Source: an uncultured bacterium (lineage in GTDB: Bacteria; Krumholzibacteriota; Krumholzibacteriia; WVZY01). From it: a stretch of DNA of 64,000 nucleotides. The notes beneath the pieces are model-generated. The model searched no databases. It worked only from the letters and a program-made list of their open reading frames with translations, and was not told the origin of the DNA. Shown in pieces: positions 1 to 64,000 of the stretch. The position numbers and the translations under genes are program-made. How positions within the stretch are numbered: position 1 is the first letter of the stretch; each line of letters starts with the position of its first letter. Where the stretch lies: the NCBI GenBank assembly GCA_964654695.1, contig CAZZKJ010000005.1, positions 3,404 through 67,403 of the forward strand. The letters run 5' to 3'.

Positions 1-330
1 ATAATTCCATCAGTCAAACTGGGAACGGCCTACACAATTGATTCGAAGGCGCTGAACGGCTCTTTGATATTGGCGATCGACGGTGATTTCTATTTTGAAA
101 ACAGAAAATTTGCATCCGATTTCTGGATCGGAAGAATGAGCGCCGATCTCCACCTGGGAAGCGAACTCATTCTGCAGGATAAGGTAATGATCCGTGGAGG
201 ATTGGATGCCGGGAATGCCACTGCGGGAGCCGGATTGAGATGGAATTTCGTTGGTGTTGATTATGCCTACCTTCATCATAAAGACGACCTGGAGGCTTCA
301 CATCGAGTTTCCATATTAGCGGAATTCTAA
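1..330 (+). CDS. C-terminal fragment of an outer-membrane beta-barrel protein; the gene starts upstream of the window
   Basis: Frame 1 is open from nt 1 to a stop at 328-330. The translation has alternating hydrophobic/polar runs and ends ...SILAEF, a terminal Phe typical of OMP barrels. No family assignment is possible. Confidence 0.4.
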   Translation: MIPSVKLGTAYTIDSKALNGSLILAIDGDFYFENRKFASDFWIGRMSADLHLGSELILQDKVMIRGGLDAGNATAGAGLRWNFVGVDYAYLHHKDDLEASHRVSILAEF

Positions 331-363
331 AAGCTTGATTGCGTCCCTGTTCTATCCCTCTCC

Positions 364-2226
364 TCAAGGTTTCTTAATCCAGATTTCGAGTTCTTCTCCG
401 GGATGGATGAAAGATTTACGGCCTTTGCCGTTCCATGCCAGAAGGTCGCTTACCATGACATTGAATTTCTTGCTTATATGATAAATGGTGTCGCCTTTTT
501 TAACTACATAGTTGCGCTTCATGTATCCTCTTTGCGATGACGGCTTGTCTTTGCTGGAGATTGAAGCTCGGGGCGATTTGAAAGATTTTGGGACATAAAT
601 CTTCAGTTTTTGGCCTGGATAAATATAGGATCTGAAAGAAAGATTGTTCCAGCGGCGGATCTTGCTGGCCCTGGTATGGTAGAGTTCGGCTATTGCTCCA
701 AGATTGTCCCTGTCTTTGACAAAGTATTCCACTTTCTTATATCCCGCCGGGGCGGCTCTCTTCAGCGCATATGATTCCAGAGCCTTCTTGCTTAGCTTTC
801 TTCTCTTGTCCGAATAGATGGGTTTTGATGATGCAAGAGCAGTATATTCACCTTTGAGGGGTACAATCAAAGTCTTGCCGGCCCTAATCAGATGGGAATT
901 CTTGATTCCGTTCAGCCGTTTGAGTGTGCCTATGCTTGTACCGAACTTTCTTGCGATGAGGGACAGTGTTTCTCCATTGCGGATTCGGTGACGGCGCCAG
1001 GTAACGCGTTTGGAAGGCGGAATATCGAGAAGTTTTGCGGTGCAGGATGCTCCTTTGCCCTTTGGGACTTTGACATCCAACCGTGCTTTTGGAGGAGTAC
1101 ACCAGCGCAAAATTGCCGGGTTGAGATTGCGTATAAACTTGAGGCTGGCATCGGAAAGCCGGGCGATCAATTTGAGGTCCGTAGCGTCGGTTACGGTTAC
1201 AGCGTCGAATTCATCCGGGGTTGTTCGGGGAATATCGAAACCATATTTTGGAGGATTGCGCAAAATATACAAAGCTGCGAGAAATTTCGGAACATATCTT
1301 TCGGTTTGCCTGGGAAGCTTAAGCCTCCAGAAATCTTCGGTTTTCTGACGGACGACGGCCCCGGCAACCCTGTATTCGCCCGCGTTGTACGATGCCAGAG
1401 CCAGGAGCCATGAGTGCCACACGGCGTAAAGATCTTTTAAATAGTTTCCGGCGGCATAAGTAGAAGCTACAATGTCCCGCCTTTCATCCACCCACCAGTT
1501 TACCCGCAGTCCGTAGATTCTGCCGGTGCCGGCTAGGAACTGCCAGGGCCCCACTGCCTTGGCCTTGGACCTGGCTTTCATATTAAAACCGCTTTCAATT
1601 AGCGGAATGCATATTAAAGAAGGCGGCAGATCGAGTTCAGCCAGAATTTTCTCGACGGTAGGTCTGTGGTTTTCCAACCGGTAGAGGTTTCTAGCGAAAC
1701 GACTTTTGCCCGGACCTGTAAAGTATCTCAGCCAGAAGGCGATGCGCTTATTTTCGATATAATGAAACGCGGTATCTTCAGGAGATGAATAGCCGTCATA
1801 ATCGATATGAACTGCACTGTCCGGCCATTCGAGAACGGATAAAGCAATGCTGTCCTCTTGTGATAGATATGGATGCCTGTACTCATGGTTCAAAGCCAAA
1901 GAATCCAACCGGCCCAGTTCCACAAGGACACTCAATGCTACGGAGTCTTCCGAAGCTGAGGGATTCATTCCTAAATAGTCCTGGAGATCGATTTGCAGCG
2001 AATCGCGGGCAAAGAAAAAACCGTTAATATCCCCAAATTCCAGAAGTGAAACCACCGAGTCTAGGCGTTTCTGAAAATTATCGGCTTTGTAATTAGCCTG
2101 CATCTGGGCGGTTTGCTCGGCCGAAACGCCGTCTTTCCCGGGAGAAACCGGTCCCCCGGCCGGAGCCCACGAGCATTCCGGAAGAGCATATAACGCAAGC
2201 AATAACAGTAAGTAACGTTTAACCAT
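364..2226 (-). CDS. mltD: Membrane-bound lytic murein transglycosylase (MltD-like) with three C-terminal LysM domains
   Basis: Signal peptide MVKRYLLLLLALYALP. SLT catalytic region (ESGFN...AVGPWQF...ASYNAGEYRV). Three LysM repeats (e.g. YVVKKGDTIYHISKKFNVMVSDLLAWNG). The start was moved to the ATG at 2224-2226 (MVKRY) because the 32 upstream codons of the ORF precede the signal peptide. Confidence 0.85.
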   Translation of the reverse strand: MVKRYLLLLLALYALPECSWAPAGGPVSPGKDGVSAEQTAQMQANYKADNFQKRLDSVVSLLEFGDINGFFFARDSLQIDLQDYLGMNPSASEDSVALSVLVELGRLDSLALNHEYRHPYLSQEDSIALSVLEWPDSAVHIDYDGYSSPEDTAFHYIENKRIAFWLRYFTGPGKSRFARNLYRLENHRPTVEKILAELDLPPSLICIPLIESGFNMKARSKAKAVGPWQFLAGTGRIYGLRVNWWVDERRDIVASTYAAGNYLKDLYAVWHSWLLALASYNAGEYRVAGAVVRQKTEDFWRLKLPRQTERYVPKFLAALYILRNPPKYGFDIPRTTPDEFDAVTVTDATDLKLIARLSDASLKFIRNLNPAILRWCTPPKARLDVKVPKGKGASCTAKLLDIPPSKRVTWRRHRIRNGETLSLIARKFGTSIGTLKRLNGIKNSHLIRAGKTLIVPLKGEYTALASSKPIYSDKRRKLSKKALESYALKRAAPAGYKKVEYFVKDRDNLGAIAELYHTRASKIRRWNNLSFRSYIYPGQKLKIYVPKSFKSPRASISSKDKPSSQRGYMKRNYVVKKGDTIYHISKKFNVMVSDLLAWNGKGRKSFIHPGEELEIWIKKP

Positions 2227-2416
2227 TTTGGTAATCCGCTTTCCATCCGTTAAATAATTCAGGCATTTTCGGGCTATTTTCAGCAAATTGCAAGCCAAAT
2301 CGTCTTTGGACTTGAAAAGCATGCCGGATAATTAACAGTAGAAAGATTGAACGTAAATAATGTATAATTAGGGATATAAAAACATACGATTCCCTCATTA
2401 TTTTGAAGGTATAAAA

Positions 2417-3751
2417 ATGCGCACCTTGGAGAAAGACTATAAATACCTTCTTCAGAACCTGATACCGTTCAGTAAGCTGCCACCGGCTAACCGCCGGAGG
2501 ATCGATGCGGCTCTTTATTCCGGTTCAAAAACGGAACTCAGAAGAGAAGCGGTTTTAGCGCTCGAAGAATTATCCTCAGCTTCTTACATGTCACGATTGG
2601 AACCCCGCTTCGAAGAGGAAAAGGTCACGCTGATTTATTCCCGAAAAAGCAGGAACCTGAAACTCAATGTGACGATACCCGAAACAGAATGGAAAAATCT
2701 TCAATTCGATCTTTCATCAAAAAGCATTGGCGTGCTTGAAAGCAAAGCTGGATTAAACAAAACGATTTCAGAATCATCTTGGTATCTTGAAAAAATACCC
2801 GGGCTAATCGACACTTTTATTGTTGATGAGAGGAATGAATCGCTTGCTTTCAAACTGTCTCGTCTCTGCGAGCATCTTGAAGAATGGCTGAAACTGAAAA
2901 ACATGGAGCTGTTCATTCAAGATGAGCATATAGGGGAATCAAAGACTGGACACGTTAAAGTCCATCCGGTTACAAAAGAAGAGATGGAATATAATCCACA
3001 GGTCAAAAGAATGAAACTCCAGGGAGAACATGCAGATTTCATTTTAAAAGGCTCAGTAAATTGGGAAAACTATGATGTTGAGGGCAAGAACATGTTTATG
3101 GTATCGATATTCGCTCTTGGAGAATTTTGGGGGATTTTGCAGACCGCACCCGTCGAAGCTGCGGAGACAAAAAGCATTCATGCCAGAGTCACCGCGGCCG
3201 CTCGAATAACTCAACAGATGATCGAGAACAGTGTAAGGCTGGAAAGCATGGTATCCCTTGACAAACTGACGGGAATATACAATCGACATTTTTACGATAT
3301 CCAGATGCCGATAGAAATAGAAAGAGCCACCCGCAGTTCAAACAAGCTGTCTATGATTCTATTGGATCTTGACGATTTCAAGAAAATCAATGACGAGTTG
3401 GGGCATAAAAAGGGAGATGAAGCCCTGGTAATAACGGCTGAAACAATAAAGAAGAATCTTCGAAAGATAGATCTTCCATTTCGTTACGGGGGAGAAGAAT
3501 TTACGATCCTGCTTCCTGGGACCGGACATCTGGAGGCCATTCATACGGCCGAGCGATTACGAGCCAGGCTGAGTACTTTTGATGCATTCAAAGACAATTC
3601 AGGGCGATCCCGGATTATAACCGCAAGCTTTGGCATAGCTGTTTTTCCCGATCACGCATCCACCGGAGACGAATTATTCATTAAAGCCGACAAGGCCATG
3701 TTCAGGGCCAAAAGGCTGGGCAAAAATCGCATAGAATTGTATATAGATTAG
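2417..3751 (+). CDS. Diguanylate cyclase (GGDEF domain, GGEEF active-site variant) with an uncharacterised ~270-aa N-terminal sensor region
   Basis: C-terminal region LTGIYNRHFYD...LLDLDDFKKINDELGHKKGDEAL...FRYGGEEFTILLPG...RAK..GKNRI. Transcribed divergently from mltD. Confidence 0.85.
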   Translation: MRTLEKDYKYLLQNLIPFSKLPPANRRRIDAALYSGSKTELRREAVLALEELSSASYMSRLEPRFEEEKVTLIYSRKSRNLKLNVTIPETEWKNLQFDLSSKSIGVLESKAGLNKTISESSWYLEKIPGLIDTFIVDERNESLAFKLSRLCEHLEEWLKLKNMELFIQDEHIGESKTGHVKVHPVTKEEMEYNPQVKRMKLQGEHADFILKGSVNWENYDVEGKNMFMVSIFALGEFWGILQTAPVEAAETKSIHARVTAAARITQQMIENSVRLESMVSLDKLTGIYNRHFYDIQMPIEIERATRSSNKLSMILLDLDDFKKINDELGHKKGDEALVITAETIKKNLRKIDLPFRYGGEEFTILLPGTGHLEAIHTAERLRARLSTFDAFKDNSGRSRIITASFGIAVFPDHASTGDELFIKADKAMFRAKRLGKNRIELYID

Positions 3752-3780
3752 AGATATTATTTCTTAAGTGGTGATGGGTA

Positions 3781-5268
3781 GTGATGTGGGGATTAATATT
3801 GTCTTTAGCCGCAGGCATATCCGGTCAAATCCGTTTATTTCCTCTTTTCCTCGTGGCGTCTTCGGCGGTTTTAATCATAAAAAGCAGAAACCCGGTCTTA
3901 GTGGTCTGCTACGGAATTCTTATGTGCTCGTTTTACATATACGGGCGGACAAGCACCCTTATAAATATAAAGAATGCCGCTAGATGCCTTCAAATTGCCA
4001 TGAATGCGCAGAAGAACGGAGATAAAAAGTTGGCCGGATGGGTTTCCGGCTATCCGATCCAAGAGCGTTCTGGAACTCGAATCACTTTAAACCTGGATCA
4101 ACAAAACCAAGGCACATTGCTGCCAGCTAAGATCGAGGGATTCGATATTCAATTCGGAGAAAAACTGCTAATAACAAAATGGGATATAAAAAAAAGACGT
4201 CATAATGCGCAGAAAAAGCCTCAAAATAAAAATATACTTGAAAACGCATGGCATGTGGAAAATATAATAGTCCGCGTTAAAGTAGGGGATTATATATCCT
4301 TGCCAGAAATAAACGGCGACCCGGCGGTGCGATGCGTTTTTTGGCCGCTCCATAGAGAATTAAGAAACTGTATAAAGAGGAACCTTGGCGCAAACGGCGC
4401 CGTCCCTCTGGCCCTGCTTCTCGGAGAAAAAAGCGCGCTTAGAATAAAAACGAAAAACAATCTGCAGGTTTTAGGCATTTCCCATCTCTTCGCTTTGAGC
4501 GGGCTTCATTTAGGTTTAATTGCAGCCCTTATCCTTTGGGTTTTCAAGAAAATGAAGCTGAGAAGCAGGCTGCTGCTTATAGCGTTTCTTTATTTTTATA
4601 TAAGCGTAGTAGGTGATATCCCTTCTTTGAAAAGAGCGTATGTGATGATGCTGTTCGGCGCATTCGCTCTTAAGGTCCAAAGAGCTGTTAGTTTGAATGA
4701 TATCATTGCGGCCGCAGCCATGGTGCTTTTGTTGATGGATCCGGGCTCGCTGAATTCCATCGGCCTGCAGCTTTCTTTTGTGGCAACGTATGCAGTTCTA
4801 TTGAGCATAACAGGGCTTAAAAAACGAAATAAGACCGCATTCTTAAGAATAGCTGCACTATTTTTATTATTCAGTCTTAGAGCAAGTATTTACGCTCAGG
4901 CTTTTACGCTGCCGCTCTCGCTCAAGTATTTTGGTAAAGTCAGCATCATGTCTCCAATAGCCACAATCGTTTTTCTGCCCATGGTTATAATAATGATAAT
5001 CCTCTCAGCTGCTGCAGCAATAACGGAATTATGCTTTCCTTATTCGGGGGGAATATTATTCAACATTCTCGATAAAAGTGTTGATATTTTCGACGCGTGT
5101 TTGAACGTTCTTGCGGCCGCAGCCCCAAAGGCAATTCACGCACAAAGACCCTGCGAGCTTTTATATTATCCCGGGATTTGGCTTTGCCTATCTCCCAATA
5201 AAAATATATGGGCAAGGCTGGCGGGGATTGCTCTAGCGGCTGTATCATTGACGCTGGGACGGGTATGA
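3781..5268 (+). CDS. comEC: ComEC/Rec2-family DNA-uptake channel protein, short form without the metallo-beta-lactamase domain
   Basis: Polytopic membrane protein with the ISHLFALSGLHLG competence-domain signature. At 495 aa there is no C-terminal MBL domain. Confidence 0.75.
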   Translation: MMWGLILSLAAGISGQIRLFPLFLVASSAVLIIKSRNPVLVVCYGILMCSFYIYGRTSTLINIKNAARCLQIAMNAQKNGDKKLAGWVSGYPIQERSGTRITLNLDQQNQGTLLPAKIEGFDIQFGEKLLITKWDIKKRRHNAQKKPQNKNILENAWHVENIIVRVKVGDYISLPEINGDPAVRCVFWPLHRELRNCIKRNLGANGAVPLALLLGEKSALRIKTKNNLQVLGISHLFALSGLHLGLIAALILWVFKKMKLRSRLLLIAFLYFYISVVGDIPSLKRAYVMMLFGAFALKVQRAVSLNDIIAAAAMVLLLMDPGSLNSIGLQLSFVATYAVLLSITGLKKRNKTAFLRIAALFLLFSLRASIYAQAFTLPLSLKYFGKVSIMSPIATIVFLPMVIIMIILSAAAAITELCFPYSGGILFNILDKSVDIFDACLNVLAAAAPKAIHAQRPCELLYYPGIWLCLSPNKNIWARLAGIALAAVSLTLGRV

Positions 5269-5374
5269 GATGGTCCAGATTGCCGGTGGGATCTGTATTT
5301 AACTGCTAAATTTTATAATGCAGCCCGCGTATATTGATGATATATTAATCCCGTTTAAGACCGGAGCTTGATTT

Positions 5375-6001
5375 ATGAAGAGTAATAAATGCAAAATCGT
5401 TGTGCTCGCATCGGGAGCCGGCACGAATTTTCGAGCGTTGGCGGATACGTGTGCGAAAAAGAATTTCCCGGCGGAGATTGCGGGTCTGATTTCCGATAAT
5501 CCTGATGCCGGAGCTTTGGATATAGCAAAGGAAAAGGGGATTGAGCATTTCTGCGTAGCCGTCAAGGTGGCAAAGGGCCGTTTGCCGCTTGATGCTGAAA
5601 AGAGGATCGATGAAATCTGTTCCGATCTGGGTGCTGATCTTATAGCTCTGGCCGGATTTATGAGAATTCTAAAAGGACCTCTTCTGAAAAATTATCAAGG
5701 CCGTATCATGAATATTCATCCCGCGCTTCTTCCGAGTTTCAAGGGCTTGCATGCTCAAAAGCAGGCATTGGATTATGGAGTAAAAATAGCCGGCTGCACC
5801 GTGCATTTCGTAGACGGCTCTATTGACGGCGGCGCGATCATAATGCAGGCTTCGGTTCCCGTGAGAGACGAGGATGACGAAGAGAGCCTGAGCGGGAAGA
5901 TACTCGAACTGGAACATAGAACATACGCAGAAGCCGTGCGCCTGTTCGCTCTCGGGTTGATTAAGATCGAAGGGCGAATCGTGCGGATCCTTGCCGATTA
6001 A
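5375..6001 (+). CDS. purN: Phosphoribosylglycinamide formyltransferase
   Basis: KIVVLASGAGTNFRAL...NIHPALLPSFKGLHAQKQALDYGVKIAGCTVHFVDGSIDGG motifs. Confidence 0.9.
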   Translation: MKSNKCKIVVLASGAGTNFRALADTCAKKNFPAEIAGLISDNPDAGALDIAKEKGIEHFCVAVKVAKGRLPLDAEKRIDEICSDLGADLIALAGFMRILKGPLLKNYQGRIMNIHPALLPSFKGLHAQKQALDYGVKIAGCTVHFVDGSIDGGAIIMQASVPVRDEDDEESLSGKILELEHRTYAEAVRLFALGLIKIEGRIVRILAD

Positions 6002-6034
6002 CGGCGTTTAGAATCATTTCATGGGGGTACTTGG

Positions 6035-6931
6035 ATGAAGCGATCGCTTTATAGCACGGAAGAGATAGGATTGAAGCCTGATGTATCAGGCAAAGTCAGG
6101 GACATATTTGATCTGGGCGATAAACTCCTCATAGTGGCAACCGACCGGATCAGCGCCTATGATTCCATTTTGCCGGATCCGATTCCCGGAAAGGGCGTCA
6201 TATTAACTCAGATGACGCTGGGATGGTATGAACATTTTGCAAACGAAATAAATACTCATTTCCTTACAAGCGAACTTGATGATTTCCCCGTTCCTTTTAA
6301 GAATCAAGTGTCACTAGATGGTAGAAGTATGTTGGTGAGCAAGGCCGAGCGTTTGGACGTGGAGTGTGTAGTCAGGGGGTACCTTGCCGGATCCGGATGG
6401 AAAGAATACACTTCTTCGGGCAAGATCTGCGGTATAAAGCTGCCGGAAGGCCTTCAAGAATCATCCGAACTCCCAAATCCTGTATTCACTCCCGCAACAA
6501 AAGCTGAAAGCGGGCATGATATCAACATAAGTTTTGATAAAATGGCGTCCATCGTTCCTGGAGGCATAGCTGAACAATTGAAAAATCTCAGTCTCGGAGT
6601 ATACAACCGGGCTCGAGACTATGCCGCCGCAGCCGGAATAATCCTGGCCGACACGAAGTTCGAATTTGGAATATTGGGAGGAGAAATCATCTTGATCGAT
6701 GAACTCTTATCGCCGGATTCATCTAGGTTTTGGCCCTCCGAGGATTATGAGCCCGGCAGGCCGCAAGCAAGTTACGATAAACAGTTCGTAAGAGATTATC
6801 TCGATCATATAGGGTGGGACCGCAATCCTCCGGCGCCGGCCCTGCCTCCGGACGTTATCGGGAAAACCATAGAGCGATACGAAGAAGCGAGCAAAATGCT
6901 TTTTCCAACCATAGAATACAAGGAGAATTAG
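6035..6931 (+). CDS. purC: SAICAR synthetase, long ~300-aa form
   Basis: GKVRDIFDLGDKLLIVATDRISAYD and downstream conserved blocks. Its length matches the long (eukaryote/Bacteroidetes-type) PurC. Confidence 0.9.
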   Translation: MKRSLYSTEEIGLKPDVSGKVRDIFDLGDKLLIVATDRISAYDSILPDPIPGKGVILTQMTLGWYEHFANEINTHFLTSELDDFPVPFKNQVSLDGRSMLVSKAERLDVECVVRGYLAGSGWKEYTSSGKICGIKLPEGLQESSELPNPVFTPATKAESGHDINISFDKMASIVPGGIAEQLKNLSLGVYNRARDYAAAAGIILADTKFEFGILGGEIILIDELLSPDSSRFWPSEDYEPGRPQASYDKQFVRDYLDHIGWDRNPPAPALPPDVIGKTIERYEEASKMLFPTIEYKEN

Positions 6932-6932
6932 A

Positions 6933-8495
6933 GTGAGCGCAAATGAAATTAAAAATGCCTTGATAAGCGTAACGGATAAGTCCGGCTTGTCCGAGTTCGC
7001 ATCTATCTTGAGAAAACGGGGCATTCATATATTAGCTTCATCCGGAACGAAAATACATCTTGAAAGCAAAGGCATCGTTGCCGAAGAAATATCGAGCTAT
7101 ACGAACAGCAGAGAGCTTCTCGACGGGAGGGTTAAAACGCTTCACCCCAAGATTCACGCGGGAATCCTGGCAGACAGGAAAAATCCAGCTCATATGAAAT
7201 CTCTTAAAGAAAAAGGCATTCGGAGCATTGATCTTGTAATAGTTAATCTCTATCCATTCAGGGAGAAATATTCAGGATCTGGATTGTCGGAGCAGGAAAT
7301 GTGCGAATTCATTGACATAGGCGGCATAGCTCTTATAAGAGCCGCTGCGAAGAATTACAGTTCCGTTACTGTGATAACAAATCCCGAGCAGTACGCTGGG
7401 GTGGCCCGGGAAATAGAAGAAAAAGGCGGCACCACCATCGAGACCAGGAGGATCCTGGCCGGAGAAGCTTTCAAATTGTCCTCCGCATATGACTCCTGCA
7501 TTCGAGAATTTTTTGATTCAATGACAGAAGAGGACGGCCTGCCTACAATCCTGCCTATGAATTTCGAAAGGGCTCATGTGTTGAGATACGGCGAAAATCC
7601 CCATCAAAAGGGCGCAATCTACAGCTCCCATAAGAACTCTTACCTTCTTTCCAGCACGCAGATTCAAGGTAAGGAACTGTCTTTTAATAATTATATCGAT
7701 ATAATCGGCGCGTTCGCCCTCGCAAGGGACCTGGGGAAGAATCGCACTGCAATTATCAAACATACAAATCCATGCGGCGCCGGATGGTGCGGCGATATTC
7801 GCACTTCATATGAACGAGCTTTAGCCTGCGATTCGCAGAGTGCTTTCGGAGGCATAGTGGCTGCGAATGGGGAGATCGACGGTGATACCGCAGATGCAAT
7901 GATAAAGCTTTTTCTTGAAGTGGTTCTGGCAAGATCATTTACAGTAGAAGCGTTGGCAAGGTTCTCCCGTAAGAAGAACTTGAGAGTTATATCAATTCCC
8001 GATAAATATTGGGATCTTCCGCAGTCGGTTTATATGGGTCTTTTCATTGAAGACGCTTTTCTCTACCAGGAGCTTGATACGGGATTTCCTGAGATCGATT
8101 CCCTCGAAACTGTTACGAAGAAACATCCGAATGACGTGGAACGCAAAGCGCTTATCAACGCCTGGAAGACGGCTAAACATGTCAAATCGAATTCCATAGT
8201 TATAGCCAATGAGTCAGGAACCGTAGGTATTGGGGCGGGGCAGATGAGCAGGGTTGATGCAGCTCGGATTGCCGTGGAAAAAGCCGGGCGCGCCGGACTT
8301 TCTCTCAAGGACTCAGTCGCAGCTTCGGATGCTTTTTTCCCGTTTGCGGACGGAGTCATCGAGCTTGCCGAAAGCGGCATAACTTCGGTGATTCAACCGG
8401 GAGGATCGATCAGGGATAATGAAGTAATCGCCTCTGCGGATTCCGCCGGGATATCAATGGTATTTACGGGACGAAGACATTTTCGACACCTGTAG
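6933..8495 (+). CDS. purH: Bifunctional AICAR transformylase / IMP cyclohydrolase
   Basis: N-terminal MGS-like domain (ALISVTDKSGL...ILASSGT) followed by the AICARFT domain. GTG start with an AAGGAG RBS. Confidence 0.95.
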   Translation: MSANEIKNALISVTDKSGLSEFASILRKRGIHILASSGTKIHLESKGIVAEEISSYTNSRELLDGRVKTLHPKIHAGILADRKNPAHMKSLKEKGIRSIDLVIVNLYPFREKYSGSGLSEQEMCEFIDIGGIALIRAAAKNYSSVTVITNPEQYAGVAREIEEKGGTTIETRRILAGEAFKLSSAYDSCIREFFDSMTEEDGLPTILPMNFERAHVLRYGENPHQKGAIYSSHKNSYLLSSTQIQGKELSFNNYIDIIGAFALARDLGKNRTAIIKHTNPCGAGWCGDIRTSYERALACDSQSAFGGIVAANGEIDGDTADAMIKLFLEVVLARSFTVEALARFSRKKNLRVISIPDKYWDLPQSVYMGLFIEDAFLYQELDTGFPEIDSLETVTKKHPNDVERKALINAWKTAKHVKSNSIVIANESGTVGIGAGQMSRVDAARIAVEKAGRAGLSLKDSVAASDAFFPFADGVIELAESGITSVIQPGGSIRDNEVIASADSAGISMVFTGRRHFRHL

Positions 8496-8517
8496 GATCC
8501 TCATACAGGAGAATTTT

Positions 8518-10056
8518 ATGCAGGAAAAAGGCATAGTAATACTTGATTTTGGATCGCAGTACACGCAATTGATTACCAAATCGATTCGCAGGTTGAATGT
8601 GTTTTCCGAAATACTTCCGTGCACCGCTCCCCGGGAGGAGATTCTCAAGAATAAACCCAACGGCATTATCCTGTCTGGAGGGCCGTCAAGTGTATTTGAC
8701 AGGGACGCACCTATATTGCCTGAATTCTTACTGGGGTTGAATCTACCCATCCTGGGTATCTGTTACGGCATGCAGCTGGCGGCAAGGGCTATGGGAGCGG
8801 AAGTCAAACAGTCCGGCAGCGGGGAGTATGGGTTCACTCTGATAAAAACCATGGAAGATAACCCTCTTTTCAAGAGAACCCCGGAAGAGCAACAGGTATG
8901 GATGAGCCACAGGGATAAAATAGCAGGCAGAGTTCCGGGTATGGAAGTGATTGCTTCTTCTGATAACTGCGACATAGCTGCTCTAGCTTTTCCTGAAAAA
9001 CATATTTACGGTGTGCAGTTTCATCCGGAGGTTCGCCATACTTCCTGTGGCGAAACAATACTGGAAAATTTTATATTCGAAATTTGCATGTGTTCGGCAG
9101 CTTGGAAAGCGGAAAATATGATCGAACAGAAGATAAGCGAAATCAAAACCGCTGCCGGGAACAAACCTGTGATCTGCGGCGTAAGCGGCGGAGTCGACAG
9201 CTCGGTGACTGCTGTTTTAACCAGCAGGGCGGTTGGAAAGAATCTTTTTTGCGTATTCGTCGATAATGGACTGCTTCGCTCAAATGAGAAAGAAAATGTT
9301 GAGAAGCTGCTCAACAAACACCTGGCAGTGAAATTGCATGTTGTCGATGCCCGCAGGAGATTCCTGGAGTGCCTGCAGGGGGTTCTGGATCCGGAAGAGA
9401 AGCGCAAGAGAATAGGCGGTTTGTTTATAGATATTTTTAATGATGTAAGCAAGCAGGCCGGACCTTTTGAATATCTGGCTCAAGGTACCTTATATCCGGA
9501 CCGAATCGAAAGCACATCCACTTTCGGGCCTTCAGATGTAATAAAAACCCATCACAACGTTGGGGGTTTGCCGGATAAGATAAATTTCAAACTTATCGAA
9601 CCTCTGGCATTTCTTTTTAAAGATGAAGTGCGTGAGCTCGGAAGAGCTGCAGGTCTTCCGGAAGAACTGCTCGGACGTCATCCTTTTCCGGGACCCGGAC
9701 TGGCCGTCAGGGTGGTGGGAGAAGTGACGGAATCAAAGCTGGAAATACTGCGCAAAGCCGACAAGATCTTTATAGACGGGCTAAAAGAATGGAAGCTTTA
9801 CGACAAAGTATGGCAGGCGGGGGCTGTTCTTCTTTCCGTCAAGAGCGTTGGCGTGATGGGCGATTGCAGGACCTATAACTATGTTATCGCCCTAAGGGCT
9901 GTTAACAGCACAGATGGGATGACAGCGGATTGGGCCAGACTCGGTGATGATTTCCTGGCGGCTATGTCCAGCAAAATTATAAACTCCATTGAAGGCATAA
10001 ACCGGGTTGTCTATGACATCAGTTCCAAACCGCCCAGCACCATAGAATGGGAATGA
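8518..10056 (+). CDS. guaA: GMP synthase (glutamine-hydrolysing)
   Basis: GATase domain (ILDFGSQYTQLI, ...GICYGMQL) and ATP-PPase SGGVDSSV motif. C-terminal end ...IEWE. Confidence 0.95.
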   Translation: MQEKGIVILDFGSQYTQLITKSIRRLNVFSEILPCTAPREEILKNKPNGIILSGGPSSVFDRDAPILPEFLLGLNLPILGICYGMQLAARAMGAEVKQSGSGEYGFTLIKTMEDNPLFKRTPEEQQVWMSHRDKIAGRVPGMEVIASSDNCDIAALAFPEKHIYGVQFHPEVRHTSCGETILENFIFEICMCSAAWKAENMIEQKISEIKTAAGNKPVICGVSGGVDSSVTAVLTSRAVGKNLFCVFVDNGLLRSNEKENVEKLLNKHLAVKLHVVDARRRFLECLQGVLDPEEKRKRIGGLFIDIFNDVSKQAGPFEYLAQGTLYPDRIESTSTFGPSDVIKTHHNVGGLPDKINFKLIEPLAFLFKDEVRELGRAAGLPEELLGRHPFPGPGLAVRVVGEVTESKLEILRKADKIFIDGLKEWKLYDKVWQAGAVLLSVKSVGVMGDCRTYNYVIALRAVNSTDGMTADWARLGDDFLAAMSSKIINSIEGINRVVYDISSKPPSTIEWE

Positions 10057-10155
10057 CAAATCCCATCGATAATAAAACCATACGTTTTCTGAATTAAAAA
10101 AAAGCAACCTTGATTGCGATCCAGGCGGATTAACCTCAAAAGACCGGCGGATTCG

Positions 10156-12495
10156 ATGTTCAACCGCTTTAAAGGGCTTATTATTTTATTCCTCCTTGTT
10201 TGTTTCAATTCGCCGGCATCATCCAGTTCAAATACGACAATTATAACCGCCTCCAAAGTTAACTGCGCCCTTGTTCTGGAAAGCTTCGGAGAAGTGGAGA
10301 GAGCCGAAGAAGTGATCGCCTCGCTGCCTCGCGACGCCGCCGGGATTGCACGGGTGCACGCCAGGCTTCTTGCAAAAATGGGTCTTTATGAACGCGCGGA
10401 CAGCGCCTATTCCCTGGCATGTGCTCAAATGAATGGCAAATCGCTTACGGAGCGGCAGCTTCAATGTTTTATTCATGCCGTGTATAGCCTGAATGCGGGA
10501 GACGGCAAAAAAGCGCTTCGTTATTTAGAGTTATTGGATTCACACTCGATTCCGACCTTAGAGGACTATATTATATTTGCAAGGATGAAGGCAAAAGCAC
10601 TTCAAGGAGATTACGAAAAGGCGGTCGAACTGGGTATAACCAAAATCAACGATGGGCTCTGCAGAACCTTGACGCCCGAATTCGAAGGAGAAGTTCTGAA
10701 ATGTTTATCGGCCGCTAATAATGATTCGCTTGCGTTGGTGGTAATATCATCATTGAAGAAAATATTAAAGAAGGATAAAAAGATAATTCCGTTCCTGCTG
10801 CAGGAGATAAATTTATCAATCACCGGTAGTAATCATAATAGAGCGCGTAAGGCGGCAATGGAGCTGATACAGGAATACCCGCGTTCGGACGCTGCTACCG
10901 AAGCAATTGAAATCTTATTGTCGAATTATCCATTATCGGATTTAAAAACTGATGAATTGATTCAATACTGCAAAATCCTGGTTGATCACAAAAAAAAGAT
11001 CACAGCGAAGAAATTTATCTCAGAGTTGGGAAAAAGATCTTTAAAAGAGACGGAGAGAGAGCATAAAAATTTATATGAAGGCATACTGTTGTATCATTAT
11101 GGCAGATACGAAAAGGCCTTAAAAATACTGAAATATGAATTCCAAAAACAAGAAATATTCTCCAAGTCGCTCATATGGAAGGCCAGAGCCTACAGAAAAC
11201 TCAAAAGATACCGTCTTGCCGCCGAGACATATGAATATTTCAGCAGGTATTATCCCAAGAATCCAACCGCGCCCGAAGCTCTGCTTGTCGCCGCGCATCT
11301 ATGGGAAAAGAACGGACACCATAGCAGATCCCGTTCGATAAGAACGGCCCTTGCCGACAAATATCCGGATAGTTACTACGGCGTGTCTGCAGCTTTGGAA
11401 AATGCATTTTATTTCATTGAGCGCAGGCAATATAGAAAAGGCGCAGAAATATTGAAAAACGCTTCCGAACTCTCCGGCAGGTCTTTTGAAGAATATTTCT
11501 ATTACATGGCGAGATGCTACGAGTACTCGGGGGAAAAACACCTTAGCTCGAAGGCTGCCGGCCGGCTTAATAAGATAAACCGCTGCTCTTTTTACATCGA
11601 ACCCGAAATTAAGAGCGGATTCAAGGCGCCGGCGCTGAGCAGCAGGGGAAGGGCGATTATGGACGGGGAACACGGTTTGATAAAAATACTGTCCGGGATC
11701 GAGCACGATAGAAATCGTGCTTATGCTTACATCGATAGTCTGGTTAGGATAACCGGACAGAGAGAAAAATCTTGGAAAAATAACAAGCACTTCGAATTGG
11801 GACGGCTTTTTCTGCAATCGGGTCTGATTGTCTGGGCTGAAAACGAACTCGGAGAAGCGATGAAGGATTTTCGAAGCAATCCCGCAGCCCTGAGCGCCCT
11901 GGCACGGATTTATGACGGCGCGGGAATGGTCTGGGAGAGTTTAAAAACATACGAGAGACTCAAGTTTATTCTGGCGAGAAGACATAGGATCTCAGTTGAT
12001 GACCGATTTGACATAGTGCTTTACCCTCTTCCTTTTCCCGGCATGGTATTGGAGAGGTGCATCCGCTATAACATACCTCCTAATCTCGCGTTTGCGCTTA
12101 TCAGGGAAGAAAGCCGGTTCCATGCAAAAGCTGTTTCCAGGGCGGGAGCTGTTGGATTGATGCAGCTTATGCCGGAAACCGGCTTACAACTGGCGGATGA
12201 ACTGGGATACGCAGTGGATGAGAGCATCCTGGTACTTCCGGAATTAAATATTGAATTGGGAATGCGTTACGCCTCGCGACTGTTGATGCTTTGCAAAGGC
12301 AGATACCACATGATGCTGGCTGCCTATAATGCAGGAATGAAAAACGCCAAGCGATGGTTTACGAAAAAGAACATGAACTGGAGTCTGCAATGGCAGGTAG
12401 ACCACATCGATTACAAAGAAACCAGGCAGTACGTTAAACGAATCGTAGAATCAGCGAACAGATATTCATTTCTATACGACTTTTCCGAGGAATAA
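10156..12495 (+). CDS. slt: Soluble lytic murein transglycosylase (Slt70-like): TPR/superhelical N-terminal region plus C-terminal SLT domain
   Basis: Signal peptide MFNRFKGLIILFLLVCF. C-terminal ...FALIREESRFHAKAVSRAGAVGLMQLMPETG...AAYNAGMKN. The ATG at 10156 is preferred over the upstream TTG at 10114. Confidence 0.8.
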   Translation: MFNRFKGLIILFLLVCFNSPASSSSNTTIITASKVNCALVLESFGEVERAEEVIASLPRDAAGIARVHARLLAKMGLYERADSAYSLACAQMNGKSLTERQLQCFIHAVYSLNAGDGKKALRYLELLDSHSIPTLEDYIIFARMKAKALQGDYEKAVELGITKINDGLCRTLTPEFEGEVLKCLSAANNDSLALVVISSLKKILKKDKKIIPFLLQEINLSITGSNHNRARKAAMELIQEYPRSDAATEAIEILLSNYPLSDLKTDELIQYCKILVDHKKKITAKKFISELGKRSLKETEREHKNLYEGILLYHYGRYEKALKILKYEFQKQEIFSKSLIWKARAYRKLKRYRLAAETYEYFSRYYPKNPTAPEALLVAAHLWEKNGHHSRSRSIRTALADKYPDSYYGVSAALENAFYFIERRQYRKGAEILKNASELSGRSFEEYFYYMARCYEYSGEKHLSSKAAGRLNKINRCSFYIEPEIKSGFKAPALSSRGRAIMDGEHGLIKILSGIEHDRNRAYAYIDSLVRITGQREKSWKNNKHFELGRLFLQSGLIVWAENELGEAMKDFRSNPAALSALARIYDGAGMVWESLKTYERLKFILARRHRISVDDRFDIVLYPLPFPGMVLERCIRYNIPPNLAFALIREESRFHAKAVSRAGAVGLMQLMPETGLQLADELGYAVDESILVLPELNIELGMRYASRLLMLCKGRYHMMLAAYNAGMKNAKRWFTKKNMNWSLQWQVDHIDYKETRQYVKRIVESANRYSFLYDFSEE

Positions 12496-12505
12496 TCGAA
12501 TCGAA

Positions 12506-13867
12506 ATGTCAAAAGTTCTATTTGCTCGTCTGCTATTTCTTGCTGCATCCACAAACATTACTCTTATTCTGTTAAATTCGACAGGCGTTTCAGCGGCAGA
12601 GACAACAATAGTCGAACCGCCTTGGAAACATTGTTTTGGTATTAACCGTGTGAGGCAATCTCATCTCAGTTTATATTCCGGCTATAAGAAAAGATTTGCT
12701 TCACCTCAGGGGATAGTCGCTCTGAAGCTCGACGCCAATGACCGGCCGGGACAAAGCGATGACGATGAGCTGACGGTTTACGGAGTGAATTCCGACGCCG
12801 GAGAGATAATTTATAACAAATCTCTGGCCAGCTTAGGTTTCTGGAATGCGGCGGATAAATCGGATAGTGCGCTGTCGAATCCTATAGGAATCGCTGCCGC
12901 CCCTGATGGTTCGGTCATAATAGCGGATACCGGAAACAACCGTCTCGTCTTGTTGAAGAACGAGAATAACAACCTGCATTATCTTTTTGCCTCTCGTCTG
13001 GACGATTCGAACCAGCAGCTGTCAGGGCCTTCAGATGTCGATTTCGAAAACGATACCCTTTATGTGGCCGATACCGGGAACAACAGGATTATTGCCGCGT
13101 TAAACCGGGATTCCTCCCTGCAGACTATCAGGAATGTGCGACCTTCAAAACCATTGTATCATCCTTTTGGAATTGCATGCATTTCAGGAAAAAGATTCAA
13201 CTATTATAATTCCAATTTTATAGTTATCACAGATTCCCTGAATAAAAGGCTTGTGCAGATTTCACTGGACGGCAGGGTTCAAAAAGTAACCAGAATATAT
13301 GATATAAGCGATCGCGGGGGCGGCTTTTATTTTGTCGAAATAGATTATTATTCCAACATTTACGTTACGGATACCGATGGCGGATGCGTATATAAGTTCA
13401 ACAAGGATTTGCAGTTTCTTTCCCGCCTGGCATGCTCGGATTCTGATAAACACCGTCTTGAGGAACCCAGGGGGATAACAATTTATCGCCGTTTTGGCCA
13501 GATTTTTGTCGCAGAGAGATCGGGGGCGAGCTATTTCTGGGTTGGTACCGATGTGCTTTATGCTTCGGGAAAGATAAATTACCTCGATGAGAATCATAGC
13601 GGCCGGGTACTGCAGGTGCGGTTTCTGCTCACCGAGCACTCGTACGTAACCATAAGGCTCAAAGCGGATGATGATTGTGGAAAACGCACTTTTATTGAAA
13701 ATGTATTTATGGCGCCCGGGGTCGTATTCAGGATTTATGAGCTGGCGCTGTTTCCGGAGGCCGAAAAACTCGCAAATTGCAAATATTTCATAGAGATAGA
13801 GGCCGTTCCTACATACGCGTCAAAACGATATCTCACAGTTGTAAAACATGCAATCCTAAAGTTTTAA
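12506..13867 (+). CDS. Secreted NHL-repeat beta-propeller protein
   Basis: Signal peptide, then repeated NHL-like units (IAAAPDGSVIIADTGNNRLVLL; LYVADTGNNRIIAAL; IYVTDTDGGCVYKF). Begins 10 nt after the slt stop. Confidence 0.7.
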   Translation: MSKVLFARLLFLAASTNITLILLNSTGVSAAETTIVEPPWKHCFGINRVRQSHLSLYSGYKKRFASPQGIVALKLDANDRPGQSDDDELTVYGVNSDAGEIIYNKSLASLGFWNAADKSDSALSNPIGIAAAPDGSVIIADTGNNRLVLLKNENNNLHYLFASRLDDSNQQLSGPSDVDFENDTLYVADTGNNRIIAALNRDSSLQTIRNVRPSKPLYHPFGIACISGKRFNYYNSNFIVITDSLNKRLVQISLDGRVQKVTRIYDISDRGGGFYFVEIDYYSNIYVTDTDGGCVYKFNKDLQFLSRLACSDSDKHRLEEPRGITIYRRFGQIFVAERSGASYFWVGTDVLYASGKINYLDENHSGRVLQVRFLLTEHSYVTIRLKADDDCGKRTFIENVFMAPGVVFRIYELALFPEAEKLANCKYFIEIEAVPTYASKRYLTVVKHAILKF

Positions 13868-13879
13868 AGGTGAATAACC

Positions 13880-14500
13880 ATGCAAGAAAGCCGACCAGAA
13901 AAATCTGCTGATCCCAAATCAATAATACTGGAATTAAAGAGGAAATCCATTCATGCAGTAATGGTTGTAATCCCCCTGTGGATCTATTTTATGCCCCCGC
14001 GGACCGCCGATATTGGCCTTATAATTGCTAGTATGGCTACGATAGCATTTGATGTATGGCGTTTGAGCGATAACAAGTTAAAGAGGTTTTTCCTCAGGTT
14101 CTTTAAATCGCTGATTCGCAGGCACGAAGAAGAGCATCTTTTGGGTTCGACTTATTTCATGATTGCAGCGTTGATAAGCGTGCTCATCTTCCAGAAATTA
14201 ATAGCTATTTCCGCCCTTCTTTTCCTGGTAATTGGCGATACGGCAGCAGCCGTTTTTGGAAAGAAGTATGGAAAGCCCCGCTACTGGGGTAAAAGTATAG
14301 AAGGTAGTCTCGCCTGCTTTTTAAGTTGCCTGATCATAGGCTACATTATTTTGAAATCCGAAGAGGGAGCGAATCAACTGGTTTGGGCGGGGGCGTTAGC
14401 GGCTGTTATTGCGGAAGCGGTTCCCGCACCAATGGATGACAACATGAGAGTTCCTATAATAAGCGGAATGATCATGCAAATAGTTGCTCACTTTAGTTAG
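13880..14500 (+). CDS. Small polytopic membrane protein of the CTP-transferase superfamily (CdsA / dolichol-kinase / phytol-kinase-like)
   Basis: Six predicted TM segments. C-terminal signature LVIGDTAAAVFGKKYGKPRYWGKSIEGSLA matches the GD..A...G...G....K..EG..A motif of that superfamily. Confidence 0.55.
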   Translation: MQESRPEKSADPKSIILELKRKSIHAVMVVIPLWIYFMPPRTADIGLIIASMATIAFDVWRLSDNKLKRFFLRFFKSLIRRHEEEHLLGSTYFMIAALISVLIFQKLIAISALLFLVIGDTAAAVFGKKYGKPRYWGKSIEGSLACFLSCLIIGYIILKSEEGANQLVWAGALAAVIAEAVPAPMDDNMRVPIISGMIMQIVAHFS

Positions 14501-14508
14501 GGGTTGCC

Positions 14509-15444
14509 ATGTTTCTCAAGAAGTTATTCAATTTTATCCCCAGGAATGAATTTTCCAAAGCTCTGGATCTGTATAACCGTGGAGACTACAGAAAAGCCCT
14601 GCATAAATTCGAAGATTTAATAGAGAATAATGAATCTCCTGAAAACCTCGATTTACAGACAATTGAGCTCTATGCATGCGAAGCACATGTAGGATTAAGC
14701 AAGTATTATTCTGACGGCGGCGATCTAGAATCAGCCGTTGATGAAATGGAAAAGGCCGTCGCACTCAAACCAAATTTTGCTGATCTTCGCTACAACCTTG
14801 GCAATCTGCATTTCAAGATCGGCAACACGGATAAAGCAGTAGTTAATCTGCGCAAATCTCTGGAAATCAATCCAAAATTTTTCAAAGCCAGAGTAATTTT
14901 ATCAAAATTACTTCTGGCGGGAAATGATATCGAGGGATGCTCAAGAGAACTATCTACAGCTGAAGAGGTTTGTCCTAACTTTTACAGGGAAAAATTGAAC
15001 GAGCTGAACCAGGCTTTGAGAATAAGCGGCAAGGATGCAAACGTAGAAAAATTATATACAGAAATCCTTGAGGAAAAACCAACTTCGGCGCAGCTCAGCA
15101 GGGAACTGGCCGTTGAAGCAATTCACAACGGCAACAATACAGAGGCGATCAGAGAGCTTAAAAAAGCCATTGCTCTTAATCCCGATTATCCGGATCTTCA
15201 TAATTACCTTGGTATAGCCTATGGAAACAACGGCATGCTGGATGATTCCATAGAAGAATTTGAAAGAGCGCTGAAAATAAACCCTTATTATATGAAAGCC
15301 AGACTCAATATGGCTTTGGCCATGTATGAGAAAGGGGAATTCCCCGAGGCAGGCAATCACTTGAGCAAAGTTCTGGAGGTTCAGCCGAAGAACGAGCTTG
15401 CTAACAATCTGCTTGCCGAATTGAATGCAGTCAAGGGCAGGTAA
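14509..15444 (+). CDS. TPR-repeat protein
   Basis: Repeated 34-aa TPR units (e.g. AEAHVGLSKYYSDGGDLESAVDEMEKAVALKPNFADLRYNLGN). Confidence 0.7.
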   Translation: MFLKKLFNFIPRNEFSKALDLYNRGDYRKALHKFEDLIENNESPENLDLQTIELYACEAHVGLSKYYSDGGDLESAVDEMEKAVALKPNFADLRYNLGNLHFKIGNTDKAVVNLRKSLEINPKFFKARVILSKLLLAGNDIEGCSRELSTAEEVCPNFYREKLNELNQALRISGKDANVEKLYTEILEEKPTSAQLSRELAVEAIHNGNNTEAIRELKKAIALNPDYPDLHNYLGIAYGNNGMLDDSIEEFERALKINPYYMKARLNMALAMYEKGEFPEAGNHLSKVLEVQPKNELANNLLAELNAVKGR

Positions 15445-15449
15445 CAAGA

Positions 15450-16181
15450 ATGGCTATAAAAGAAAATTTCGTTGATTACTATGCGGTGCTGCAGGTTTGG
15501 CCGACGGCATCGGAAGAAATAATAAAAAAAGCGTATTTTTCAATGGCAAAGCTCTATCACCCTGACATTTCCAAGGATAAAGATGATGATTCATCCAATG
15601 CCGGCGGAATCGATTTCAAAATGATCAACGAAGCTTACAATACCCTGATAGATGCGGTCAAAAGAAGGCATTATGACGAAAAATTCAAGCTCCTGGGAAG
15701 GACTGGGACGGGACAAAGAGATGCCGACAAGCGGTCCGCCAGGCTGGCCTTCGAGCAAGCCAAAACAGCCATGAAGCACAATCGTTACGATAAAGCCGTG
15801 ATTCTCCTTCAAAGCGCAATCAAGTATGATGAAACCAATCCGGCATTCCACAGTTGGTACGGGTTCGCCCTGGCGGCCATGAACGCCAAGCTGCACGAAG
15901 CCAGAGACGCTTGCAAAAAAGCATTGGAAATAGAATTCTATAATGCCGAATATCACGCCAATCTGGGGTTCGTGTATTACCAGGCCGGCTTGAAAAGCAC
16001 GGCGAATGAGAGTTTTAAAGAAGCTCTGAAATGGGATCCTGAGAATCCAATAGCTCTTAGATACCTTTACGGCAACAAAGGCCGCCCAAAAACAGGTTTG
16101 TTCGGTAGCCTTGTTGGATTTTTCAAAAAACCTCAGCCTCAACCAGTCAGAAAGCGAAAAACAATCAAAAAGAAGCGCTGA
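15450..16181 (+). CDS. J-domain (DnaJ-like) protein with TPR-like repeats and a basic C-terminal tail
   Basis: N-terminal J domain DYYAVLQV...IKKAYFSMAKLYHPD (HPD motif) followed by TPR-like helices. C-terminus KKPQPQPVRKRKTIKKKR. Confidence 0.7.
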   Translation: MAIKENFVDYYAVLQVWPTASEEIIKKAYFSMAKLYHPDISKDKDDDSSNAGGIDFKMINEAYNTLIDAVKRRHYDEKFKLLGRTGTGQRDADKRSARLAFEQAKTAMKHNRYDKAVILLQSAIKYDETNPAFHSWYGFALAAMNAKLHEARDACKKALEIEFYNAEYHANLGFVYYQAGLKSTANESFKEALKWDPENPIALRYLYGNKGRPKTGLFGSLVGFFKKPQPQPVRKRKTIKKKR

Positions 16182-16264
16182 TTTCCGCAGATATCTTCCA
16201 AGAAATTGTTGACAGAGATTCGATCTTATTTGTAGGTTTAGTATGGCATTGTACCTATACGCCT

Positions 16265-18166
16265 ATGAAAAAGCAGATTATTTTCACTCCTCAGACCGAA
16301 ACGTCAAGGGATCTCTCGTATTCAGAGCAGGCGAGTTGCCGACAGAGTCTTCACATCCTGCTGCAGGATAGGGGTATTCAAAAGTACGGTTTCTTGCTCA
16401 GAATATACAGGGATGTAGTAGCTTCCTACCTTTCCTCCAGGGAGATCAAGAATCCAGAATCTTTTCTCGTTGAACTGGCGTCTTTGCTGGATAAAGCATC
16501 GCTTGACGAAAAACTCGATCTCGACGATTTCAGGGCTTTTGATGTATTCATCACAGTAAAGACGGCCGCCGCCGTTTATATTCTTACAAGTGACAAATCC
16601 AAAGTATGTTGCACAGGTGAAACCGGGATATGCACCATAGATTCCATAACCCATGGCAATGTCATTCGCGAAATCCGCGTCCCAGTGGACAATTCCCAGG
16701 TTGAACTTTTTCCAGGCAAGTTGAGCGAAACCGTTTCTCTTTTCTGTTTGCAATCACAAGAAGATGCTCCTGTTGAGCTTATCTTGGGTTTGGGAAAAAA
16801 CGAAATCAGCAAGATCAAAGAACACTTTCCAGGTGAAGGATATTCGAAATCCGCATCCGCCCAACCATCAAGAGAATGGGTGCCGGTTAAATTTTTGAAT
16901 AATAAAGTACTTTTCATATCGTTTTCCGCAGTCGGCGGCACGCTGCTGCCATACTCCATGCCTATTGAACAGGCCGGAGCAACACACAGAACGTTACCGA
17001 TAGTAATTACGGTTGCGGCGATTTTATTTGCTCTGGCTGCCGGAAGATGGATTTTAAAATCAAGCCGCAACCAGAAAGATAATGGCGCACTTACACAAAG
17101 GGCTTCGATTTCCGCAGAACCCGCCACCCTCCCGTCCATGCTTCCGTCGAGATCAATTGAAAGTAACATCCGGAACGATGGAAGTGCTGCGTTGACTATC
17201 GCTTGGCGGAGAAGCTTCACGAAGCCGGTGACGTCTTCTCCTGCAATCGTAAACGATCTTGTGGTGTTCGGGTGCAGAAATGACACCCTCTACGCGCTGG
17301 ATGCAGGAACGGGTTCAACAAAATGGTGTTTTGATTCAAAAGCAGGAATCGGAGCTTCACCGGTTATATCCGGAGATAGAATCGTTGCAGCGAATTATGA
17401 TGGAAAGATTTTTTGCTTGAACGCTGTGAAGGGCGATCGCCTTTGGGGAAAAAAGCTCTCGGGTAGAATCGTAAGCTCGCCGATTGCCGCAGATAACAAA
17501 GTTTTTGTCTGCAGTTATGATCATTATATTTATTGTTTTTCTATGAGTACAGGAGACCTGCTTTGGAAGTATAAAACCCAGAACATCATACGTGCAACCC
17601 CTCTGCTTGCCGGCAGGCTGCTGATATGCCCGTCCAACGACGGAGCCCTGCATGCTGTTTCTATTGGAACCGGAAAAGGCATTTGGAAGTATAAAATAAG
17701 CGGAGGTATTTCCAGCTCGCCGGCAGTTTCCGCCTCGATGATATTTGCGGGAAGCTCCGATGGGCATGTTTACGCGCTGGATGCTTCCAGCGGCCGGGTC
17801 AAATGGAAAACCAAAACCGGAGGAGCAATAAAGTCGGCTCTTGGCGTCTTTGGCAATAAATTGTACGCCGGTTCCAATGATGGACAAGTATATTGCCTGG
17901 ATACGAACGACGGATCGGTGCTGTGGACATTCAAAACGAGAGGTATTATTTTATCTCGACCTTATATCGACGGGGACAAAGTCTTCATAGGCTCTTACGA
18001 CGGCAACTTGTATATGCTGAATAGCGACGATGGAAAAATCGTGTGCAGCTATTCAACGGGAGGTGATATTTTTTCTTCTCCGTTGATTTTTAGAAACAAA
18101 GTTTATTTCGGCAATATGGACGGCCGTTTTTATTGCTTGAACCTGCAGCGGGGGGAGGGATCATAG
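16265..18166 (+). CDS. Membrane-anchored PQQ-like (BamB-type) beta-propeller protein with an uncharacterised ~230-aa N-terminal cytoplasmic domain
   Basis: Single TM segment (LPIVITVAAILFALAAGRWIL). Six to eight PQQ-like repeats (TLYALDAGTGSTKWCF, HVYALDASSGRVKWK, QVYCLDTNDGSVLWTF...). Confidence 0.7.
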   Translation: MKKQIIFTPQTETSRDLSYSEQASCRQSLHILLQDRGIQKYGFLLRIYRDVVASYLSSREIKNPESFLVELASLLDKASLDEKLDLDDFRAFDVFITVKTAAAVYILTSDKSKVCCTGETGICTIDSITHGNVIREIRVPVDNSQVELFPGKLSETVSLFCLQSQEDAPVELILGLGKNEISKIKEHFPGEGYSKSASAQPSREWVPVKFLNNKVLFISFSAVGGTLLPYSMPIEQAGATHRTLPIVITVAAILFALAAGRWILKSSRNQKDNGALTQRASISAEPATLPSMLPSRSIESNIRNDGSAALTIAWRRSFTKPVTSSPAIVNDLVVFGCRNDTLYALDAGTGSTKWCFDSKAGIGASPVISGDRIVAANYDGKIFCLNAVKGDRLWGKKLSGRIVSSPIAADNKVFVCSYDHYIYCFSMSTGDLLWKYKTQNIIRATPLLAGRLLICPSNDGALHAVSIGTGKGIWKYKISGGISSSPAVSASMIFAGSSDGHVYALDASSGRVKWKTKTGGAIKSALGVFGNKLYAGSNDGQVYCLDTNDGSVLWTFKTRGIILSRPYIDGDKVFIGSYDGNLYMLNSDDGKIVCSYSTGGDIFSSPLIFRNKVYFGNMDGRFYCLNLQRGEGS

Positions 18167-18212
18167 TATCTCTAAATCCGGCTCTAGTCCGAGATATTGC
18201 AAAAGGAGGCCT

Positions 18213-18419
18213 ATGGCTAAGCATGAAGGCGTGATAACTTACTTTAACGAGAAAAAAGGTTATGGATTTATATCATGCGATGACAAGAAAAACATATACG
18301 TTCATTACTCGGCTATAAAAGGAAAAGGCTACAAAACATTAGCAGAAGGCCAGAAGGTTCTTTTCGAATTGGAATCGGACTCGAGCGGATTTCAGGCGAG
18401 AAACGTAGCTAAAATCTGA
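18213..18419 (+). CDS. cspA: Cold-shock protein (CspA family)
   Basis: 68 aa. The KGYGFI motif is clear. An AAAGGAGG RBS lies 6 nt upstream. Confidence 0.9.
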   Translation: MAKHEGVITYFNEKKGYGFISCDDKKNIYVHYSAIKGKGYKTLAEGQKVLFELESDSSGFQARNVAKI

Positions 18420-18558
18420 TTTTCCCGGTGAGATAATTCCGCAAACCTTTGCCTCAGGCGAAGTTCATCCTCTCTTTCTCTTGCAAAGAAGACATCATTT
18501 TGTTAATTTTAGGCAGTTAAAAAATCATCCCCCGGGTCCACATTTGTAAATAGCAAAT

Positions 18559-21500
18559 ATGAAAAAAACGCTGTTAAACAAGTTTTTCAAACCCAAATCC
18601 CAACGCGATTTCGAACGTCATGCCGGGATCCTCAAGCAGGTCAATGAGTTCGCCGAATCATTCTATTCCCTTGCGATCGAGGAATATCCTGCAAAAACAG
18701 AACAATTTAGACAAAGACTCGCAGACGGTGAAAAGCTCGATAATTTGCTTCCCGAGGCCTTCGGTTTGGTAAAAGCTGTTTGCCGCGCTCTATGCGGACA
18801 GACCTGGGATGTCTGCGGCCAACCCATTGCATGGGATATGGTCCCATATGACGTGCAGATCGTAGGAGGGATTATGCTGCACGAAGGAGCTATTACTGAG
18901 ATGGCCACGGGTGAAGGAAAAACATTGGTAGCCACCATGCCGCTTTACCTCAATGCGCTGTCAGGACAAGGCGCACATCTGATTACTGTCAATGATTACC
19001 TTTCGAAGAGAGATTCGCAGTGGATGGGAAAAATCTTCGAGCTCCTTGGACTTTCCGTGGGATGCATTCAAAATGATCTTCCCAATGATCAGAGAGTTGC
19101 GGAATACAAAACAGATATTACATACGGCACGAACAATGAATTCGGTTTCGATTATCTTCGGGACAATATGAAAACGAGAATCGAGGACAAGGTCCAGCGA
19201 GGCCATAATTATGCCATAGTCGATGAAGTTGACAGTGTTCTAATAGATGAAGCCAGAACGCCGCTCATCATTTCGGGCCCGGTCACCGCCAGCAAATCTT
19301 CTGAATTGTTCCTGCATTTGAAACCGAAAGTCGAACGCGTGCACACTCTGCAGAACCGACTGATCAATTCGCTGCTTTCATCGGTTGAAAAAACCATAGA
19401 GGATTCCGATGATGATGACGCAAAAGCTCTGCTCAAGATTCAAAGAGGTGCTCCAAAAAATAACCGGTTTATGAAGATTAAGAAAGAACCCGGGATCGAG
19501 AAGCTTATTTTGCGCACCGAAGCCGATTTAATGAGAGATAAAACCCTTCATCTGCTGGATGAGGAACTCTACTACGCGGTTGATGAAAAAGCCAATACCA
19601 TAAATTTGACTGACAAAGGCCGCGAGGCTCTTTCTCCGGAAGACAGAGACCAGTTCGTTCTGCCGGATCTGAGCGAAGAAATCAAAAAGATAGATGACGA
19701 TCCGTCAATATCTGCCAAAGATAAGATCAAACAGAAAGACCGTGCTTACAGGAAGTATGGTGAAAAATCTGATGCGATCCACAACTTCACCCAGCTCCTT
19801 AAGGCTTATGCATTGTTCGAACAAGATGTCGAGTATGTTGTTCAGGATGGAAGAGTGATAATAGTCGATGAATTCACGGGCAGACTAATGCCCGGCAGGC
19901 GCTTCTCCGACGGCCTGCATCAGGCTCTTGAAGCCAAGGAAGGCGTTAAAATTGAAGGAGAAACCCAGACCCTTGCCACAATTACACTGCAGAATTATTT
20001 CCGGATGTACAAAAAGCTTTCAGGCATGACCGGTACGGCTGAAACGGAGGCCGAAGAATTTCATAAAATTTATAAGCTTCCGGTCAACGTCGTGCCGACC
20101 AATGAAACGGTCCGCAGGATTGATTTTGAAGATCAGATCTATAGAACGAAGCGAGAAAAATTTAACGCCATTATAGATGAAATAGCACGTCTCAACGCCC
20201 AGCAGCTTCCCGTACTCGTGGGAACAATCACAGTTGAAGTGTCGGAGACTTTGAGCAGACTTCTTAAACGCAGAGGGATCATGCACAATGTTCTAAATGC
20301 AAAATATCATCAAAAGGAAGCTGAAATAGTCTCTCAAGCTGGTAAGGCTTCGGCGGTTACTATCGCTACCAACATGGCCGGAAGGGGCACAGATATCAAA
20401 CTGGGCGAGGGCGTAGTAAAGTGTGAAACATGCGGGATCATGCAGGGAAAAAACGAATGGCCGAGCAAAAATGGCACCGTTAATCCGGTTGAATGCGAGA
20501 AGGATGTTCCCTGTGGTCTCCATATCATCGGTACCGAACGGCACGAATCCAGGAGAATAGACAGACAGCTTCGCGGCCGGGCGGGCAGGCAGGGCGATCC
20601 CGGTGCTTCAAAATTTTACTTGAGCCTGGAAGATGACCTGATGCGTTTGTTCGGATCCGACAGGATATCAGGAGTTATGGACCGCATGGGGATAGAAGAT
20701 GGGGAGGTAATCACACATAAACTGGTTACCAGGGCAATTGGCCGTGCTCAAAAAAGGGTAGAAAACTACAATTTCGATATACGCAAACGCCTTTTAGAGT
20801 ATGACGATGTAATGAATAAACAACGTGAAGTAATCTATGGAAGACGCGATGAAATAATGCAATCGGAGGACCTCGCGGATATAATAAAAGTGATGATAGA
20901 GGATTACCTCGAATCGACTATAGAAGAATATTTAAATCCTTCTGTTCTTCAGGAAAACTGGCCCCTGGAACAACTTTTTGGTCAACTTGAAAACAGATTC
21001 CTGCACAATTTCCCGATGCCTGCGGTCGATGTGGAAAGCCTGTCCCTTGAAAGCGTTTTCGATTATTGCAAGGAAACTGCTGTTGAAGCCCTCGAAGCGC
21101 GCGAACGGTTCCTGGAAGAAGAACTCGAAGGAATGGAGATGGTTCGTGAATTCGAAAAATATGTGCTTTTGCAGATAATAGACGAAAAATGGATGGATCA
21201 CCTTCATGAACTCGATTATTTGAAGGAGGGTATTCACTTCCGTGCATATGCCCAAAAAGATCCGCTTGTTGAATACAAGAAGGAGGCCTTTGAGCTTTTC
21301 GCCGAACTCAATGCTTCAATTGATCAGGATGCGCTGGCAGCCCTGTTTCATGCCCGGATAGCGGCGGAAAAACGGAGCGGAGCAGATATGCGCAATGCAA
21401 AGGCTATTCACAACGAAACAGCGCAATATGGAATGGACCAGACGGCTATGGGATCCACGAAAGCTACAAGCGCCGCCCTCAAAACCAGAGCCGCGTCTGC

Positions 21501-21591
21501 TCCCGTATTGCGAAAATCCGATAAAATCGGCCGAAACGACCCCTGCCCCTGTGGGAGCGGCAAAAAATATAAAAAATGCTGCGGCCGATAA
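18559..21591 (+). CDS. secA: Preprotein translocase ATPase SecA
   Basis: DEAD-like motor motifs, MTGTAETE, IATNMAGRGTDIKLG, and the C-terminal zinc-binding CPCGSGKKYKKCCG. Confidence 0.95.
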   Translation: MKKTLLNKFFKPKSQRDFERHAGILKQVNEFAESFYSLAIEEYPAKTEQFRQRLADGEKLDNLLPEAFGLVKAVCRALCGQTWDVCGQPIAWDMVPYDVQIVGGIMLHEGAITEMATGEGKTLVATMPLYLNALSGQGAHLITVNDYLSKRDSQWMGKIFELLGLSVGCIQNDLPNDQRVAEYKTDITYGTNNEFGFDYLRDNMKTRIEDKVQRGHNYAIVDEVDSVLIDEARTPLIISGPVTASKSSELFLHLKPKVERVHTLQNRLINSLLSSVEKTIEDSDDDDAKALLKIQRGAPKNNRFMKIKKEPGIEKLILRTEADLMRDKTLHLLDEELYYAVDEKANTINLTDKGREALSPEDRDQFVLPDLSEEIKKIDDDPSISAKDKIKQKDRAYRKYGEKSDAIHNFTQLLKAYALFEQDVEYVVQDGRVIIVDEFTGRLMPGRRFSDGLHQALEAKEGVKIEGETQTLATITLQNYFRMYKKLSGMTGTAETEAEEFHKIYKLPVNVVPTNETVRRIDFEDQIYRTKREKFNAIIDEIARLNAQQLPVLVGTITVEVSETLSRLLKRRGIMHNVLNAKYHQKEAEIVSQAGKASAVTIATNMAGRGTDIKLGEGVVKCETCGIMQGKNEWPSKNGTVNPVECEKDVPCGLHIIGTERHESRRIDRQLRGRAGRQGDPGASKFYLSLEDDLMRLFGSDRISGVMDRMGIEDGEVITHKLVTRAIGRAQKRVENYNFDIRKRLLEYDDVMNKQREVIYGRRDEIMQSEDLADIIKVMIEDYLESTIEEYLNPSVLQENWPLEQLFGQLENRFLHNFPMPAVDVESLSLESVFDYCKETAVEALEARERFLEEELEGMEMVREFEKYVLLQIIDEKWMDHLHELDYLKEGIHFRAYAQKDPLVEYKKEAFELFAELNASIDQDALAALFHARIAAEKRSGADMRNAKAIHNETAQYGMDQTAMGSTKATSAALKTRAASAPVLRKSDKIGRNDPCPCGSGKKYKKCCGR

Positions 21592-21858
21592 TTGCTTAAC
21601 CTTATATTATACAATCTCATACAGACTTAACCTCAAATCCTGCGCGTTCGATTGGCAAAAAATATGATTGCCAAGCCTGCCAGGTTGCGTTTATTTTTCT
21701 TTCCCTGTTTGTTTGTGTACGCGATTTGCTTTGCCAGGCTCCGGGGTTTTCTCTCCTCCAGAGACAACTTGGGAATTCGGTATTTTTTCCGTAAATTATT
21801 ATTCTTAAAACACCGGTGAAACGGAATTTCTCGAAAAGAATAGGGAGTAGGATAATCA

Positions 21859-22308
21859 ATGATCAGTCGTTTGATGGACCTTGTACTTCTTCTTGCAGAA
21901 ATCAGCGATAAAGATGATTGGCCTGTCGATGAACCCGGTAAGGAGTATTTTCTCAGGGATTATACATCCGCTGAGATCAAGCAGGCTCTGCTGTGGATTT
22001 CGAGTAAGAGAGATCTGTGCCGCAAGGATTCAACAAGACTCTACAGCAGCAGCAGCCTTCGCGTGCTCGGAGATTGGGAAAGAATCGAAATGGGAGAAGA
22101 AGCGTGCAACTATCTCTTCAAGCTCCACAATTTGGGCATAATCGACGGCTTCCAAATGGAAAAAATCTTATCCGATCTTAATACAGGACAAAGACATGAC
22201 CTTCAGGATATAAAAGCCTTGGCATGTTCCGTGATTTTCAATCTTCAAAGTGATGAAGCTGAAGAGGACAGCCTTGAGGAGATTAATGATAAAAGCGATG
22301 TAAATTGA
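21859..22308 (+). CDS. smg: Smg protein (DUF494 family)
   Basis: 149 aa and acidic. The N-terminal block (MxxLMDLVLLL...ALLWI) resembles E. coli Smg, and it lies directly upstream of topA, as smg does in E. coli. Confidence 0.55.
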   Translation: MISRLMDLVLLLAEISDKDDWPVDEPGKEYFLRDYTSAEIKQALLWISSKRDLCRKDSTRLYSSSSLRVLGDWERIEMGEEACNYLFKLHNLGIIDGFQMEKILSDLNTGQRHDLQDIKALACSVIFNLQSDEAEEDSLEEINDKSDVN

Positions 22309-22347
22309 CATGTCCTCGCAAGCCATGATAAAAAGCGGTAATATGAA

Positions 22348-24555
22348 ATGAATAAAAAATCGTTAGTAATAGTCGAATCTCCGGCAAAAGCCAGCACTAT
22401 AAAAAAGTTTCTGGGCCGCAGTTACGAAGTTATAGCTTCTGTCGGACATATAATGGATCTGCCAAAGAACGAGCTTGGAGTTGATATATCCAACGGCTTC
22501 ACTCCGAAATACGTTGTCCCCAAAGGCAAACTAAAAGTCATAAAACAGATAAAGAAAGCCGCGAAGGAAGCCAATGAAGTACTTCTGGCTCTGGATATGG
22601 ACAGGGAAGGGGAGGCGATCGCCTGGCATATCCAGCAGATGCTTTCTTCCCCCGATAAAACCATTAAAAGAATCATTTTCAACGAGATTACGAAAACCGC
22701 CATACTCGATGCGGTAGCATCTCCCCAGGACGTGGATGTCGATAAAGTGGAAGCGCAGCAGGCCAGGCGGATTCTCGACCGTCTGGTAGGCTATCAAATA
22801 AGCCCGATATTATGGCAAATATTCTATTATGGTTTAAGCGCAGGACGCGTCCAAACGGTAGGTTTGAGGCTTGTTGCCGAGCGGGAAGAAGATATAGAGG
22901 CTTTCAACCCGGTGGAATATTGGACAATTGAAGCGGGGTTGATTGCCCCCGGAGGCGGTGCGTTTCGAGCAAAGCTTATGCAGGCCAGGGGCAAGAAAAT
23001 CGAGCTAAAGAATAAAAAAGAAACGGATAAAATACTCGCAAGTCTTAAGAACGAGAAATTCGTTGTGGAAAAGGTGCTCAAGAAGGAGAAAAAACGCCAC
23101 CCACAACCTCCTCATATAACTAGCTCCCTGCAGCGAGATGCGGCTAGTCGTTTGAAATATTCTTCCAGAAAAACCATGGTTATAGCCCAACAGCTATATG
23201 AAGGAATCGAGCTGGGAAAGAATAACAGAGTCGGTCTTATAACTTACATGCGTACGGATTCTGTAAGATTGTCCCAGCAGGCAAAAGAAAATGCAGCGGA
23301 TTTCATTGAGAAAGAATTTGGCCGCGATTTCCTGCCCACCAAACCCAAGAAATACAAGCAGAAAAAGGAAGCACAGGATGCTCATGAGGCCATAAGGCCG
23401 TCTGATGCGGCCCGGACTCCACAGTCGCTGCGGAAGTATCTTACAAAGGATCAATTAGCGCTGTACGAATTAGTTTGGCGCAGGTTTATTGCTTCACAAA
23501 TGGCAAGCTGTGTGTATAACACGACCGAAGTTTCTATAAGGGCAGGCGACTCCACTTTTAAAGCAAACGGCAGGATAATGACATTTGCCGGATTCTTGAA
23601 AGTATACGGGGAACTTGGACTTGACGAGGAAAGAGAGCTTCCGGCGCTGGAAGAAGGCAACAAGATAAAAGTCGAATCGATAGAAGGGATTCAGCACTTC
23701 ACCGAGCCGCCTCCAAGATTCTCAGAAGCCACTCTTATAAAAGAACTGGAAGACAGGGGGATCGGCAGGCCAAGCACCTATGCGAGCATTGTGTCGATAA
23801 TACAAGAGCGCGAATATGCTGTTAAACAGAGCGGCAAGCTATACGTCACTACTTTGGGCAAACAAGTTTGGATTACGCTAAAAGCGTTTTTCCCGGAGGT
23901 CTTCGATACTTCATTTACTGCAAAAATGGAAGAAGAGCTGGACAAGGTGGAGGGGGGAGAAGACAGCTGGCGCGATGTTGTGGTCGAATTCTACAAGCCT
24001 TTCGAAAAAGCTTTGAATCAGATAGAGGGCAAGAAGGAACGGATCAAGAGCTCTTTGCAGGAAGAAACCGATATTGCCTGCGAGAAATGCGGGCGCAAAC
24101 TCATTACAAAATGGGGCAAGAACGGGCAGTTCCTGGCCTGCCCGACGTATCCTGAATGTAAGTTCTCCCGACCTCTTGAGGCGGATGCAGCGGCTCAGCA
24201 GATCGATGCACAATGCCCCAAGTGCGGCTCCAAGCTAATTTTGAAAATTGGCAGGTACGGCAAATTCGCCGCCTGTGAAAAATATCCCGACTGCAAGCAC
24301 ACGCAGCCTTTTCCCATAGGGATGGACTGCCCTACCAACGGCTGTGGAGGACAGGTTGTGGAAAAGCGGACCAGGAGGGGCAGAACATTTTTTGGATGCG
24401 GCAATTACCCCGATTGCAATTTCGCAGCTTGGGACAAACCTGTTTCGCGCGTTTGTCCGAACTGTCAGAATTCTTACATGCTGGAAAAGACCTCACAAAA
24501 ACGCGGTCTGTATTTGAAATGTCCATCCTGCAAAGAAGACATATCTCCGGACTAA
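22348..24555 (+). CDS. topA: DNA topoisomerase I with three or four C-terminal C4 zinc ribbons
   Basis: TOPRIM start LVIVESPAKASTIKKFLG. Active-site region ITYMRTDS. Repeated CxxC...CxxC zinc-ribbon motifs at the C-terminus. Confidence 0.95.
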   Translation: MNKKSLVIVESPAKASTIKKFLGRSYEVIASVGHIMDLPKNELGVDISNGFTPKYVVPKGKLKVIKQIKKAAKEANEVLLALDMDREGEAIAWHIQQMLSSPDKTIKRIIFNEITKTAILDAVASPQDVDVDKVEAQQARRILDRLVGYQISPILWQIFYYGLSAGRVQTVGLRLVAEREEDIEAFNPVEYWTIEAGLIAPGGGAFRAKLMQARGKKIELKNKKETDKILASLKNEKFVVEKVLKKEKKRHPQPPHITSSLQRDAASRLKYSSRKTMVIAQQLYEGIELGKNNRVGLITYMRTDSVRLSQQAKENAADFIEKEFGRDFLPTKPKKYKQKKEAQDAHEAIRPSDAARTPQSLRKYLTKDQLALYELVWRRFIASQMASCVYNTTEVSIRAGDSTFKANGRIMTFAGFLKVYGELGLDEERELPALEEGNKIKVESIEGIQHFTEPPPRFSEATLIKELEDRGIGRPSTYASIVSIIQEREYAVKQSGKLYVTTLGKQVWITLKAFFPEVFDTSFTAKMEEELDKVEGGEDSWRDVVVEFYKPFEKALNQIEGKKERIKSSLQEETDIACEKCGRKLITKWGKNGQFLACPTYPECKFSRPLEADAAAQQIDAQCPKCGSKLILKIGRYGKFAACEKYPDCKHTQPFPIGMDCPTNGCGGQVVEKRTRRGRTFFGCGNYPDCNFAAWDKPVSRVCPNCQNSYMLEKTSQKRGLYLKCPSCKEDISPD

Positions 24556-24569
24556 CTACGCGATAAAGA

Positions 24570-25886
24570 ATGAAGAAAGTAACAATTGTCGGTGGGGGAC
24601 TGGCAGGATGCGAGGCTGCCCTGCAGCTGGCGGCCAGAGGTATTGAAGTGGGCTTAATAGAGATGCGCCCCGCCGTATCCACTCCGGCTCACAAATCGGA
24701 GGATCTAGCCGAAATTGTCTGTTCCAATTCTCTAAAATCAACACTTGAAGATACAGCTTCGGGCCTCCTCAAAAACGAACTTCAGATACTTGAAAGCAGG
24801 CTTCTCGAAGCTGCGTATGAAACGAGCATTCCGGCGGGTCATGCGCTCGCGGTAGATCGCAGTCTTTTTTCCGCTTTAGTTACGCAAAAGATAGAAAATA
24901 TTCCGGGAATTCAAATCAAAAGATCGCTTCAAAAGGATTTGAATCTGCCTAAGCCGTGCATAATCGCAACCGGCCCGCTCACGGACGGCATGCTGCTGAA
25001 CGCCCTCAAAAAACATTTCGGCAAACAGGAACTGTATTTTTATGATGCGATCGCGCCTACTATAGATTCAAGTTCCATCGATAGAGAGAACTGCTTTAGA
25101 GCAAGCAGATATGCCAAGGGTACTCCTGATTACATAAATATACCACTGGACAGCGAAGAATATAATTCTCTCGTGAACAACATTAAGAGAGCTGAAATCC
25201 AGGAGCCGCATTCATTTGAAAATAACAAATACTTCGAAGCCTGTTTGCCTATAGAGATAATGGCCGGACGGGGAGAAGACACCCTTCGTTTCGGCCCGCT
25301 AAAACCAAAAGGTCTTATCGATCCCAATACCGGCAAAGAGCCCTTCGCTGTTATACAACTTCGCCAGGAGACAAAAGACGGCTCGCTTTTGGGGTTAGTT
25401 GGATTTCAGACTCGAATGACGCGGGCATGTCAAAAAAAAGTAATTAGATCAATTAAGGGACTGAAGAATGCAGAAATTCTGAGATTCGGAGCGATGCACA
25501 GGAATGTTTTCATTAATACACCGGAGTTATGCAGCCATTATCAAAAAGATATTAAACTCGAAGGAATATTCTATGCAGGACAGTTGTGTGGCGTAGAAGG
25601 CTATGTAGAATGCATATGCAGCGGATTAGTGACGGCTCTGGCGGTATACTCCTATTTGCATGAAAAACCGTTTCCACCTTTGCCCGCAGAAACGATGACA
25701 GGGGCGCTCATGAATTATATCCATACTCCCAAAAGGGATTTCCAGCCAATGAACGCCAATATGGGGCTCCTGCCGGATATGCCTCAAAGAATAAGAAACA
25801 AGCGAGAACGCAGAAAGGCGCTTGCCGGCCGGGCTATGCAAGAGATTTGCGCATACAAAAGGGCAAATTCCCTGCTGTTCGGCTGA
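24570..25886 (+). CDS. trmFO: Methylenetetrahydrofolate--tRNA-(uracil54-C5)-methyltransferase TrmFO (Gid)
   Basis: FAD-binding VTIVGGGLAGCEAALQLA. Conserved position directly after topA. Confidence 0.9.
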   Translation: MKKVTIVGGGLAGCEAALQLAARGIEVGLIEMRPAVSTPAHKSEDLAEIVCSNSLKSTLEDTASGLLKNELQILESRLLEAAYETSIPAGHALAVDRSLFSALVTQKIENIPGIQIKRSLQKDLNLPKPCIIATGPLTDGMLLNALKKHFGKQELYFYDAIAPTIDSSSIDRENCFRASRYAKGTPDYINIPLDSEEYNSLVNNIKRAEIQEPHSFENNKYFEACLPIEIMAGRGEDTLRFGPLKPKGLIDPNTGKEPFAVIQLRQETKDGSLLGLVGFQTRMTRACQKKVIRSIKGLKNAEILRFGAMHRNVFINTPELCSHYQKDIKLEGIFYAGQLCGVEGYVECICSGLVTALAVYSYLHEKPFPPLPAETMTGALMNYIHTPKRDFQPMNANMGLLPDMPQRIRNKRERRKALAGRAMQEICAYKRANSLLFG

Positions 25887-26029
25887 AGGATGCTCTAAAG
25901 CCAGGATTGAAGCATCAATAATTAACCATTTAAAAATTCCTTAATATCCACGCGCTTATGAAGTATATTATTGCCCTGGAGTCGGGGACGCCGCTTTATG
26001 AGTTGCTTCTATTTCCTGAGGGGGAAATC

Positions 26030-26950
26030 ATGCAATTGGATTCAGCGCTGGCATTGTTCGAATCCTTTTTGTTGGAAAAAAATATGTCACCTCATACAAT
26101 AGAAGCATATATGACCGACCTTTCCCGTTTTACCGCCTATGTGGAGGATCAAAGGGGCCGATCACTCGATTTGGCGGCCGTAACGGTTGCCGATATCAGA
26201 GGCTATTTAAGCATGCGCCTCAAAAATGGCCTCTCGAATTCATCCATAAGGAGGCAGGTATCATCCATCAGATCATTTTTCCAATACGCCCATAAACGCC
26301 GACTCGTTAAAAGCGATCCAGCGGTTAAAATTGCAAATCCTAAAAAAAGGATGAATATCCCGCCAGTGGTAACGGAAAAAGATATTAAAGCAGTTATGGA
26401 GCTGCCAGAGCTCGACTCCCTGAAAGGCATGCGCGACAGGGCGGTTCTGGAATTTCTCTACAGCACCGGCCTGCGTTTGAGCGAGATGCTATGTTTGAAT
26501 ATTAAAGATATTTGGCCTGCCGAAGATACTTTTAAAGTCAGAGGCAAAGGCGGCAAGGAGCGCTTTGTTCCCTGGGGAAAACGTGCCAAGCAGGCATTTG
26601 GCGATTATTTGCGTATACGTTTTGCATTAAATAATCCCAGGAACGCAGTTCAGATTGACAGGATAAAAAAAGAGGCAGCATTCTCCGCCGGCGTAAAGGG
26701 ACGAATAAGCAGGAGGACGGTGCAGCGCATCGTAAGCAAGTATTTGCTTCAAGCATCGCGGCGCATGGGTATGAGCCCTCACAGCATGCGGCATGCTTTC
26801 GCCACGCATCTGCTCAATAACGGCGCTGATTTGCGGTCGGTGCAGGAAATGCTGGGACATGAAAGCCTTTCTACGACGCAAATATACACTCATGTCTCAA
26901 TAAAAAAGTTGAAAGAAATATACCGCCGCACTCATCCGAGAGCGGAATAA
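26030..26950 (+). CDS. xerC: Tyrosine recombinase XerC (CodV-like)
   Basis: [50 protein letters not shown]. Start set to the ATG at 26030 ([10 protein letters not shown]), which gives a typical ~306-aa Xer; the ORF extends upstream to 25958. Confidence 0.85.
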
Positions 26951-26971
26951 TTTCAAGCAGGAGGATTTGCC

Positions 26972-27514
26972 GTGAGAATCGAAGGTACGACAATTGTTGG
27001 TATCAGGATCGGCGATAAAGCCGCCATCGGGGGAGACGGCCAGGTGACCCTTGGACAAACGATCTTGAAGCATAATGCCAACAAGATTCGCCTCCTGGCC
27101 GGAGGCAAAGTGATCGCGGGTTTCGCCGGAAGCACGGCGGATGCATTGACTCTTTTCGAGAAATTCGAAGAGAAACTCGAAAAATATACCGGCAATCTGC
27201 AGAGGTCGGCCGTTGAACTAGCCAAAGACTGGCGCAGCGACAAGGTGCTTCGCCGTCTTGAAGCCCTGTTGGCAGTTATGGACGCAGAATCTTCTTTTAT
27301 TATTTCCGGGAACGGGGACGTGATCGAGCCGGAAGATTCCATTATTGCCATTGGATCGGGAGGCCCCTATGCGCTTGCGGCGGCCAGAGCTTTTATTAAG
27401 AGCGGAGCAAAAGATCCCGAGGCTATTGTAAAGGAATCAATTAAAATAGCCAGCTCCATTTGTCTGTATACAAATTCGAATATCAATATACGAACCATAG
27501 GAAAACAATCGTAA
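26972..27514 (+). CDS. hslV: ATP-dependent protease subunit HslV (ClpQ/CodW-like)
   Basis: [25 protein letters not shown]...GSGG. Closely resembles Bacillus CodW, including a short pro-peptide (MRIEG) before the catalytic TT. GTG start. Confidence 0.9.
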
Positions 27515-27573
27515 TGGAAATAGATTATTTTGAAGATACGAACGATGGAAATCTGAACAACGGAGAATACAAC

Positions 27574-28920
27574 ATGCACCAATATACGCCAAAACAAATT
27601 GTTAAAGAACTGGACAGGTACATCGTCAAGCAGAATGAAGCAAAAAAAGCGGTCGCGATTGCGCTTCGAAACCGCTGGAGAAGAAGACGCGTACCGGAAG
27701 ATTTTCGGGATGAAATACTTCCTAATAATATAATAATGATAGGTCCGACGGGCGTCGGAAAAACCGAGATCGCCCGAAGACTGGCACGGCTCGTCAAAGC
27801 TCCTTTCATAAAAGTTGAAGCATCTAATTATACTGAAGTTGGTTATGTGGGCAGGGATGTTGAAAGCATGATTCGCGATCTGGTAGAAATCGCCGTAAAC
27901 ATGGTCAAGTCCGATCATAAAAAAAGAATCAAGAAGGAAGTGCAGAAAAGAGTTGAACAGCGCCTGGTGTCGCTTTTGATTCCTCCCGTGAGAACAACGG
28001 AAGATGAAAATCAGGACTCCGATACCCAGGAGCGAAGAGAACGTACAGAAAAGAAAATCCTTGATAAATTACGTAAAAGCGAATTGGAAGAGAGGAAAGT
28101 CACAATTGATACTCCGCATTCTGCAACACCGTCTATTGAGATATTTACCAAGGGTGGCGTTGAAGAAATGGGACTGAACCTGCCCCCCGCTTTCAATATG
28201 CTGCGACCGCAGTCGACAAAACCCCGCGAGATGACAATTGGCGAAGCCAGAAAATTCCTCAGGGAGGAAGAGACCAACAAAGCTTTGGATATGGAAAAAA
28301 TAATTTCCGAGGCCAAAATGCTGGCTGAATCGAGCGGCATCGTGTTCATAGACGAAGTTGATAAGATTTCCGCTCGAAGCTCGGGAGCGTCGGGTCCGGA
28401 TGTATCCAGAGAGGGAGTGCAAAGGGATCTGCTGCCGATAGTTGAAGGCTGTTCGGTGAATACCAGGTATGGGTTCGTAAAAAGCGACCATATTCTTTTT
28501 ATTGCCGCAGGTGCTTTCAATATTGCCAAGCCGTCTGATTTGATACCTGAATTCCAGGGCCGTTTTCCCATAAGAGTGGAATTATCATCGCTTGCGGAAG
28601 AGGATTTCGTTCGAATCCTGCAGGAGCCCGACAACTCGCTTCTAAAGCAGTACACCGCTCTGCTCAAAGCGGAGGATTGTACGGCAACTTTTACCGAGGA
28701 TGCAGTTCGTGAGATAGCCCGGGTCGCATCGCTGGCAAATGAAAGAGCTGAGAATATTGGCGCCCGAAGACTGCAAACCGTAATGACTACACTTTTGGAG
28801 GATGTTCTTTTTGAGCTCCCAGAGTCCGGGCAAAGCAAAGCCGTATTCACCGCGGAGGAAGTCAAAGCCAAACTTGACGCCGTCCTGGCGGACGAAGATT
28901 TAACAAGATACATACTTTAA
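27574..28920 (+). CDS. hslU: ATP-dependent protease ATPase subunit HslU (ClpY)
   Basis: MHQYTPKQIVKELDRYIVKQNEAKKAVAIALRNRWRR aligns with the HslU N-terminus. Walker A GPTGVGKTEIARRLA. The start could instead be the ATG at 27514, which overlaps the hslV stop (TAATG). Confidence 0.9.
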   Translation: MHQYTPKQIVKELDRYIVKQNEAKKAVAIALRNRWRRRRVPEDFRDEILPNNIIMIGPTGVGKTEIARRLARLVKAPFIKVEASNYTEVGYVGRDVESMIRDLVEIAVNMVKSDHKKRIKKEVQKRVEQRLVSLLIPPVRTTEDENQDSDTQERRERTEKKILDKLRKSELEERKVTIDTPHSATPSIEIFTKGGVEEMGLNLPPAFNMLRPQSTKPREMTIGEARKFLREEETNKALDMEKIISEAKMLAESSGIVFIDEVDKISARSSGASGPDVSREGVQRDLLPIVEGCSVNTRYGFVKSDHILFIAAGAFNIAKPSDLIPEFQGRFPIRVELSSLAEEDFVRILQEPDNSLLKQYTALLKAEDCTATFTEDAVREIARVASLANERAENIGARRLQTVMTTLLEDVLFELPESGQSKAVFTAEEVKAKLDAVLADEDLTRYIL

Positions 28921-28947
28921 GATCTTAAAAATCGGAGGAAATAAATA

Positions 28948-29880
28948 ATGAGCATTACCAGAAAGGATTTTATTTCTCTGGCTGATCATGACAGGAATGA
29001 GCTCGAAACGATTATTGAAGTGGCTTTAGAGCAAAAATGCCTTTTCGCCGCCGGGGCTTTGGAGCCTATCCTCACGGGCAAAACGCTTGCCTGCATTTTT
29101 CACAAACCGTCCCTGCGGACCAGGATAAGTTTTGAAACGGCTATGACCCATCTAGGCGGTTCATCCCTGTATATAACCGATAAAGAAGTCGGAGTGGGTT
29201 CCAGGGAAGCGCCCAAGGACGTGGCAAGGGTTCTTTCTCGTTATGTCGACGGAATAATGATAAGAACCTTCGAGCATGAATTGGTGGAAACACTTGCTCA
29301 CTGGGCCGATGTTCCGGTTATCAACGGTTTGACAGACCTCCTGCATCCATGTCAAATTATGGCGGATTTGTTGACGGTGCGGGAGAAACGTGGAAGTCTG
29401 GATAATATGACAGTCGTGTTTGTGGGGGATGGAAACAACGTGGCGCGCAGCTGGATAAACGCGTGCTCAAAATTCAAATTCAAATTAATTCTCGCATGCC
29501 CCGAAGGATTTGGACTGCAAAATAATTTCGTTGAAAGCGCTTTGGGGAAAGACAGGAAGCTCTATAGAGAAATTAATGACCCGGTTGATGCGGTTGTTTC
29601 CGCGGATGTGATTTACACTGATGTATGGGCTTCGATGGGTGAAGAATCTCGAGCTGCAGAGAAGAAAAAGCATTTTGAAACATTTCAATTAAACAAAGAT
29701 CTCTTGAAGAAAGCCCCGGCCGGTGCGCTGGTAATGCACTGCCTGCCGGCCCATCGCGGTGAAGAAATCACCGACGAAGTTATAGAGAGCGATAACAGCG
29801 TTGTTTTCGATCAAGCGGAAAACAGGCTTCATGCTCAAAGATCCCTGCTCGCTTTGCTCATGGCCCCGAAAGGCGGATGA
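28948..29880 (+). CDS. argF: Ornithine carbamoyltransferase (or a closely related carbamoyltransferase)
   Basis: STRTR-type carbamoyl-phosphate motif (PSLRTRISFE) and the HCLP motif (HCLPAHRGEE), which is typical of OTCase rather than ATCase. Confidence 0.8.
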   Translation: MSITRKDFISLADHDRNELETIIEVALEQKCLFAAGALEPILTGKTLACIFHKPSLRTRISFETAMTHLGGSSLYITDKEVGVGSREAPKDVARVLSRYVDGIMIRTFEHELVETLAHWADVPVINGLTDLLHPCQIMADLLTVREKRGSLDNMTVVFVGDGNNVARSWINACSKFKFKLILACPEGFGLQNNFVESALGKDRKLYREINDPVDAVVSADVIYTDVWASMGEESRAAEKKKHFETFQLNKDLLKKAPAGALVMHCLPAHRGEEITDEVIESDNSVVFDQAENRLHAQRSLLALLMAPKGG

Positions 29881-30953
29881 TAATGGGCAGGATTGGAATT
29901 ATTCTTCTGTTCCTGGTATCAATAGTTCTATCATGCGCGGTTCCGGTTCCTCCTTCCGGAGGTCCCGCGGATAAAACTCCGCCGCAAATTATTAGTACGG
30001 TTCCTTCCGAAGGAAGCTCGGGAGTTAACGTCGATTCTCAAATATCTTTCGAATTCAGCGAAAAAATGGCCAAGAATAAGGTCGAACGCCTGTTCGTCTC
30101 TTATCCCCGAATGGAGATTGGCGGCGCTGATTGGAGCGGCAATTCGTTAACCATCAGGCCCGGCGAACTTCTGGTAAGCGACACAACTTATGTAATTTCT
30201 CTCAAGAAAGGATTCAGGGACGCCCACAATGTAAAAAGCGAGAGCAGCTATCGGTTGGCCTTTGCGACTGGAACGCATATCGACAGCGGGTTCATAGAGG
30301 GTATTGTAAAATTCAGGAGACGTCCTTCATCATCGGCCGTTGTCAGGTGCTTTTTGTTGCCCAAAGATAGTTCTTTCGCTCCGGCCAGCGCCAGACCCGA
30401 TCGCGAGGCGGAAACGGATGACAAGGGTGTTTTCAGATTTGTCCGTTTACCAACTAATAATGCATCCTTCATAGTCTGGGGCTTTATGGATGCGAACGGC
30501 AATGCCGATTTTGAAAAAGGCAAGGAATTCGGCAATGTGCATCCGGATACAATCTTGCTGTCTACGAATGCTTATTCTTCTTCAGGATTGGTAATTGACA
30601 TAATAGATCCAACGGAGCCTGGAACCATATCAGGCTCTATCAGGAATGAAACGGGGGGAGATTCGCTTCCAGTCTCAGTGGGGCTTTACAGTTTCAGCGA
30701 TTCCATAGAGGCGGTATCATATTATAATTATTGCGACAAAGCGGGGAGCTTCAAATTTATGCGGATTAAAAGCGGTCAATATAGGCTGAAGGCGTTTATC
30801 GATATTTTGCGTGACAGTATATGCGGTTATTACAAGTGTTTCCAGGACACGTCAAAGATGTGCCGCGAACCCTGCGTTGAATACCCGGATTCTATAAACC
30901 TGGATCCCGGAGGGAATATTTTGTTAAAGACCTTAATTTTGAAAAAAGATTGA
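29877..30953 (+). CDS. Predicted lipoprotein with an N-terminal Ig-like (Big/SbsA-type) domain and carboxypeptidase-regulatory-like beta-sandwich repeats. Function unknown.
   Basis: Signal peptide plus a lipobox-like LSCA. The PPQIISTVPSEGSSGVNVDSQISFEFSEKM block is Ig-like. Overlaps the argF stop by 4 nt (ATGA). Confidence 0.5.
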   Translation: MIMGRIGIILLFLVSIVLSCAVPVPPSGGPADKTPPQIISTVPSEGSSGVNVDSQISFEFSEKMAKNKVERLFVSYPRMEIGGADWSGNSLTIRPGELLVSDTTYVISLKKGFRDAHNVKSESSYRLAFATGTHIDSGFIEGIVKFRRRPSSSAVVRCFLLPKDSSFAPASARPDREAETDDKGVFRFVRLPTNNASFIVWGFMDANGNADFEKGKEFGNVHPDTILLSTNAYSSSGLVIDIIDPTEPGTISGSIRNETGGDSLPVSVGLYSFSDSIEAVSYYNYCDKAGSFKFMRIKSGQYRLKAFIDILRDSICGYYKCFQDTSKMCREPCVEYPDSINLDPGGNILLKTLILKKD

Positions 30954-30962
30954 GGAGTAAGA

Positions 30963-31793
30963 ATGCGGATTGATTTTGTAAAAATGAACGGCGCGGGCAA
31001 TGATTTTATCATGATTGACGATCGTGCGGCTTCGATCGGGTTCGAGAAACAATTGGTCATCGATCTTTGCATGCGAAGGCGTGGAATCGGGGCCGACGGC
31101 TTGATCGTCATAGACAACGCCGAGGGCGCCGATTTTCTTATGCGCTATTATAACAGGAACGGCCTTGAAGCGGAAATGTGCGGCAATGGCGCTCGATGCG
31201 CCGCCTATTTTGCTTCCACTCTGGGAATCGGACGGAAATCAGAGAGCGGGACAGAATTTGCTTTCGAAACAAAAGCGGGAACCGTTTTGGCGCGCGTAAA
31301 TGGATTTGAAGTTTCGGTGGGTATTGGCGATGCAAGAGAACTCTCCCTTAATAACACCATCGAGCTTGCAGACGGCGCCAAATGGAAATCTCACGTCGTT
31401 AACACCGGAGTGCCGCACGCAGTAGTTCCCGTTACCGACGCAGAAGCAATCACTGGAGATAAAATAACGGCCCTGGGCCGAGCCATAAGGAATCACACCA
31501 TGTTCGAGCCCAACGGAACAAATGTCGATTTTGTTTCAATTGGAGGCAAAAACAGATTAATAATAAGAACATACGAGCGCGGCGTAGAGCAGGAAACCCT
31601 GGCATGCGGAACAGGCTCGATAGCAGCAGCGGTCGTCATGGCCGGTTTGGAGAAAGCGATTCCCCCCGTAGAGGTGCTGACCAGGGGTGGAGAGAAACTG
31701 GTGGTCGATTTTGCATTAGAATCGTACGGGGCAAGCGCTGTAACGCTCACTGGGCCGGTGGCCTTGAATTTCGCCGGTACTATTGATTTATAG
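30963..31793 (+). CDS. dapF: Diaminopimelate epimerase
   Basis: MRIDFVKMNGAGNDFIMIDDR plus the active-site Cys motifs MCGNGARC and LACGTGS. Confidence 0.9.
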   Translation: MRIDFVKMNGAGNDFIMIDDRAASIGFEKQLVIDLCMRRRGIGADGLIVIDNAEGADFLMRYYNRNGLEAEMCGNGARCAAYFASTLGIGRKSESGTEFAFETKAGTVLARVNGFEVSVGIGDARELSLNNTIELADGAKWKSHVVNTGVPHAVVPVTDAEAITGDKITALGRAIRNHTMFEPNGTNVDFVSIGGKNRLIIRTYERGVEQETLACGTGSIAAAVVMAGLEKAIPPVEVLTRGGEKLVVDFALESYGASAVTLTGPVALNFAGTIDL

Positions 31794-31810
31794 CAGGAGG
31801 CTGATAATTC

Positions 31811-32710
31811 ATGCAGGTTAATAATCGAATGATCACATTTTCCGGTGCTTTCACCGCCCTTGTAACTCCAATGAGAAACGGGGAAATCGATACCGAGGCC
31901 TTTGAGAATCTATTGGAAAAACAGATCGCGGCAAAAATAGAAGGCGTCGTGGTTTGCGGGTGCACGGGAGAAGCGGCAACTCTATCTGTCAAAGAGCGTT
32001 TTCAACTTATAGAAACCGCCGTCAGAATATCGCGCAAACGAATCAGCGTCATTGCAGGAACGGGAACCAATTCTACTCAAGAAAGTATCGAACTTACCGG
32101 ACAGGCAAAGCAAATAGGCGCCGACGCCGCCATGCTGATTACTCCTTATTACAATAAGCCGACTCAGGAAGGGCTCTACAGGCACTTTATGTCCATAGCG
32201 GACGAAGTCGAAATACCAATGATCCTATATAATGTCCCATCTCGAACCGGCGTATGTCTCGAACCGGCGACCCTGGACAGGCTCTATGTATCACGCTCTT
32301 TCGCAGCCGTCAAGGAGGCCGGCGGCCGCGTTGATATTGTCAGCGATATCATATCAACATGTGATATTACGATACTCTCCGGCGATGATGCTTTGACGCT
32401 GCCAATGATGGCACTGGGTGCAAAAGGAGTGGTGTCGGTGATTTCGAATCTCGTACCCGATAAAATTCGTACTCTTGCAGAAAGCTTGCTGGAGGGAAAT
32501 TTGGGCATGGCCGGGCAAATTCATTATGAACTTTTGCCGCTGGTTAGGGCGGCCTTTATCGAAACCAATCCCGGTCCGATTAAAGCCATGCTGAATCAAA
32601 GAGGATTGATGGAAAACGAGCTTAGACCTCCACTGGCTCCGTTGGGGAAAGTAAGCCTGCAAAAATTGACGGGAGTTGTCGATGAATATTATTCCCATGA
32701 GGGCAGATGA
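31811..32710 (+). CDS. dapA: 4-hydroxy-tetrahydrodipicolinate synthase
   Basis: FTALVTPM...GVVVCGCTGEAATLS and conserved downstream blocks. Confidence 0.9.
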   Translation: MQVNNRMITFSGAFTALVTPMRNGEIDTEAFENLLEKQIAAKIEGVVVCGCTGEAATLSVKERFQLIETAVRISRKRISVIAGTGTNSTQESIELTGQAKQIGADAAMLITPYYNKPTQEGLYRHFMSIADEVEIPMILYNVPSRTGVCLEPATLDRLYVSRSFAAVKEAGGRVDIVSDIISTCDITILSGDDALTLPMMALGAKGVVSVISNLVPDKIRTLAESLLEGNLGMAGQIHYELLPLVRAAFIETNPGPIKAMLNQRGLMENELRPPLAPLGKVSLQKLTGVVDEYYSHEGR

Positions 32711-32714
32711 GAAC

Positions 32715-33524
32715 ATGCAGAAAAAGAACCGCCGGATTGGCTTGATCATATGCGGCGCCCGAGGAAGGATGGGCTCCCTGGTCTTTTCTTTGGCCGCAAG
32801 CGATCCACACTTCATAATCAAGGGATTGGTAGAACGCCCGGATCATTGTGATATCGGAAAGGAGATAATTCTTAACCCGGAAGGGGGAAAAAAGGAATCA
32901 ATAAAGATCAAACGCGATTTCCCAGACAGTATATGCAAGGAAGACATCGTAATTGATTTTTCAACCGGAAAATCTGTTCCCAATATACTGAAGTTGGTTG
33001 AAAAGCACCAAGCCAAATTTCTGTCCGGAACTACAGGAATGAATGGCGGTTGCCTTGAAAATATGCGGCGATATTCCACAAGGAGCGCGGTATTTCATGA
33101 TGCGAATATGAGTTTCGGTATCGCCTTGTTGAGAGACATAATGGAAAGTGCGGGCCCGCTTCTGAGAAACTCTTTCGATATAGAAATAGTTGAGCATCAT
33201 CATCGCTCCAAGGTTGACAAGCCCAGCGGCACGGCGCTTTTGCTCGCTTCCTCCTTGGCAGGGCATGCCGGCAATATGAAAAGCCATGGCGAAGCTGAGG
33301 ATACAAGGAGGCCTCAAATTCACATTCATTCTATAAGAGCCGGAGGCACTGCAGGCGATCACGAAGTAATTTGCTCTGCCGATGCAGAAATAGTAAGTTT
33401 CAAACATAGAGCTCTATCGAGAGAGATCTTTGCGCGCGGGGCGTTGAAGGCCGCCATGTTTTTGGCTCACAAAAAGAAAGGTTTCTTCTCGATGCGGGAT
33501 ATCGTGAAAGATAGAGATGCATAA
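32715..33524 (+). CDS. dapB: 4-hydroxy-tetrahydrodipicolinate reductase
   Basis: RIGLIICGARGRMG NAD(P)-binding motif. EIVEHHHRSKVDKPSGTA catalytic block. Start set to the ATG at 32715, 5 nt after the dapA stop. Confidence 0.85.
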   Translation: MQKKNRRIGLIICGARGRMGSLVFSLAASDPHFIIKGLVERPDHCDIGKEIILNPEGGKKESIKIKRDFPDSICKEDIVIDFSTGKSVPNILKLVEKHQAKFLSGTTGMNGGCLENMRRYSTRSAVFHDANMSFGIALLRDIMESAGPLLRNSFDIEIVEHHHRSKVDKPSGTALLLASSLAGHAGNMKSHGEAEDTRRPQIHIHSIRAGGTAGDHEVICSADAEIVSFKHRALSREIFARGALKAAMFLAHKKKGFFSMRDIVKDRDA

Positions 33525-36315
33525 AATTTCATTCCTCGTAATCGTCCTTCTCCTGTTTATTTTTCCCATTAAAAGCCTTTCCCAGTATCCTTTCGGCAAG
33601 AACAAGGTCCATTACACGAAAAAAGACTGGAAAGTGCTTGAAACCGAGCATGTGGATGTATACCACTACCCCAGTGAAAAGGATCTTATAGTTCTCATGG
33701 CTCCCATGATTGAAGAAACTTATTTGGAATACAGCAGATTATTCAATATTCAATTTCGCGGCCGGATGCCTTTGATTTTTTACAGCTCTCATTACGATTT
33801 TCAACAGACAAATATAATACCGTCTCTGATTTCCGATTTTACCGCCGGATTTACCGATCTGATCAAGGGAAGAATAGCCATTCCTTTTTCAGGCTCAATC
33901 GGAAGCCTCAGGCATGTTGTTAAGCATGAAATGGTTCATGCTTTCATGATTGAAAAACTTCATCAGGTGATGAACAAAAGAGGAAAATTCACTTATGCCC
34001 AACCTCCTCTGTGGTTGATTGAAGGGATGGCGGAATACATCGCCGATCCGAACTCCGACAGCAAGAGCTCAATGTTCGTTCGTGATGCCCTGCTCAATGA
34101 CAAGCTTCCTACATTGGAGAACATCTGGCGAATTGAGGGATCGTTCATGATGTACAAAGAAGGCGAGGCTGTCGTTCGATTCATCTCTAATAATTTCGGC
34201 GATGAAGCGATTATAAAAATAATGGATAACTGGTGGAGAAGCGATAATTTGAATGTGATACTCAAATCAACGATAAATATGAACCTGACGGAACTGAACG
34301 ACGCGTTCATGAAGAGTATCAAAAGAAGATATTACCCTGCGGTTCTGTCCGCCGGATTCGTTCAGGACGAAGGGAAGCAGCTTACGAAACCCCGCTCCTT
34401 TCATTCCCGTCCGGTCGTACTTGAAGCGGGTGACGGACGCATCGTGGTTAGCGCTCTCAGAGCCGAGAGCGGGGTGATAAACATTTCCAGGATTACGTTT
34501 GATGAAAACGGCCTGGTTTCGGAGAAAACGATAATAGAAGGCGGGCGCTCATCGGCCTTCGAATCAATACCCGCGCTTCGAAGCAAAATGGATGTCAAGG
34601 GCGACACACTTCTATTCGTTTCGAAAAAACAGGCTTCGGATGCAGTTTATTTATGGAACTGGAGACAAAATAAACGTTTAACAAGTTATTCTTTCGATAA
34701 CCTGAGTGTAATCTCTTCGCCCACATTATCGCCGGAAGGTAATAGAATTGTTTTCAGCGCCATAGATACAACAGGCTTGATGGACATATATCTTTATGAT
34801 ATTTCGCAAAACAAGCTCCAACGTCTCACCGATGACCCGTATAGTGAGGATAATCCCGATTTTCATCCCACGAGAAATATTATCCTCTTCAGCTCCGACA
34901 GGTGCCGTCCCGGGGTTAGGAACGCCGGAGGATTGTTTTTGATGAATCTGGATACGCGAGATATAACCCCGCTCAGTTCCTGCAATTCAAATTATGCCGA
35001 TCCCGTCTGGTCACCCGACGGCAAAAGCATTTTGTTCAGTTCCGACTCAGATGGAATTTTCAATATTTATCAGTACCGAGACGGTTCGGAAACCCGTCAA
35101 ACGAACGTCCTTGGAGGTGCGACCTCGCCATCATTTCTGCCGGATGGATCCGGTTTTGTAGCATCGTGTTATACGAATGCGGAGTTCCATATATTTTACT
35201 TTCCCTTTATACGGGAGGGAAGGCAGCGCAAACTCATCGCCGCAAAAACCGATTCTATCCCGAACAGTTGGCTAGATGAATACAAAAATGAATTCAATTA
35301 TGAAAGCCGCGATTACAAGATGAAGCTCGGATTGGACCTGCTGGGCACAGGCATAGCAGTTGATCCCGATTTCGGCGATATAGGAAACGGAGCGGAAATG
35401 GTTTTTACCGATCTTATGGGGAATCACCAGTTTTACGCCTTCATCGGCAATAGCTCCCAGGGACTGGATGATTTCTGGAAGAGTGTCAATATCGGAATCA
35501 CGTACGTCAATTTGAGCCGCAGGTTGAACTTTATGCTGGGAGCTTTTCATCTTACGTCTTTTTGGGGAGATTATTTTTCGCTTTTTCGATCGGAAAGAAG
35601 ATATGGGGGTGTAGTAGGGGCAAGCTATCCGTTCAGCAAATTTTCACGAGCGGAAGGAACCTTGGTCGTGCGCGCCGTCGAGAGGGAAACGGATTTCGGC
35701 GATATTTTTACGGAAAGCCAAAGCAGTGTTCTGGCGACGTCTTTTTTGACCTATGTTGCCGATAATACGCTGTGGACCATAGGGGGCCCCCTGACAGGAA
35801 CCAGGTACTACGTAACATCCGGGAACACGGCGGACCTGCTGGGCAGGGGTTTTGAGAGCACTACGCTTCATCTTGATTTAAGGAAATACTTTAAGTTATC
35901 GCAGCGCGTGCTGCTCGCTGAGAGATTTATAAACCGCAATAGCTGGGGAAGCGATCTTCAGCTTTTTTATCTCGGAGGCGATTGGAGCCTGCGGGGATAT
36001 GATTTCAGGGAGTTCGTAGGCAGAAGCATATATCTCGTCAACAGCGAACTGAGATTCCCTCTTATAGATCATTTCAGCTTGTCGTTTCCATTCGGGACGA
36101 TTGAAATGCCATCCTTCCGGGGCGCGGTTTTCTTCGATGCCGGCAAAGCCGATCGTTTCATTGCCGATACCGGTTGGCTGGGAGCGGTCGGCGTCGGAGT
36201 TGAGCTCAACTTGGGATTTGCCCCGGTGATTCGAGTTAACTTTACACGCGTTACGGATTTCGATAATATTTCCAATGATACGAAATTCGGGTTGTTCATA
36301 GGATACAATTACTGA
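33517..36315 (+). CDS. Outer-membrane fusion protein: signal peptide, HExxH zincin-like metallopeptidase domain, PD40/TolB-like beta-propeller, and a C-terminal Omp85 (BamA/TamA-family) beta-barrel
   Basis: Signal peptide MHKISFLVIVLLLFIFPIKSLS. HEMVH at nt 33925-33939 followed by EGMAEY (a gluzincin-like third ligand). PD40-type repeats (FHPTRNIILFSSDR; PVWSPDGKSILFSSDSDG). C-terminal barrel with an LGGDWSLRGYDF (VRGF/Y-like) motif, ending ...GLFIGYNY. Overlaps the dapB stop by 8 nt. Confidence 0.7.
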   Translation: MHKISFLVIVLLLFIFPIKSLSQYPFGKNKVHYTKKDWKVLETEHVDVYHYPSEKDLIVLMAPMIEETYLEYSRLFNIQFRGRMPLIFYSSHYDFQQTNIIPSLISDFTAGFTDLIKGRIAIPFSGSIGSLRHVVKHEMVHAFMIEKLHQVMNKRGKFTYAQPPLWLIEGMAEYIADPNSDSKSSMFVRDALLNDKLPTLENIWRIEGSFMMYKEGEAVVRFISNNFGDEAIIKIMDNWWRSDNLNVILKSTINMNLTELNDAFMKSIKRRYYPAVLSAGFVQDEGKQLTKPRSFHSRPVVLEAGDGRIVVSALRAESGVINISRITFDENGLVSEKTIIEGGRSSAFESIPALRSKMDVKGDTLLFVSKKQASDAVYLWNWRQNKRLTSYSFDNLSVISSPTLSPEGNRIVFSAIDTTGLMDIYLYDISQNKLQRLTDDPYSEDNPDFHPTRNIILFSSDRCRPGVRNAGGLFLMNLDTRDITPLSSCNSNYADPVWSPDGKSILFSSDSDGIFNIYQYRDGSETRQTNVLGGATSPSFLPDGSGFVASCYTNAEFHIFYFPFIREGRQRKLIAAKTDSIPNSWLDEYKNEFNYESRDYKMKLGLDLLGTGIAVDPDFGDIGNGAEMVFTDLMGNHQFYAFIGNSSQGLDDFWKSVNIGITYVNLSRRLNFMLGAFHLTSFWGDYFSLFRSERRYGGVVGASYPFSKFSRAEGTLVVRAVERETDFGDIFTESQSSVLATSFLTYVADNTLWTIGGPLTGTRYYVTSGNTADLLGRGFESTTLHLDLRKYFKLSQRVLLAERFINRNSWGSDLQLFYLGGDWSLRGYDFREFVGRSIYLVNSELRFPLIDHFSLSFPFGTIEMPSFRGAVFFDAGKADRFIADTGWLGAVGVGVELNLGFAPVIRVNFTRVTDFDNISNDTKFGLFIGYNY

Positions 36316-36339
36316 TCTATTCAAGAGAGGAATAACCAT

Positions 36340-38052
36340 ATGCGGTGGTCCAGGTATTACCTGCCTACATACAAAGAAACGCCCAGCGACGCAGAGATTC
36401 CCAGCCACAAACTTATGCTCAGGGCGGGAATGATAAAAAATCTCACATCAGGCGTCTATACGTTTTTGCCCATGGGATTGCGGGTATTGAGAAAAATCGA
36501 AGACATAACGCGTGAAGAGATGGACGCTATCGGCTGTCAGGAAGTTTTAATGCCCGTACTACATCCAAGCGAGTTATATGAAGAAAGCGGCCGTTTCAAG
36601 CATTTCGGCCCCGAGCTGTTCAAACTGTATGACAGGAAGAAAAGACTGTTCGCCCTCGGCCCCACTCACGAGGAAGTAGTAACCGATCTGGCCAGGGTTG
36701 AAATAAACAGTTATAAGCAGCTTCCGCAGTGCCTCTATCAGATATTAACAAAATTCCGCGATGAAATCAGGCCGCGTTTTGGTGTTATGCGGGCACGGGA
36801 ATTCATTATGAAGGACGCCTATAGTTTTCATGCGACCAGTGATTCCCTAGATGAAATGTACGAAAAAATGGCCGGGGCATATAAGCGCATACTCGACCGC
36901 TGCGGATTAGAAAATGTCATGGTCGAAGCCGATGCCGGCAAGATAGGCGGAGATGTAAACCACGAATTCGTCGTAATTGCCGATAAAGGTGAAAGTGAAA
37001 TTCTCAGATGTGAATGCGGTTATACGGCTAATTCCGAGAGAGCAGAGAGCCTGGGCAAAAAAATCGAACAGAAGGAAATACCCCTCGATAAACCGGAAAT
37101 GGTCGATACTCCCGGAAAGAAAACCGTTGAAGAGGTTTGCACGTTTCTCAACTGCAGCCCATCGCAACTGGTCAAAACGCTTCTGTTTAAGAGCGCAGAC
37201 CGTATCCTTGCCGTACTGGTTCCCGGCGACAGGACGCTAAACGAGAATAAGCTGATAAAATTGCTCGGCGATCCGTATATAGAACCACTCGATGAAGCCG
37301 GCGTAGAGGAAACAACGAAAGCCGAGGTTGGATTTGCCGGCCCCGTCGGATTGGACCCCAGCGTAAAGATTATCGCGGATCAGCTGCTCGAAAAATTCGA
37401 GGGAATGATTGTCGGTGCGAATGCAACCGATGCTCACATGCGCGGTGTGAAAATGGGACGCGATTTCAAGCCTGAATTAACTGCGGACATAAGCGCGGCC
37501 GAACCGGGGGATACGTGCAGGAAATGCCGGAAAGGAAAACTCCTTCTGCAGCGCGGCGTTGAACTCGGTCATATATTCAAACTGGACAAAAAATACAGCG
37601 AAAGCATGAACGCAACTTATCTCGATGACAAAAGCAGAGAGAATTTCTTCATAATGGGGTGCTATGGATTCGGAATCTCGCGAGCAGTGGCCGCTGCAAT
37701 AGAACAGCACTATGACGATAAAGGGATAATTTGGCCTCCGGCTATCAGCCCTTTTCACGTCGTGATAACTCCTCTCAATATGAACGACGCACGCATAATC
37801 GAATTTGCGGAATCAATAAACGATACTATGGTACGATCGGGCATTGAAACCCTTTTCGACGACCGCGACCTCCGGCCCGGGCGCAAGTTCAAGGACGCGG
37901 ATCTCCTGGGAATTCCTTTGAGGATAACAATCGGCCGGAAAAGCCTCGAGGAAAACAAAGTCGAACTTTATTACAGGGCGGAGGACAGAACTACCATGCT
38001 GGCAAGGGCCGATATAGGAAATGCGGTCAATGATTTTTATGGAACCGCCTAA
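36340..38052 (+). CDS. proS: Prolyl-tRNA synthetase, bacterial type with editing (INS) domain
   Basis: MRWSRYYLPTYKETPSDAEIPSHKLMLRAGMIKNLTSGVYTFLPMGLRVLRKIE. Class II motifs and a C-terminal anticodon-binding domain. Confidence 0.95.
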   Translation: MRWSRYYLPTYKETPSDAEIPSHKLMLRAGMIKNLTSGVYTFLPMGLRVLRKIEDITREEMDAIGCQEVLMPVLHPSELYEESGRFKHFGPELFKLYDRKKRLFALGPTHEEVVTDLARVEINSYKQLPQCLYQILTKFRDEIRPRFGVMRAREFIMKDAYSFHATSDSLDEMYEKMAGAYKRILDRCGLENVMVEADAGKIGGDVNHEFVVIADKGESEILRCECGYTANSERAESLGKKIEQKEIPLDKPEMVDTPGKKTVEEVCTFLNCSPSQLVKTLLFKSADRILAVLVPGDRTLNENKLIKLLGDPYIEPLDEAGVEETTKAEVGFAGPVGLDPSVKIIADQLLEKFEGMIVGANATDAHMRGVKMGRDFKPELTADISAAEPGDTCRKCRKGKLLLQRGVELGHIFKLDKKYSESMNATYLDDKSRENFFIMGCYGFGISRAVAAAIEQHYDDKGIIWPPAISPFHVVITPLNMNDARIIEFAESINDTMVRSGIETLFDDRDLRPGRKFKDADLLGIPLRITIGRKSLEENKVELYYRAEDRTTMLARADIGNAVNDFYGTA

Positions 38053-38094
38053 AACTCGCAAGGCTGCATTTTGTGGTGCGGCGCTCCCTATGTA

Positions 38095-38130
38095 AAAAAG
38101 CCCGTTCCTTTCATTAGGAATGGGCTTTTA
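38095..38130. terminator. Bidirectional rho-independent terminator between the convergent proS and rpsT
   Basis: AAAAAG-CCCGTTCC-tttcatta-GGAATGGG-CTTTTA: a 9-bp stem with one G.U pair, flanked by an A-run and a T-run so that it reads as a terminator on both strands. Confidence 0.5.
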
Positions 38131-38147
38131 TAAAAACTTTTGCCAAT

Positions 38148-38381
38148 TCAAGGCGTCAGGCGCGACTTAAGCCTTCCGGCTTTCCGCTTGTGGATAATTC
38201 CTTTCTTCGCCGCTTTGTCGAGAAAGGATTGAAGGGAAGCAACTCCTTCTTTCCTCTCTTCGGTCGGCATGCTCAAATACCTGCGAAGAGAAGTTTTCAG
38301 TGAACTCTTGGCTGAACGGTTCCGCTCCTGGCGCTTCAAATTGGTTTTAACGCGTTTCTTGGCCGATTTGTGCTGCGGCAT
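38148..38381 (-). CDS. rpsT: 30S ribosomal protein S20
   Basis: MPQHKSAKKRVKTNLKRQERNRS...KKGIIHKRKAGRLKSRL. Typical S20 length and motifs. AGGAGG RBS. Confidence 0.85.
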   Translation of the reverse strand: MPQHKSAKKRVKTNLKRQERNRSAKSSLKTSLRRYLSMPTEERKEGVASLQSFLDKAAKKGIIHKRKAGRLKSRLTP

Positions 38382-38410
38382 TCAGTATCCTCCTTGGATC
38401 ATTTCCCATC

Positions 38411-38440
38411 AAGATATCATCTCCAGAATGCCCTGTCAAG
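38411..38440 (-). promoter_or_regulatory. Putative sigma70-type promoter for rpsT
   Basis: On the minus strand, TTGACA (38440-38435), an 18-nt spacer, then TATCTT (38416-38411). The predicted TSS is about 23 nt upstream of the rpsT ATG. Confidence 0.3.
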
Positions 38441-38559
38441 CCGATAGTTATGTATGGATTAGTGAATTTGGGAACATTTCCTTGAAAGGATGGCTTGATC
38501 GCTATATCGTTTGAAGGGGAACCGTTTTCCTGTTGATAAGACGTGGATCGGCAATCATT

Positions 38560-39459
38560 ATGGCGAAGAACCTGGATGCTGCGCTGGACGGATTCATGGC
38601 TTTCTTGCGTGTTGAGAAAGCTCTAAGCACAAATACCGTAGAAGCCTACGGCAGAGATCTGGCGGCTTACATCGATACTCTTGAAAGCACGGGGGCTTTG
38701 GACTGCGGAAGTATTTGCGGCGAAATAGTCGAATTGCATATGGTCAGGCTTGCAAAAAGATCTCTGCGAGCTCGTTCGAGGGCAAGAGCTTTGTCGGCGA
38801 TAAGGCAGTTTCATAGCTTTATGTTTCGCGAAGGAATGATCGGCGAAATTCCCGATGTGGCGGATCTGGTTCCCAAATTCGGTCGATCTGTGCCAACAGT
38901 TCTCAGCATCGAACAGGTGGAAAAACTGCTGGAAACGCCCTCGGGCGATAGTCCATTGGGAATGCGTGACCGAGCCATGCTTGAAATCGCCTACGGAGCG
39001 GGACTCAGGGTGTCGGAACTGTGCGGTTTGACATTCGACGAAGTCTTCGAGCAGGAATGTGTGCTGATGATCAGAGGAAAAGGAGGAAAACAGCGGTTGG
39101 TTCCTTTCGGCCGAAAAGCCGCGGCCGCTCTAAAGGGATACCTGGACGGAGGCCGCCCCTTGATTGCCAAGCATTCGATCTGCAATCACGTGTTTCTCAA
39201 CAAGAACGGCAAGAAAATCTCCCGTGTCGGTTTCGCAAAAAAGCTCAAATCATATGCCCGCGCGGCGGGTCTTGACGATGATATTAATCCTCACACCCTC
39301 CGGCATTCTTTCGCCACACATCTTCTAATCGGAGGAGCCGGTCTTAGATATGTACAGGAACTCCTAGGCCACGCTGATATTTCAACGACGCAGATATATA
39401 CGAATATAGACACCGAACATCTTATCGAAGTGCATAAAGCTTTTCACCCCCGGGCATGA
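38560..39459 (+). CDS. xerD: Tyrosine recombinase XerD
   Basis: MIRGKGGKQRLVPFG; HTLRHSFATHLLIGGAGLRYVQELLGHADISTTQIYTNI. Start set to the ATG at 38560 (MAKNLDAAL); the ORF also has an upstream TTG at 38533. Confidence 0.85.
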   Translation: MAKNLDAALDGFMAFLRVEKALSTNTVEAYGRDLAAYIDTLESTGALDCGSICGEIVELHMVRLAKRSLRARSRARALSAIRQFHSFMFREGMIGEIPDVADLVPKFGRSVPTVLSIEQVEKLLETPSGDSPLGMRDRAMLEIAYGAGLRVSELCGLTFDEVFEQECVLMIRGKGGKQRLVPFGRKAAAALKGYLDGGRPLIAKHSICNHVFLNKNGKKISRVGFAKKLKSYARAAGLDDDINPHTLRHSFATHLLIGGAGLRYVQELLGHADISTTQIYTNIDTEHLIEVHKAFHPRA

Positions 39460-39562
39460 AGTGCCCCCGAATAAAGATCGGAGTGGTGCAAGAGCTGAAG
39501 TAAAAGACATCCAGCAATCTTCGCAATCTGTCGGTAGAATACGAGATTAAAAATGAGAATTC

Positions 39563-39592
39563 TTGACATTTTGGCTTTCTTAAGCTTAGAAT
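39563..39592 (+). promoter_or_regulatory. Putative sigma70-type promoter for trpS
   Basis: TTGACA (39563-39568), a 17/18-nt spacer, then TTAGAAT (39586-39592). About 80 nt upstream of the trpS ATG. Confidence 0.4.
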
Positions 39593-39673
39593 CGGGCTTA
39601 TTCATCAGGAGCAAACAGGATTCTGATAATATTTTTAGTGTTTCCGATCCACGCCGATAAACGATCGAGTCAA

Positions 39674-40663
39674 ATGAGCAAATCAAAAAAAATCATTCTA
39701 AGCGGCAATCGACCGACCGCCAGGCTGCATCTGGGCAACTACACAGGGGCTCTCGAAAACTGGGTGACTATGCAAAACGACTACGATTGTTTTTTTATGG
39801 TTGCCGACTGGCATGTTCTTACAACTAATTACAAAGATACCTCTGCTATCGCAAATAATACGCGTGAAATGATCATAGACTGGTTAAGCGCAGGTCTCGA
39901 TCCCGTAAACTGCACTCTCTTCGTTCAGTCGCATATCAAGGAGCATGCCGAGCTGTTTTTACTTTTTTCCATGCTTATAACCAAGCCGCGGCTGGAGAGG
40001 AATCCAACGCTCAAGGAGCAGGTCAAAGATCTGAACCTCGATGCCAATATAAGCTACGGCCACCTTGGGTATCCCGTGCTACAGGCTTCTGATATCCTGA
40101 TGTACAGGGCAGACATTGTTCCTGTAGGCGAGGATCAGCTTCCGCACATCGAAATAACCCGCGAGATCGCCCGCAAGTTCAACCGCGAATTCGGGCGGAT
40201 TTTTCCTCTTCCCGATGGCAAGCTCACCAGATTCCCTCGTTTTCCCGGTTTGGACGGCAAAAGAATGAGCAAGTCCCTGGGCAACACGATCGAATTATCG
40301 GACGATGCCGATGTCATAAGGAAAAAAATCAAAACGGCATTCACAGATCCATCCCGGAAGCGCCGCAGCGATCCGGGACATCCGCTTAAATGCCTCATTT
40401 ATACTTACTGGACCAAATTCTCCCCTGTAGATACAGCAGAAATATCCGAAGCCTGTTCGACGGCCCGGATCGGATGCGTTGAATGCAAACAGCGGGTTGC
40501 CGAGGCGATTATAGACTATCTGGCTCCTTTTCATCAAAAGCGGCGGGAGCTTTCGAAAAATCCTTCCCAAATCAACGATGTTATTAACGGCGGTGATTCA
40601 AAAGCCAGAAAACGGGCTGTTGAAACCATGAATGCCGTAAGAGAGAAGATAAAGATTGGCTGA
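39674..40663 (+). CDS. trpS: Tryptophanyl-tRNA synthetase
   Basis: Class I HIGH-type motif (ARLHLGNY) and KMSKS. Start set to the ATG at 39674 (MSKSKKIILSG). Confidence 0.9.
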   Translation: MSKSKKIILSGNRPTARLHLGNYTGALENWVTMQNDYDCFFMVADWHVLTTNYKDTSAIANNTREMIIDWLSAGLDPVNCTLFVQSHIKEHAELFLLFSMLITKPRLERNPTLKEQVKDLNLDANISYGHLGYPVLQASDILMYRADIVPVGEDQLPHIEITREIARKFNREFGRIFPLPDGKLTRFPRFPGLDGKRMSKSLGNTIELSDDADVIRKKIKTAFTDPSRKRRSDPGHPLKCLIYTYWTKFSPVDTAEISEACSTARIGCVECKQRVAEAIIDYLAPFHQKRRELSKNPSQINDVINGGDSKARKRAVETMNAVREKIKIG

Positions 40664-41513
40664 AGAAAACCTTGAATCCTACCGCGCCGAATTGGAAGGG
40701 ATAAAAGCTCCTTTAGGTGTTATTCTCTTTTTAATTAAAAGGGATAATCTAAACATATATGACATCCCAATTGCGGAAATCACCCGCCAATATCTGGGAT
40801 ACATGGAACTAATGGACAAGCTGGATATAGAACTTGCCGGGGAGTTTTTCGTTCTGGCTGCTACGCTCATGCGCATAAAAGTCCAGATGCTTTTGCGAAG
40901 AAACGGCGACGAAGAGGATCCTCGCGAAGATTTGGTCCGCTCCCTGCTTGAGTACCAGAAGATGGTTGAAGCAGCCAAATCTTTTCAATCCCTGGAGGAA
41001 GAACGTTTCAAAGTATTTTCCAGGGCCGTCCCGGAAAAAGAAAAACAACATGAACCCGAAGTAGAATTCGAATTGAGTCTATTCGAGCTCATGAAAGCTT
41101 TTCGGGAAATAGCGGCAAATTTTGAAGAGGAAACAATCAGGGCAATTGAAACCGAAACATTCACCATAGAAGAAAAAGTCGAAGCTGTTTTATCGGCTCT
41201 CGCCGAAAAGAGCCAGGTAGATTTTTACGATCTTTTCGGATCGAGCCATTCACGCCTGGAGCTTATTGTAACATTCTTGGCTCTTTTGGAACTCATTAAG
41301 CGCGCTGAGGTCGAGGTAAGGCAGGAAGGTCCTTTCGGCCGAATTTGGCTTTATGCCACAGGACAGCAGGAGAGCATAATTGATGAAAATGACAAAACTG
41401 AAAACATAAGCAACGCCAATCGGCCGAAACACCTTGATAGCGCTGATATTGATAATGAAAGAGTAAACCCGCGCCGCGATGATTCGCCGCATCACCTCCC
41501 TGGGGGAGATTAA
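40656..41513 (+). CDS. scpA: Segregation and condensation protein A
   Basis: PLGVILFLIKRDNLNIYDIPIAEITRQYL is the ScpA N-terminal signature. TTG start that overlaps the trpS stop by 8 nt. Confidence 0.85.
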   Translation: MAEENLESYRAELEGIKAPLGVILFLIKRDNLNIYDIPIAEITRQYLGYMELMDKLDIELAGEFFVLAATLMRIKVQMLLRRNGDEEDPREDLVRSLLEYQKMVEAAKSFQSLEEERFKVFSRAVPEKEKQHEPEVEFELSLFELMKAFREIAANFEEETIRAIETETFTIEEKVEAVLSALAEKSQVDFYDLFGSSHSRLELIVTFLALLELIKRAEVEVRQEGPFGRIWLYATGQQESIIDENDKTENISNANRPKHLDSADIDNERVNPRRDDSPHHLPGGD

Positions 41514-41516
41514 AAA

Positions 41517-42251
41517 ATGCTGGATCTAAACGAACTCGATAACATTGTCTTCTCTCTCCTGTTCGCATCCGACGAGCCATTATCGGCAAGAAGAATAGCG
41601 GCTGTCGTCAATGATACAAACGCTGCTGAGGTTAGAGATTCTCTGTTCCGTATAAATACGGAACTGCAAAATGGCAATTTGTGCATAAAACTTGAGAATA
41701 TCGCCGGCGGATATCAGTTAACCACAAAGCCCGAATTTGCCAGATATATAGCAGGGCTTTACACCGGTAAAAGAAAGCACAGACTATCTCGCGCGGGTAT
41801 GGAAACCCTCGCCATCATAGCCTATAAGCAGCCTGTTACCAGGGCCGCGATAGAACAGGTAAGGGGTGTCAACTGCGGAGGCGTGCTGTCGACTCTCATG
41901 GAAAGGTCCTTAATAAAAATAACCGGCAAGGATAAGGTCCTGGGCGCACCCTTCCTTTATGGAACGACAAGTGAATTTCTGGAATACCTCGGACTTAACA
42001 ACTTAAAGGATCTGCCAACGATAGAAGAACTTGAATCCGTCCTTGAGACCAAGGAAAAAGAGGGGGAAGAAGACGAGCATGACGAGCCCGCTACCGGTGA
42101 AGTTCTATCCGCACGGCCGCTTGAAAAACCATTCGAGCAAGCCTCGGAAAAATCGGGTGTCGAATCTTCCGGACCGCTTCTCGAAGACCAAACAGCCCAA
42201 AACCCTTTCGATGAAAAATCCAAAAAACCCCAAAGCGATGCCGAGTCTTGA
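41517..42251 (+). CDS. scpB: Segregation and condensation protein B, with a long acidic/disordered C-terminal tail
   Basis: IVFSLLFASDEPLSARRIAAVV...LAIIAYKQPVTRAAIEQVRGVN (winged-helix repeats). Confidence 0.85.
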   Translation: MLDLNELDNIVFSLLFASDEPLSARRIAAVVNDTNAAEVRDSLFRINTELQNGNLCIKLENIAGGYQLTTKPEFARYIAGLYTGKRKHRLSRAGMETLAIIAYKQPVTRAAIEQVRGVNCGGVLSTLMERSLIKITGKDKVLGAPFLYGTTSEFLEYLGLNNLKDLPTIEELESVLETKEKEGEEDEHDEPATGEVLSARPLEKPFEQASEKSGVESSGPLLEDQTAQNPFDEKSKKPQSDAES

Positions 42252-43014
42252 CAATAAAGAGACTGTCCGCTTAAATCGCTACATGGCCATCCTCGGCCTC
42301 GGTTCGAGAAGGGCATGCGAGGATATAATAGCCGGCGGCAAAGTCACCGTGGACGGCCGCATAGTCCTGTCACCATCATTCAAGGTGATCCCGGGAATAA
42401 GCAACATCAAGCTCGGCGGCAAGAAGCTCGATCATTCTCCCAAAAAGATTATTTTGCTGATGAACAAACCCGAAGGGATTGTCACTACCGTCTCGGATCC
42501 CCATGGCAGAAAAACAGTCATTGATATATGCAGGAAACATAATTTCAGAATGCGTCTGTTTCCCGTGGGAAGGTTGGATTTGAATTCTTCCGGTGCAATC
42601 CTTTTGACCAACGATGGTTTGTTGTGCTACCGTTTGATCCATCCGAAATTTCAAATACACAAGGTTTATTATGTTCGAACAAGGGGACGCATCTTGGATA
42701 AAAAGCTCGCCAGGATGAGAAGGCTTGCGCAGCCTTCGTTGAAAACCGCCGAAAGAGGATTGAAAACTCCCCGCATTGAATTGATTAAAGACCTGGGCAA
42801 AGAGAACCTTTTGAAAATCGTTCTTTATGAAGGCAAAAACAGGCAGGTTAGAAAGCTCTGCGATGATGTTGGCCTGAAAGTGGTCAAATTAAAGAGAGTG
42901 GTGTTTGGCCCATTATCCATCAGGTCTTTATCGGTTGGTTCAATTCGCCCGCTTACAAAAAAAGAGATAGCCGAGATAAACAAAATTGCTGCATGGGAGG
43001 ATGATGAAAAATGA
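42238..43014 (+). CDS. rluB: RluB/RsuA-family 23S rRNA pseudouridine synthase (S4 domain plus PseudoU_synth_2)
   Basis: S4 domain (VRLNRYMAILGLGSRRACEDIIAGGKVTVDGRIV). Catalytic region LNSSGAILLTNDG. Start set to the ATG at 42238. The ORF's upstream 69 codons overlap the scpB tail in another frame. Confidence 0.8.
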   Translation: MPSLDNKETVRLNRYMAILGLGSRRACEDIIAGGKVTVDGRIVLSPSFKVIPGISNIKLGGKKLDHSPKKIILLMNKPEGIVTTVSDPHGRKTVIDICRKHNFRMRLFPVGRLDLNSSGAILLTNDGLLCYRLIHPKFQIHKVYYVRTRGRILDKKLARMRRLAQPSLKTAERGLKTPRIELIKDLGKENLLKIVLYEGKNRQVRKLCDDVGLKVVKLKRVVFGPLSIRSLSVGSIRPLTKKEIAEINKIAAWEDDEK

Positions 43015-44126
43015 ATATTGAAAAATTGGCGAAACCATTTTTGAAAAACATCAAGCCGTACAAAGCCGGAAAGCCGGTGGAGGAAGCACAAAGAGAGAGG
43101 CAAACGGATAAACCTTTTATCAAGCTGGCTTCAAACGAGAATCCCAATCCTCCGCACAAAATCATCATCAATGCATTAACCGCGGCTCTTCCGGGCGCCA
43201 ACCGCTATCCGGAATCGGGATGCTATTACCTGGTGCGCGAAATCGCAGGCCGCATGGGCGTTGCTCCGGAAGAGATTTTCATAGGCAATGGCTCGAATGA
43301 GATCATTGATCTCCTGGTTAGGGCTTTTGTAAAGAATGGAGAGAATGTCATTTATCCAACACCGGGCTTTGTCGTGTACGAAATGGTTTGTGCGATTTCC
43401 GGAGTAGAGAGAAAGGCTGTGCCTTGTTCAGATTTCCGAATCGATCTGAAAGCAATAACCGAAGCCACTGATGCCGAAACTAAAATGATTTTTCTTTGCA
43501 ATCCCAATAACCCCACAGGAACTTACTTCAGTTCAAGCGAATTAAAGGAATTTCTGCGGAATGTTCCTGATAATATCCTGGTGGTCGTGGATGAAGCTTA
43601 TTATGAATATGTCGATGCCGATGACTATCCGGACTGCCTGGCCTTGATGAAAGAAAGAAACACTCTTATTGTTCTCCGAACATTCTCCAAGTTCTATTCG
43701 CTAGCCGGAATCAGAGTTGGCTTCTCTGTTGCCGACAAAGCTGTTGTCGGGATTCTGCACAAAGTCAGGCAGCCGTTCAACGTCAACAGACTGGCCCAGG
43801 AAGCAGCCAGAGCGGCTTTGGCCTGTGAAGATTCTCTGCGGCCACAAGTTCTCGAAACCATTAAAGAGAGAACCGAACTGAGAAAAAAGATTGCAGAACT
43901 GGGATGCAAATGCCCATTGTCTCAAACAAATTTTCTTTATGTCGTACCTCCTGCTGTTCCTGGAGATATTTGCGAAATGCTTTTGGATCACGGAGTAATC
44001 GTAAGGAAAATGAAGCCTTTCGGCGGAGGAGAAAATTCCTTCAGGGTATCCATAGGTACGCAAGGGGAGAATTTAATGTTTATAACAGCCCTGGAAAAAG
44101 TCTTAACCGGCCGCCGTATTAAATAG
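43011..44126 (+). CDS. hisC: Histidinol-phosphate aminotransferase
   Basis: LASNENPNPP and the PLP-lysine region FSKFYSLAGIRVGF. Class II aminotransferase fold and length. Confidence 0.85.
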   Translation: MNIEKLAKPFLKNIKPYKAGKPVEEAQRERQTDKPFIKLASNENPNPPHKIIINALTAALPGANRYPESGCYYLVREIAGRMGVAPEEIFIGNGSNEIIDLLVRAFVKNGENVIYPTPGFVVYEMVCAISGVERKAVPCSDFRIDLKAITEATDAETKMIFLCNPNNPTGTYFSSSELKEFLRNVPDNILVVVDEAYYEYVDADDYPDCLALMKERNTLIVLRTFSKFYSLAGIRVGFSVADKAVVGILHKVRQPFNVNRLAQEAARAALACEDSLRPQVLETIKERTELRKKIAELGCKCPLSQTNFLYVVPPAVPGDICEMLLDHGVIVRKMKPFGGGENSFRVSIGTQGENLMFITALEKVLTGRRIK

Positions 44127-44156
44127 CAGAGATTTTCATATCTACACAAGAACACC

Positions 44157-45518
44157 GTGATAAACAATAATCTAATTAAAGGATTCCAGATAGCCATAGA
44201 CGGACCGTCGGGCTCCGGCAAAACCACGACGGCACGAATGGTTGCATCGAGGTTGGGATTGACCCATGTGGATACGGGTGCCATGTACAGGGCAGTAACA
44301 CTGCAGGCGCTAAAAGAAAAATGTGATCTTGAGGACTCGGAACATCTTGGTGGACTGGCTGCAAAGTCAATAATAAAGTTCAAGGAATCGGCCGCAGGTC
44401 CGCAAAAAGTCTTTTTGAACGACATTGATGTTACTGTCGATATTCGCACACCTGAAGTTTCCAGACACGTTTCTCTGGTTAGTTCGCATAAATCTGTAAG
44501 GCGCGTTATGGCCCGCCTGCAACGCGTTATGGCCTCTCGCGGCGGTGTGGTCCTTGAAGGAAGGGATATAGGAAGCGTCATTCTGCCGTGCGCTGAAATA
44601 AAAATATTCCTTGTTGCTTCAATTGAGGAAAGAGCTCGCAGGCGCCAGCTGGAATTCGAAGAAAATGGAATAGACAAACCTCTGACAGAAATAAAAGAAG
44701 ATATAGCCAAAAGGGACAATCTTGATTCTTCGAGGGAAATGAGTCCTCTTAAGAAACCGATAGGGTCGATGACTATAGATACCACCGATTTATCGATCGA
44801 AGAGCAAGTGCAGGCGGTGATATCACATGCAAGGCATACGTCCGAAAAGCTGGAACTGCTCCAAGCAGGTAAAAACACGTTGAGAAGGCGCTTCATATTC
44901 AGATTCGCCCAGGGCTTGATAAGATCTTTTTTTAGAGCAATTTGGGGCGTAAAGATTATCCGCGAGATAAATCTGGATTTGAACGAGAACTACATCTTTG
45001 CCTGCAATCATATTTCATACATGGATCCCCCTTTAATAGGTTCTTTTCTTCCGAGGGAAATTCATTTCCTGGCAAAAACCGAGCTTTTCAAAAATAAGTT
45101 GTTCTCCAGACTTATACGGTCCTTCAATGCCGTTCCCATCAAGCGGGATTCTTTTGACCGTGGAGCTATGAAATCTGTGCTTTCGTTGCTGACTAGAGGT
45201 GATTCACTGATGCTTTTTCCGGAAGGCACCAGATCCATGGGAAACGACCTGGGAAAACCGAAAAACGGAGTCGGGTACCTGGCCCTGAATTCCTCAATAT
45301 CTGTCGTACCTGTTTATGTCCAAGGCAGCAATAAACTTATCGCCGCGCTCTTCAGAAAACCGCGCTTAGTAGTGGCGGTTGGTAAGCCGATTCGGCTGAG
45401 CGATCCCGCAATTGAGAACTGTAAAAACAGTTCAGGTTATAATGATTACAGCTTGATGGTAATGGAAGCCATTGCGGCGTTGAAGGAGCTTGCGAGCCCC
45501 CATCCCTGCAGTACATGA
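44157..45518 (+). CDS. cmk: Bifunctional fusion: cytidylate kinase (N-terminal) plus 1-acyl-sn-glycerol-3-phosphate acyltransferase (C-terminal)
   Basis: Cmk P-loop IAIDGPSGSGKTT...DTGAMYRAV. The C-terminal half carries the acyltransferase HxxxxD (NHISYMD, nt 45006-45026) and FPEGTRS motifs. GTG start. Confidence 0.8.
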   Translation: MINNNLIKGFQIAIDGPSGSGKTTTARMVASRLGLTHVDTGAMYRAVTLQALKEKCDLEDSEHLGGLAAKSIIKFKESAAGPQKVFLNDIDVTVDIRTPEVSRHVSLVSSHKSVRRVMARLQRVMASRGGVVLEGRDIGSVILPCAEIKIFLVASIEERARRRQLEFEENGIDKPLTEIKEDIAKRDNLDSSREMSPLKKPIGSMTIDTTDLSIEEQVQAVISHARHTSEKLELLQAGKNTLRRRFIFRFAQGLIRSFFRAIWGVKIIREINLDLNENYIFACNHISYMDPPLIGSFLPREIHFLAKTELFKNKLFSRLIRSFNAVPIKRDSFDRGAMKSVLSLLTRGDSLMLFPEGTRSMGNDLGKPKNGVGYLALNSSISVVPVYVQGSNKLIAALFRKPRLVVAVGKPIRLSDPAIENCKNSSGYNDYSLMVMEAIAALKELASPHPCST

Positions 45519-45591
45519 ATTCTGCCTTCTTTGGCACAAAGATTCCTTTCTTTTCTATCCACAGGGCTTTAATATTAAGCGTATTTTTCAC

Positions 45592-45620
45592 TTGCATTTA
45601 GCTTCAGACATTATTATTAT
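45592..45620 (+). promoter_or_regulatory. Putative sigma70-type promoter for rpsA, in an AT-rich leader
   Basis: TTGCAT, a 17-nt spacer, then TATTAT. The A/U-rich leader that follows and the AAGGAGGA RBS are typical of S1-autoregulated rpsA leaders. Confidence 0.35.
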
Positions 45621-45666
45621 CTTCTGGTTCCAAAGGAACAAATTTACTGTAAAAGGAGGAATTTTA

Positions 45667-47715
45667 ATGCTCGAAGGAGTCCAAGGCGTTGAAAGCGCCG
45701 ACAAGAGTGAAGAAAATCCACGCAAAGGAGGTGAAATCAAGTATTCAGGAGGGGGCCAACTCCGTTCACCTGCCTACGCACAGTTCGAAGTGCTCGATAT
45801 AAATGAAGCGACAGACCCAGAACCGGCGGAAGATTCGAAAGAGTTTTCCGAGTTGGTGAACAGCCTTCAAAATCTCTTCACCGAGTTCGAAGAAGAAAAA
45901 ATCGTCAAAGGCACTATAACTGAAGTCCGCGAGAACGAGGTTATAGTAGACGTTGGATTCAAAAGCGAAGGCGCAATCTCGCTCAATGAGTTCCGAGACA
46001 GGGATGAAGTGACCGTAGGAGATGAAGTGGATGTCTTCCTGGAAAAACTGGAAAATCAAGATGGCCTGGTCGTTTTATCGAAAGAGAAAGCTGATTTCTT
46101 CAGAGTCTGGGATGAAATCAAATCCGCTCACGACAGCGGGGAAATAATGGAGGGCAAGGTTGCCCGCAGGATCAAAGGGGGTCTTGTAGCCAACTTAATA
46201 GGCGTTGAAGCGTTTTTGCCCGGCAGCCAGATAGCTCTTCGTCAGGTACCAAACCTGGACGATCTAATTGGAGAGACCCTCAAGTTCAAAGTTATCAAGA
46301 TTAACAGGCGAAGAAGGAATATCGTTGTTTCCAGAAGGGTAGTTCTCGAAGAAGAAAGAGCCGAACAAAAGCGATCCCTTCTAACCGAACTCGAAGTCGG
46401 ACAGGTACGCGAAGGTGTTGTTAAGAATATCACTGATTTCGGAGCTTTTGTTGATCTTGGCGGAGTCGATGGACTTCTTCATTTGACCGATATGACTTGG
46501 GGAAGAATAAGCCATCCCTCGGAAGTCGTAGCGATCGGCAACAATTTAAAAGTGAAGATCCTGGATTTCGATAAGGAAAGAGAAAAAATATCTCTTGGCT
46601 TAAAACAACTCACCCCCTATCCATGGGATGGAGTTAACGATAGATATCCAGCCGATAGCAAGGTGCGTGGAAAAGTCGTCAGCATCACCGATTATGGTGC
46701 TTTTGTAGAACTCGAAAAAGGCGTTGAAGGATTAATCCATATATCGGAAATGTCATGGACGCGCCACGTCAAACATCCTTCCAAAGTTCTGGCCATCGGA
46801 GAAACCGTAGATGCCATGGTGCTCAAGGTCGATCAAGACAATCAAAAGATATCTCTTGGATTGAAACAAATAGAGCCCGACCCGTGGTCCACTATTGAAG
46901 AGAAATATCCTGTTGGGACCCGGCTTGCCGGAAAAGTAAGAAATCTTACAAATTTCGGCGCTTTTGTTGAAATCGAAGACGGGATAGACGGCCTTCTTCA
47001 TATTTCCGACATGTCGTGGGCCAAGCGCGTGCGACATCCAAGTGAAGTTGTCAAAAAAGGCGATAAAATAGATATCGTCGTGCTGGATATCAGCCAGGAA
47101 AAAAAGCGCATCAGCTTGGGCATGAAGCAGCTAACCGAAAATCCCTGGGACAGGCTGGCGGACGAATATGCTGTTGATACGGTTACCGAGGGAAAAATTA
47201 CCCGGGTTCTCGACCGCGGAGCCGTTGTCGAGCTTCGATCGGATGTCGAAGGTTTCGTTCCTATAGGACAAATGGGAAAGGAAGGCTTGAAGCATCCAGA
47301 GGAGTATTATTCCATAGACGATAATCTCCCTCTTAAAGTGATCAAGGTCGATCCCAAGAATAAACGTATCGTTCTCAGCGTAAGCCTCTACTTGAAAACT
47401 CTCGATGAGGATTCGGCCAACGAATTCCATGAAAAATTCCCATATATTGAGAGAACCGTGCATGATGGTGCCGATGAGACGCCAACCGCAGATTCAGGCG
47501 AGGCAAAACCAGCGGGAGACAATTCCGAGGATGCTCCACTCGAGAATTCAGACATTGAAGACGCCGCACCGGTTGAGGATTCTCAGGAAAAGAACGACGG
47601 CGGTGAGATATCGCTTAAGGAGGTACCTAAAGAGGCTCCTCCCAAGGACGGGCAGGCTGATTCTGATGAGGATCAGGTTCCACCCCAGCCACCCGACACC
47701 AACGAAAACTCGTAG
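45667..47715 (+). CDS. rpsA: 30S ribosomal protein S1 (six S1 domains) with an N-terminal extension and a ~100-aa acidic C-terminal tail
   Basis: Six repeats of the G.V..I.DFGAFV.L..GV.GL.H.S.M type. Start set to the ATG at 45667, which has a strong RBS. Confidence 0.9.
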   Translation: MLEGVQGVESADKSEENPRKGGEIKYSGGGQLRSPAYAQFEVLDINEATDPEPAEDSKEFSELVNSLQNLFTEFEEEKIVKGTITEVRENEVIVDVGFKSEGAISLNEFRDRDEVTVGDEVDVFLEKLENQDGLVVLSKEKADFFRVWDEIKSAHDSGEIMEGKVARRIKGGLVANLIGVEAFLPGSQIALRQVPNLDDLIGETLKFKVIKINRRRRNIVVSRRVVLEEERAEQKRSLLTELEVGQVREGVVKNITDFGAFVDLGGVDGLLHLTDMTWGRISHPSEVVAIGNNLKVKILDFDKEREKISLGLKQLTPYPWDGVNDRYPADSKVRGKVVSITDYGAFVELEKGVEGLIHISEMSWTRHVKHPSKVLAIGETVDAMVLKVDQDNQKISLGLKQIEPDPWSTIEEKYPVGTRLAGKVRNLTNFGAFVEIEDGIDGLLHISDMSWAKRVRHPSEVVKKGDKIDIVVLDISQEKKRISLGMKQLTENPWDRLADEYAVDTVTEGKITRVLDRGAVVELRSDVEGFVPIGQMGKEGLKHPEEYYSIDDNLPLKVIKVDPKNKRIVLSVSLYLKTLDEDSANEFHEKFPYIERTVHDGADETPTADSGEAKPAGDNSEDAPLENSDIEDAAPVEDSQEKNDGGEISLKEVPKEAPPKDGQADSDEDQVPPQPPDTNENS

Positions 47716-47749
47716 ACGGCGTCGAATTTCCGTACCGATTTTTCTGCAT

Positions 47750-47785
47750 GGAAAGAGGAGCGATTAAAGCTCCTCTTCCTTTTTT
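47750..47785 (+). terminator. Rho-independent terminator after rpsA
   Basis: GGAAAGAGGAGC-gattaaa-GCTCCTCTTCC followed by TTTTTT. Confidence 0.55.
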
Positions 47786-47862
47786 CCGGGATTTTGCAGC
47801 TTGACTGTATAAATGAAAAAGGCCATGATTTATAAAAATATTTTTCAAAGGAGGTTCCGCCC

Positions 47863-48198
47863 GTGTGGCTGATAAGGAGTATCATAATACTTATTGGCGT
47901 AATAGCATTTTTATGGGTAGGCATGAACAACGCCGATCAAAAAGTACATTTCAAGTTTTTTACGGAAAACTTCGAACAGCTGTCTCTTAATCTGCTTCTT
48001 TTGATTGTTTTTGCAGCTGGAATGATTTTTTCCTTTCTCATCTCTATCATAAACGAATTTCAACTGAGAACGAACTTGAGCAAGCAAAGAAGAAAGTGTC
48101 AGAAGCTTTCAGAAGAAATTGCCGATCTGCGCAACCTACCTCTTGATGATGGAGAAGAGGATGACCGGAACAACAAAATGAGTAACGTAGATTTTTGA
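47863..48198 (+). CDS. lapA: LapA-like (DUF1049/YciS family) inner-membrane protein
   Basis: Two TM helices followed by a coiled-coil/acidic tail. Sits directly upstream of lapB, the canonical arrangement. GTG start with an AAAGGAGG RBS. Confidence 0.6.
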   Translation: MWLIRSIIILIGVIAFLWVGMNNADQKVHFKFFTENFEQLSLNLLLLIVFAAGMIFSFLISIINEFQLRTNLSKQRRKCQKLSEEIADLRNLPLDDGEEDDRNNKMSNVDF

Positions 48199-48214
48199 AG
48201 GGACTGAAGTTCAA

Positions 48215-49378
48215 ATGACCGACAATCATCTGCTGCTGCCGGTACTGGGGCTGTTGGGTTTGGCAGGTATCCTGATATTCAGCCTTATTATTCGAAGGCG
48301 GATGCGCCGTCCCTCCTCATCAAACCCATACATGGAAGCTTTAAAGCTGCTCACAGCAGGCGAAAAGGATGGAGCTTTTAAGCAGCTCGAAAAAGCCGTA
48401 AGGCAGGGAGGTGCCCCTCCGGATGCGTATCTTAGGTTGGGACGGCTGCTCCGGGAGAGGGGTTTCACCGGCAAAGCGCTGCAGATGCATAAGAGCCTGA
48501 CCGTAAATACAGCTCTCTCGCAAAGGGAAAAAGCTGATCTGATCCTTGATTTGGCCGAAGATTATGAGCGCATGGGCAAACCCGATAAGGCCATAAGGGT
48601 ATTGGAATCCGCCTCAAACCTTGGAGATACGAAATCTACGGATATATTATTTACTCTCGGCCGGCTGTATAATAAAGCGAATGAATCAGAGAAGGCCTAT
48701 GAAGTTATGAAGGACCTGAAGAAAAAAGGAGTTTTGGATGACGGAAGGCTCGCGCTGTTTCTTACAACCCAAGCCGAAAGATATATACAGGAAGGCAATG
48801 CAAAAGAAGCCTCAAAACTGCTTGGCCGGGCTTTAAAACACGACGACGGCTGCACCGCCGCTCTGGTCTATTCCGGTGATTTGGAATTTGCCTCAGGGAA
48901 CATAGACAATGCGATGCAAAAGTGGAAAAAAGCAGCTCTTACTGCTAAAGATGCCGCATTATACGCTCTCGATAAGCTGGAGCGCACTCTTTTTGAAAGG
49001 GGGAAATTCAGCGATATTGAACGAATATATCGGGAAATTATCGATAAACGCGCCGATGATGAAAATGCCACGCTGTCTTTGGCCCGTTTTTACGTAAAGC
49101 AGGGTAAGCACGATGAAGCCTTGGAGCTTTTAAAGGAATATTCGACTTGGCATCCAAAATCCATTAAATCTCTTCTCCTGCTCTTTTCAATTCTTGCAAA
49201 AAAAGCAGACGTGGATGCGATCGAGCGCTTGGTAAAAGACTCTCTTTCGCGTTTCTCGACTGAGCATACATATAAATGCACGATCTGCGGTTTTCATTCA
49301 GATACAATTAGGCAGCATTGCCCTATTTGCAATTCGTTCTATACTTTTTCCTCATCCCATGACAGCGAAGCTCTGTAA
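48215..49378 (+). CDS. lapB: LapB/YciM-like LPS-assembly regulator: N-terminal TM anchor, TPR repeats, and a C-terminal rubredoxin-like zinc finger
   Basis: TM anchor MTDNHLLLPVLGLLGLAGILIFSLII, TPR repeats, and a C-terminal YKCTICGFHSDTIRQHCPICNSF (CxxC...CxxC). Confidence 0.75.
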   Translation: MTDNHLLLPVLGLLGLAGILIFSLIIRRRMRRPSSSNPYMEALKLLTAGEKDGAFKQLEKAVRQGGAPPDAYLRLGRLLRERGFTGKALQMHKSLTVNTALSQREKADLILDLAEDYERMGKPDKAIRVLESASNLGDTKSTDILFTLGRLYNKANESEKAYEVMKDLKKKGVLDDGRLALFLTTQAERYIQEGNAKEASKLLGRALKHDDGCTAALVYSGDLEFASGNIDNAMQKWKKAALTAKDAALYALDKLERTLFERGKFSDIERIYREIIDKRADDENATLSLARFYVKQGKHDEALELLKEYSTWHPKSIKSLLLLFSILAKKADVDAIERLVKDSLSRFSTEHTYKCTICGFHSDTIRQHCPICNSFYTFSSSHDSEAL

Positions 49379-50366
49379 TACTGCATTAACCTTATTTATT
49401 ATTCTTGCTCTTTCAAGCAGCGCCCTTGCTTCATCTTTGAAAGATGCAAGGGAATTCATTTCAAACCTTCAGTTCGATCGGGCAAAAGAAACTCTAATCG
49501 ATATAGCGGTAAACTCAAAAGGGGAGGAGAAACAAAGAGCCCTGCTGCTTCTCGCTTCTCTCAAGCGTTCTTCAGATGAAGCTGAAATCTTGTACAAGGA
49601 AATCCTCGATATAGATCAATCAAGCGCAGCAGCAGGCAGCGCCCTGCTTGAAATAGCGAAAATACGCTTTGCAAGTGGAAAATATAACGAAGCTCTGGAT
49701 ATCCTTCGCAATAATCCGCAGTCGGCAAGCTCCCGTGAATACTTGTACTTTGAGGGCCTTGCGGCTTTGATGTCCAGGGATTTCAGCACTGCTAAAAATA
49801 CTTTATTATCTATAAGAAAGGGGAAATATGCTCCGTGGGCTAATCTTGCCCTCGCAGAAATCGCCGTAGAGGAAAATAACAAGGAGGAGGCATGCGGACG
49901 TTATCAGGCTCTTGCCAACGCCATGATTAATCCTGTTGCGATGTACAAGTTCGGCGAGTGTCTCGAGGGTCGGGGCAATATAGACCGGGCGGAAAAACAG
50001 TTCAATGAAATCATTCGCAATTTCGAATCAACTCCTGAAGCCGTTCTTGCGTCGGAAAAGCTGAAAGCTCTTTCAAAACGCAATCTCGTTTTAAATGACA
50101 TCTCCCACTATAAAGGCACGGATCGACTGCCTTCGGGTTTTACAATCCAATTCGGTTCTTTCCGCGACAGGAGGAACGCCATCAAGCTTGCAGAAGAACT
50201 GAAACAAAAACTTCCCGGCGTTAGAATTGATACGGACCTCGTTAACTACCGCGAGCTTCACCGCGTTCGCTACGGTTATTTCGAATCGCGCAGCGACGCT
50301 GCTGCGGAAACAGATAAAATCAAGAATAGACTGCATTTAGAACCTACGATCATGAAGATGCCCTAG
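49359..50366 (+). CDS. TPR protein with a C-terminal SPOR (septal peptidoglycan-binding) domain
   Basis: Signal/anchor peptide and TPR-like helices. C-terminal FTIQFGSFRDRRNAIKLAEELKQKLPGVRIDTD...YRVRYGYFESRSDA is a SPOR fold signature. The start overlaps the lapB 3' end by 20 nt. Confidence 0.7.
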   Translation: MTAKLCNTALTLFIILALSSSALASSLKDAREFISNLQFDRAKETLIDIAVNSKGEEKQRALLLLASLKRSSDEAEILYKEILDIDQSSAAAGSALLEIAKIRFASGKYNEALDILRNNPQSASSREYLYFEGLAALMSRDFSTAKNTLLSIRKGKYAPWANLALAEIAVEENNKEEACGRYQALANAMINPVAMYKFGECLEGRGNIDRAEKQFNEIIRNFESTPEAVLASEKLKALSKRNLVLNDISHYKGTDRLPSGFTIQFGSFRDRRNAIKLAEELKQKLPGVRIDTDLVNYRELHRVRYGYFESRSDAAAETDKIKNRLHLEPTIMKMP

Positions 50367-50368
50367 AA

Positions 50369-52993
50369 ATGAACCGCAACATCACGCCTTTAATGGCTCA
50401 GTACAAAGAAATTAAGAATAGCTACTCCGATTGCGTGCTGCTTTTCAGGGTTGGCGATTTCTATGAGACATTTTATGAAGACGCAGTTGAGGTATCGGAA
50501 ATACTAAACATCGCCCTGACTACTCGTGATAAGAAGAAAGACAACCCGGTGCCGCTTGCCGGCGTTCCCTTTCATGCCGCTGAGAATTACATAAGCCGGC
50601 TTTTATCCGCAGGCAAGAAAGTAGCCGTGTGCGAACAAGTGGAAGATCCCTCCTTATCCAAGGGCCTTGTAAAAAGAGAAGTAGTGGAAGTCATTACTCC
50701 GGGAACCGCAATGAATCCGCAGTTATTGAGCGACAGCGAAAATAATTATTGCCTGGCGGTGTGCGTTAAAGATGATTTTGCAGCCGCATCTTTAATAGAT
50801 GTGAGCACAGGAGATTTTCACTGCGGTTCGGGTCCGGTTAAAAACCTTCATTATCTGCTGCAGGGCATTAAGGTAACGGAAGTGATATGCAATGATTTCA
50901 AGGAAGTGCTGAACCCGCTGTTCGATGCGTTGGGAAGCCCATTCCAAAACAGCGACAAAGGCGCATATTTCACATCGGAGATCGCCCTTGAAGCGCTTCG
51001 AAAGCAGTTTCAGGGGACGGACTGCGAATACATTTCGGAATTGGATGAGATTGAAGGCCTGGCCGCAGGCGCGCTTCTCCATCATTGCCGAAGCATGAAA
51101 GGGGACGATTTGCCGCAGGTGGTCGAAATCAAAAGATTCGAGCCCGCAGCCCGCATGGCCCTTGATGAAGAGACAATAGCCAATCTTGAACTCTTCAAGC
51201 CTCTTAGAGGCAATTCCACCGATGCCACGCTTATTAAAATCATAGACCACACCAAGACGCCTATGGGAGCCAGGAAACTCCGGGCATGGCTGCAGCGTCC
51301 ACTGGCTGATAAGAAGAAGATAGAGGCCCGTCTGGAAGCCGTGTCTGAACTGCATGAGAACCCCTTGGTCTTGGAAGCTCTCAGTTTGAGTTTAAAAAGA
51401 ATCTCGGATGTGGAGCGTTTGGCATCCAGGATAGCCGCTAAAAAGGCCGTCCCGCGGGAACTCATTGCACTCAAAGAGTCCATCGAGAGAATTCCTTTGG
51501 TAAAACGCGCACTTGATGGGCGCAAAGCCCCCCTGCTAATTGAGCAGGCCGGTATGGTATCCGCCCACGAGACCCTTGCCGAGATTATCGACAAGGCGAT
51601 TGTTCTCGATCCACCCGGACATTTGCGCAACGGCGGAGTGATAAAAAAAGGATTCGCAGACTCTCTCGATGACCTGATAGACAAGAGCGAGGGCGCCAAG
51701 AAATGGATAGCCGGTCTGCAAGCACGCGAACGAGGTCGAACCGGAATTTCCGGACTCAGGGTGGGGTACAACCGGGTATTTGGATATTATATTGAAGTCT
51801 CCAAACTGAATTCGGCATCAGTTCCTGACGATTACATAGCAAAGCAAACACTCGTCGGCTCACAGCGCTATTATACCCAGGAGCTTAAAGACCGTGAGCA
51901 GTTGATTCTTGAAATTGAAGAAAGAAGAATTGAATGTGAGCAGGAGGTTTTTAACCGCTTGTGCGCTGAAATAGCATCGAACCTGCCTGTTCTACAACGC
52001 ACCTGCGGCGCTTTGGCGGTTATCGATTCGATTCAGTCATTGACTGCGGCGGCAATAAAATTCGGGTATGAAAGGCCAATTATAGATGATTCCAGAATCC
52101 TTGAAATCGTCTCCGGCCGCCATCCGGTTCTCGAACAAAACGTAAAAACTGCGTTTGTTCCCAACGATCTGTACTTGAATCCCGAAACCAGGCAGTTTGC
52201 GCTTTTGACAGGACCCAATATGTCAGGGAAAAGCACCTTTCTGCGTCAGTCGGCTTTGATAACCATAATGGCTCATATGGGATCATTCGTTCCTGCCGAC
52301 AGAGCGACAATCGGTATAGTTGACAAGATCTTTACGCGTGTAGGCGCCAGCGACCGTCTCAGCAAAGGGCAGTCTACCTTTCTTGTAGAAATGGATGAAA
52401 CCGCCCATATACTCGATAATATGACCGACAGTAGCCTGCTGCTCCTGGATGAAATTGGCAGGGGTACGAGCACTTTTGATGGTTTGAGCATAGCTTGGGC
52501 GGTAACCGAATATGTACTTCAGGGTATAAAAGCTCTGCCGAAAACACTTTTTGCAACACATTTTCATGAGTTGACCCAACTTAAAAACTCTTATCCAAAA
52601 CTGGTCAATCTAAAAATTACTATCAGGGAATGGGAGAACGGCATAATCTTTTTGCGAAAGATACTTCCAGGGACCAGCGAACGGAGTTTCGGTATACACG
52701 CCGCGCGCGTAGCCGGGCTGCCGGAAATTATCCTGGAGCGGGCGCAGGAAATCCTGGATTCATTGGAAACCCGAAGAGATCTGCTCTCCGATTCGGTCAG
52801 CATCATCAATAAGAATATGGGTCAATATAAATTATTTGGCAATTCCATTATAAATGAAGTAGATAGCGATCATTCATCAAGTAATACTTTACAGGCACTC
52901 AAAGAATATCTCGACCAATTTGATATTAACGACATTACTCCTCTGCATGCCCTGCAGATTCTCAAGACTTTAAAGGACATGCTGCCCCGTTAG
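50369..52993 (+). CDS. mutS: DNA mismatch repair protein MutS
   Basis: N-terminal mismatch-binding MAQYKEIK...GDFYE(T)F and Walker A GPNMSGKSTFLRQ. Confidence 0.95.
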   Translation: MNRNITPLMAQYKEIKNSYSDCVLLFRVGDFYETFYEDAVEVSEILNIALTTRDKKKDNPVPLAGVPFHAAENYISRLLSAGKKVAVCEQVEDPSLSKGLVKREVVEVITPGTAMNPQLLSDSENNYCLAVCVKDDFAAASLIDVSTGDFHCGSGPVKNLHYLLQGIKVTEVICNDFKEVLNPLFDALGSPFQNSDKGAYFTSEIALEALRKQFQGTDCEYISELDEIEGLAAGALLHHCRSMKGDDLPQVVEIKRFEPAARMALDEETIANLELFKPLRGNSTDATLIKIIDHTKTPMGARKLRAWLQRPLADKKKIEARLEAVSELHENPLVLEALSLSLKRISDVERLASRIAAKKAVPRELIALKESIERIPLVKRALDGRKAPLLIEQAGMVSAHETLAEIIDKAIVLDPPGHLRNGGVIKKGFADSLDDLIDKSEGAKKWIAGLQARERGRTGISGLRVGYNRVFGYYIEVSKLNSASVPDDYIAKQTLVGSQRYYTQELKDREQLILEIEERRIECEQEVFNRLCAEIASNLPVLQRTCGALAVIDSIQSLTAAAIKFGYERPIIDDSRILEIVSGRHPVLEQNVKTAFVPNDLYLNPETRQFALLTGPNMSGKSTFLRQSALITIMAHMGSFVPADRATIGIVDKIFTRVGASDRLSKGQSTFLVEMDETAHILDNMTDSSLLLLDEIGRGTSTFDGLSIAWAVTEYVLQGIKALPKTLFATHFHELTQLKNSYPKLVNLKITIREWENGIIFLRKILPGTSERSFGIHAARVAGLPEIILERAQEILDSLETRRDLLSDSVSIINKNMGQYKLFGNSIINEVDSDHSSSNTLQALKEYLDQFDINDITPLHALQILKTLKDMLPR

Positions 52994-53094
52994 CCCCGTC
53001 AAATTCGCCCGTTTTCCCCTGCTGGTCCATAATTTGCTAAAATATGAATGGGGATTATGCCTATTTATGTCCTGACGGAGCGAGAGTGTTATAA

Positions 53095-55392
53095 ATGGCT
53101 AAAAATTCAGGCGTTACATGTGCTATCCTCGGTGGCCGTGAAAAGGATCTGCAGATTCTGAGTGAGTTGCAGCGCCGGGATAATGTGCGCATTTCATTCA
53201 TCTATGAAAGCATACCGAATGCTATAGGTCTTGAAATCGCGGAGATTCTTGGAATAACGCGTTTTAGCAGTCCTCCGCAAGCATTTCCCGAAGATTTGGA
53301 TTTCATCATCGTATCCGAACCAAGGGAGCGTTTTAATGACATCCTCAAGCTGTTGAGCAAATCACCAGCTAAAATAATATCCTCTCAAGAAGCTTTGAAC
53401 TCGATTTGCCGGGATGAGCCGCGCGAATCTGTCGAAACCGAAGCAGCCCACGGAGATATCTATGCCATCGAGGACGCCCTGGGCGCTCTCGAAAAGATCT
53501 TCAATAAGAAAGAACTCCTCAAATTTCTTCTCGACATTGCGGTGCGCGCGGCAAAGGCATCCACCGGATCGATCATGCTTTATTCTCCGGACACATGCGA
53601 TCTTTATATCGGTTATGCTATAGGCTTGAGTGAGAAGGTAATAAAGAAAACGCGGCAAAAACTCGGCGAAGGCATCGCGGGCTCTGTCGCCAGGCAAAAG
53701 AGGGCTAAATTAATTACACTTGCACCGGATGATGTCCTCTATGAGGGCGATCGCGAAAGAGTTGATATCGGCACCTCGATTTCCGTTCCTCTCTTATGGG
53801 AAACGCGGCTTTTGGGCGTTTTAAATGTTTCTACGGCCCGAAGCGAGCGCGAACTCGATAAAAGCGATTTCGAGAATCTCAAGCGGATCTCGAGGCGCAT
53901 TTCTAGAGTCCTTTTCGAGTCTTTAAAAGTCCAGGAAACTCGAATAAACACCCACGCGCGAAACCTTGGAAATACCGTTGGAAAATTATTGGAAAAGACC
54001 GCTTCTTTCGAAGAAAAATTTTCCCTGCTTGCCGATTATTTGGGGGAAATACTGGGAATGAAGACGGTGGAGATATATCTCAATACTCATGAGGGAGATT
54101 GGTTTCTCCTGGGAGGCTCCAACAGCCGGCAGCCTCAAGGGTATGAAAAAGTACACAGCAGGAACGGTCTTCTATCAAAATGTTTCCTGGACCAGAGGCC
54201 GATCATTCTAACCGAAAAAACGGATAATGCTGATATCTCGAACGAGATATCGTCATTGATATACCATCCTTTAACCATCACGCAGCCCATTGGCGTCCTG
54301 ATAGCCGAATTTGACGAAAATTATAAGCAGCAGGAATTTCTCATGGTAAAAGATTCCGTATGTATCGAATTAGCGAGTTTTATATCATCAGAAGTAAGAG
54401 CCCGAAAGATGAAAAGAGAACTCGAGACAATGAGCATGGTTTCCGATTCAGTTCCGTCGCTTTTAACATGTAGAACTTCTGAAGAACTCGCCGAATGCCT
54501 GGCAAAGATTCTTGCGGACACGCTTGAATGCCTCCGCGTATCGGTTAAGCTCGGACGATCTTCCGACACGAGCGAATCTGTCACGAGTATCTTTGAAAAA
54601 GAAGACGTGCCTGGCATTGATTGGCAAATCGAAGACGAAAAGATATTCTCAAAACTTGCTTCTCAAAAAGAGGCTTTTTCCAAAGCAGTCCTTGCATTTG
54701 ATATTAAGATTCACCAGCGGCGGGAACCGTTTTCATCGCTGTTGGGCGTTCCCATAATGAGAAACAATGAACTTTTCGGAGGGATTATCGCATATGATAA
54801 ACGTCCTTCGGACCCCATGCAAGAAGGAGTGTTTTCGGATTTCGACCGGACAACAATAAACCATGTTCTGTCGCTTGCAGTGCCGGTTCTTGAGGCCGTT
54901 AGAAGCGAAGAACCTCTTCAGCTCGAAAAAGCGGAGTCTTCTTATGAAACCGTTCTCGAAGATAACATGTCGCGCGCCATTCGGGTATGCCAACGGGAAA
55001 TCCAAAGATCAGACAGGTACCATCATTCATTCTCCGTACTTATGTTCAAAGTCCCTTCAATTTCGGAAATGTTCGGCGATGATTATTCACATGCCCTTGA
55101 ATTGATCGAAGAGATGACCAGAGGGATTCGCACACGGACCAGAAAAACAGATTATCTCTCATGGATTGCCAAGGACAGATTCGTGCTGATATCTCTTGAG
55201 GGAACAAAAAGGATCAGATTTCTCATATCCCGCATCAAAGTCTACCTGGAGAAAGATCTGAGCTCGGCCGGCCTGGATGAGGTCAAAGGTTCAGCTCTAT
55301 CCATTGGATTGGCATCATATCCCGGAAAATCGCGAAGCGCGAAAGAGCTTTTCGTCGAAGCCGAAACCGCTTTCGATCCTGACTATGAATGA
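53095..55392 (+). CDS. Multi-GAF-domain signalling protein with a degenerate, probably inactive, C-terminal GGDEF domain
   Basis: About three GAF-like modules (e.g. LLDIAVRAAKASTGSIMLY...GEGIAGSVARQKRAKLI). The C-terminal GGDEF-fold has AKDRF (nt 55168-55182) in place of the GG[DE]EF signature. Confidence 0.7.
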   Translation: MAKNSGVTCAILGGREKDLQILSELQRRDNVRISFIYESIPNAIGLEIAEILGITRFSSPPQAFPEDLDFIIVSEPRERFNDILKLLSKSPAKIISSQEALNSICRDEPRESVETEAAHGDIYAIEDALGALEKIFNKKELLKFLLDIAVRAAKASTGSIMLYSPDTCDLYIGYAIGLSEKVIKKTRQKLGEGIAGSVARQKRAKLITLAPDDVLYEGDRERVDIGTSISVPLLWETRLLGVLNVSTARSERELDKSDFENLKRISRRISRVLFESLKVQETRINTHARNLGNTVGKLLEKTASFEEKFSLLADYLGEILGMKTVEIYLNTHEGDWFLLGGSNSRQPQGYEKVHSRNGLLSKCFLDQRPIILTEKTDNADISNEISSLIYHPLTITQPIGVLIAEFDENYKQQEFLMVKDSVCIELASFISSEVRARKMKRELETMSMVSDSVPSLLTCRTSEELAECLAKILADTLECLRVSVKLGRSSDTSESVTSIFEKEDVPGIDWQIEDEKIFSKLASQKEAFSKAVLAFDIKIHQRREPFSSLLGVPIMRNNELFGGIIAYDKRPSDPMQEGVFSDFDRTTINHVLSLAVPVLEAVRSEEPLQLEKAESSYETVLEDNMSRAIRVCQREIQRSDRYHHSFSVLMFKVPSISEMFGDDYSHALELIEEMTRGIRTRTRKTDYLSWIAKDRFVLISLEGTKRIRFLISRIKVYLEKDLSSAGLDEVKGSALSIGLASYPGKSRSAKELFVEAETAFDPDYE

Positions 55393-55504
55393 TAGTTTTC
55401 AACAGAAAAATTCCTCGTATTTGTCATTTCAACCCCCGCCTCGTTGCCAAATAAACATCTTCATGATATTGTACATTTAAGTAAACCAATTCATCGGGGG
55501 TAAA

Positions 55505-57358
55505 ATGGGCAAAATAAAGTGCCTGCCTGAGCAGATATCCCGCCAGATAGCGGCCGGAGAAGTTGTCGAAAGGCCGGCTTCAGTCATTAAGGAACTCATA
55601 GAGAATTCTTTGGATGCGGGCGCAAACGTATTGAAAATCAGTATAGCCGACGGCGGAATCGGCGCAATGGAAGTCTCCGACAACGGCACCGGGATGGCAC
55701 AGGACGATCTTCGGCTGTCATACAGAAACTTTTCCACAAGCAAGATTTCCTCTCCCGAGGATTTGTTCCGCATAAGTACTTATGGATTCAGGGGAGAAGC
55801 ACTGGCCAGTGTTTCTTCTGTGTCTAAAATGACTATAACCAGCAGTTCGAATAACAACGGCGAAGGTTGGAGCATTAATGCTGTAAAAGCCGCGAATCCG
55901 CAGATTGTTCCAGCCCCTCATGAGCGGGGAACTACGGTCAAAGTAGAGAATCTGTTCTACAATACTCCTGCGAGACGAAAATTCCTTAGATCCAATGCGG
56001 CCGAAAAAAAGAAGATATTCGATACGATTTTGACTTACGCGATGCTGTGCCCGGATATAGAATTTCATTACAAGGACGATGGCAGGCACGTACTCGATAT
56101 TTTGCCTGCGGATAATTGGAAAGCGAGAATTTCGGCGGTTATCGGCTCAACTTCAATGAAGCACATGGTCGCGCTGGAATCCGGAGATTCTAATATCAGA
56201 ATAGAGGGATATACAAGCCTCCCCGCGCTTACTCGGGCAAACAGAAGCAATCAATTCTGCTACATCAACGGGCGCATGGTCAGAGAAAAAACCATCATGC
56301 ATGCTTTGAATGAGGCTTATCGTAGAATTAACCCTCCGAAACGTTTTCCGATAACGGTTCTTAAAATACAAATGCCTTCAGGAGAAGTGGATGTAAATGT
56401 CCATCCCAGCAAATTGGAAGTCAGGCTCCATAATCCCGGCCTTGTGCATTCGGCTGTTACAAAATCTGTCCGCGCCGCATTATCCTCGAATTCGGAAAGC
56501 TCTTTCGATGTAAGTTACGATCATGAAGCCAAACATCACTCAACCCCTGGAAAGGATAATCTTGATATTTCCACACCTGAGCTTTTCAGCGGCCCGAACG
56601 CGAACGATGCCGGAGAATCCAGACCCGATGACAATATAATTTCTATCCAATCCCGGATTAAAAACGTTTACGTGGATTTCATGACCAAACAGCTTCCGCC
56701 CAAGAATGTTTCATCACAGCTTTCTCTAAGATCCGATCAATCAATTGAAGGAACAGCTCTTGACGTTGGAGAACTAAAAAATAAGCATCTTGCGGAAACC
56801 GGGCTCTTTTGGCAGTTCAACAAGAGTTTTATTTTCATTCAAGTCCACGGGGGATTGGTTATAATCGATCAGCACGCCGCACATGAGCGTATAATCTTTG
56901 ATACAAGCAGACAAAACATTGAAAAATCCATATCAGTATCGCAGCAGATTCTCTTTCCAATACATCTCGAATTATCCTTGAGTGAACTGGATGTTTTCCG
57001 CTCTTCTCGGGGCATTTTTGAAAGACTTGGTTTTGTGATTGAGCCTTTTGGCGGCAAAAGCATTCTCGTACGCGGATATCCTCAGGGATTAAAGAACTGG
57101 GAGGAAGGCAGGTTGCTCATCCAGATTTTCGATGACATAGTTCATAACCGAGTGCCTGGCAAAGATCACGGCGACAGCATACTCGCCAGCTTCGCTTGCA
57201 GGAGCGCTGTGAAAGCAGGACAAAAGCTCAGCAGCGCTGAAATGCGCCTGTTGGCTGATCAACTTTTCGCTGTCGATCATCCATACTCATGCCCTCATGG
57301 AAGACCCACTATTCAGAGAATATCTTTGAAGCAGGTCGAGAACTGGTTTCAACGCTGA
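55505..57358 (+). CDS. mutL: DNA mismatch repair protein MutL
   Basis: GHKL ATPase N-terminus (IAAGEVVERPASVIKELIENSLDAGA) and a C-terminal dimerisation domain. Confidence 0.95.
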   Translation: MGKIKCLPEQISRQIAAGEVVERPASVIKELIENSLDAGANVLKISIADGGIGAMEVSDNGTGMAQDDLRLSYRNFSTSKISSPEDLFRISTYGFRGEALASVSSVSKMTITSSSNNNGEGWSINAVKAANPQIVPAPHERGTTVKVENLFYNTPARRKFLRSNAAEKKKIFDTILTYAMLCPDIEFHYKDDGRHVLDILPADNWKARISAVIGSTSMKHMVALESGDSNIRIEGYTSLPALTRANRSNQFCYINGRMVREKTIMHALNEAYRRINPPKRFPITVLKIQMPSGEVDVNVHPSKLEVRLHNPGLVHSAVTKSVRAALSSNSESSFDVSYDHEAKHHSTPGKDNLDISTPELFSGPNANDAGESRPDDNIISIQSRIKNVYVDFMTKQLPPKNVSSQLSLRSDQSIEGTALDVGELKNKHLAETGLFWQFNKSFIFIQVHGGLVIIDQHAAHERIIFDTSRQNIEKSISVSQQILFPIHLELSLSELDVFRSSRGIFERLGFVIEPFGGKSILVRGYPQGLKNWEEGRLLIQIFDDIVHNRVPGKDHGDSILASFACRSAVKAGQKLSSAEMRLLADQLFAVDHPYSCPHGRPTIQRISLKQVENWFQR

Positions 57359-57387
57359 ATTATAGGGTCCCTCCGGATTGAAGCAAT

Positions 57388-58344
57388 ATGAAAAACACGA
57401 ATAACCGCGGTCTATCTTTACCTGCAAGCATTGCCGTAATGGGCGCCACTTGTACGAGAAAATCTCATCTGGCGGTGGTTTTGGCCGAGGCCTTCAACGG
57501 AGAAATCATATCGATGGATTCCAGGCAGGTTTACCGCGGCATGGATATCGGCACCGCCAAGGCTTCAAAGGATCAGCGAGGCGGCATAGTACATCATCTG
57601 CTGGATATTCTCGACCCCGATCAGGAGGGGAACGCAGGCACTCATGCCGTGCTCGCGTGCGAAGTCATGGAGCAAATTCTGAATGCCTCCCGCGTGCCAA
57701 TTCTGGCGGGAGGCACCGGTTTCTATTTTCGCGCATTGTTCGAGGGGCTGATAGAAATAAACATCTCCACAGAACGCCTTGCTGTTGAACGGAATGAATT
57801 GAACAAAAGGTCTATCGAGGGTCTCTACCAACAGCTTCAGTTAGTCGATCCGGCACGGGCACGGGAGGTGTCACCAAACGATCGGGTCCGGATAACCCGC
57901 GCGCTGGAAGTTTTCAACATCACAGATAAACCGATTTCCGAGCATTTTAAAAACACAGAACCCTGCACGAGTCGACGCCCCTTGAAAATCATCCTTACCA
58001 TGCCTCGATTCGATCTGCGCAATCGGATTGCAAAACGCTGTCGGGAGATGTTTCAAGCAGGGTGGATCGATGAAGTTAAAATGCTTTTATCTTCCGGATA
58101 TTCTTCCAGCTCGCCTGGGATGAACAGTCTTGGATACAGGGAAATTTGCATAGCTCTTGAGACGGGGCGAGATCCTCGAACCGAAATAGACAGGATAATC
58201 GATCTGACCCGCCAGTATGCCAAGAGACAGGAAACATTCTTTAGAAAAGAACAGAATGCAGTTCGTTTTGACGCTACTTCCGGCGAATTTCCGGAAAACG
58301 TGATTACTTATGCAGCGCGCTTCTTCACTTTAAATACAACTTGA
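57388..58344 (+). CDS. miaA: tRNA dimethylallyltransferase
   Basis: Aligns with E. coli MiaA (SMDSRQVYRGMDIGTAK). The P-loop is unusual: GATCTRKS instead of GPTASGKT. The mutL-miaA adjacency matches E. coli. Confidence 0.85.
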   Translation: MKNTNNRGLSLPASIAVMGATCTRKSHLAVVLAEAFNGEIISMDSRQVYRGMDIGTAKASKDQRGGIVHHLLDILDPDQEGNAGTHAVLACEVMEQILNASRVPILAGGTGFYFRALFEGLIEINISTERLAVERNELNKRSIEGLYQQLQLVDPARAREVSPNDRVRITRALEVFNITDKPISEHFKNTEPCTSRRPLKIILTMPRFDLRNRIAKRCREMFQAGWIDEVKMLLSSGYSSSSPGMNSLGYREICIALETGRDPRTEIDRIIDLTRQYAKRQETFFRKEQNAVRFDATSGEFPENVITYAARFFTLNTT

Positions 58345-58386
58345 CATAATCAATCTAACATGATAACAGACTTAATGTTAATAAGA

Positions 58387-58462
58387 GCGGGCATAACTCA
58401 GTTGGTAGAGTATCAGCTTCCCAAGCTGAGGGTCGCGGGTTCGAATCCCGTTGCCCGCTCCA
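58387..58462 (+). tRNA. tRNA-Gly (anticodon CCC), with an encoded 3' CCA
   Basis: Folded by hand. Acceptor stem GCGGGCA/TGCCCGC; D-arm ACTC-AGTTGGTA-GAGT; anticodon stem TCAGC/GCTGA with loop TTCCCAA; T-arm GCGGG-TTCGAAT-CCCGT; discriminator T followed by CCA. Confidence 0.85.
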
Positions 58463-58480
58463 TTTTGGAAATCTACTACC

Positions 58481-59257
58481 TTGCATAAAATATCAGGAAT
58501 ATCAGTTTTATTATCTGCTTTTCTTTTTTGGGCTTTTTCAATGTCTTGCACTACACACAGACACGCAGCGGGAAACGCATCGCTTCAAAAAGCGCTTGAT
58601 GGCTATATCCATGGTAAAACCTCCACGGCGCTGGAAGAGTTCAAGCGATTGACCGAGATGCTCGAAGGCGAAGAGCTGGCAAGGGTCTATTTATATATGG
58701 GCAGGTGTTACATCAATCTTGGCAGAATGGACGCGGCTGCCGATGCTTTCAGAATGGGCAGGGCAATAAACGGCGCCGAGCCCTTTGATGAATACCTTCA
58801 ATATATTAAAAACTCATTTGAGGCGTCTCCTAAATTCATTGTCAGGGCCGGCAGAGTTACAAGAGCTCAATTGACACATCTTTTTTCCATTTATTTCGCA
58901 GAGTATTTAAGCGGCGGCAAAACCGCCTCTGTGTCTTATGGAGAACCCGGAACACGCCTGGCGGAAAATGAAATAGACATGATCGTCGAAGCGGGTATCA
59001 TGCCTTATCTTCCGGATGAACAATTCCATGGTGAAGCTTTTGTTACCCGAGAAGCTTTTTATTTTTTCTCCGCGCTGGTTGCCCATAAGATTGCTCAGAT
59101 TGGAATCGAGAGAATGAAGACGATATTTCCCGGTTGCTATCCGGCGGACCGTAAATCCGAATACGGAGAGATTTCAGAGATAGACGGTAATTTTATATCA
59201 GGCAGAGAAGTTGTTGAAACCCTGGACAAAATAGCTCTGGAAGCAGGCTCCAGATGA
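58481..59257 (+). CDS. Hypothetical exported protein or lipoprotein with TPR-like helices and possible SLH-like repeats
   Basis: A TTG at 58481 gives an N-terminus (M)HKISGISVLLSAFLFWAFSMSC that looks like a signal peptide. The ORF-track start at 58451 would overlap the tRNA. Two ...VTR(A/E)... segments loosely resemble SLH motifs, but this is weak. Confidence 0.45.
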   Translation: MHKISGISVLLSAFLFWAFSMSCTTHRHAAGNASLQKALDGYIHGKTSTALEEFKRLTEMLEGEELARVYLYMGRCYINLGRMDAAADAFRMGRAINGAEPFDEYLQYIKNSFEASPKFIVRAGRVTRAQLTHLFSIYFAEYLSGGKTASVSYGEPGTRLAENEIDMIVEAGIMPYLPDEQFHGEAFVTREAFYFFSALVAHKIAQIGIERMKTIFPGCYPADRKSEYGEISEIDGNFISGREVVETLDKIALEAGSR

Positions 59258-60582
59258 AAGAACACCTTGAAATTATTTCTCTAAATGATCCTTCCCTGAT
59301 GGGAATAAAGGAAGACCTACTGCGAGCAGGCGACAGGATAATAGGTATTAACGGGCATAATATAGGCGATCAACTGGATTTTTATTATTACTGTGACGGC
59401 TTGGACAGGGCGTCTTTGAAAATCAGAAAACGCAATGGAATGATGCGCGAGATTACTCTGGATTCAGAAACGCTTCGGGCTCTCGATATAAAATTTGCGC
59501 CAATGAAGTTTCAAAGATGCCGCAATAAATGTCCATTTTGCTTCGTCGACCAGATGCCAAAAGGTCTTCGTCCATCTTTATATTTAAAGGATGAGGATTA
59601 CAGGCTGGGATTCCTGTACGGCAATTATACCACAATGAACGATATATCCGATACGGAGATCGATCAGATTGTTGTTCAAAATCGCCAGCCTCAATACGTA
59701 TCGGTTCATGCAATCGATCCCGGGATCAGGGAAAACATTTTTGGGCGCCCCATCAAGCGCAACATTATGGATACATTGAGAAAACTTACGTCCGCAGAAA
59801 TTGGAATTCATGCACAGATAGTCCTTTGCCCCGGATTGAACGACGGCAGGTCGCTGGAAGATACGGTGGAAGCTCTAGAAAGCCTTGGCAGTGGCATTCT
59901 GAGCTTATCCGTCGTTCCCGTCGGGCTTACACGGTACAGGGAAGGACTCCCCGAAATCAGACGTTTTAAGACGGAAGAATATCCCGTTATCATCGATCAG
60001 GTCGAATCTTTTCAGAGCGCTTTTCTGGACTCGCCGAGAAAGAGCCGTTTCGTTTTTCTATCCGATGAATGGTACTTGGGTTCGGACAGCTCTTTGCCGT
60101 CTTCGGTAGCTTACGAAGGATTTCCTCAGATTGACAACGGCGTGGGAATGTCTCGCGATTTCATAGAATCCTCGCTTCTCGATTTGGCTGATTATCCTCC
60201 TCCCATCGACTTGGGCCTTGCGGTAATCGCAACAGGGGAATTAGGAGCGCGTGTTTTCAATAATTATATTTTCCCGGCCTTGGAGAATGATGGAGTTGTC
60301 ACGATGCCGGATCTGCGAGAAGTCGAAAACAAATTTTTCGGTACCGGCGTGACTGTGTCCGGGCTTCTGGTTTTTGAGGATCTTGTCGAAGCTCTTAAGG
60401 ACATCGATGCCGATACGGTAATATTTCTTCCGCCTAATACTTTGAACTACGAAGGAAGATTCATCGACGGTCCTAATATGGAGCACTTTGCCCATGAAAT
60501 CGAAGCTTCGGTTATAATACCGGAATCTTCGCTGGTAAAGAATCTGCATTCGATGACGCAAAATGGAGGGAGAAATGCATGA
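59254..60582 (+). CDS. DUF512-family radical-SAM protein with an N-terminal PDZ-like domain
   Basis: CX3CX2C cluster RCRNKCPFC (nt ~59518-59541). The N-terminal ~70 aa look PDZ-like. It sits directly upstream of der. Confidence 0.7.
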   Translation: MKEHLEIISLNDPSLMGIKEDLLRAGDRIIGINGHNIGDQLDFYYYCDGLDRASLKIRKRNGMMREITLDSETLRALDIKFAPMKFQRCRNKCPFCFVDQMPKGLRPSLYLKDEDYRLGFLYGNYTTMNDISDTEIDQIVVQNRQPQYVSVHAIDPGIRENIFGRPIKRNIMDTLRKLTSAEIGIHAQIVLCPGLNDGRSLEDTVEALESLGSGILSLSVVPVGLTRYREGLPEIRRFKTEEYPVIIDQVESFQSAFLDSPRKSRFVFLSDEWYLGSDSSLPSSVAYEGFPQIDNGVGMSRDFIESSLLDLADYPPPIDLGLAVIATGELGARVFNNYIFPALENDGVVTMPDLREVENKFFGTGVTVSGLLVFEDLVEALKDIDADTVIFLPPNTLNYEGRFIDGPNMEHFAHEIEASVIIPESSLVKNLHSMTQNGGRNA

Positions 60583-61898
60583 AAGCTCTCCCCAAAGTTG
60601 CGATAGTCGGCAGACCCAATGTTGGCAAATCCACATTGTTCAACCGCCTCGCAGGAGGAAGAAGGGCGATTGTGCACGAAACATCCGGCGTTACCCGGGA
60701 TGTTCAACGTGCTGAAACGGATTGGAACGGAGTTCTATTCATAGTGATAGACACCGGCGGTCTGTTTTCTGGAGACAAGGATTCACTGACTATGCAAGTC
60801 GAGGAAAGGGCTTTAAAAGCAGCTTTCGAAGCCGACGCGCTCATCATGGTAGGTGATGCAAAGTCGGGATTGACCGGTGTGGATGAAGCTGTTGCTTCCA
60901 AACTTAGAAGCTCCGGTCTGCCGATTCTGGTTTGCGCAAACAAAGCGGAAAGGGGAGGCGGGGCAGGCAGCGAATTTTTCAAGCTGGGATTGGGAGAAGT
61001 ATACGAGATAAGCGCGCTTCATGGTACGGGAACAGGAGATATGCTTGATGATTTGGTGTCCGTACTTCCAAAACAGGGGCGGTTTTCCGAAAAAAGCGAC
61101 CTTAAAATCGCCCTAATCGGAAAACCAAATGTAGGCAAGTCCAGCGTTACAAACGCTCTTATCGGAACAAACGTAAGCATTGTCCATGAAAGACCGGGAA
61201 CCACACGGGACAGCATCGATCTAAAATTGAAATGGCAGGGGCGCGATCTCACGCTGGTGGACACGGCCGGTGTGAAAAGAAAATCAAAAAACCAGGATCC
61301 GGTAGTCTCTATTACGGCTTTAAAAAGCATTGAGGCAGTTAATAGGGCGGATGTAATCGTTCTCATGCTCGATGCTTCTCAACCGGTATCCAACCAGGAT
61401 TTGAAGGTTGGCGGTTACGCTCATTCCGCCGGCAAAGGAATATTAATCTGCCTCAACAAATGGGACCTGATAGAAAAAAACGACAAGACCAGCAAAATAT
61501 TTGAGGATAATATAAGAGACAAATTTTCTTTTTTGAGCTATGCCCCCATCCTGTTCATATCCGCACTTGCCGGACAGAGGATAGCTAAGATTATGCCATT
61601 GGTGTGGGAAATCAAGGAAGCCCGCGAGAAAAAGATACGAACCAGCGAATTGAACAAGATTCTTGAGCGCGTGATATCTGCGAACCCTCCGTCATATCAT
61701 GCCGGCGGCAACGGGAAAATTTATTATGGTACTCAAACGGACAGTTCACCTCCAAGATTTTCGCTTTTTGTAAACAATGCGGCCTTCTTTGACAGATCGT
61801 ACATAAGATATATTAATAACCGTCTAAGGGATCATTTTCAATTCAAGGGAACAAGAATCAGAATCAATCTCGTCGGCAAGAAAAAAGGTAAATCGTGA
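60579..61898 (+). CDS. der: Ribosome-biogenesis GTPase Der (EngA), tandem GTPase plus KH-like domain
   Basis: Two G-domains with Walker A motifs GRPNVGKSTLFN and GKPNVGKSSVTN. Confidence 0.95.
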   Translation: MKALPKVAIVGRPNVGKSTLFNRLAGGRRAIVHETSGVTRDVQRAETDWNGVLFIVIDTGGLFSGDKDSLTMQVEERALKAAFEADALIMVGDAKSGLTGVDEAVASKLRSSGLPILVCANKAERGGGAGSEFFKLGLGEVYEISALHGTGTGDMLDDLVSVLPKQGRFSEKSDLKIALIGKPNVGKSSVTNALIGTNVSIVHERPGTTRDSIDLKLKWQGRDLTLVDTAGVKRKSKNQDPVVSITALKSIEAVNRADVIVLMLDASQPVSNQDLKVGGYAHSAGKGILICLNKWDLIEKNDKTSKIFEDNIRDKFSFLSYAPILFISALAGQRIAKIMPLVWEIKEAREKKIRTSELNKILERVISANPPSYHAGGNGKIYYGTQTDSSPPRFSLFVNNAAFFDRSYIRYINNRLRDHFQFKGTRIRINLVGKKKGKS

Positions 61899-62542
61899 TA
61901 GCTTTTCTCTTAGCTGCGCTGAGCGGCTATCTTTTAGGCTCGATTCCATTCAGCTTTCTAGCTGGGAAAATATTCCAGGGGATAGATCTTCGCAAGCACG
62001 GAAGCGGCAACCTTGGAGCTTCGAACGCTTTTAGAATTCTCGGACCGAGAATTGCCCTTTTCGTTCTCCTGTTCGACGCTGCCAAGGGATATATGCCCGT
62101 TCATTTTGCTTGCGCGTCTAATCAAGCATCCGCAGCCTGGGGTTTTTCCTCCTGTCCGGTTCATTATCTAATGATCGGCGCGGCACTGTCGGCAGTTTTA
62201 GGGCACATGTTCTCTGTCTTTATAAGGTTTTCCGGCGGTAAGGGAATTGCCACATCCGCGGGGGCTTTTTTGGCGCTTTCACCTTGGGCTTTTCTGGGTG
62301 CTTTCGCCGTTTGGGGTTTCGTGTTCTTTTTTACGCGTATTGTCTCCATCGCCAGCTTGGCGGGCGTGGTATCTTTGCCGTTGTGCGTTTTTCTTGCAGG
62401 ACGTTTCGGGCTTTCAGCGAGCCACTGGTCGTTTCTGGCCCTTTCTTCAATTCTAGCACTCGCTGTCGTTATAAAGCACCGCGGCAACATTCAAAGAATC
62501 GTGGCTGGAACAGAGCCCGCTCTGGCCAGAAAGAAGAAGTAG
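61895..62542 (+). CDS. plsY: Glycerol-3-phosphate acyltransferase PlsY (acyl-phosphate dependent)
   Basis: LGSIPFSFLAGKIFQGIDLRKHGSGNLGASNAFR signature. GTG start overlapping the der stop. Confidence 0.9.
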   Translation: MIAFLLAALSGYLLGSIPFSFLAGKIFQGIDLRKHGSGNLGASNAFRILGPRIALFVLLFDAAKGYMPVHFACASNQASAAWGFSSCPVHYLMIGAALSAVLGHMFSVFIRFSGGKGIATSAGAFLALSPWAFLGAFAVWGFVFFFTRIVSIASLAGVVSLPLCVFLAGRFGLSASHWSFLALSSILALAVVIKHRGNIQRIVAGTEPALARKKK

Positions 62543-62546
62543 CTGC

Positions 62547-63587
62547 ATGAAAAATAAATTACGAATAGCCGTACTCGGCGCCGGAAGCTGGGGAACCACA
62601 ATCGCTGTTCTCTTGAGTGAAAACGGGCATGATGTCGGGCTCTGGGAATTTTTCGACGATCAGGCAGCGGCTCTTAAGAATGACGGTGAAAACAAGAAGT
62701 TTCTGCCGGGAATCACCATTCCCAAAACGATCGATATCACGTCAAACCTTGAACAAGTTCTCAAAGATTCGGATATCACGGTCTTTGTCGTGCCGTCCCA
62801 CGTTACCAGGCAAACTGCGAAATCCTCCGGCGCTTGCGCTTCATTCAACCGCAAAACATTGGTGGTGAACGCGGCAAAAGGCCTTGAGGAAGGAACGCTC
62901 AAGCGTATGAGCGAAGTGCTTATGGACGAACTTCCCATAGAGGATTCCCAACTCTTTTGTTTGATAGGTCCTAGTCACGCTGAGGAAGTTAGCAGGCATA
63001 TGCCCACGTCGGTGGTGGTTGCGGGCGCCAAGAACCCGGCCATGCAAAGGGTTCAGAAGGCTTTTTTTTCTCCCTATTTCCGGGTTTACACGAATGAAGA
63101 TCTCCTGGGTGTCGAAATTGCCGTAGCACTAAAGAATGTTATCGCTATAGCCGCCGGCGTGTGTGATGGGCTTGGATACGGCGATAACACCAAGGCGGCA
63201 CTTCTTACAAGAGGACTCGTGGAAATAGCCCGTCTGGGATGTGCCATGGGTGCAAGGAGGGAGACGTTTTCCGGTCTGGCGGGAATCGGCGATCTCATCG
63301 CCACTTGCTGCAGCAGGCACAGCCGCAACAGGTATGTAGGCGAAAGAATAGGGGCCGGCGAAACCCTCGACCGGATTCTCGGTGAAATGGTTATGGTCGC
63401 AGAGGGTGTGCGCACGGCCGGAGCAGCAATCCAACTAGGAAAAAGACTTGGCGTGGAACTGCCGATAATAGAAAGCACCGCAGGAATTCTTTTCGAGGGC
63501 AAATCGCCCGAAGATGCTTTGAGCGATCTTATGAACAGACCGCTTCAGGATGAAATGAGCTGGATAGTGTCTGAACGCGACAGATAG
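62547..63587 (+). CDS. gpsA: NAD(P)H-dependent glycerol-3-phosphate dehydrogenase
   Basis: IAVLGAGSWGTTIAVLL Rossmann motif and conserved C-terminal domain. Confidence 0.9.
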   Translation: MKNKLRIAVLGAGSWGTTIAVLLSENGHDVGLWEFFDDQAAALKNDGENKKFLPGITIPKTIDITSNLEQVLKDSDITVFVVPSHVTRQTAKSSGACASFNRKTLVVNAAKGLEEGTLKRMSEVLMDELPIEDSQLFCLIGPSHAEEVSRHMPTSVVVAGAKNPAMQRVQKAFFSPYFRVYTNEDLLGVEIAVALKNVIAIAAGVCDGLGYGDNTKAALLTRGLVEIARLGCAMGARRETFSGLAGIGDLIATCCSRHSRNRYVGERIGAGETLDRILGEMVMVAEGVRTAGAAIQLGKRLGVELPIIESTAGILFEGKSPEDALSDLMNRPLQDEMSWIVSERDR

Positions 63588-63607
63588 GCAATCGAAAGGG
63601 GAGTTCA

Positions 63608-63997
63608 ATGAGATACAAGACAACACTGGCCAAAATGTACTATTCAATCAGCGAAGTCAGCTCGATGACAGGTGTAAAACCGCATGTTCTCCGATACTGG
63701 GAAACGGAATTTCCGAGTCTGAAACCCAAGAAAAACCGGGCCGGCAACAGGAATTACAAATCGAAAGACATTAAATCCATTCTTGTTATAAGAGATCTCC
63801 TTTACAAGGAAAAATTCACCATAAGCGGTGCTCGTAAAAAACTTAAAGAAGCCTACGGTAATCCCGACAAGCTTATGAATCAAATGCAGATTCCTTTTTC
63901 CGATCCTCAAGCCCGGCACATGCTTCAAACCATCAGGAACGAATTAGAAGAATTGAAGAACCTGATTGATAATGGCAGCGATGCAGCTGATAGATGA
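63608..63997 (+). CDS. MerR-family HTH transcriptional regulator
   Basis: N-terminal HTH YSISEVSSMTGVKPHVLRYWE followed by a coiled-coil. Stop codon at 63995-63997. Confidence 0.65.
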   Translation: MRYKTTLAKMYYSISEVSSMTGVKPHVLRYWETEFPSLKPKKNRAGNRNYKSKDIKSILVIRDLLYKEKFTISGARKKLKEAYGNPDKLMNQMQIPFSDPQARHMLQTIRNELEELKNLIDNGSDAADR

Positions 63998-64000
63998 TGC

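Follow-up and report, generated by a model that had tools for sequence, protein, structure and literature searches.

We analysed a 64,000-nucleotide stretch of DNA (the window) from a Krumholzibacteriota/Latescibacterota-type bacterium, in which a string of closely spaced genes lies between guaA (8518..10056) and secA (18559..21591), the upstream and downstream edges of a conserved backbone. The string starts with SLT, encoding a Slt70-like soluble lytic transglycosylase (10114..12495; PF01464), and continues with NHL, a secreted NHL-repeat β-propeller of 453 aa (12506..13867; PF01436); KIN, a 206-aa polytopic membrane protein that its motif and fold mark as a putative CTP-dependent (poly)prenol kinase (13880..14500); TPR, a 311-aa protein matched by many TPR Pfam families (14509..15444); and J-TPR, a class-C J-domain protein of 243 aa with PF00226 and HPD (15450..16181). 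Beyond this five-gene range follows PQQ, a bitopic membrane protein of 633 aa (16265..18166; PF13360 and PF13570). All of these genes, guaA and secA included, are on the + strand. The sequence-only reading had described the five genes at 10114-16181 as a tightly packed string; their coordinates, orientation and gaps of 10, 12, 8, and 5 nt were confirmed, and the domain calls for all five products held in Pfam and NCBIfam profile searches and on motif inspection.

The spacing of the genes was compared with that of the whole window. The + strand carries 44 of the 45 genes, the intergenic gaps have a median of 15.5 nt, and 21 of the 44 are ≤12 nt. The window contains three runs of at least four consecutive gaps of ≤12 nt, and at least one such run occurred in 77% of shuffles of the gap order. 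These results indicate that the tight packing of the five genes is ordinary for this genome and within chance expectation. No terminator-like or unusually stable structure was found in the spacers flanking the five genes, and no terminator-like site between them. The proposal that they form a single transcription unit is made plausible by the shared strand, the gaps of 5–12 nt and the lack of room for terminators. A PADLOC search for anti-phage defence components gave chance-level TPR-type matches only (E>1e-4).

SLT is 793 aa long when counted from the TTG start at 10114. This TTG probably lies too far upstream, the true start being the ATG at 10156 (M15), from which the sequence reads as a normal signal peptide, MFNRFKGLIILFLLVCFNSPASS. 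After the signal peptide come a long N-terminal region, α-helical and TPR-like, and the SLT domain at the C-terminus. PF01464 matched residues 651-752 with 85 bits, above the gathering score of 21.3, and the catalytic E665-S666, GLMQ at 681, and AYNAG at 737 are all present. Among solved structures, the chains of Pseudomonas Slt, Neisseria LtgA, and E. coli Slt70 come closest, matching residues 597-788. SLT is not a full-length equivalent of E. coli Slt70 (PRK11619, 64 bits against a cut-off of 536, with the C-terminal ~150 residues aligned), nor is it the BB0259 flagellar-assembly lytic transglycosylase (NF047373, 151 bits against 234, covering residues 592-789 only).

NHL scored 55 bits against PF01436 and has a hydrophobic signal-like N-terminus (residues 4-23). 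Its N-terminal part also contains a conserved PPWKH stretch, and its C-terminal domain is Ig-like. In regards to PQQ, a cytoplasmic domain of ~240 aa is joined through one transmembrane segment (~239-265) to a periplasmic PQQ/BamB-like β-propeller. A Pfam search with the N-terminal 252 aa of PQQ found nothing, even at E=1. PQQ was rejected as a BamB, both on its TIGR03300 score (191 bits against an equivalog cut-off of 285) and on its extra cytoplasmic domain and transmembrane segment.

The TPR protein has no signal peptide, transmembrane segment or hydrophobic segment. Its N-terminus, MFLK[KR]LFxFIP[KR]xEF, is amphipathic and strongly conserved in 24 orthologs, and a hydrophobic moment of 0.81 was calculated over 11 N-terminal residues. 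J-TPR scored 69 bits against PF00226 (threshold, 27.8), carries HPD at residues 37-39, and also matches TPR families. The J-domain is followed by about three TPRs, a hydrophobic GLFGxLxxFFKK-type motif and a basic tail, and this C-terminal tail is conserved across orthologs. J-TPR is not a canonical DnaJ/CbpA of class A or B (TIGR02349, 60 bits against 377; PRK10266, 48 against 403); it aligns with the DnaJ/CbpA models over the J-domain only, which indicates a class-C protein. Identities are 56–74% for the best 120 of 336 J-TPR homologs, with one further fragment at 99%; the few source-named ones among these 120 are from Krumholzibacteriia or Latescibacterota. Going by sequence inspection and the hydrophobic moment, TPR and J-TPR may have amphipathic membrane anchors.

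KIN carries the motif G119-D120-xx-A123-xxx-G127-xxx-G131-x6-K138-S-x-E141-G142-xx-A145, in which the CTP-site stretch reads D120-TA-A123-AVF-G127-KKY-G131-KPRYW-GKS-I-E141-G142. This is the CTP-site motif of SEC59/DGK1/VTE5 with a spacer of 5 residues instead of 8; the form quoted for DOLK is D-xx-A-xxx-G-xxx-G-x8-KKT-x-EG (PMC13586052). D120, G127, K138, and G142 were invariant in 40 diverse representatives. The CdsA/dolichol-kinase motif noticed earlier in the 13880..14500 product is present, but the CTP_transf_1 profile (PF01148) scored 20.7 bits, under the Pfam gathering score of 24, and matched just 2 of 17 KIN orthologs. The NCBIfam search gave no family at E≤0.01, and the PDB sequence search gave no match. 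The Foldseek match to CdsA was weak (E 0.33), and KIN is predicted to have a CdsA/CarS-like membrane fold. KIN itself was rejected as a CdsA, as no curated NCBIfam CdsA model matched and the C-terminus P-x-P-x-DDN-x-R-x-P replaces the CdsA-type signature. Homologs of KIN carry SEC59/DGK1/VTE5-type names at NCBI and JGI. We therefore refer to KIN as a putative CTP-dependent prenol kinase, a small protein of the SEC59/DGK1/VTE5 type (dolichol, phytol and CTP-dependent DAG kinases). This kinase family takes in Dgk1, VTE5, and FOLK beside dolichol kinase, and according to a 2022 review no SEC59/VTE5-type kinase had been characterised from a non-photosynthetic bacterium (PMC9782597); PMC2459266 is a further review on the family.

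The block comEC-purNCH-guaA-SLT-(NHL)-KIN-TPR-JTPR-PQQ-secA-smg-topA is kept in ~35 related loci, and the sample that keeps comEC to topA comprised 24 reference genomes plus metagenome loci. The identity of guaA was 60–71% in all related loci (tblastn), and the products of the relatives match Pfam GATase and GMP_synt_C. Gene order was conserved in every relative examined, which argues against an adjacency by chance. However, the conserved order spans comEC to topA with unrelated housekeeping genes included, and this phylum-level synteny is therefore not special to the five genes. The five-gene order found here recurs in the closest relatives (L001, L004, L007, L023, L024, L032, and L035). Most related genomes lack NHL, which is present in some only. 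In the 24 reference genomes measured, the gap from SLT to KIN was 67–239 nt where NHL was absent, that from KIN to TPR was 3–9 nt, and that from TPR to J-TPR was 1–39 nt.

In ~30 Eisenbacteria-type loci, KIN follows SLT downstream of guaA, most ORF gaps between the two being 9–16 nt (up to ~60), and secA comes next, >100 nt after KIN; NHL, TPR, J-TPR, and PQQ were all absent between guaA and secA in these loci. Krumholzibacteriia-type loci were the only ones in which TPR, J-TPR, and the PQQ propeller were observed, between KIN and secA, and PQQ follows J-TPR in all such loci with enough sequence. PQQ is the sixth member of a conserved insertion, co-varying with TPR and J-TPR, and was omitted from the earlier five-gene set. 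The junctions from KIN to secA and from J-TPR to PQQ are loose, in contrast to those from KIN to TPR and, in the Eisenbacteria-type loci, from SLT to KIN. Outside the guaA-secA backbone, the SLT-KIN pair was found at one locus only, in Longimicrobium, where KIN adjoins a TPR+SLT protein ~270 nt apart in a different context. KIN follows guaA without SLT in 8 loci. The distribution across loci shows that SLT-KIN is an old neighbour pair, which Eisenbacteria also have, and the sole old partnership in the string, and that NHL is a facultative member found at the SLT-KIN junction in some lineages only.

Relatives of KIN in other lineages have further neighbours. In L097 and L106, the order is geranylgeranyl reductase, KIN, and a GT2 with two C-terminal transmembrane segments; a GT2 likewise lies near the KIN relative in L110, and a PMT_2 GT-C glycosyltransferase fills the NHL slot in L041. 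A PASTA gene precedes KIN and BatA follows it in 5 loci, and about 5 loci have the order NHL, outer-membrane β-barrel, KIN, and SurA-like PPIase. Full-length NHL homologs (31–33% identity, ~420 aa), the C-terminus of which matches FlgD_ig, also occur in other lineages, at a position two genes upstream of a KIN homolog. From these neighbours we infer a link of the KIN family to polyprenol and the envelope. A lipid-carrier role, as raised in the sequence-only reading, gains support for the kinase with its envelope neighbours and not for a module of five components.

We give an even chance to the reading that the string is a layered, leading-strand run of housekeeping and envelope genes rather than a five-part machine, in which KIN would supply a polyprenyl-phosphate carrier and be co-expressed with envelope enzymes. 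The comparison of loci separates three layers: the Slt70-like SLT followed by KIN between guaA and secA; the secreted NHL propeller at the SLT-KIN junction in some lineages only; and, confined to Krumholzibacteriia-type loci, the cytoplasmic TPR, J-TPR, and the membrane-anchored PQQ propeller between KIN and secA. It is very improbable that the five genes are one dedicated envelope-remodelling or lipid-carrier module acting as a unit. Their shared strand, their gaps of 5–12 nt and their identical order in the closest relatives are what such a module would show, yet in most related genomes NHL is lacking and SLT adjoins KIN, the Eisenbacteria-type loci keep SLT-KIN without TPR and J-TPR, and L041 has the glycosyltransferase in place of NHL. 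NHL and TPR/J-TPR differ in their patterns of presence and absence, and PQQ, which belongs with TPR/J-TPR, lies outside the proposed set; this comparison counts against the module. A purely inherited order, in which the stretch has been stable since the Krumholzibacteriota-Eisenbacteria ancestor, short gaps are the style of the genome and no two of the five products cooperate, is possible but rather unlikely. The block holds the unrelated comEC, purN/C/H, guaA, secA, smg, and topA in all relatives, and the gaps are ordinary for the window, in which all genes but one share a strand. Because the conserved order includes the unrelated guaA, secA, and topA, even the SLT-KIN adjacency could be mere inherited order without functional coupling. 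This account is opposed by the tight KIN-TPR junction and the mostly tight Eisenbacteria-type SLT-KIN junction next to loose ones, by the recurrence of the KIN-SLT adjacency in Longimicrobium in a different context, and by full-length NHL homologs that recur close to KIN in lineages whose remaining neighbours differ.

The substrate of KIN is a separate matter. The fold of KIN would suit CTP-dependent phosphorylation of DAG or of a short-chain prenol equally well, and in this family, which includes dolichol kinase, Dgk1, VTE5, and FOLK, sequence and fold do not separate the substrates. KIN might then be Dgk1-like, converting DAG to phosphatidate, or be a short-chain prenol/phytol kinase of quinone/isoprenoid synthesis, with the adjacency to SLT incidental; older annotations of its homologs read 'phosphatidate cytidylyltransferase'. 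We consider this quite improbable, as relatives of KIN adjoin geranylgeranyl reductase and GT2 and GT-C glycosyltransferases of the polyprenyl-phosphate-using type, and others adjoin the extracytoplasmic wall/envelope proteins SLT, PASTA, and SurA-like. The replaced CdsA-type C-terminal signature and the failure of CdsA and every other NCBIfam family to match also count against it.

In the preferred reading of a layered run, KIN would phosphorylate an undecaprenol-like membrane polyprenol with CTP at the cytoplasmic face. The product would be a regenerated polyprenyl-phosphate carrier for peptidoglycan and other envelope glycans, and co-expression with the glycan-strand cleaver SLT would tie the supply of the carrier to wall turnover. 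In the weakest step of the scheme, TPR and J-TPR would most likely be peripheral membrane adaptors bringing DnaK to a client in the membrane, perhaps KIN or PQQ. A broader conjecture, which we put forward tentatively and regard as unlikely, is that bacterial SEC59/VTE5-like proteins of small size (~190-210 aa) are the unrecognised CTP-dependent undecaprenol/polyprenol kinases of the Gram-negative candidate phyla considered here, wired to Slt, PASTA, and NHL/SurA-like proteins, and that in Krumholzibacteriia membrane-tethered TPR and J-TPR bring DnaK to the kinase. If so, these kinases would salvage free polyprenol into the polyprenyl-phosphate pool, the supply of the carrier would follow envelope turnover through wall-cutting and wall-binding partners, and the Krumholzibacteriia kinase would also be controlled or assembled by the TPR/J-TPR pair with DnaK.

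The products were compared with known systems. SLT shares with Slt family 1A (E. coli Slt70, 1QSA; P. aeruginosa Slt, 5OHU; Neisseria LtgA, 5O1J) a lysozyme-like SLT domain at the C-terminus bearing Glu-Ser, GLMQ, and AYNxG, a long α-helical N-terminal region and a signal peptide. However, SLT exceeds Slt70 by ~170 aa, the sequence similarity extends over no more than its last ~200 residues, and its N-terminal region has weak TPR-type profile matches only. NHL resembles the PknD sensor (1RWI) and its designed derivatives in matching NHL repeats and in being an extracytoplasmic propeller, whereas no kinase domain is attached to NHL. PQQ and BamB are likewise extracytoplasmic propellers, and the PQQ_2 repeats match BamB models, whereas the 240-aa cytoplasmic domain without a family match is carried by PQQ. 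The twelve most frequent J-protein architecture classes include DnaJ-TPR (PMC10410713). J-TPR has the J-domain with HPD and the TPRs in common with this class C (eukaryotic DNAJC3/DNAJC7 and the bacterial class). The J-domain is C-terminal in DNAJC3 and DNAJC7 and N-terminal in J-TPR, which is short, and the conserved hydrophobic GLFGLF[RK]K motif and basic tail of J-TPR are not described for DNAJC3/DNAJC7-type proteins.

KIN, SEC59/DOLK, VTE5, FOLK, and yeast Dgk1 are all polytopic membrane proteins with a CdsA/CarS-like fold, predicted in the case of KIN, and share the motif D-xx-A-xxx-G-xxx-G...K-[KS]-[TS]-x-E-G. In contrast to DOLK, for which 15 transmembrane segments are reported, KIN has ~200 aa and about 6 helices, and the spacer from the last Gly to the Lys is 5 residues before G-K-S in KIN and 8 before K-K-T in DOLK. 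The DgkA-type undecaprenol kinase of Gram-positive bacteria phosphorylates free undecaprenol in an ATP-dependent manner and restores the lipid carrier. Under the proposed mechanism KIN would do the same job as a functional analogue, with CTP rather than ATP and from an unrelated fold and family to which no homology was found.

The five forward-strand genes between guaA (8518-10056) and secA (18559-21591) lie exactly where the sequence-only reading had placed them, with gaps of 10, 12, 8, and 5 nt, and the identities proposed there for their products were upheld by Pfam and NCBIfam. They encode a 793-aa Slt70-like lytic transglycosylase (SLT; 10114-12495) with an SLT domain (85 bits) in the last ~150 residues after a long helical, weakly TPR-like part; a 453-aa protein with NHL repeats and a hydrophobic N-terminus (NHL; 12506-13867); a 206-aa polytopic membrane protein, the putative CTP-dependent (poly)prenol kinase KIN (13880-14500), with a sub-threshold match to CTP_transf_1 (20.7 vs 24 bits); a 311-aa protein with TPRs throughout (TPR; 14509-15444); and a 243-aa protein in which TPRs come after a J-domain scoring 69 bits, with HPD at 37 (J-TPR; 15450-16181). 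The packing of these genes is not special within the window. The forward strand carries 44 of the 45 long ORFs, the median gap between ORFs is 15.5 nt, and 21 of the 44 gaps are 12 nt or shorter. Three runs of at least four gaps of ≤12 nt occur in the window, and one or more such runs also arise in 77% of shuffled gap orders. Neither terminator-like sites nor unusually stable hairpins were found in the spacers flanking the string, and no Rfam families or meaningful repeats were found in and around the region. A single transcription unit, as had been proposed, is plausible on the strength of the sequence. The cumulative GC skew climbs almost steadily over 1-64000, which fits one leading-strand replichore segment. 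A defence-system reading of the string was rejected, as PADLOC gave no match.

In an exhaustive profile search, the KIN family comprised 5,918 clusters at 50% identity (E≤1e-3), mostly of 185–215 aa. Homologs of KIN that NCBI names "SEC59/DGK1/VTE5 family protein" and JGI names "dolichol kinase" come from MAGs labeled Candidatus Krumholzibacteria, Krumholzibacteriia, or Latescibacterota; a protein identical to KIN is encoded on contig KVRMV2_100037134 of JGI metagenome 3300002231. The KIN motif, D120-xx-A-xxx-G127-xxx-G131-(5 residues)-G-K138-S-x-E-G142, matches the DOLK CTP-site motif as quoted in PMC13586052, with a shorter spacer in KIN. Since 40 diverse representatives all share R21, H25, E83, D120, G127, K138, G142, E179, D187, and N188, KIN is predicted to be an active enzyme. 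Its assignment as a CdsA was ruled out by the lack of an NCBIfam match and by the C-terminus P-x-P-x-DDN-x-R-x-P. A Foldseek search of the PDB with KIN gave nothing significant (best, CdsA, E 0.33), and a profile search of the PDB sequences with the KIN alignment gave no match. According to a 2022 review (PMC9782597), the characterised members of the family are from plants and cyanobacteria only. The literature yielded no characterised enzyme of this family from non-photosynthetic bacteria. A Plasmodium prenol kinase has reportedly been described since that review.

The SLT protein carries the motifs E665-S, GLMQ681, and AYNAG737, and its nearest solved structures are Pseudomonas Slt, Neisseria LtgA, and E. 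coli Slt70, the match being limited to the C-terminal ~190 residues. Translation probably does not begin at the annotated TTG, since M15 (10156) yields a normal signal peptide as read from the sequence. The protein scored too low to be placed in the BB0259 flagellar lytic transglycosylase family. The sole long minus-strand gene of the window (364-2322) encodes a second lytic transglycosylase, which is MltD-like and contains an SLT domain and three LysM repeats.

Gene order within the clade was compared in 24 species-representative genomes, several long contigs, and ~12 metagenome contigs. The order comEC-purN-purC-purH-guaA-SLT-(NHL)-KIN-TPR-JTPR-PQQ propeller-(csp)-secA-smg-topA was held in all clade loci compared; the absence of synteny that would have marked the adjacency as chance was thus not encountered in the relatives. 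The conservation of the five genes is no more specific than that of guaA or secA. NHL is present in the window and in the clade loci L001, L004, L007, L023, L024, L032, and L035, and SLT abuts KIN in the others. In the clade locus L041, the NHL slot between SLT and KIN is occupied by a 611-aa PMT_2 (GT-C) glycosyltransferase with roughly 10 transmembrane segments (397-2232). The junctions divide by gap length into tight and loose ones: KIN-TPR spans 3–9 nt in the 24 reference genomes measured, and, in the clade genomes measured, TPR-JTPR spans 1–39 nt, JTPR-PQQ 48–177 nt, and SLT-KIN 67–239 nt where NHL is absent. Between the PQQ gene and secA, the window contains a small cold-shock-domain gene (18214-18420), shorter than the ORF-length thresholds applied; its counterpart is annotated CSD in L001 and L004, and none was called in the long contig L003. 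In some long-contig MAGs, guaA, secA, and topA are fragmented (L003, 6010-7549 and 14461-17586), as is KIN in L028 (10001-10580); these splits are probably assembly frameshift errors, not pseudogenes.

TPR and J-TPR both lack signal peptides and transmembrane segments. The N-terminus of TPR (14509-14570) is near-invariant, MFLK[KR]LFxFIP[KR]xEFSxAL, with a helical hydrophobic moment of 0.81 over 11 residues, and the C-terminus of J-TPR (16100-16181) carries a conserved hydrophobic GLFGxFxK-type patch ("GGLFGLF[RK]K") and a basic tail. These two ends may be peripheral membrane anchors or partner-binding peptides. The DnaJ and CbpA models match the J-domain alone, making J-TPR a class-C J-protein; the DnaJ-TPR architecture is common (PMC10410713), and the best 120 of its 336 homologs belong to the same orthogroup. 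The constant companion of TPR and J-TPR is a bitopic PQQ protein (16265-18166) whose ~240-aa cytoplasmic N-terminal domain is joined through a single transmembrane segment to a PQQ propeller that resembles BamB but scores below the BamB cut-off. The N-terminal domain (16265-17020) is present in all orthologs and draws no Pfam hit at a threshold as loose as E=1. The JGI contig with the identical KIN has one extra A (L111, 4260-4400; CCAAGT vs CCAGT, near window position 16144), by which the 83-nt spacer, free of stops in the shifted frame, joins the tail of J-TPR to PQQ in a single ORF of 905 aa. With Ns 20 nt upstream, this is more probably an error of assembly; J-TPR and PQQ are separate genes in all orthologs.

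A metagenome scan with a 10-sequence KIN alignment gave 80 loci, which were classed by tblastn and GC3-weighted ORF calls; a profile scan of genome contigs gave matches almost all from the window's own class, plus one Longimicrobium. About 30 high-GC loci, with KIN at 36–44% identity, have the order purH-guaA-[M6 peptidase]-SLT-KIN-secA-smg-topA, and the homologs of KIN from one of them (L058) are, where the source is named, from Candidatus Eisenbacteria. In these ~30 Eisenbacteria-type loci, SLT-KIN is mostly 9–16 nt by ORF calls and KIN-secA exceeds 100 nt, and none contains NHL, TPR, J-TPR, or the PQQ protein. The M6 (immune inhibitor A) peptidase protein of ~940–985 aa lies between guaA and SLT in L058 (2735-5617, with gaps of 7–10 nt on both sides) and about 10 other Eisenbacteria loci. 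In eight loci, guaA is followed directly by KIN. In the Longimicrobium genome, an 893-aa TPR+SLT protein follows KIN after ~270 nt among quite different surrounding genes.

Other neighbors accompany KIN elsewhere. About five loci from T9SS-bearing lineages (L077, 5775-13205; L099, 5639-11114; L102; L064) have NHL-[312-aa protein]-KIN-[TPR + SurA-like PPIase] among unrelated flanking genes. Their NHL proteins, which contain FlgD_ig, are full-length homologs of the window NHL (31–33% identity over ~420 aa), and the 312-aa protein is most likely an outer-membrane beta-barrel, judging from its signal peptide and C-terminal Phe; in L077, an M28 peptidase with Por_Secre_tail is inserted. Five loci of very low GC (28–38%) have RsmB-PASTA-KIN-BatA-like genes with overlapping stop and start codons (L095, 5925-10624; L098; L107; L109; L096), the PASTA protein having 3 repeats and one transmembrane segment. 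Three loci have geranylgeranyl reductase-KIN-GT2 (L106, 6546-9559; L097, 19-2834; L110); the reductase of L106 has a fused 2x[4Fe-4S] domain, and at the C-terminus of the GT2 proteins lie two transmembrane segments, the GtrB/DPM1 layout. These three loci look like a cassette for polyprenol reduction, phosphorylation, and glycosylation. No homologs of the outer-membrane barrel, SurA-like PPIase, PASTA, BatA, M6 peptidase, geranylgeranyl reductase, or GT2 proteins were found in the 64-kb window.

The neighbors of KIN in and beyond the clade indicate that the string is a patchwork, with SLT-KIN as its old pair. The NHL gene is an insert that not all genomes carry, yet it recurs near KIN elsewhere, and TPR, J-TPR, and PQQ were seen solely in Krumholzibacteriia-type loci. 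The envelope or lipid-carrier module of all five genes suggested by the sequence-only reading is poorly supported and very improbable: only some clade genomes have NHL, and the Eisenbacteria-type loci lack three of the five genes. We give about an even chance to an explanation in which KIN, using CTP, would restore the polyprenyl-phosphate carrier and be co-expressed with an enzyme that cleaves glycan strands; this arrangement would be older than the Krumholzibacteriota/Eisenbacteria split. The TPR and J-TPR pair would be a later, clade-specific addition, probably bringing DnaK to a membrane client.

The strongest competing view, that every adjacency is inherited order without functional coupling, is a real but lesser possibility, since guaA, secA, and topA sit in the same block. 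That KIN acts on a different substrate is unlikely. We infer polyprenol and its phosphate as the substrate and product, used at the envelope, from neighbors that comprise a reductase, glycosyltransferases of two polyprenyl-phosphate-dependent kinds, and proteins that bind or cut the wall. If the polyprenol kinase reading is true, bacteria outside Firmicutes would gain a CTP route for re-phosphorylating the free polyprenol carrier through a eukaryote- and plant-type enzyme family, which would bear on the upkeep of the limiting lipid carrier for cell-wall synthesis. The main value at present is negative, in that the string should not be listed as a new envelope module; what deserves pursuit is the pairing of Slt with the kinase and, as a separate unit, the trio of kinase, TPR, and J-TPR in Krumholzibacteriia. 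Each component belongs to known kinds of protein, and the pairing and the trio are, as far as could be found, undescribed and constitute modest leads.

Follow-up and report, generated by a model that had tools for sequence, protein, structure and literature searches.

The window, that is the whole stretch of 64,000 nucleotides of DNA that was analysed, contains a gene whose 932-aa product is, judged on its sequence, an orthologue in the WD40-Omp85 subfamily, a group whose architecture is already known. According to the best-supported reading, to which we give about an even chance, this protein would be a peptidase anchored in the outer membrane and facing the periplasm, acting on unfolded envelope proteins; its topology, substrates and partnerships are what we infer below, while the architecture, the family membership, the conserved catalytic and barrel motifs and the patterns of gene neighbourhood are shown.

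Outer-membrane biogenesis is centred on Omp85 proteins; to our knowledge, mechanisms are known only for the members that bear POTRA domains (BamA, TamA, TpsB and PlpD). Here the POTRA is swapped for an apparently active protease and a propeller, an architecture held across at least 463 FCB species. If it is true that the protease acts on OMP clients, envelope quality control would be solved here in a new way, and the protein could serve as a target in Bacteroidota-related organisms. The BAM complex of FCB bacteria was itself recently shown to be unusual (PMC12611786). The proposal offers testable handles, namely the invariant catalytic residues and the cultured Caldithrix abyssi DSM 13497 (H1XRH5), which has the full three-gene module described below; the candidate partner proteins are absent from the published description of the family (PMC4104836).

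The gene and its family

The gene is real and conserved, judging from its 1078 homologues, the best 120 of which are all full length at about 930 aa. Its ATG at 33517 lies within gatagagATGcaTAA and produces an 8-nt overlap with dapB, whose stop codon occupies 33522-33524, while the ATG of proS at 36340 follows 24 nt past the TGA stop of the gene. The 932-aa frame at 33517-36315, the start codon overlapping the dapB stop and the distance to proS had all been given in the original prediction, and agree with the ORF list and translation and with the sequence.

32676..33524, forward strand: dapB, the upstream gene (TIGR00036, 3e-48; sequence)
33517..36315, forward strand: the whole gene, 932 aa, WD40-Omp85 subfamily member with peptidase, propeller and Omp85 barrel (ORF list and translation, full-length homologues)
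36340..38052, forward strand: proS, the downstream gene, after a 24-nt spacer (Proline-tRNA ligase, 1e-225; sequence)

The same prediction had suggested that this could be an uncharacterised protease. Its architecture, however, is already recognised: WD40-Omp85 ('WD40-like') proteins have been known since 2014 as a subfamily of the Omp85/TpsB superfamily, catalogued by bioinformatics by Heinz & Lithgow (PMC4104836), and a 2024 paper characterises this subfamily by its 'divergent WD40 and peptidase domains' (PMC11358297). In the supplement of the 2014 study, C. abyssi H1XRH5 is listed in the WD40-like column of Table S1 and the Pfam profile of the cluster is given in Table S2 as PF01103 plus PF07676 repeats; the peptidase appears solely in the 'best aminopeptidase hit' column of Table S3, and the main text considers the propeller only, as a 'BamA-BamB fusion' (PMC4104836). 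Our protein aligns end to end with H1XRH5 (P0390; 33% identity, E 6e-179, residues 10-932 of the 932-aa protein) and shares with it both this Pfam profile and the domain order, with an aminopeptidase-like domain N-terminal to a TolB-like PD40 propeller, then an Omp85 barrel and no POTRA; there is no structural difference between the two.

Relatives are encoded in at least 463 species genomes of the FCB superphylum, and the peptidase domain was found in 850 clusters (50% identity, E<=1e-30), most of the best 150 being 900-1100 aa long. From these sequences, the family is widespread and its architecture constant. The WD40-Omp85 family is common in Bacteroidota-related phyla. We found no functional study of it in the literature.

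Domain architecture

The features of the protein were located with HMM searches, cross-phylum conservation and an AlphaFold2 model of the 932-aa protein (pLDDT 79.8, pTM 0.77).

33517..33582, forward strand: signal peptide, residues 1-22 (MHKISFLVIVLLLFIFPIKSLS), read from the sequence
33583..33615, forward strand: conserved mature N-terminus Q-[YF]-x-F-G-[KR]-N-K-V-x-Y (cross-phylum conservation 0.72)
33628..34386, forward strand: clan-MA gluzincin peptidase domain, residues 38-290
33925..33939, forward strand: HEMVH zinc-binding and catalytic motif, residues 137-141, with His137, Glu138 and His141 (conservation)
34021..34038, forward strand: EGMAEY, with Glu169 as putative third zinc ligand on the 'glutamate helix' (conservation, profile alignment)
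34150..34158, forward strand: invariant Met212-Tyr213-Lys214 (81 of 81 sequences)
34402..35232, forward strand: six-bladed TolB/PD40-type beta-propeller, residues 296-572 (AlphaFold2, Pfam, NCBIfam, Foldseek, PDB)
35233..35325, forward strand: linker, residues 573-603, with a short helix at 584-590 and no POTRA (AlphaFold2 model, Pfam)
35326..36312, forward strand: 16-stranded Omp85-type barrel, residues 604-932 (Pfam PF01103, Foldseek, AlphaFold2 strand count)
35971..36006, forward strand: loop-6 motif LGGDWSLRGYDF, the Omp85 (V/I/L)RG(Y/F) signature (conservation, loop position)
36130..36144, forward strand: FFDAG, the FxDxG motif on a late barrel strand (conservation)

The domain reading of the original prediction thus proved correct by HMM searches and structure prediction: signal peptide, zincin domain with HEMVH at 33925-33939 and EGMAEY about 28 aa further on in the translation, several PD40/TolB blades, no clear POTRA run, and a C-terminal 16-strand Omp85 region with a loop-6 signature and an aromatic C-terminus. 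The HExxH region folds as a peptidase, and the C-terminal third is an Omp85-type barrel rather than a generic porin or a non-barrel domain.

Concerning the N-terminus, 14-45 hydrophobic residues stand ahead of a conserved Gln in 70 related loci. The mature N-terminus is the segment of highest conservation across phyla; despite this, its pLDDT is below 50 in both structure models.

The peptidase is modelled as an alpha/beta domain with a thermolysin-like fold in which one helix bears HExxH and the helix after it the Glu ligand, as in clan MA(E) gluzincins, and its fold matches protein and peptide hydrolases of families M30, M9 and M1. At the sequence level, Peptidase_MA_2 reaches 22.2 bits, under the Pfam threshold of 32.4, the flagellinolysin HExxH family of NCBIfam matches at 3e-11, and the M1 enzyme matched in a sequence-profile search of the PDB, aminopeptidase A, has an E-value of only 0.12, so that the assignment rests on the fold and on motif conservation. 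HEMVH is invariant wherever the alignment covers the position, including 24 of 24 sequences from other phyla, and little or no variation is seen at E169, G170, A172 and E173; the EGMAEY stretch is aligned by profile with WLNEGFA of M1 aminopeptidase A. By analogy with M1 enzymes, Tyr213 is a candidate for stabilising the transition state. The invariance of H137, E138, H141, E169 and M212-Y213-K214 in 81 proteins of several phyla makes it likely that the enzyme is active.

Compared with the other clan MA(E) gluzincins (M1, M9 collagenases, M30 hyicolysin/lugdulysin, Peptidase_MA_2), the protein is set apart by its spacing, HExxH-x27-E, Glu169 lying 28 residues past His141. M1 enzymes have HExxH-x18-E. 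Moreover, G-F-[TF]-[DE] stands where M1 has GxMEN, the other M1 domains are missing and Pfam gave no Peptidase_M1 match, which places the protein outside that family.

The propeller comprises 24 strands in the AlphaFold2 model, six blades of four strands each. TolB, another six-bladed PD40 propeller, is its best match in both sequence and fold: besides PD40 in Pfam (1.2e-12), we obtained TolB sequence matches in the PDB, a Foldseek match to TolB at 1e-11 and a partial match to the NCBIfam TolB model TIGR02800 (5e-28; 98 bits against a cutoff of 343, only propeller positions 201-299 matching). The protein differs from TolB in that the TolB N-terminal domain is absent and the propeller is internal in an outer-membrane protein. 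The linker that follows, about 30 residues long, is poorly conserved (0.33) and is equally short in other phyla; no Pfam POTRA family matches the 932-aa protein even at E<=1, nor was a POTRA found between cargo and barrel in any of the 81 proteins.

The barrel is modelled with 16 long strands (residues 604-930), and Omp85 PF01103 matches residues 692-930 with 27.5 bits, above the gathering threshold of 24, and Omp85_fam of NCBIfam gives 2e-8; against barrel-only structures, Foldseek gives TM-scores of 0.74 for TamA and 0.64-0.65 for BamA. The long loop 812-836, which carries the loop-6 motif, lies between strands 11 and 12, comparable to loop 6 of BamA, and is followed by FxDxG. Arg826 of this loop is invariant and Gly827 and Tyr828 are kept in most sequences; F872 and D874 are invariant where covered, G876 is found in 70 of the 81, and both G929, four residues from the C-terminus, and the C-terminal aromatic are conserved. 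In BamA the FxDxG motif partners loop 6, and the corresponding Gly has a role as well. The conservation of these positions, and an overall barrel conservation (0.57) close to that of the peptidase (0.60), suggest that the barrel is likely functional. BamA and TamA share the 16-strand barrel, loop-6 RGY, FxDxG and the C-terminal aromatic, whereas their one to five POTRA domains are replaced here by peptidase and propeller; the NCBIfam BamA model was not among the matches, and TamA scored 15 bits against a cutoff of 625.

Candidate partners

In other phyla the next gene encodes, in 20 of 23 loci and often overlapping the stop codon, a PQQ_2/BamB-like lipoprotein (a PQQ propeller). It is followed in 13 of the 23 by a gene for a protein that has a signal peptide and, at its C-terminus, a membrane helix, and that is PEGA-containing in several loci; with these two elements, this third protein has to be anchored in the inner membrane and face the periplasm. 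The cultured C. abyssi has the same module of H1XRH5-type gene, BamB-like lipoprotein and membrane-anchored protein. From this gene order we take the BamB-like lipoprotein and the small membrane-anchored protein encoded downstream to be its probable partners in most other FCB phyla. The window copy, from a Latescibacterota/Krumholzibacteriota-type genome, lies in a housekeeping block, in contrast to that of C. abyssi, which precedes the BamB-like lipoprotein gene; neither partner gene adjoins it here or elsewhere in the phylum, and the 64 kb yielded no counterpart of the third gene.

Within this phylum, a different lipoprotein is a possible lineage-specific partner on the basis of synteny:

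29877..30953, forward strand: lipoprotein with lipobox VLSC and an Ig-like Big_5 domain; further matches, of carboxypeptidase-regulatory-like type, are weak

Almost every in-phylum locus retains it as part of the syntenic block, and in the loci L061/L063 its gene is directly upstream of the peptidase-barrel gene, with a 4-nt overlap.

Proposed function

Under the preferred reading, the Sec signal peptide would be removed, leaving the conserved mature N-terminus, and the BamA/TamA-like 16-strand barrel would be placed in the outer membrane. The six-bladed TolB-type propeller and the gluzincin zinc peptidase, apparently catalytically intact, would replace the POTRA and lie in the periplasm, the compartment from which every Omp85 barrel starts on its N-terminal side. 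Access to the active site would be limited by the propeller to unfolded chains or peptides, as in tricorn and S9 peptidases. Unfolded envelope polypeptides would be cleaved on the inner surface of the outer membrane, a step in the quality control or processing of proteins of the outer membrane or the periplasm. Beyond anchoring the protein, the barrel may also take hold of client beta-strands, since the motifs of a working Omp85 barrel are retained in it.

Periplasmic orientation is favoured by the propeller, nearest to periplasmic TolB in NCBIfam, PDB and Foldseek comparisons, by the short and poorly conserved connection to strand 1 without POTRA, and by the BamB-like lipoprotein and membrane-helix protein encoded next to it in other phyla. 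It should be noted that the Flavobacterium BAM complex has extracellular lipoprotein subunits and that FCB lipoproteins are often surface-exposed (PMC12611786), so that a BamB-like partner is no proof of a periplasmic location. The quality-control role is proposed by functional analogy with BepA at BAM, likewise a zinc protease located at an Omp85 machine, in OMP quality control (PMC13478230, PMC8423444); BepA is an M48 periplasmic metalloprotease of an unrelated family and a separate soluble TPR protein, not fused to a barrel.

The parallel with PlpD (type Vd) drawn in the original prediction leads to a different possibility, self-export, in which peptidase and propeller would be threaded through their own barrel and displayed or released, for example for peptide nutrients. 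PlpD and FplA, too, have an enzyme at the N-terminus and an Omp85 barrel at the C-terminus, the same two options were raised by Heinz & Lithgow for Omp85-'Metallo' fusions (PMC4104836), FCB bacteria put many lipoproteins and enzymes on their surface (PMC12611786), and 30 residues with a short helix are not obviously too short for the barrel lumen. However, the cargo is a gluzincin and propeller and not a patatin lipase, and the parallel fails at the single POTRA between cargo and barrel, absent according to Pfam, AlphaFold2 and the linkers of other phyla. Also the weak conservation of the linker, the TolB type of the propeller and the alpha-helical anchor of the third module protein, which implies a periplasmic component, speak against export, and an in-phylum housekeeping block together with a constant cross-phylum architecture is unlike typical nutrient-scavenging or virulence proteases. 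Having found in this analysis no indication that peptidase or propeller is exported, we consider self-export unlikely.

Alternatively, the protein could be a specialised Omp85 assembly or translocation machine, whose barrel, as the working part, inserts or exports particular clients that the peptidase matures by removing an extension, instead of degrading those that fail, with propeller and BamB-like lipoprotein as docking platforms in place of POTRA. The loop-6 RGY, FxDxG and near-C-terminal Gly kept as in BamA, the BamB-like gene adjoining in most phyla and the BamA-BamB-like platform proposed by Heinz & Lithgow (PMC4104836) agree with it; furthermore, the canonical Flavobacterium BAM is without BamB (PMC12611786), and the BamB-like lipoprotein may thus belong to the peptidase-barrel protein. 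Against it, the peptidase is most like broad-specificity M1, M9 and M30 enzymes and the partner genes are unlinked in the window's own phylum. The same evidence fits this machine and the periplasmic quality-control peptidase and cannot separate them; taken by itself, we judge the machine quite improbable. We would put forward with similarly low confidence a broader proposal, that the protein joins the BamB-like lipoprotein and the membrane-anchored small protein in an undescribed FCB-wide envelope machine, a degradative or processing counterpart of BAM in which the barrel seam would capture beta-strand clients and pass them through the propeller gate to the zinc peptidase, the Big_5 lipoprotein being the partner in the window's phylum.

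Linkage to dap genes

The coupling to dapB had been read as a hint of a peptidoglycan or DAP-related role. In such a role, DAP-containing cell-wall peptides would be the substrate of the peptidase or, in a Tol-Pal-like variant, the propeller would bind Pal-like lipoproteins, and the location within a dapF-dapA-dapB cluster would be accounted for. The overlapping start codon, the presence of dapF upstream in most genomes of the phylum and the TolB-like propeller fit such a role, which is nevertheless highly improbable, given that dapA-dapB occurs in no more than about a dozen in-phylum loci out of some 55 (elsewhere dapF or another gene is upstream), that the linkage is absent in 22 of 22 loci from other phyla, where the neighbours are different envelope genes, and that the peptidase fold matches M30, M9 and M1, which are not the usual cell-wall peptidase families. 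The block hslU-argF-lipoprotein-dapF-X-proS-xerD is confined to Latescibacterota/Krumholzibacteriota-type genomes and also holds trpS and scpA, so that it mixes mutually unrelated genes (hslU, argF, proS, xerD, trpS, scpA), and the 64-kb window consists of housekeeping genes that run almost all in one direction. Gene order shows the dap linkage to be synteny limited to a single phylum, as part of a long housekeeping array.

Gene and predicted structure

In the original prediction this gene was read as an open reading frame of 932 codons that overlaps dapB, is followed closely by proS and carries the motifs HEMVH and EGMAEY, and this reading of the sequence is accurate. The features are as follows.

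33517..36315, + strand: whole reading frame, 932 residues, from the ORF list and its translation
33583-33615, + strand: mature N-terminus, residues 23-33, where conservation across phyla peaks
33925-33939, + strand: HEMVH, residues 137-141
Residues 819-830 of the protein: LGGDWSLRGYDF
Upstream gene: dapB (TIGR00036, 3e-48)

The ATG lies within ...gatagagATGcaTAA... and overlaps the TAA stop of dapB by 8 nt, while the TGA stop occupies 36313-36315 and the ATG of proS is found 24 nt downstream. EGMAEY starts at Glu169, 28 residues past His141, and the protein ends in ...IGYNY. The dapB frame as listed has a TTG start at 32676, and its first 35 nt (32676-32710) are shared with the end of dapA; the dapB model match starts only at residue 22, and the real start of dapB may be further downstream.

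Pfam profiles gave a PD40 match (1.2e-12), an Omp85 match (PF01103, 27.5 against a gathering score of 24, residues 692-930) and a Peptidase_MA_2 score of 22.2, under its threshold of 32.4; POTRA families gave no match in the window protein even at E<=1. NCBIfam added a partial TolB-propeller match (5e-28), a flagellinolysin HExxH family (3e-11) and Omp85_fam (2e-8). An AlphaFold2 model was built from a 40-sequence alignment (mean pLDDT 79.8, pTM 0.77). It begins with a signal helix, followed by an alpha/beta domain (38-290) whose helices 128-154 and 165-176 bear HExxH and Glu169, respectively. Residues 296-572 form 24 strands in six groups of four, that is, a six-bladed propeller, and a linker of about 30 residues with one short helix leads to 16 long strands between residues 604 and 930. 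The sole long loop of this barrel (812-836), between strands 11 and 12, bears the RGY motif and takes the position of loop 6 in BamA. When compared with the PDB by Foldseek, the propeller matched TolB (about 1e-11) and the C-terminal third matched TamA and BamA barrels, the TM score being 0.74 for TamA 8us4, a barrel-only structure, and 0.64-0.65 for the BamA barrels. The model and Foldseek therefore give an Omp85-type barrel and a zincin domain, as originally proposed, and neither another kind of C-terminal third nor a non-peptidase fold around HExxH; the PD40/TolB-type blades and the lack of a run of POTRA repeats were likewise confirmed.

Membership of a known Omp85 subfamily

The Omp85/TpsB superfamily was divided by Heinz and Lithgow in 2014 into ten bacterial subfamilies, one of which, called 'WD40-Omp85' or 'WD40-like', comprises Omp85 barrels with a TolB-like propeller and without POTRA; in Table S2 of that survey the WD40-like cluster has PF01103 together with PF07676 repeats (PMC4104836). 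The peptidase is absent from the main text of the survey, and the column 'best aminopeptidase hit' of its Table S3 reports Phyre2 confidences near 99 to 1z5h, 4kxd, 3qnf and 4ar1 (PMC4104836). A 2024 paper on the subfamily mentions 'divergent WD40 and peptidase domains' (PMC11358297). A Calditrichaceae homologue, used as query, led to the 90% cluster containing UniRef100_H1XRH5, from Caldithrix abyssi DSM 13497, which stands in the WD40-like column of Table S1 (PMC4104836) and is 33% identical to the window protein over residues 10-932 (E 6e-179).

The window protein is a new member of this known, functionally uncharacterised subfamily, so the architecture itself is no discovery. The original description of it as uncharacterised holds for the function, since for the peptidase-propeller-Omp85 family we found in the literature only the 2014 survey and the papers citing it, and no functional study of any member; it does not hold for the architecture, which had been catalogued in 2014. 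The present analysis places the protein directly in the family, shows that its catalytic and barrel motifs are conserved across phyla, finds six blades and no POTRA in a confident model and points out an invariant mature N-terminus. It also offers a route to function in the form of a conserved downstream module of a lipoprotein and a membrane-anchored protein.

In Table S1, similar accessions stand in successive rows of the WD40-like column, namely H1XP27, H1XQ58, H1XRH5 and H1Y197 in one run and D0MCT8, D0MEQ5, D0MFK1 and D0MJF6 in another (PMC4104836). Such runs of similar accessions, of which H1XRH5 was compared with the window protein, suggest about four WD40-like paralogues in some cultured organisms. 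The idea that the window protein replaces BamA was not adopted: the 2014 survey has BamA across Gram-negative genomes generally, with the exceptions in Table S4 (PMC4104836). Within the window no canonical BamA was found.

Conservation across phyla

The window protein was aligned with the proteins of 80 species-representative loci (81 sequences), 24 of which belong to lineages just 33-36% identical to it. Where the position is covered, little or no variation was seen at His137, Glu138, His141, Glu169, Gly170, Ala172, Glu173, Met212-Tyr213-Lys214 and Gly216. The strand before the active-site helix carries a G-F-[TF]-[DE] motif, which could, like GxMEN in M1 enzymes, bind the N-terminus of the substrate. 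In the barrel, Arg826 of loop 6, Phe872 and Asp874 of FxDxG, Gly929 four residues from the end and the terminal aromatic residue are kept across the alignment. Mean conservation is 0.60 in the peptidase, 0.57 in the barrel, 0.49 in the propeller and 0.33 in the linker, so that the barrel comes close to the peptidase and exceeds propeller and linker. Together with the conserved motifs, these values speak for a working enzyme and against a barrel that serves only as an anchor.

Conservation is highest (0.72) right after the signal peptide, in the mature N-terminus Q-[YF]-x-F-G-[KR]-N-K-V-x-Y, despite a pLDDT below 50 in both models. This stretch could serve as a plug or propeptide, bind a partner or begin with a pyroglutamate.

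Distribution and the downstream module

A protein database search with the window protein gave 1078 matches, the best 120 of which are all about 930 aa long, 44-63% identical and, where named, from Latescibacterota or Krumholzibacteria. At least 463 loci in GTDB species genomes encode a relative; among those listed are Ignavibacteria, KSB1, Zixibacteria, Kryptonia, Marinimicrobia, Calditrichaceae, Bacteroidota/'Cytophagia' and Chitinivibrionia, their full-length identity being 33-36%. When the peptidase domain was used by itself as a profile, 850 clusters (50% identity) reached E<=1e-30. Of the best 150, most have lengths of 900-1100 aa, and the domain always starts at about residue 20-45; the peptidase type therefore occurs almost exclusively in the Omp85 fusion.

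In other phyla the fusion gene is mostly followed by a module of candidate partner genes (loci L055-L080, and L081 of C. abyssi). The next gene in 20 of 23 such loci encodes a propeller protein of about 380 aa of the PQQ_2 (BamB) family (matches of 1.6e-41 and 4.1e-38), with a lipoprotein signal and a lipobox cysteine, whose start often overlaps the stop of the fusion gene. A protein of about 255 aa comes next in 13 of the 23, with an N-terminal signal peptide, a C-terminal hydrophobic helix and a conserved YDR-like motif before this helix; both representatives scanned contain a PEGA domain, and a GWxTD-domain protein sometimes follows. Cultured C. abyssi has the same layout, the PQQ_2 gene sharing its start position with the stop of the H1XRH5 gene.

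CM001402.1 (locus L081), 6001-8826: Omp85 fusion gene (H1XRH5)
CM001402.1 (locus L081), 8826-9959: PQQ_2 protein, 377 aa
CM001402.1 (locus L081), 9959-10543: 194-aa protein, signal peptide, C-terminal tail as in the 255-aa proteins

No publication describing this three-gene module was found in the literature. The BAM complex purified from Flavobacterium johnsoniae contains BamA, BamD, BamG, BamH, BamM and BamP and no BamB (PMC12611786); the BamB-like lipoprotein may therefore belong with an Omp85 paralogue of the present type, and not with BAM.

Candidate partners in the window

In the phylum of the window the PQQ_2 and PEGA partner genes are not adjacent to the fusion gene, and a motif search of the window for the tail of YDR and membrane helix found none. 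A tblastn search of the window with the BamB-like and PEGA proteins found only the first of the following two proteins.

16265-18166, + strand: PQQ protein, 633 aa, after TPR and DnaJ-TPR genes and before secA
29877-30953, + strand: Big_5 lipoprotein, 358 aa, VLSC lipobox, between argF and dapF

The 633-aa protein shares 27-28% identity with the BamB-like lipoproteins found outside the phylum and has a C-terminal PQQ_2/BamB-type propeller. It was rejected as their orthologue, being no lipoprotein: its N-terminal region of about 240 residues, which has no signal peptide and is apparently cytoplasmic, is followed by a membrane helix at about 243-263. The 358-aa protein, whose start codon overlaps the stop of argF, has a Big_5 Ig-like domain; its matches to fn3_3 and CarboxypepD_reg (carboxypeptidase-regulatory-like) are weak. 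Nearly all loci of the phylum retain it in the block, two to four genes upstream of the fusion gene, and in two divergent loci it stands immediately upstream (L061 and L063, with a 4-nt overlap in L063). Since it belongs to the envelope whereas the housekeeping genes around it encode cytoplasmic proteins, it may be a partner.

Proposed topology and function

The window protein is an outer-membrane Omp85 barrel that has no POTRA and carries a TolB-type propeller and a gluzincin whose catalytic site appears intact. We infer with moderate confidence that peptidase and propeller face the periplasm: strand 1 of Omp85 barrels starts on the periplasmic side, the linker leading to it here is short and variable, the propeller is most closely related to periplasmic proteins, and one conserved partner is anchored in the membrane by an alpha-helix. 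The lipoprotein partner does not settle the topology, since surface lipoproteins are common in these phyla (PMC12611786). In the periplasmic orientation the propeller would, on the model of tricorn and S9 peptidases, let in unfolded chains only, and the enzyme would then cut unfolded envelope polypeptides at the outer membrane, in quality control or processing. For this explanation as a whole the chances appear about even, and quality control as the specific role is proposed tentatively. Export of peptidase and propeller in the manner of type Vd systems, which the layout had originally suggested, is improbable, since that class has a POTRA whereas the window protein has none.

The dap genes and the housekeeping neighbourhood

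The coupling to dapB had also been taken as a hint of a peptidoglycan or DAP-related envelope role. The overlap is real, but the linkage is local synteny. When the neighbouring proteins of the window were compared by tblastn with the 80 loci, the block hslU-argF-(358-aa protein)-dapF-[dapA-dapB]-fusion gene-proS-xerD-(trpS)-scpA was found only in loci of the Latescibacterota/Krumholzibacteriota type; about a dozen of these have dapA-dapB, and in most loci of this type dapF adjoins the fusion gene upstream. The start codon touches or overlaps the upstream gene, whichever gene that is, and none of 22 loci from other phyla has a dap or proS neighbour. From 2417 to 63587 nearly all genes of at least 200 aa lie on the + strand, tightly packed or overlapping, and are housekeeping genes (purH, guaA, secA, topA, hslU, argF, the dap genes, proS, xerD, trpS, scpA, S1, mutS and mutL among them), so that adjacency here says little about function. 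Nor do the genes of the block (hslU, argF, dapF, proS, xerD and others) have a function in common. The dap context is thus uninformative, and we give low weight to the peptidoglycan/DAP idea.

Some Krumholzibacteria loci have a gap of 2 kb between the fusion gene and proS, where partner genes were ruled out: the gap holds an unrelated minus-strand ORF.

Locus L021, 8795-10648, - strand: 617-aa ORF between the fusion gene and proS, in one Krumholzibacteria sub-clade

Similar gaps occur in L022, L024, L027, L029, L030, L032-L034, L036, L037 and L041. A promoter and terminator scan, whose models do not cover FCB-type promoters, gave counts that differ from the shuffled expectation by no more than about 1.5 sd; no operon boundaries were drawn from it.

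Two lytic transglycosylases with SLT domains, one with three LysM repeats and the other with TPR repeats, lie far from the fusion gene, at 364-2322 (- strand) and 10114-12495 (+ strand). Finally, the single ORF at 44157-45518 (+ strand) combines a cytidylate kinase domain (residues 12-225) with an acyltransferase domain (PF01553, 272-388) and appears to be a cmk-acyltransferase fusion.

Follow-up and report, generated by a model that had tools for sequence, protein, structure and literature searches.

A degenerate GGDEF protein with three GAF-like domains encoded between mutS and mutL in an uncultured Krumholzibacteriota bacterium and its relatives

Degenerate GGDEF proteins acting as c-di-GMP receptors constitute a known class, of which, to our knowledge, few members have been characterized and none in the candidate phyla of the FCB group. 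PopA has a GGDEF fold without catalysis, binds c-di-GMP via its I-site and exerts its output by protein-protein interaction. The same properties have been described for the degenerate GGDEF protein BcsE (PMC8461298). PelD, the c-di-GMP receptor for the Pel polysaccharide in Pseudomonas aeruginosa, contains a GAF domain followed by a degenerate GGDEF domain. It binds the nucleotide at an RxxD motif (R367, D370) and at a downstream arginine (R402), and binding requires all three residues (PMC8461298). Other described proteins combine several sensory domains with a catalytic output. IsPadC (5llw), a bacteriophytochrome-activated diguanylate cyclase, is an active enzyme with a bilin chromophore, in which three PAS/GAF-type domains are arranged along a continuous helical spine ending in GGDEF. 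Tandem-GAF regulators, such as CyaB2 (1ykd) and PDE2/5/6, contain GAF-GAF arrays with long helices, and their GAF domains bind cyclic mononucleotides.

The protein described here, designated X, is encoded in a 64,000-nucleotide stretch of DNA (the window) from an uncultured bacterium of the Krumholzibacteriota. An initial annotation had placed its 765-residue reading frame between mutS and mutL, and the coordinates and neighbors were exactly confirmed (Table 1). X is an uncharacterized variant of the degenerate-GGDEF receptor class at a strikingly conserved location. It resembles PelD in the succession of GAF and degenerate GGDEF domains, and has R683, D686 and R713 at the positions equivalent to the PelD binding residues. 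However, the four transmembrane helices of PelD, its single GAF and its place in the pel operon contrast with X, which is soluble and has three GAFs, a Rossmann-like N-terminal domain and no polysaccharide genes alongside. No sequence match to PelD was detectable in a PDB profile search, and X was rejected as a PelD orthologue, since it has neither transmembrane helices nor pel genes and its N-terminus is a soluble Rossmann-like domain. BcsE and PopA share with X the non-catalytic GGDEF fold, but they contain REC-like and GGDEF-like domains (BcsE) or receiver domains (PopA), and lack both the GAF triplet and the Rossmann-like domain. IsPadC has the same overall layout as X, whose active site is dead and whose identity to IsPadC is 11-12%. 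The shared continuous helical spine ending in GGDEF implies a parallel dimer, and dimerization of X along this spine would be expected, in the manner of phytochrome-linked cyclases and tandem-GAF phosphodiesterases. The tandem-GAF regulators are likewise matched by Foldseek (E ~1e-10), but differ from X in their catalytic outputs.

Domain architecture and the degenerate active site

The AlphaFold (AF2) model of X is confident (pLDDT 86.7, pTM 0.70). From the N-terminus onward, it comprises a Rossmann-like domain, three GAF folds along a helical spine and, at the C-terminus, a GGDEF fold. Foldseek matches of this model include tandem-GAF proteins and a PAS-GAF-PHY-GGDEF protein, and the top match is 5llw (E 1.5e-16). 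The first hundred residues or so, which had been described as an unfamiliar region, adopt a Rossmann-like fold with no Pfam family assigned. In an alignment of 35 N-domain sequences, G13, E16, D18 and L19 are invariant. The helix AVGLEIAEIL is highly conserved, and D38, the acidic residue ending strand 2, is also conserved. The fold matches that of NAD(P)-binding Rossmann domains, but the GxGxxG phosphate-binding loop is replaced by LGGxExDL with invariant acidic residues. About three GAF domains had been anticipated for the region that follows, and the AF2 model indeed contains three GAF-like folds. Only GAF1 passes the profile threshold, with GAF_2 at E 1.9e-19 in the Pfam scan of the whole protein, while GAF2 and GAF3 fall below it. 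GAF1 is the most conserved part of X (GSIMLYS...LYIAYATGLSE...LGEGIAG...LGVLNVS). Neither the Pfam scans nor the AF2 model revealed a DNA-binding or nuclease-related domain. X was also considered as a GAF-sensor enhancer-binding protein of the NifA or FhlA type and rejected, as it has no AAA+ domain, HTH or GAFTGA motif.

The presence of a C-terminal GGDEF fold with AKDRF as its signature, proposed in the initial annotation, is supported by several lines of evidence. The PF00990 score is 23.6 bits for the whole protein against a cut-off of 23.8, and rises to 28.0 bits when the C-terminus is scanned alone. A profile of the X family matches solved diguanylate cyclases at E 4e-5, and the AF2 model, the top Foldseek match and the alignment to TpbB agree with this assignment. 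In an NCBIfam scan, GGDEF and DgcA matches were sub-threshold only. The translation of positions 55141-55182 reads RKTDYLSWIAKDRF. The AKDRF position varies across the family, with the consensus [R/K/G][R/P]DT[Y/F]; the first motif position is G in only 17% of the sequences and GG(D/E)EF is absent family-wide. In addition, the strand-1 metal-binding Asp has been replaced by K/R (position 652) and the guanine-contacting Asn by F (position 660), as seen from alignments in which these positions correspond to D and N in both TpbB and the GGEEF cyclase encoded in the window. Thus X has neither the GG(D/E)EF motif nor the strand-1 Asp and guanine-contacting Asn/Asp of active cyclases, in agreement with the earlier view that it is probably not a cyclase.

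Table 1. Features of the X locus and of the window, in order of position
Feature	Position	Strand	Description
GGEEF diguanylate cyclase, bona fide	2417..3751	+	RKIDLPFRYGGEEF; PF00990, 150 bits
mutS	50369..52993	+	874 aa; Pfam MutS_I/III/IV/V; ends the tightly packed lapA-lapB-SPOR-mutS run
Sigma-54-type -24/-12 element	53023..53038	+	TGGTCCATAATTTGCT, GG-N10-GC; 56 nt upstream of the X start codon
X	53095..55392	+	765 aa, ATG start; Rossmann-like / three GAF / degenerate GGDEF
N-terminal Rossmann-like alpha/beta domain	53113..53403	+	aa 7-103; no Pfam family
GAF1	53467..53904	+	aa ~125-270; GAF_2, 48 bits, segment scan
GAF2	54007..54312	+	aa ~305-406; fold only (AF2 and Foldseek); GAF_3 14.8 bits, below threshold
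GAF3	54472..54894	+	aa ~460-600; AF2; GAF 22.0 bits vs 22.4 cut-off
Degenerate GGDEF domain	54991..55374	+	aa 633-760; PF00990; profile matches TpbB, DosC, IsPadC; Foldseek 5llw
I-site motif RxxD	55141..55152	+	R683-K-T-D686; aligned to TpbB RESD and window cyclase RKID
AKDRF in GG(D/E)EF position	55168..55182	+	aligned to TpbB GGDEF and GGEEF of window cyclase
R713	55231..55233	+	equivalent of second I-site Arg (PleD R390 / PelD R402 type)
Conserved element	55396..55408	+	TTTTCAACAGAAA; directly 3' of the X stop codon
mutL promoter, sigma-70-type	55444..55472	+	TTGCCA, 17-nt spacer, TG-extended TATTGT
mutL	55505..57358	+	617 aa, endonuclease type; HATPase_c_3, DNA_mis_repair, MutL_C; DQHAAHE motif present
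miaA	57388..58344	+	IPPT, 238 bits
tRNA	58387-58459		3' of miaA; Rfam scan

The I-site and predicted c-di-GMP binding

The RxxD motif of X lies five residues upstream of the dead GGDEF motif. R713 is located at +30 from RxxD, and its counterparts in the alignments are the arginines of 'aeRir' (6d9m) and 'LRARL' (window cyclase). X therefore combines two sequence features of PelD/PopA/BcsE-type receptors, an RxxD motif and a second I-site Arg ~30-35 residues after it. The initial annotation had proposed the conservation of RxxD as a check. R683, D686 and R713 are conserved in all of the 100 homologues, and R683 and D686 stay invariant in remote clades at 17-23% identity, where R713 is kept less strictly. 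The suggestion that X may be a c-di-GMP receptor is accordingly plausible. Since the catalytic residues are lost and R683, D686 and R713 are invariant, the sequence suggests that X probably acts as a receptor for c-di-GMP rather than as a cyclase. The bona fide GGEEF cyclase in the window indicates that the organism can probably make c-di-GMP.

By analogy with PelD, BcsE and PopA, X would bind c-di-GMP at the I-site. A second ligand may be sensed in the highly conserved GAF1 pocket, and the combined signal would be passed on via protein-protein contacts, because X has no enzymatic or DNA-binding output.

The most serious alternative is that X does not bind c-di-GMP, and that RxxD and the downstream arginine are structural or serve another ligand. 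X would then be a GAF and Rossmann sensor or scaffold, with the GGDEF fold as a dimerization or interaction module only. The weak GGDEF match (23.6-28 bits) and the higher conservation of GAF1 are consistent with this possibility. Moreover, binding of c-di-GMP is lacking in degenerate GGDEF proteins such as CsrD and GdpS, and some members of this class fail to bind it even with RxxD. However, R683 and D686 have remained invariant at 17-23% identity while every catalytic residue drifted, which is the pattern expected of a functional I-site. The third I-site residue, R713, is fixed within the clade, and a c-di-GMP synthase is encoded by the organism. A non-binding X is therefore considered unlikely.

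Conservation of the locus and its relation to mismatch repair

Among 61 species-level genomes (about 60) from Latescibacterota, Krumholzibacteriota, UBP1 and further lineages, every informative locus has the order mutS-X-mutL, which is also kept in three deeper relatives with X at 22-27% identity. mutS is found upstream of X at every locus with enough flank, and mutL follows X at all loci with enough flank except L048. At another locus, L040, two genes have been inserted between mutS and X, and X still adjoins mutL. The genes form part of a fixed seven-gene core, lapA-lapB-SPOR-mutS-X-mutL-miaA. In the window, the order continues past the tRNA with genes for a TPR protein and a DUF512 radical-SAM protein, der, plsY and gpsA. 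The likeness to the mutL-miaA-hfq arrangement of Escherichia coli pointed out in the initial annotation holds for mutL-miaA and not for hfq, as a tRNA follows miaA and there is no hfq. Relatives with mutS and mutL directly adjacent and X elsewhere, which would have pointed to a recent insertion, were looked for among the ~60 genomes, and the order was kept instead. X as a recent insertion is ruled out by this synteny, because the order recurs in ~60 genomes down to 22% X identity. In this phylum-level clade, the placement of X between the two mismatch-repair genes is fixed and of ancient origin.

The spacers on either side of X measure ~100-120 nt, as against ~2-30 nt at neighboring junctions. 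The upstream spacer contains the sigma-54-type element, with GG at -24, GC at -12 and the canonical TGGCAC-N5-TTGC spacing. TGG-N8-TTGC is found in the mutS-X spacer of 47 of the 61 distinct loci and TGGCTCGACTTATGC in 7 more, compared with a background of 27 other matches in 665 kb (~4e-5 per nt). The element is absent from a high-GC subgroup (L055, L057-L061, L074). X appears, from the conservation of this element, to have its own sigma-54 promoter, and would be a conditionally expressed unit requiring an enhancer-binding protein. No rpoN or enhancer-binding protein gene was found in the window or in the flanks of the relatives' loci examined, and GAFTGA and RpoN-box motif searches of the window and the relatives' loci gave no match; sigma-54 use is neither confirmed nor refuted by these searches. 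The mutL promoter is conserved as TTGCC...TGnTA in 19 aligned spacers. The conserved element directly after X is replaced in a sister subclade by TTATCCCCACAA, and both versions look like a DnaA box. A terminator scan found no terminator-like site on either side of X, so that transcription may continue past the end of mutS into X, or past the end of X into mutL, and the transcription units are defined by promoter conservation only. A permissive Rfam scan of positions 46000-61000 returned only the tRNA; neither a c-di-GMP riboswitch nor any other RNA was detected in the spacers. PADLOC defense models gave no match.

Related proteins occur in a different genomic setting. A profile search returned 598 representatives below E 1e-30, unrelated multi-GAF proteins included, and among them are dozens of full-length relatives. 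The relatives also include a copy from Eisenbacteria, which may be an orthologue or a paralogue. In MAGs labeled Deltaproteobacteria and Acidobacteriota, full-length relatives lie directly downstream of a PATAN/DUF4388 gene. The distance from the end of the PATAN gene to X is 0-12 nt at all 29 of the metagenome loci scanned, as well as at L065, L066, L071 and L072. These proteins share with X the full-length architecture and the invariant RxxD at 17-26% identity, but their genes begin 0-12 nt after a PATAN or REC-PATAN gene, away from mutS and mutL. In the sister clade, 6 of 22 PATAN-X operons are preceded by a near-consensus sigma-54 promoter. No PATAN match was found in the window or in its relatives. 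The pairing with a PATAN/DUF4388 protein seen in the sister clades may more likely represent the ancestral partnership of the family.

The initial annotation had also proposed that X could link signal sensing to the expression of repair genes. On a reading of this kind, X would be a real accessory or regulator of mismatch repair, acting through signal-dependent binding of MutS or MutL or through sigma-54 read-through into mutL-miaA. With c-di-GMP or a GAF ligand as the signal, repair capacity, i.e., the mutation rate, would come to depend on a physiological cue. The conservation of mutS-X-mutL in ~60 species-level genomes down to 22% X identity could reflect selection for a functional link. 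At L040, the inserted genes fell between mutS and X and left X beside mutL, and no terminator-like site separates X from mutL. On the other hand, X has no DNA-binding or nuclease-related domain, and X and mutL have separate promoters, a sigma-54-type element for the former and a conserved sigma-70 promoter for the latter. The conserved block also holds lapA, lapB, the SPOR protein and miaA, and the co-location of X is thus not specific to repair. Full-length relatives in other phyla are paired with PATAN genes away from mutS and mutL. Furthermore, no precedent was found: nothing relevant was returned by literature searches on GAF/GGDEF genes located between mutS and mutL, on a relation of c-di-GMP to mismatch repair, on sigma-54 in Latescibacteria or on PATAN in combination with GGDEF and GAF. 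The proposed link is therefore not upheld, and a role of X as repair accessory is regarded as doubtful, somewhat more so than a non-binding X. The specific version, in which X is a second-messenger-gated MutS-MutL accessory that sequesters or licenses MutL or MutS in a ligand-switched manner or raises mutL-miaA transcription by read-through, is less probable still. If true, bacteria throughout an entire phylum-level clade could adjust their mutation rate according to their physiological state, and this would be, as far as we know, the first example of mismatch repair controlled by a second messenger.

The possibility that X is a functional diguanylate cyclase whose motif is atypical was rejected as extremely improbable. 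X has the GGDEF fold, and some sources label its relatives 'diguanylate cyclase (GGDEF)-like protein', but replacements affect the two glycines and the catalytic pair of acidic residues as well as the strand-1 Asp and the guanine-binding Asn/Asp, and they differ among relatives.

The best overall explanation, to which we assign a probability of about 0.5, is that X is a soluble signaling pseudoenzyme without catalytic activity that serves as an I-site receptor, its location reflecting operon architecture. Most likely, this location is a matter of conserved operon architecture and not of a mechanistic role in mismatch repair.

These results define a large family, in which the Rossmann / three-GAF / dead-GGDEF architecture is fixed and the I-site invariant. 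Two genomic lifestyles can be recognized in this family: X is either locked between mutS and mutL, apparently with a sigma-54 promoter, or translationally coupled to PATAN proteins. The conserved promoter elements provide a concrete picture of the mutS, X and mutL-miaA transcription units in these uncultured lineages. If the I-site prediction is true, the family would represent a new type of soluble c-di-GMP effector, with a testable hypothesis about its partner.

Conserved position between mutS and mutL

The initial annotation placed a 765-aa protein, here called X, between mutS and mutL and ahead of miaA, and its coordinates match the ORF list exactly, with Pfam in agreement (see the table). 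The G+C content and skew of the X gene are continuous with those of its flanks, so there is no sign of a foreign insertion. A word-index search returned over 200 homologues of full length, at 36-54% identity, of which the best 120 were listed; the listed matches with a named source belong to MAGs of Latescibacteria or Krumholzibacteria. When one genome was scanned for each GTDB species, 61 loci emerged, and their neighbours were checked by tblastn using those of the window. In every locus with enough flank, X has mutS upstream and mutL (with miaA) downstream, even where its identity falls to 24-35%, and the whole block lapA-lapB-SPOR/TPR-mutS-X-mutL-miaA is usually present. Three deeper relatives from an exhaustive profile search keep the same order: P0152 (22%), P0132 (23%), and P0128 (27%). 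The comparison of mutS-mutL intergenic content proposed earlier thus found X between the two genes, and not directly adjacent mutS and mutL with X elsewhere; since the order is conserved in the informative loci of the scan and in the deeper relatives, a recent insertion is rejected.

Two loci are exceptions. In the Krumholzibacteriota-like locus L040 (2524-5809), a PFL-like glycyl-radical enzyme (788 aa) and its radical-SAM activase have been inserted between mutS and X, which still adjoins mutL. In L048 (5989-6876; CP070631.1, a Latescibacterota 'chromosome'), the truncated X has 295 aa, comprising the N-domain and GAF1, and unrelated genes come next, with a Na+/H+ antiporter in the place of mutL; the cause is either a rearrangement breakpoint or a misassembly.

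Elsewhere in the window, a tRNA gene (58387-58459, 71.9 bits) separates miaA from a TPR-protein ORF whose listed TTG start (58451) overlaps it, so that the true start is probably further downstream. At 22348-28920 lie topA, a GIDA-family gene (probably trmFO/gid), a XerC-like integrase, hslV, and hslU, which is the order of the Bacillus subtilis topA-gid-codV-clpQ-clpY cluster; a second XerC/D-like gene is found at 38533-39459. Genes across 1-64000 are nearly all on the + strand (clearly - only at 364-2322), and cumulative GC skew climbs across the profiled 46-62 kb, consistent with a long, co-oriented housekeeping stretch on the leading strand.

Features of X and its neighbourhood
Feature	Position	Strand	Remarks
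mutS	50369..52993	+	Pfam MutS domains I, III, IV, V
Sigma-54-type element	53023-53038		TGGTCCATAATTTGCT; spacer conservation
X	53095..55392	+	765 aa; ORF list
DnaA-box-like element	55396-55408		TTTTCAACAGAAA, directly after X stop codon; conserved in X-mutL spacers of loci L004-L023
mutL	55505..57358	+	Pfam MutL ATPase, DNA_mis_repair, MutL_C
miaA	57388..58344	+	Pfam IPPT
X, alpha/beta N-domain	aa 7-103		AlphaFold2 model
X, disordered linker	aa 104-124		AlphaFold2 model
X, three GAF-like folds	aa about 125-270, 305-406, 460-600		AlphaFold2 model; joined by long helices
X, helix into GGDEF-like domain	aa 610-642		AlphaFold2 model
X, GGDEF-like domain	aa 643-760		AlphaFold2 model

Domain anatomy and the degenerate active site

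About three GAF domains, an unfamiliar N-terminal region of some 100 aa, and a C-terminal GGDEF fold had been claimed for X, and all are recovered in a confident AlphaFold2 model built on 100 homologues (mean pLDDT 86.7, pTM 0.70). The whole protein matches Pfam GAF_2 (E 1.9e-19) and, marginally, GGDEF (23.6 bits against a 23.8-bit cut-off). Scanned as segments, the GGDEF domain exceeds the cut-off with 28.0 bits, the GAFs score 48, 14.8, and 22.0 bits (the third against a 22.4 cut-off), and the N-domain matches no Pfam family; GGDEF matches in NCBIfam are sub-threshold only. The top Foldseek match in the PDB is the PAS-GAF-PHY-GGDEF cyclase IsPadC (5llw, E 1.5e-16), followed by the tandem GAFs of CyaB2, PDE5/6, and phytochromes. 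The Gly-rich loop of the N-domain reads LGGxExDL, with invariant acidic residues, and differs from GxGxxG, so it is uncertain whether the loop binds a nucleotide.

Window positions 55141-55182 translate as RKTDYLSWIAKDRF. The profile of the family's C-termini matches solved diguanylate cyclases, TpbB first (4iob, E 4e-5), then DosC and IsPadC. Against TpbB, RKTD pairs with the RESD I-site and AKDRF with GGDEF; the window's own active cyclase aligns in the same register (RKID and GGEEF), with K652 and P654 opposite both Asp of LDLDDF, F660 opposite Asn, and R713 opposite Arg. In column statistics across the 100 homologues, the GGDEF-motif position reads [R/K/G][R/P/L]-D-T-[Y/F], position 652 is occupied by R or K, and no variation is seen at R683, D686, W690, R706, R713, and Y717. 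The active site is dead, as AKDRF in place of GG(D/E)EF had led the initial annotation to expect. The allosteric I-site (R683-x-x-D686), singled out earlier for checking, and its second arginine (R713) are under strict constraint.

The degenerate GGDEF domain of PelD binds dimeric c-di-GMP via R367, D370, and R402 (PMC8461298). X has the same triad geometry, with the second Arg at +35 in PelD and at +30 in X, and it is predicted to bind c-di-GMP at the I-site. X would work like the PelD, PopA, and BcsE class, yet it belongs to none of those families; literature searches turned up no account of the X family or of a signalling gene lying between these two repair genes, mutS and mutL. A bona fide cyclase of 444 aa is encoded at 2417-3751 (RKIDLPFRYGGEEF; 150 bits for the GGDEF domain), and the organism therefore probably makes c-di-GMP. 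This cyclase has an intact GGEEF and an RxxD I-site of its own, and its N-terminal 280 aa matched no Pfam family.

Predicted promoter elements around X

The spacers flanking X are consistently long (medians of 104 nt from mutS and 119 nt to mutL); in the window, the SPOR-mutS and mutL-miaA junctions measure 2 and 29 nt. Spacers aligned from 19 genomes reveal a conserved TGGTC[CT]-N5-TTGC-T upstream of X, with sigma-54 -24/-12 geometry, which takes the form TGGCT[CT]-N5-TTGC in Krumholzibacteriota and UBP1. TGG-N8-TTGC occurs in the mutS-X spacer of 47/61 distinct loci, with 27 other matches in 665 kb; 7 further loci carry TGGCTCGACTTATGC, and the element is absent from the high-GC subgroup. 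Expression of X from its own putative sigma-54-type promoter is the best-supported reading. TGGYHY-N5-TTGCW also occurs at 2282-2297 (-) and 14014-14029 (+), a window total of 3 against about 1 expected, which is not significant alone (9/100 shuffles reach 3).

By its conserved motifs (TTGCC, a spacer of ~17 nt, and TGnTA(T/A), about 35 nt before the start), the mutL promoter reads as sigma-70 with an extended -10. The element following X, which sits about 35-48 nt before the -35 box of this promoter, resembles a DnaA box; it reads TTTTCAACAG(A/G)AA in one subclade and TTATCCCCACAA in a second. A perfect TTATCCACA lies just upstream of it in locus L010. Near-matches in the window (32958, 33798, 38527) bring the count to 4 against 0.4 expected, two of them inside genes. 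A terminator scan found no terminator-like sites flanking X, and no Rfam family matched in the spacers around it.

PATAN-coupled relatives and the probable role of X

A profile search recovered many full-length relatives (740-820 aa, 17-23% identity) in which the architecture is complete and R683 and D686 remain invariant; they lie away from mutS and mutL. Where the MAG groups carry the label Deltaproteobacteria or Acidobacteriota (L065, L066, L071, L072, L075-L103), the homologue lies directly 3' of a DUF4388/PATAN gene, stand-alone or receiver-fused (REC-PATAN). A metagenome scan with the profile of group D, a set of such remote relatives, gave 29 true loci, all 29 with a PATAN ORF upstream, ending 0-12 nt before the homologue in most and at most 73 nt in all. 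Neither the window nor any mutS-X-mutL locus has a PATAN match. In L065 and L072, the two loci of the Acidobacteriota group, the homologue is followed by a fused LptF/LptG gene. In an Eisenbacteria group, the relative has a Reg_prop protein on one side and an M24 peptidase on the other, and in another group it is preceded by a weakly Ras-like P-loop protein. A near-consensus TGGCAC-N5-TTGC stands ahead of 6/22 PATAN-X operons of the sister clade, so sigma-54 dependence may be a trait of the family.

The position of X between the two repair genes is ancient and fixed, and a tie of signalling to repair had been proposed from it. That tie is not borne out, and a direct action of X in mismatch repair is unlikely, a minority possibility and not the default, because the conserved block is mixed in function (LPS assembly, a SPOR protein, mismatch repair, and tRNA modification), mutL has its own predicted promoter, and other branches of the family pair with PATAN proteins. 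The best-supported reading sees X as a soluble GGDEF-type protein, catalytically dead and probably dimeric, that would act as a c-di-GMP receptor. Its three GAFs form a sensory spine, its N-domain is Rossmann-like, and it would most likely signal through protein-protein contacts.
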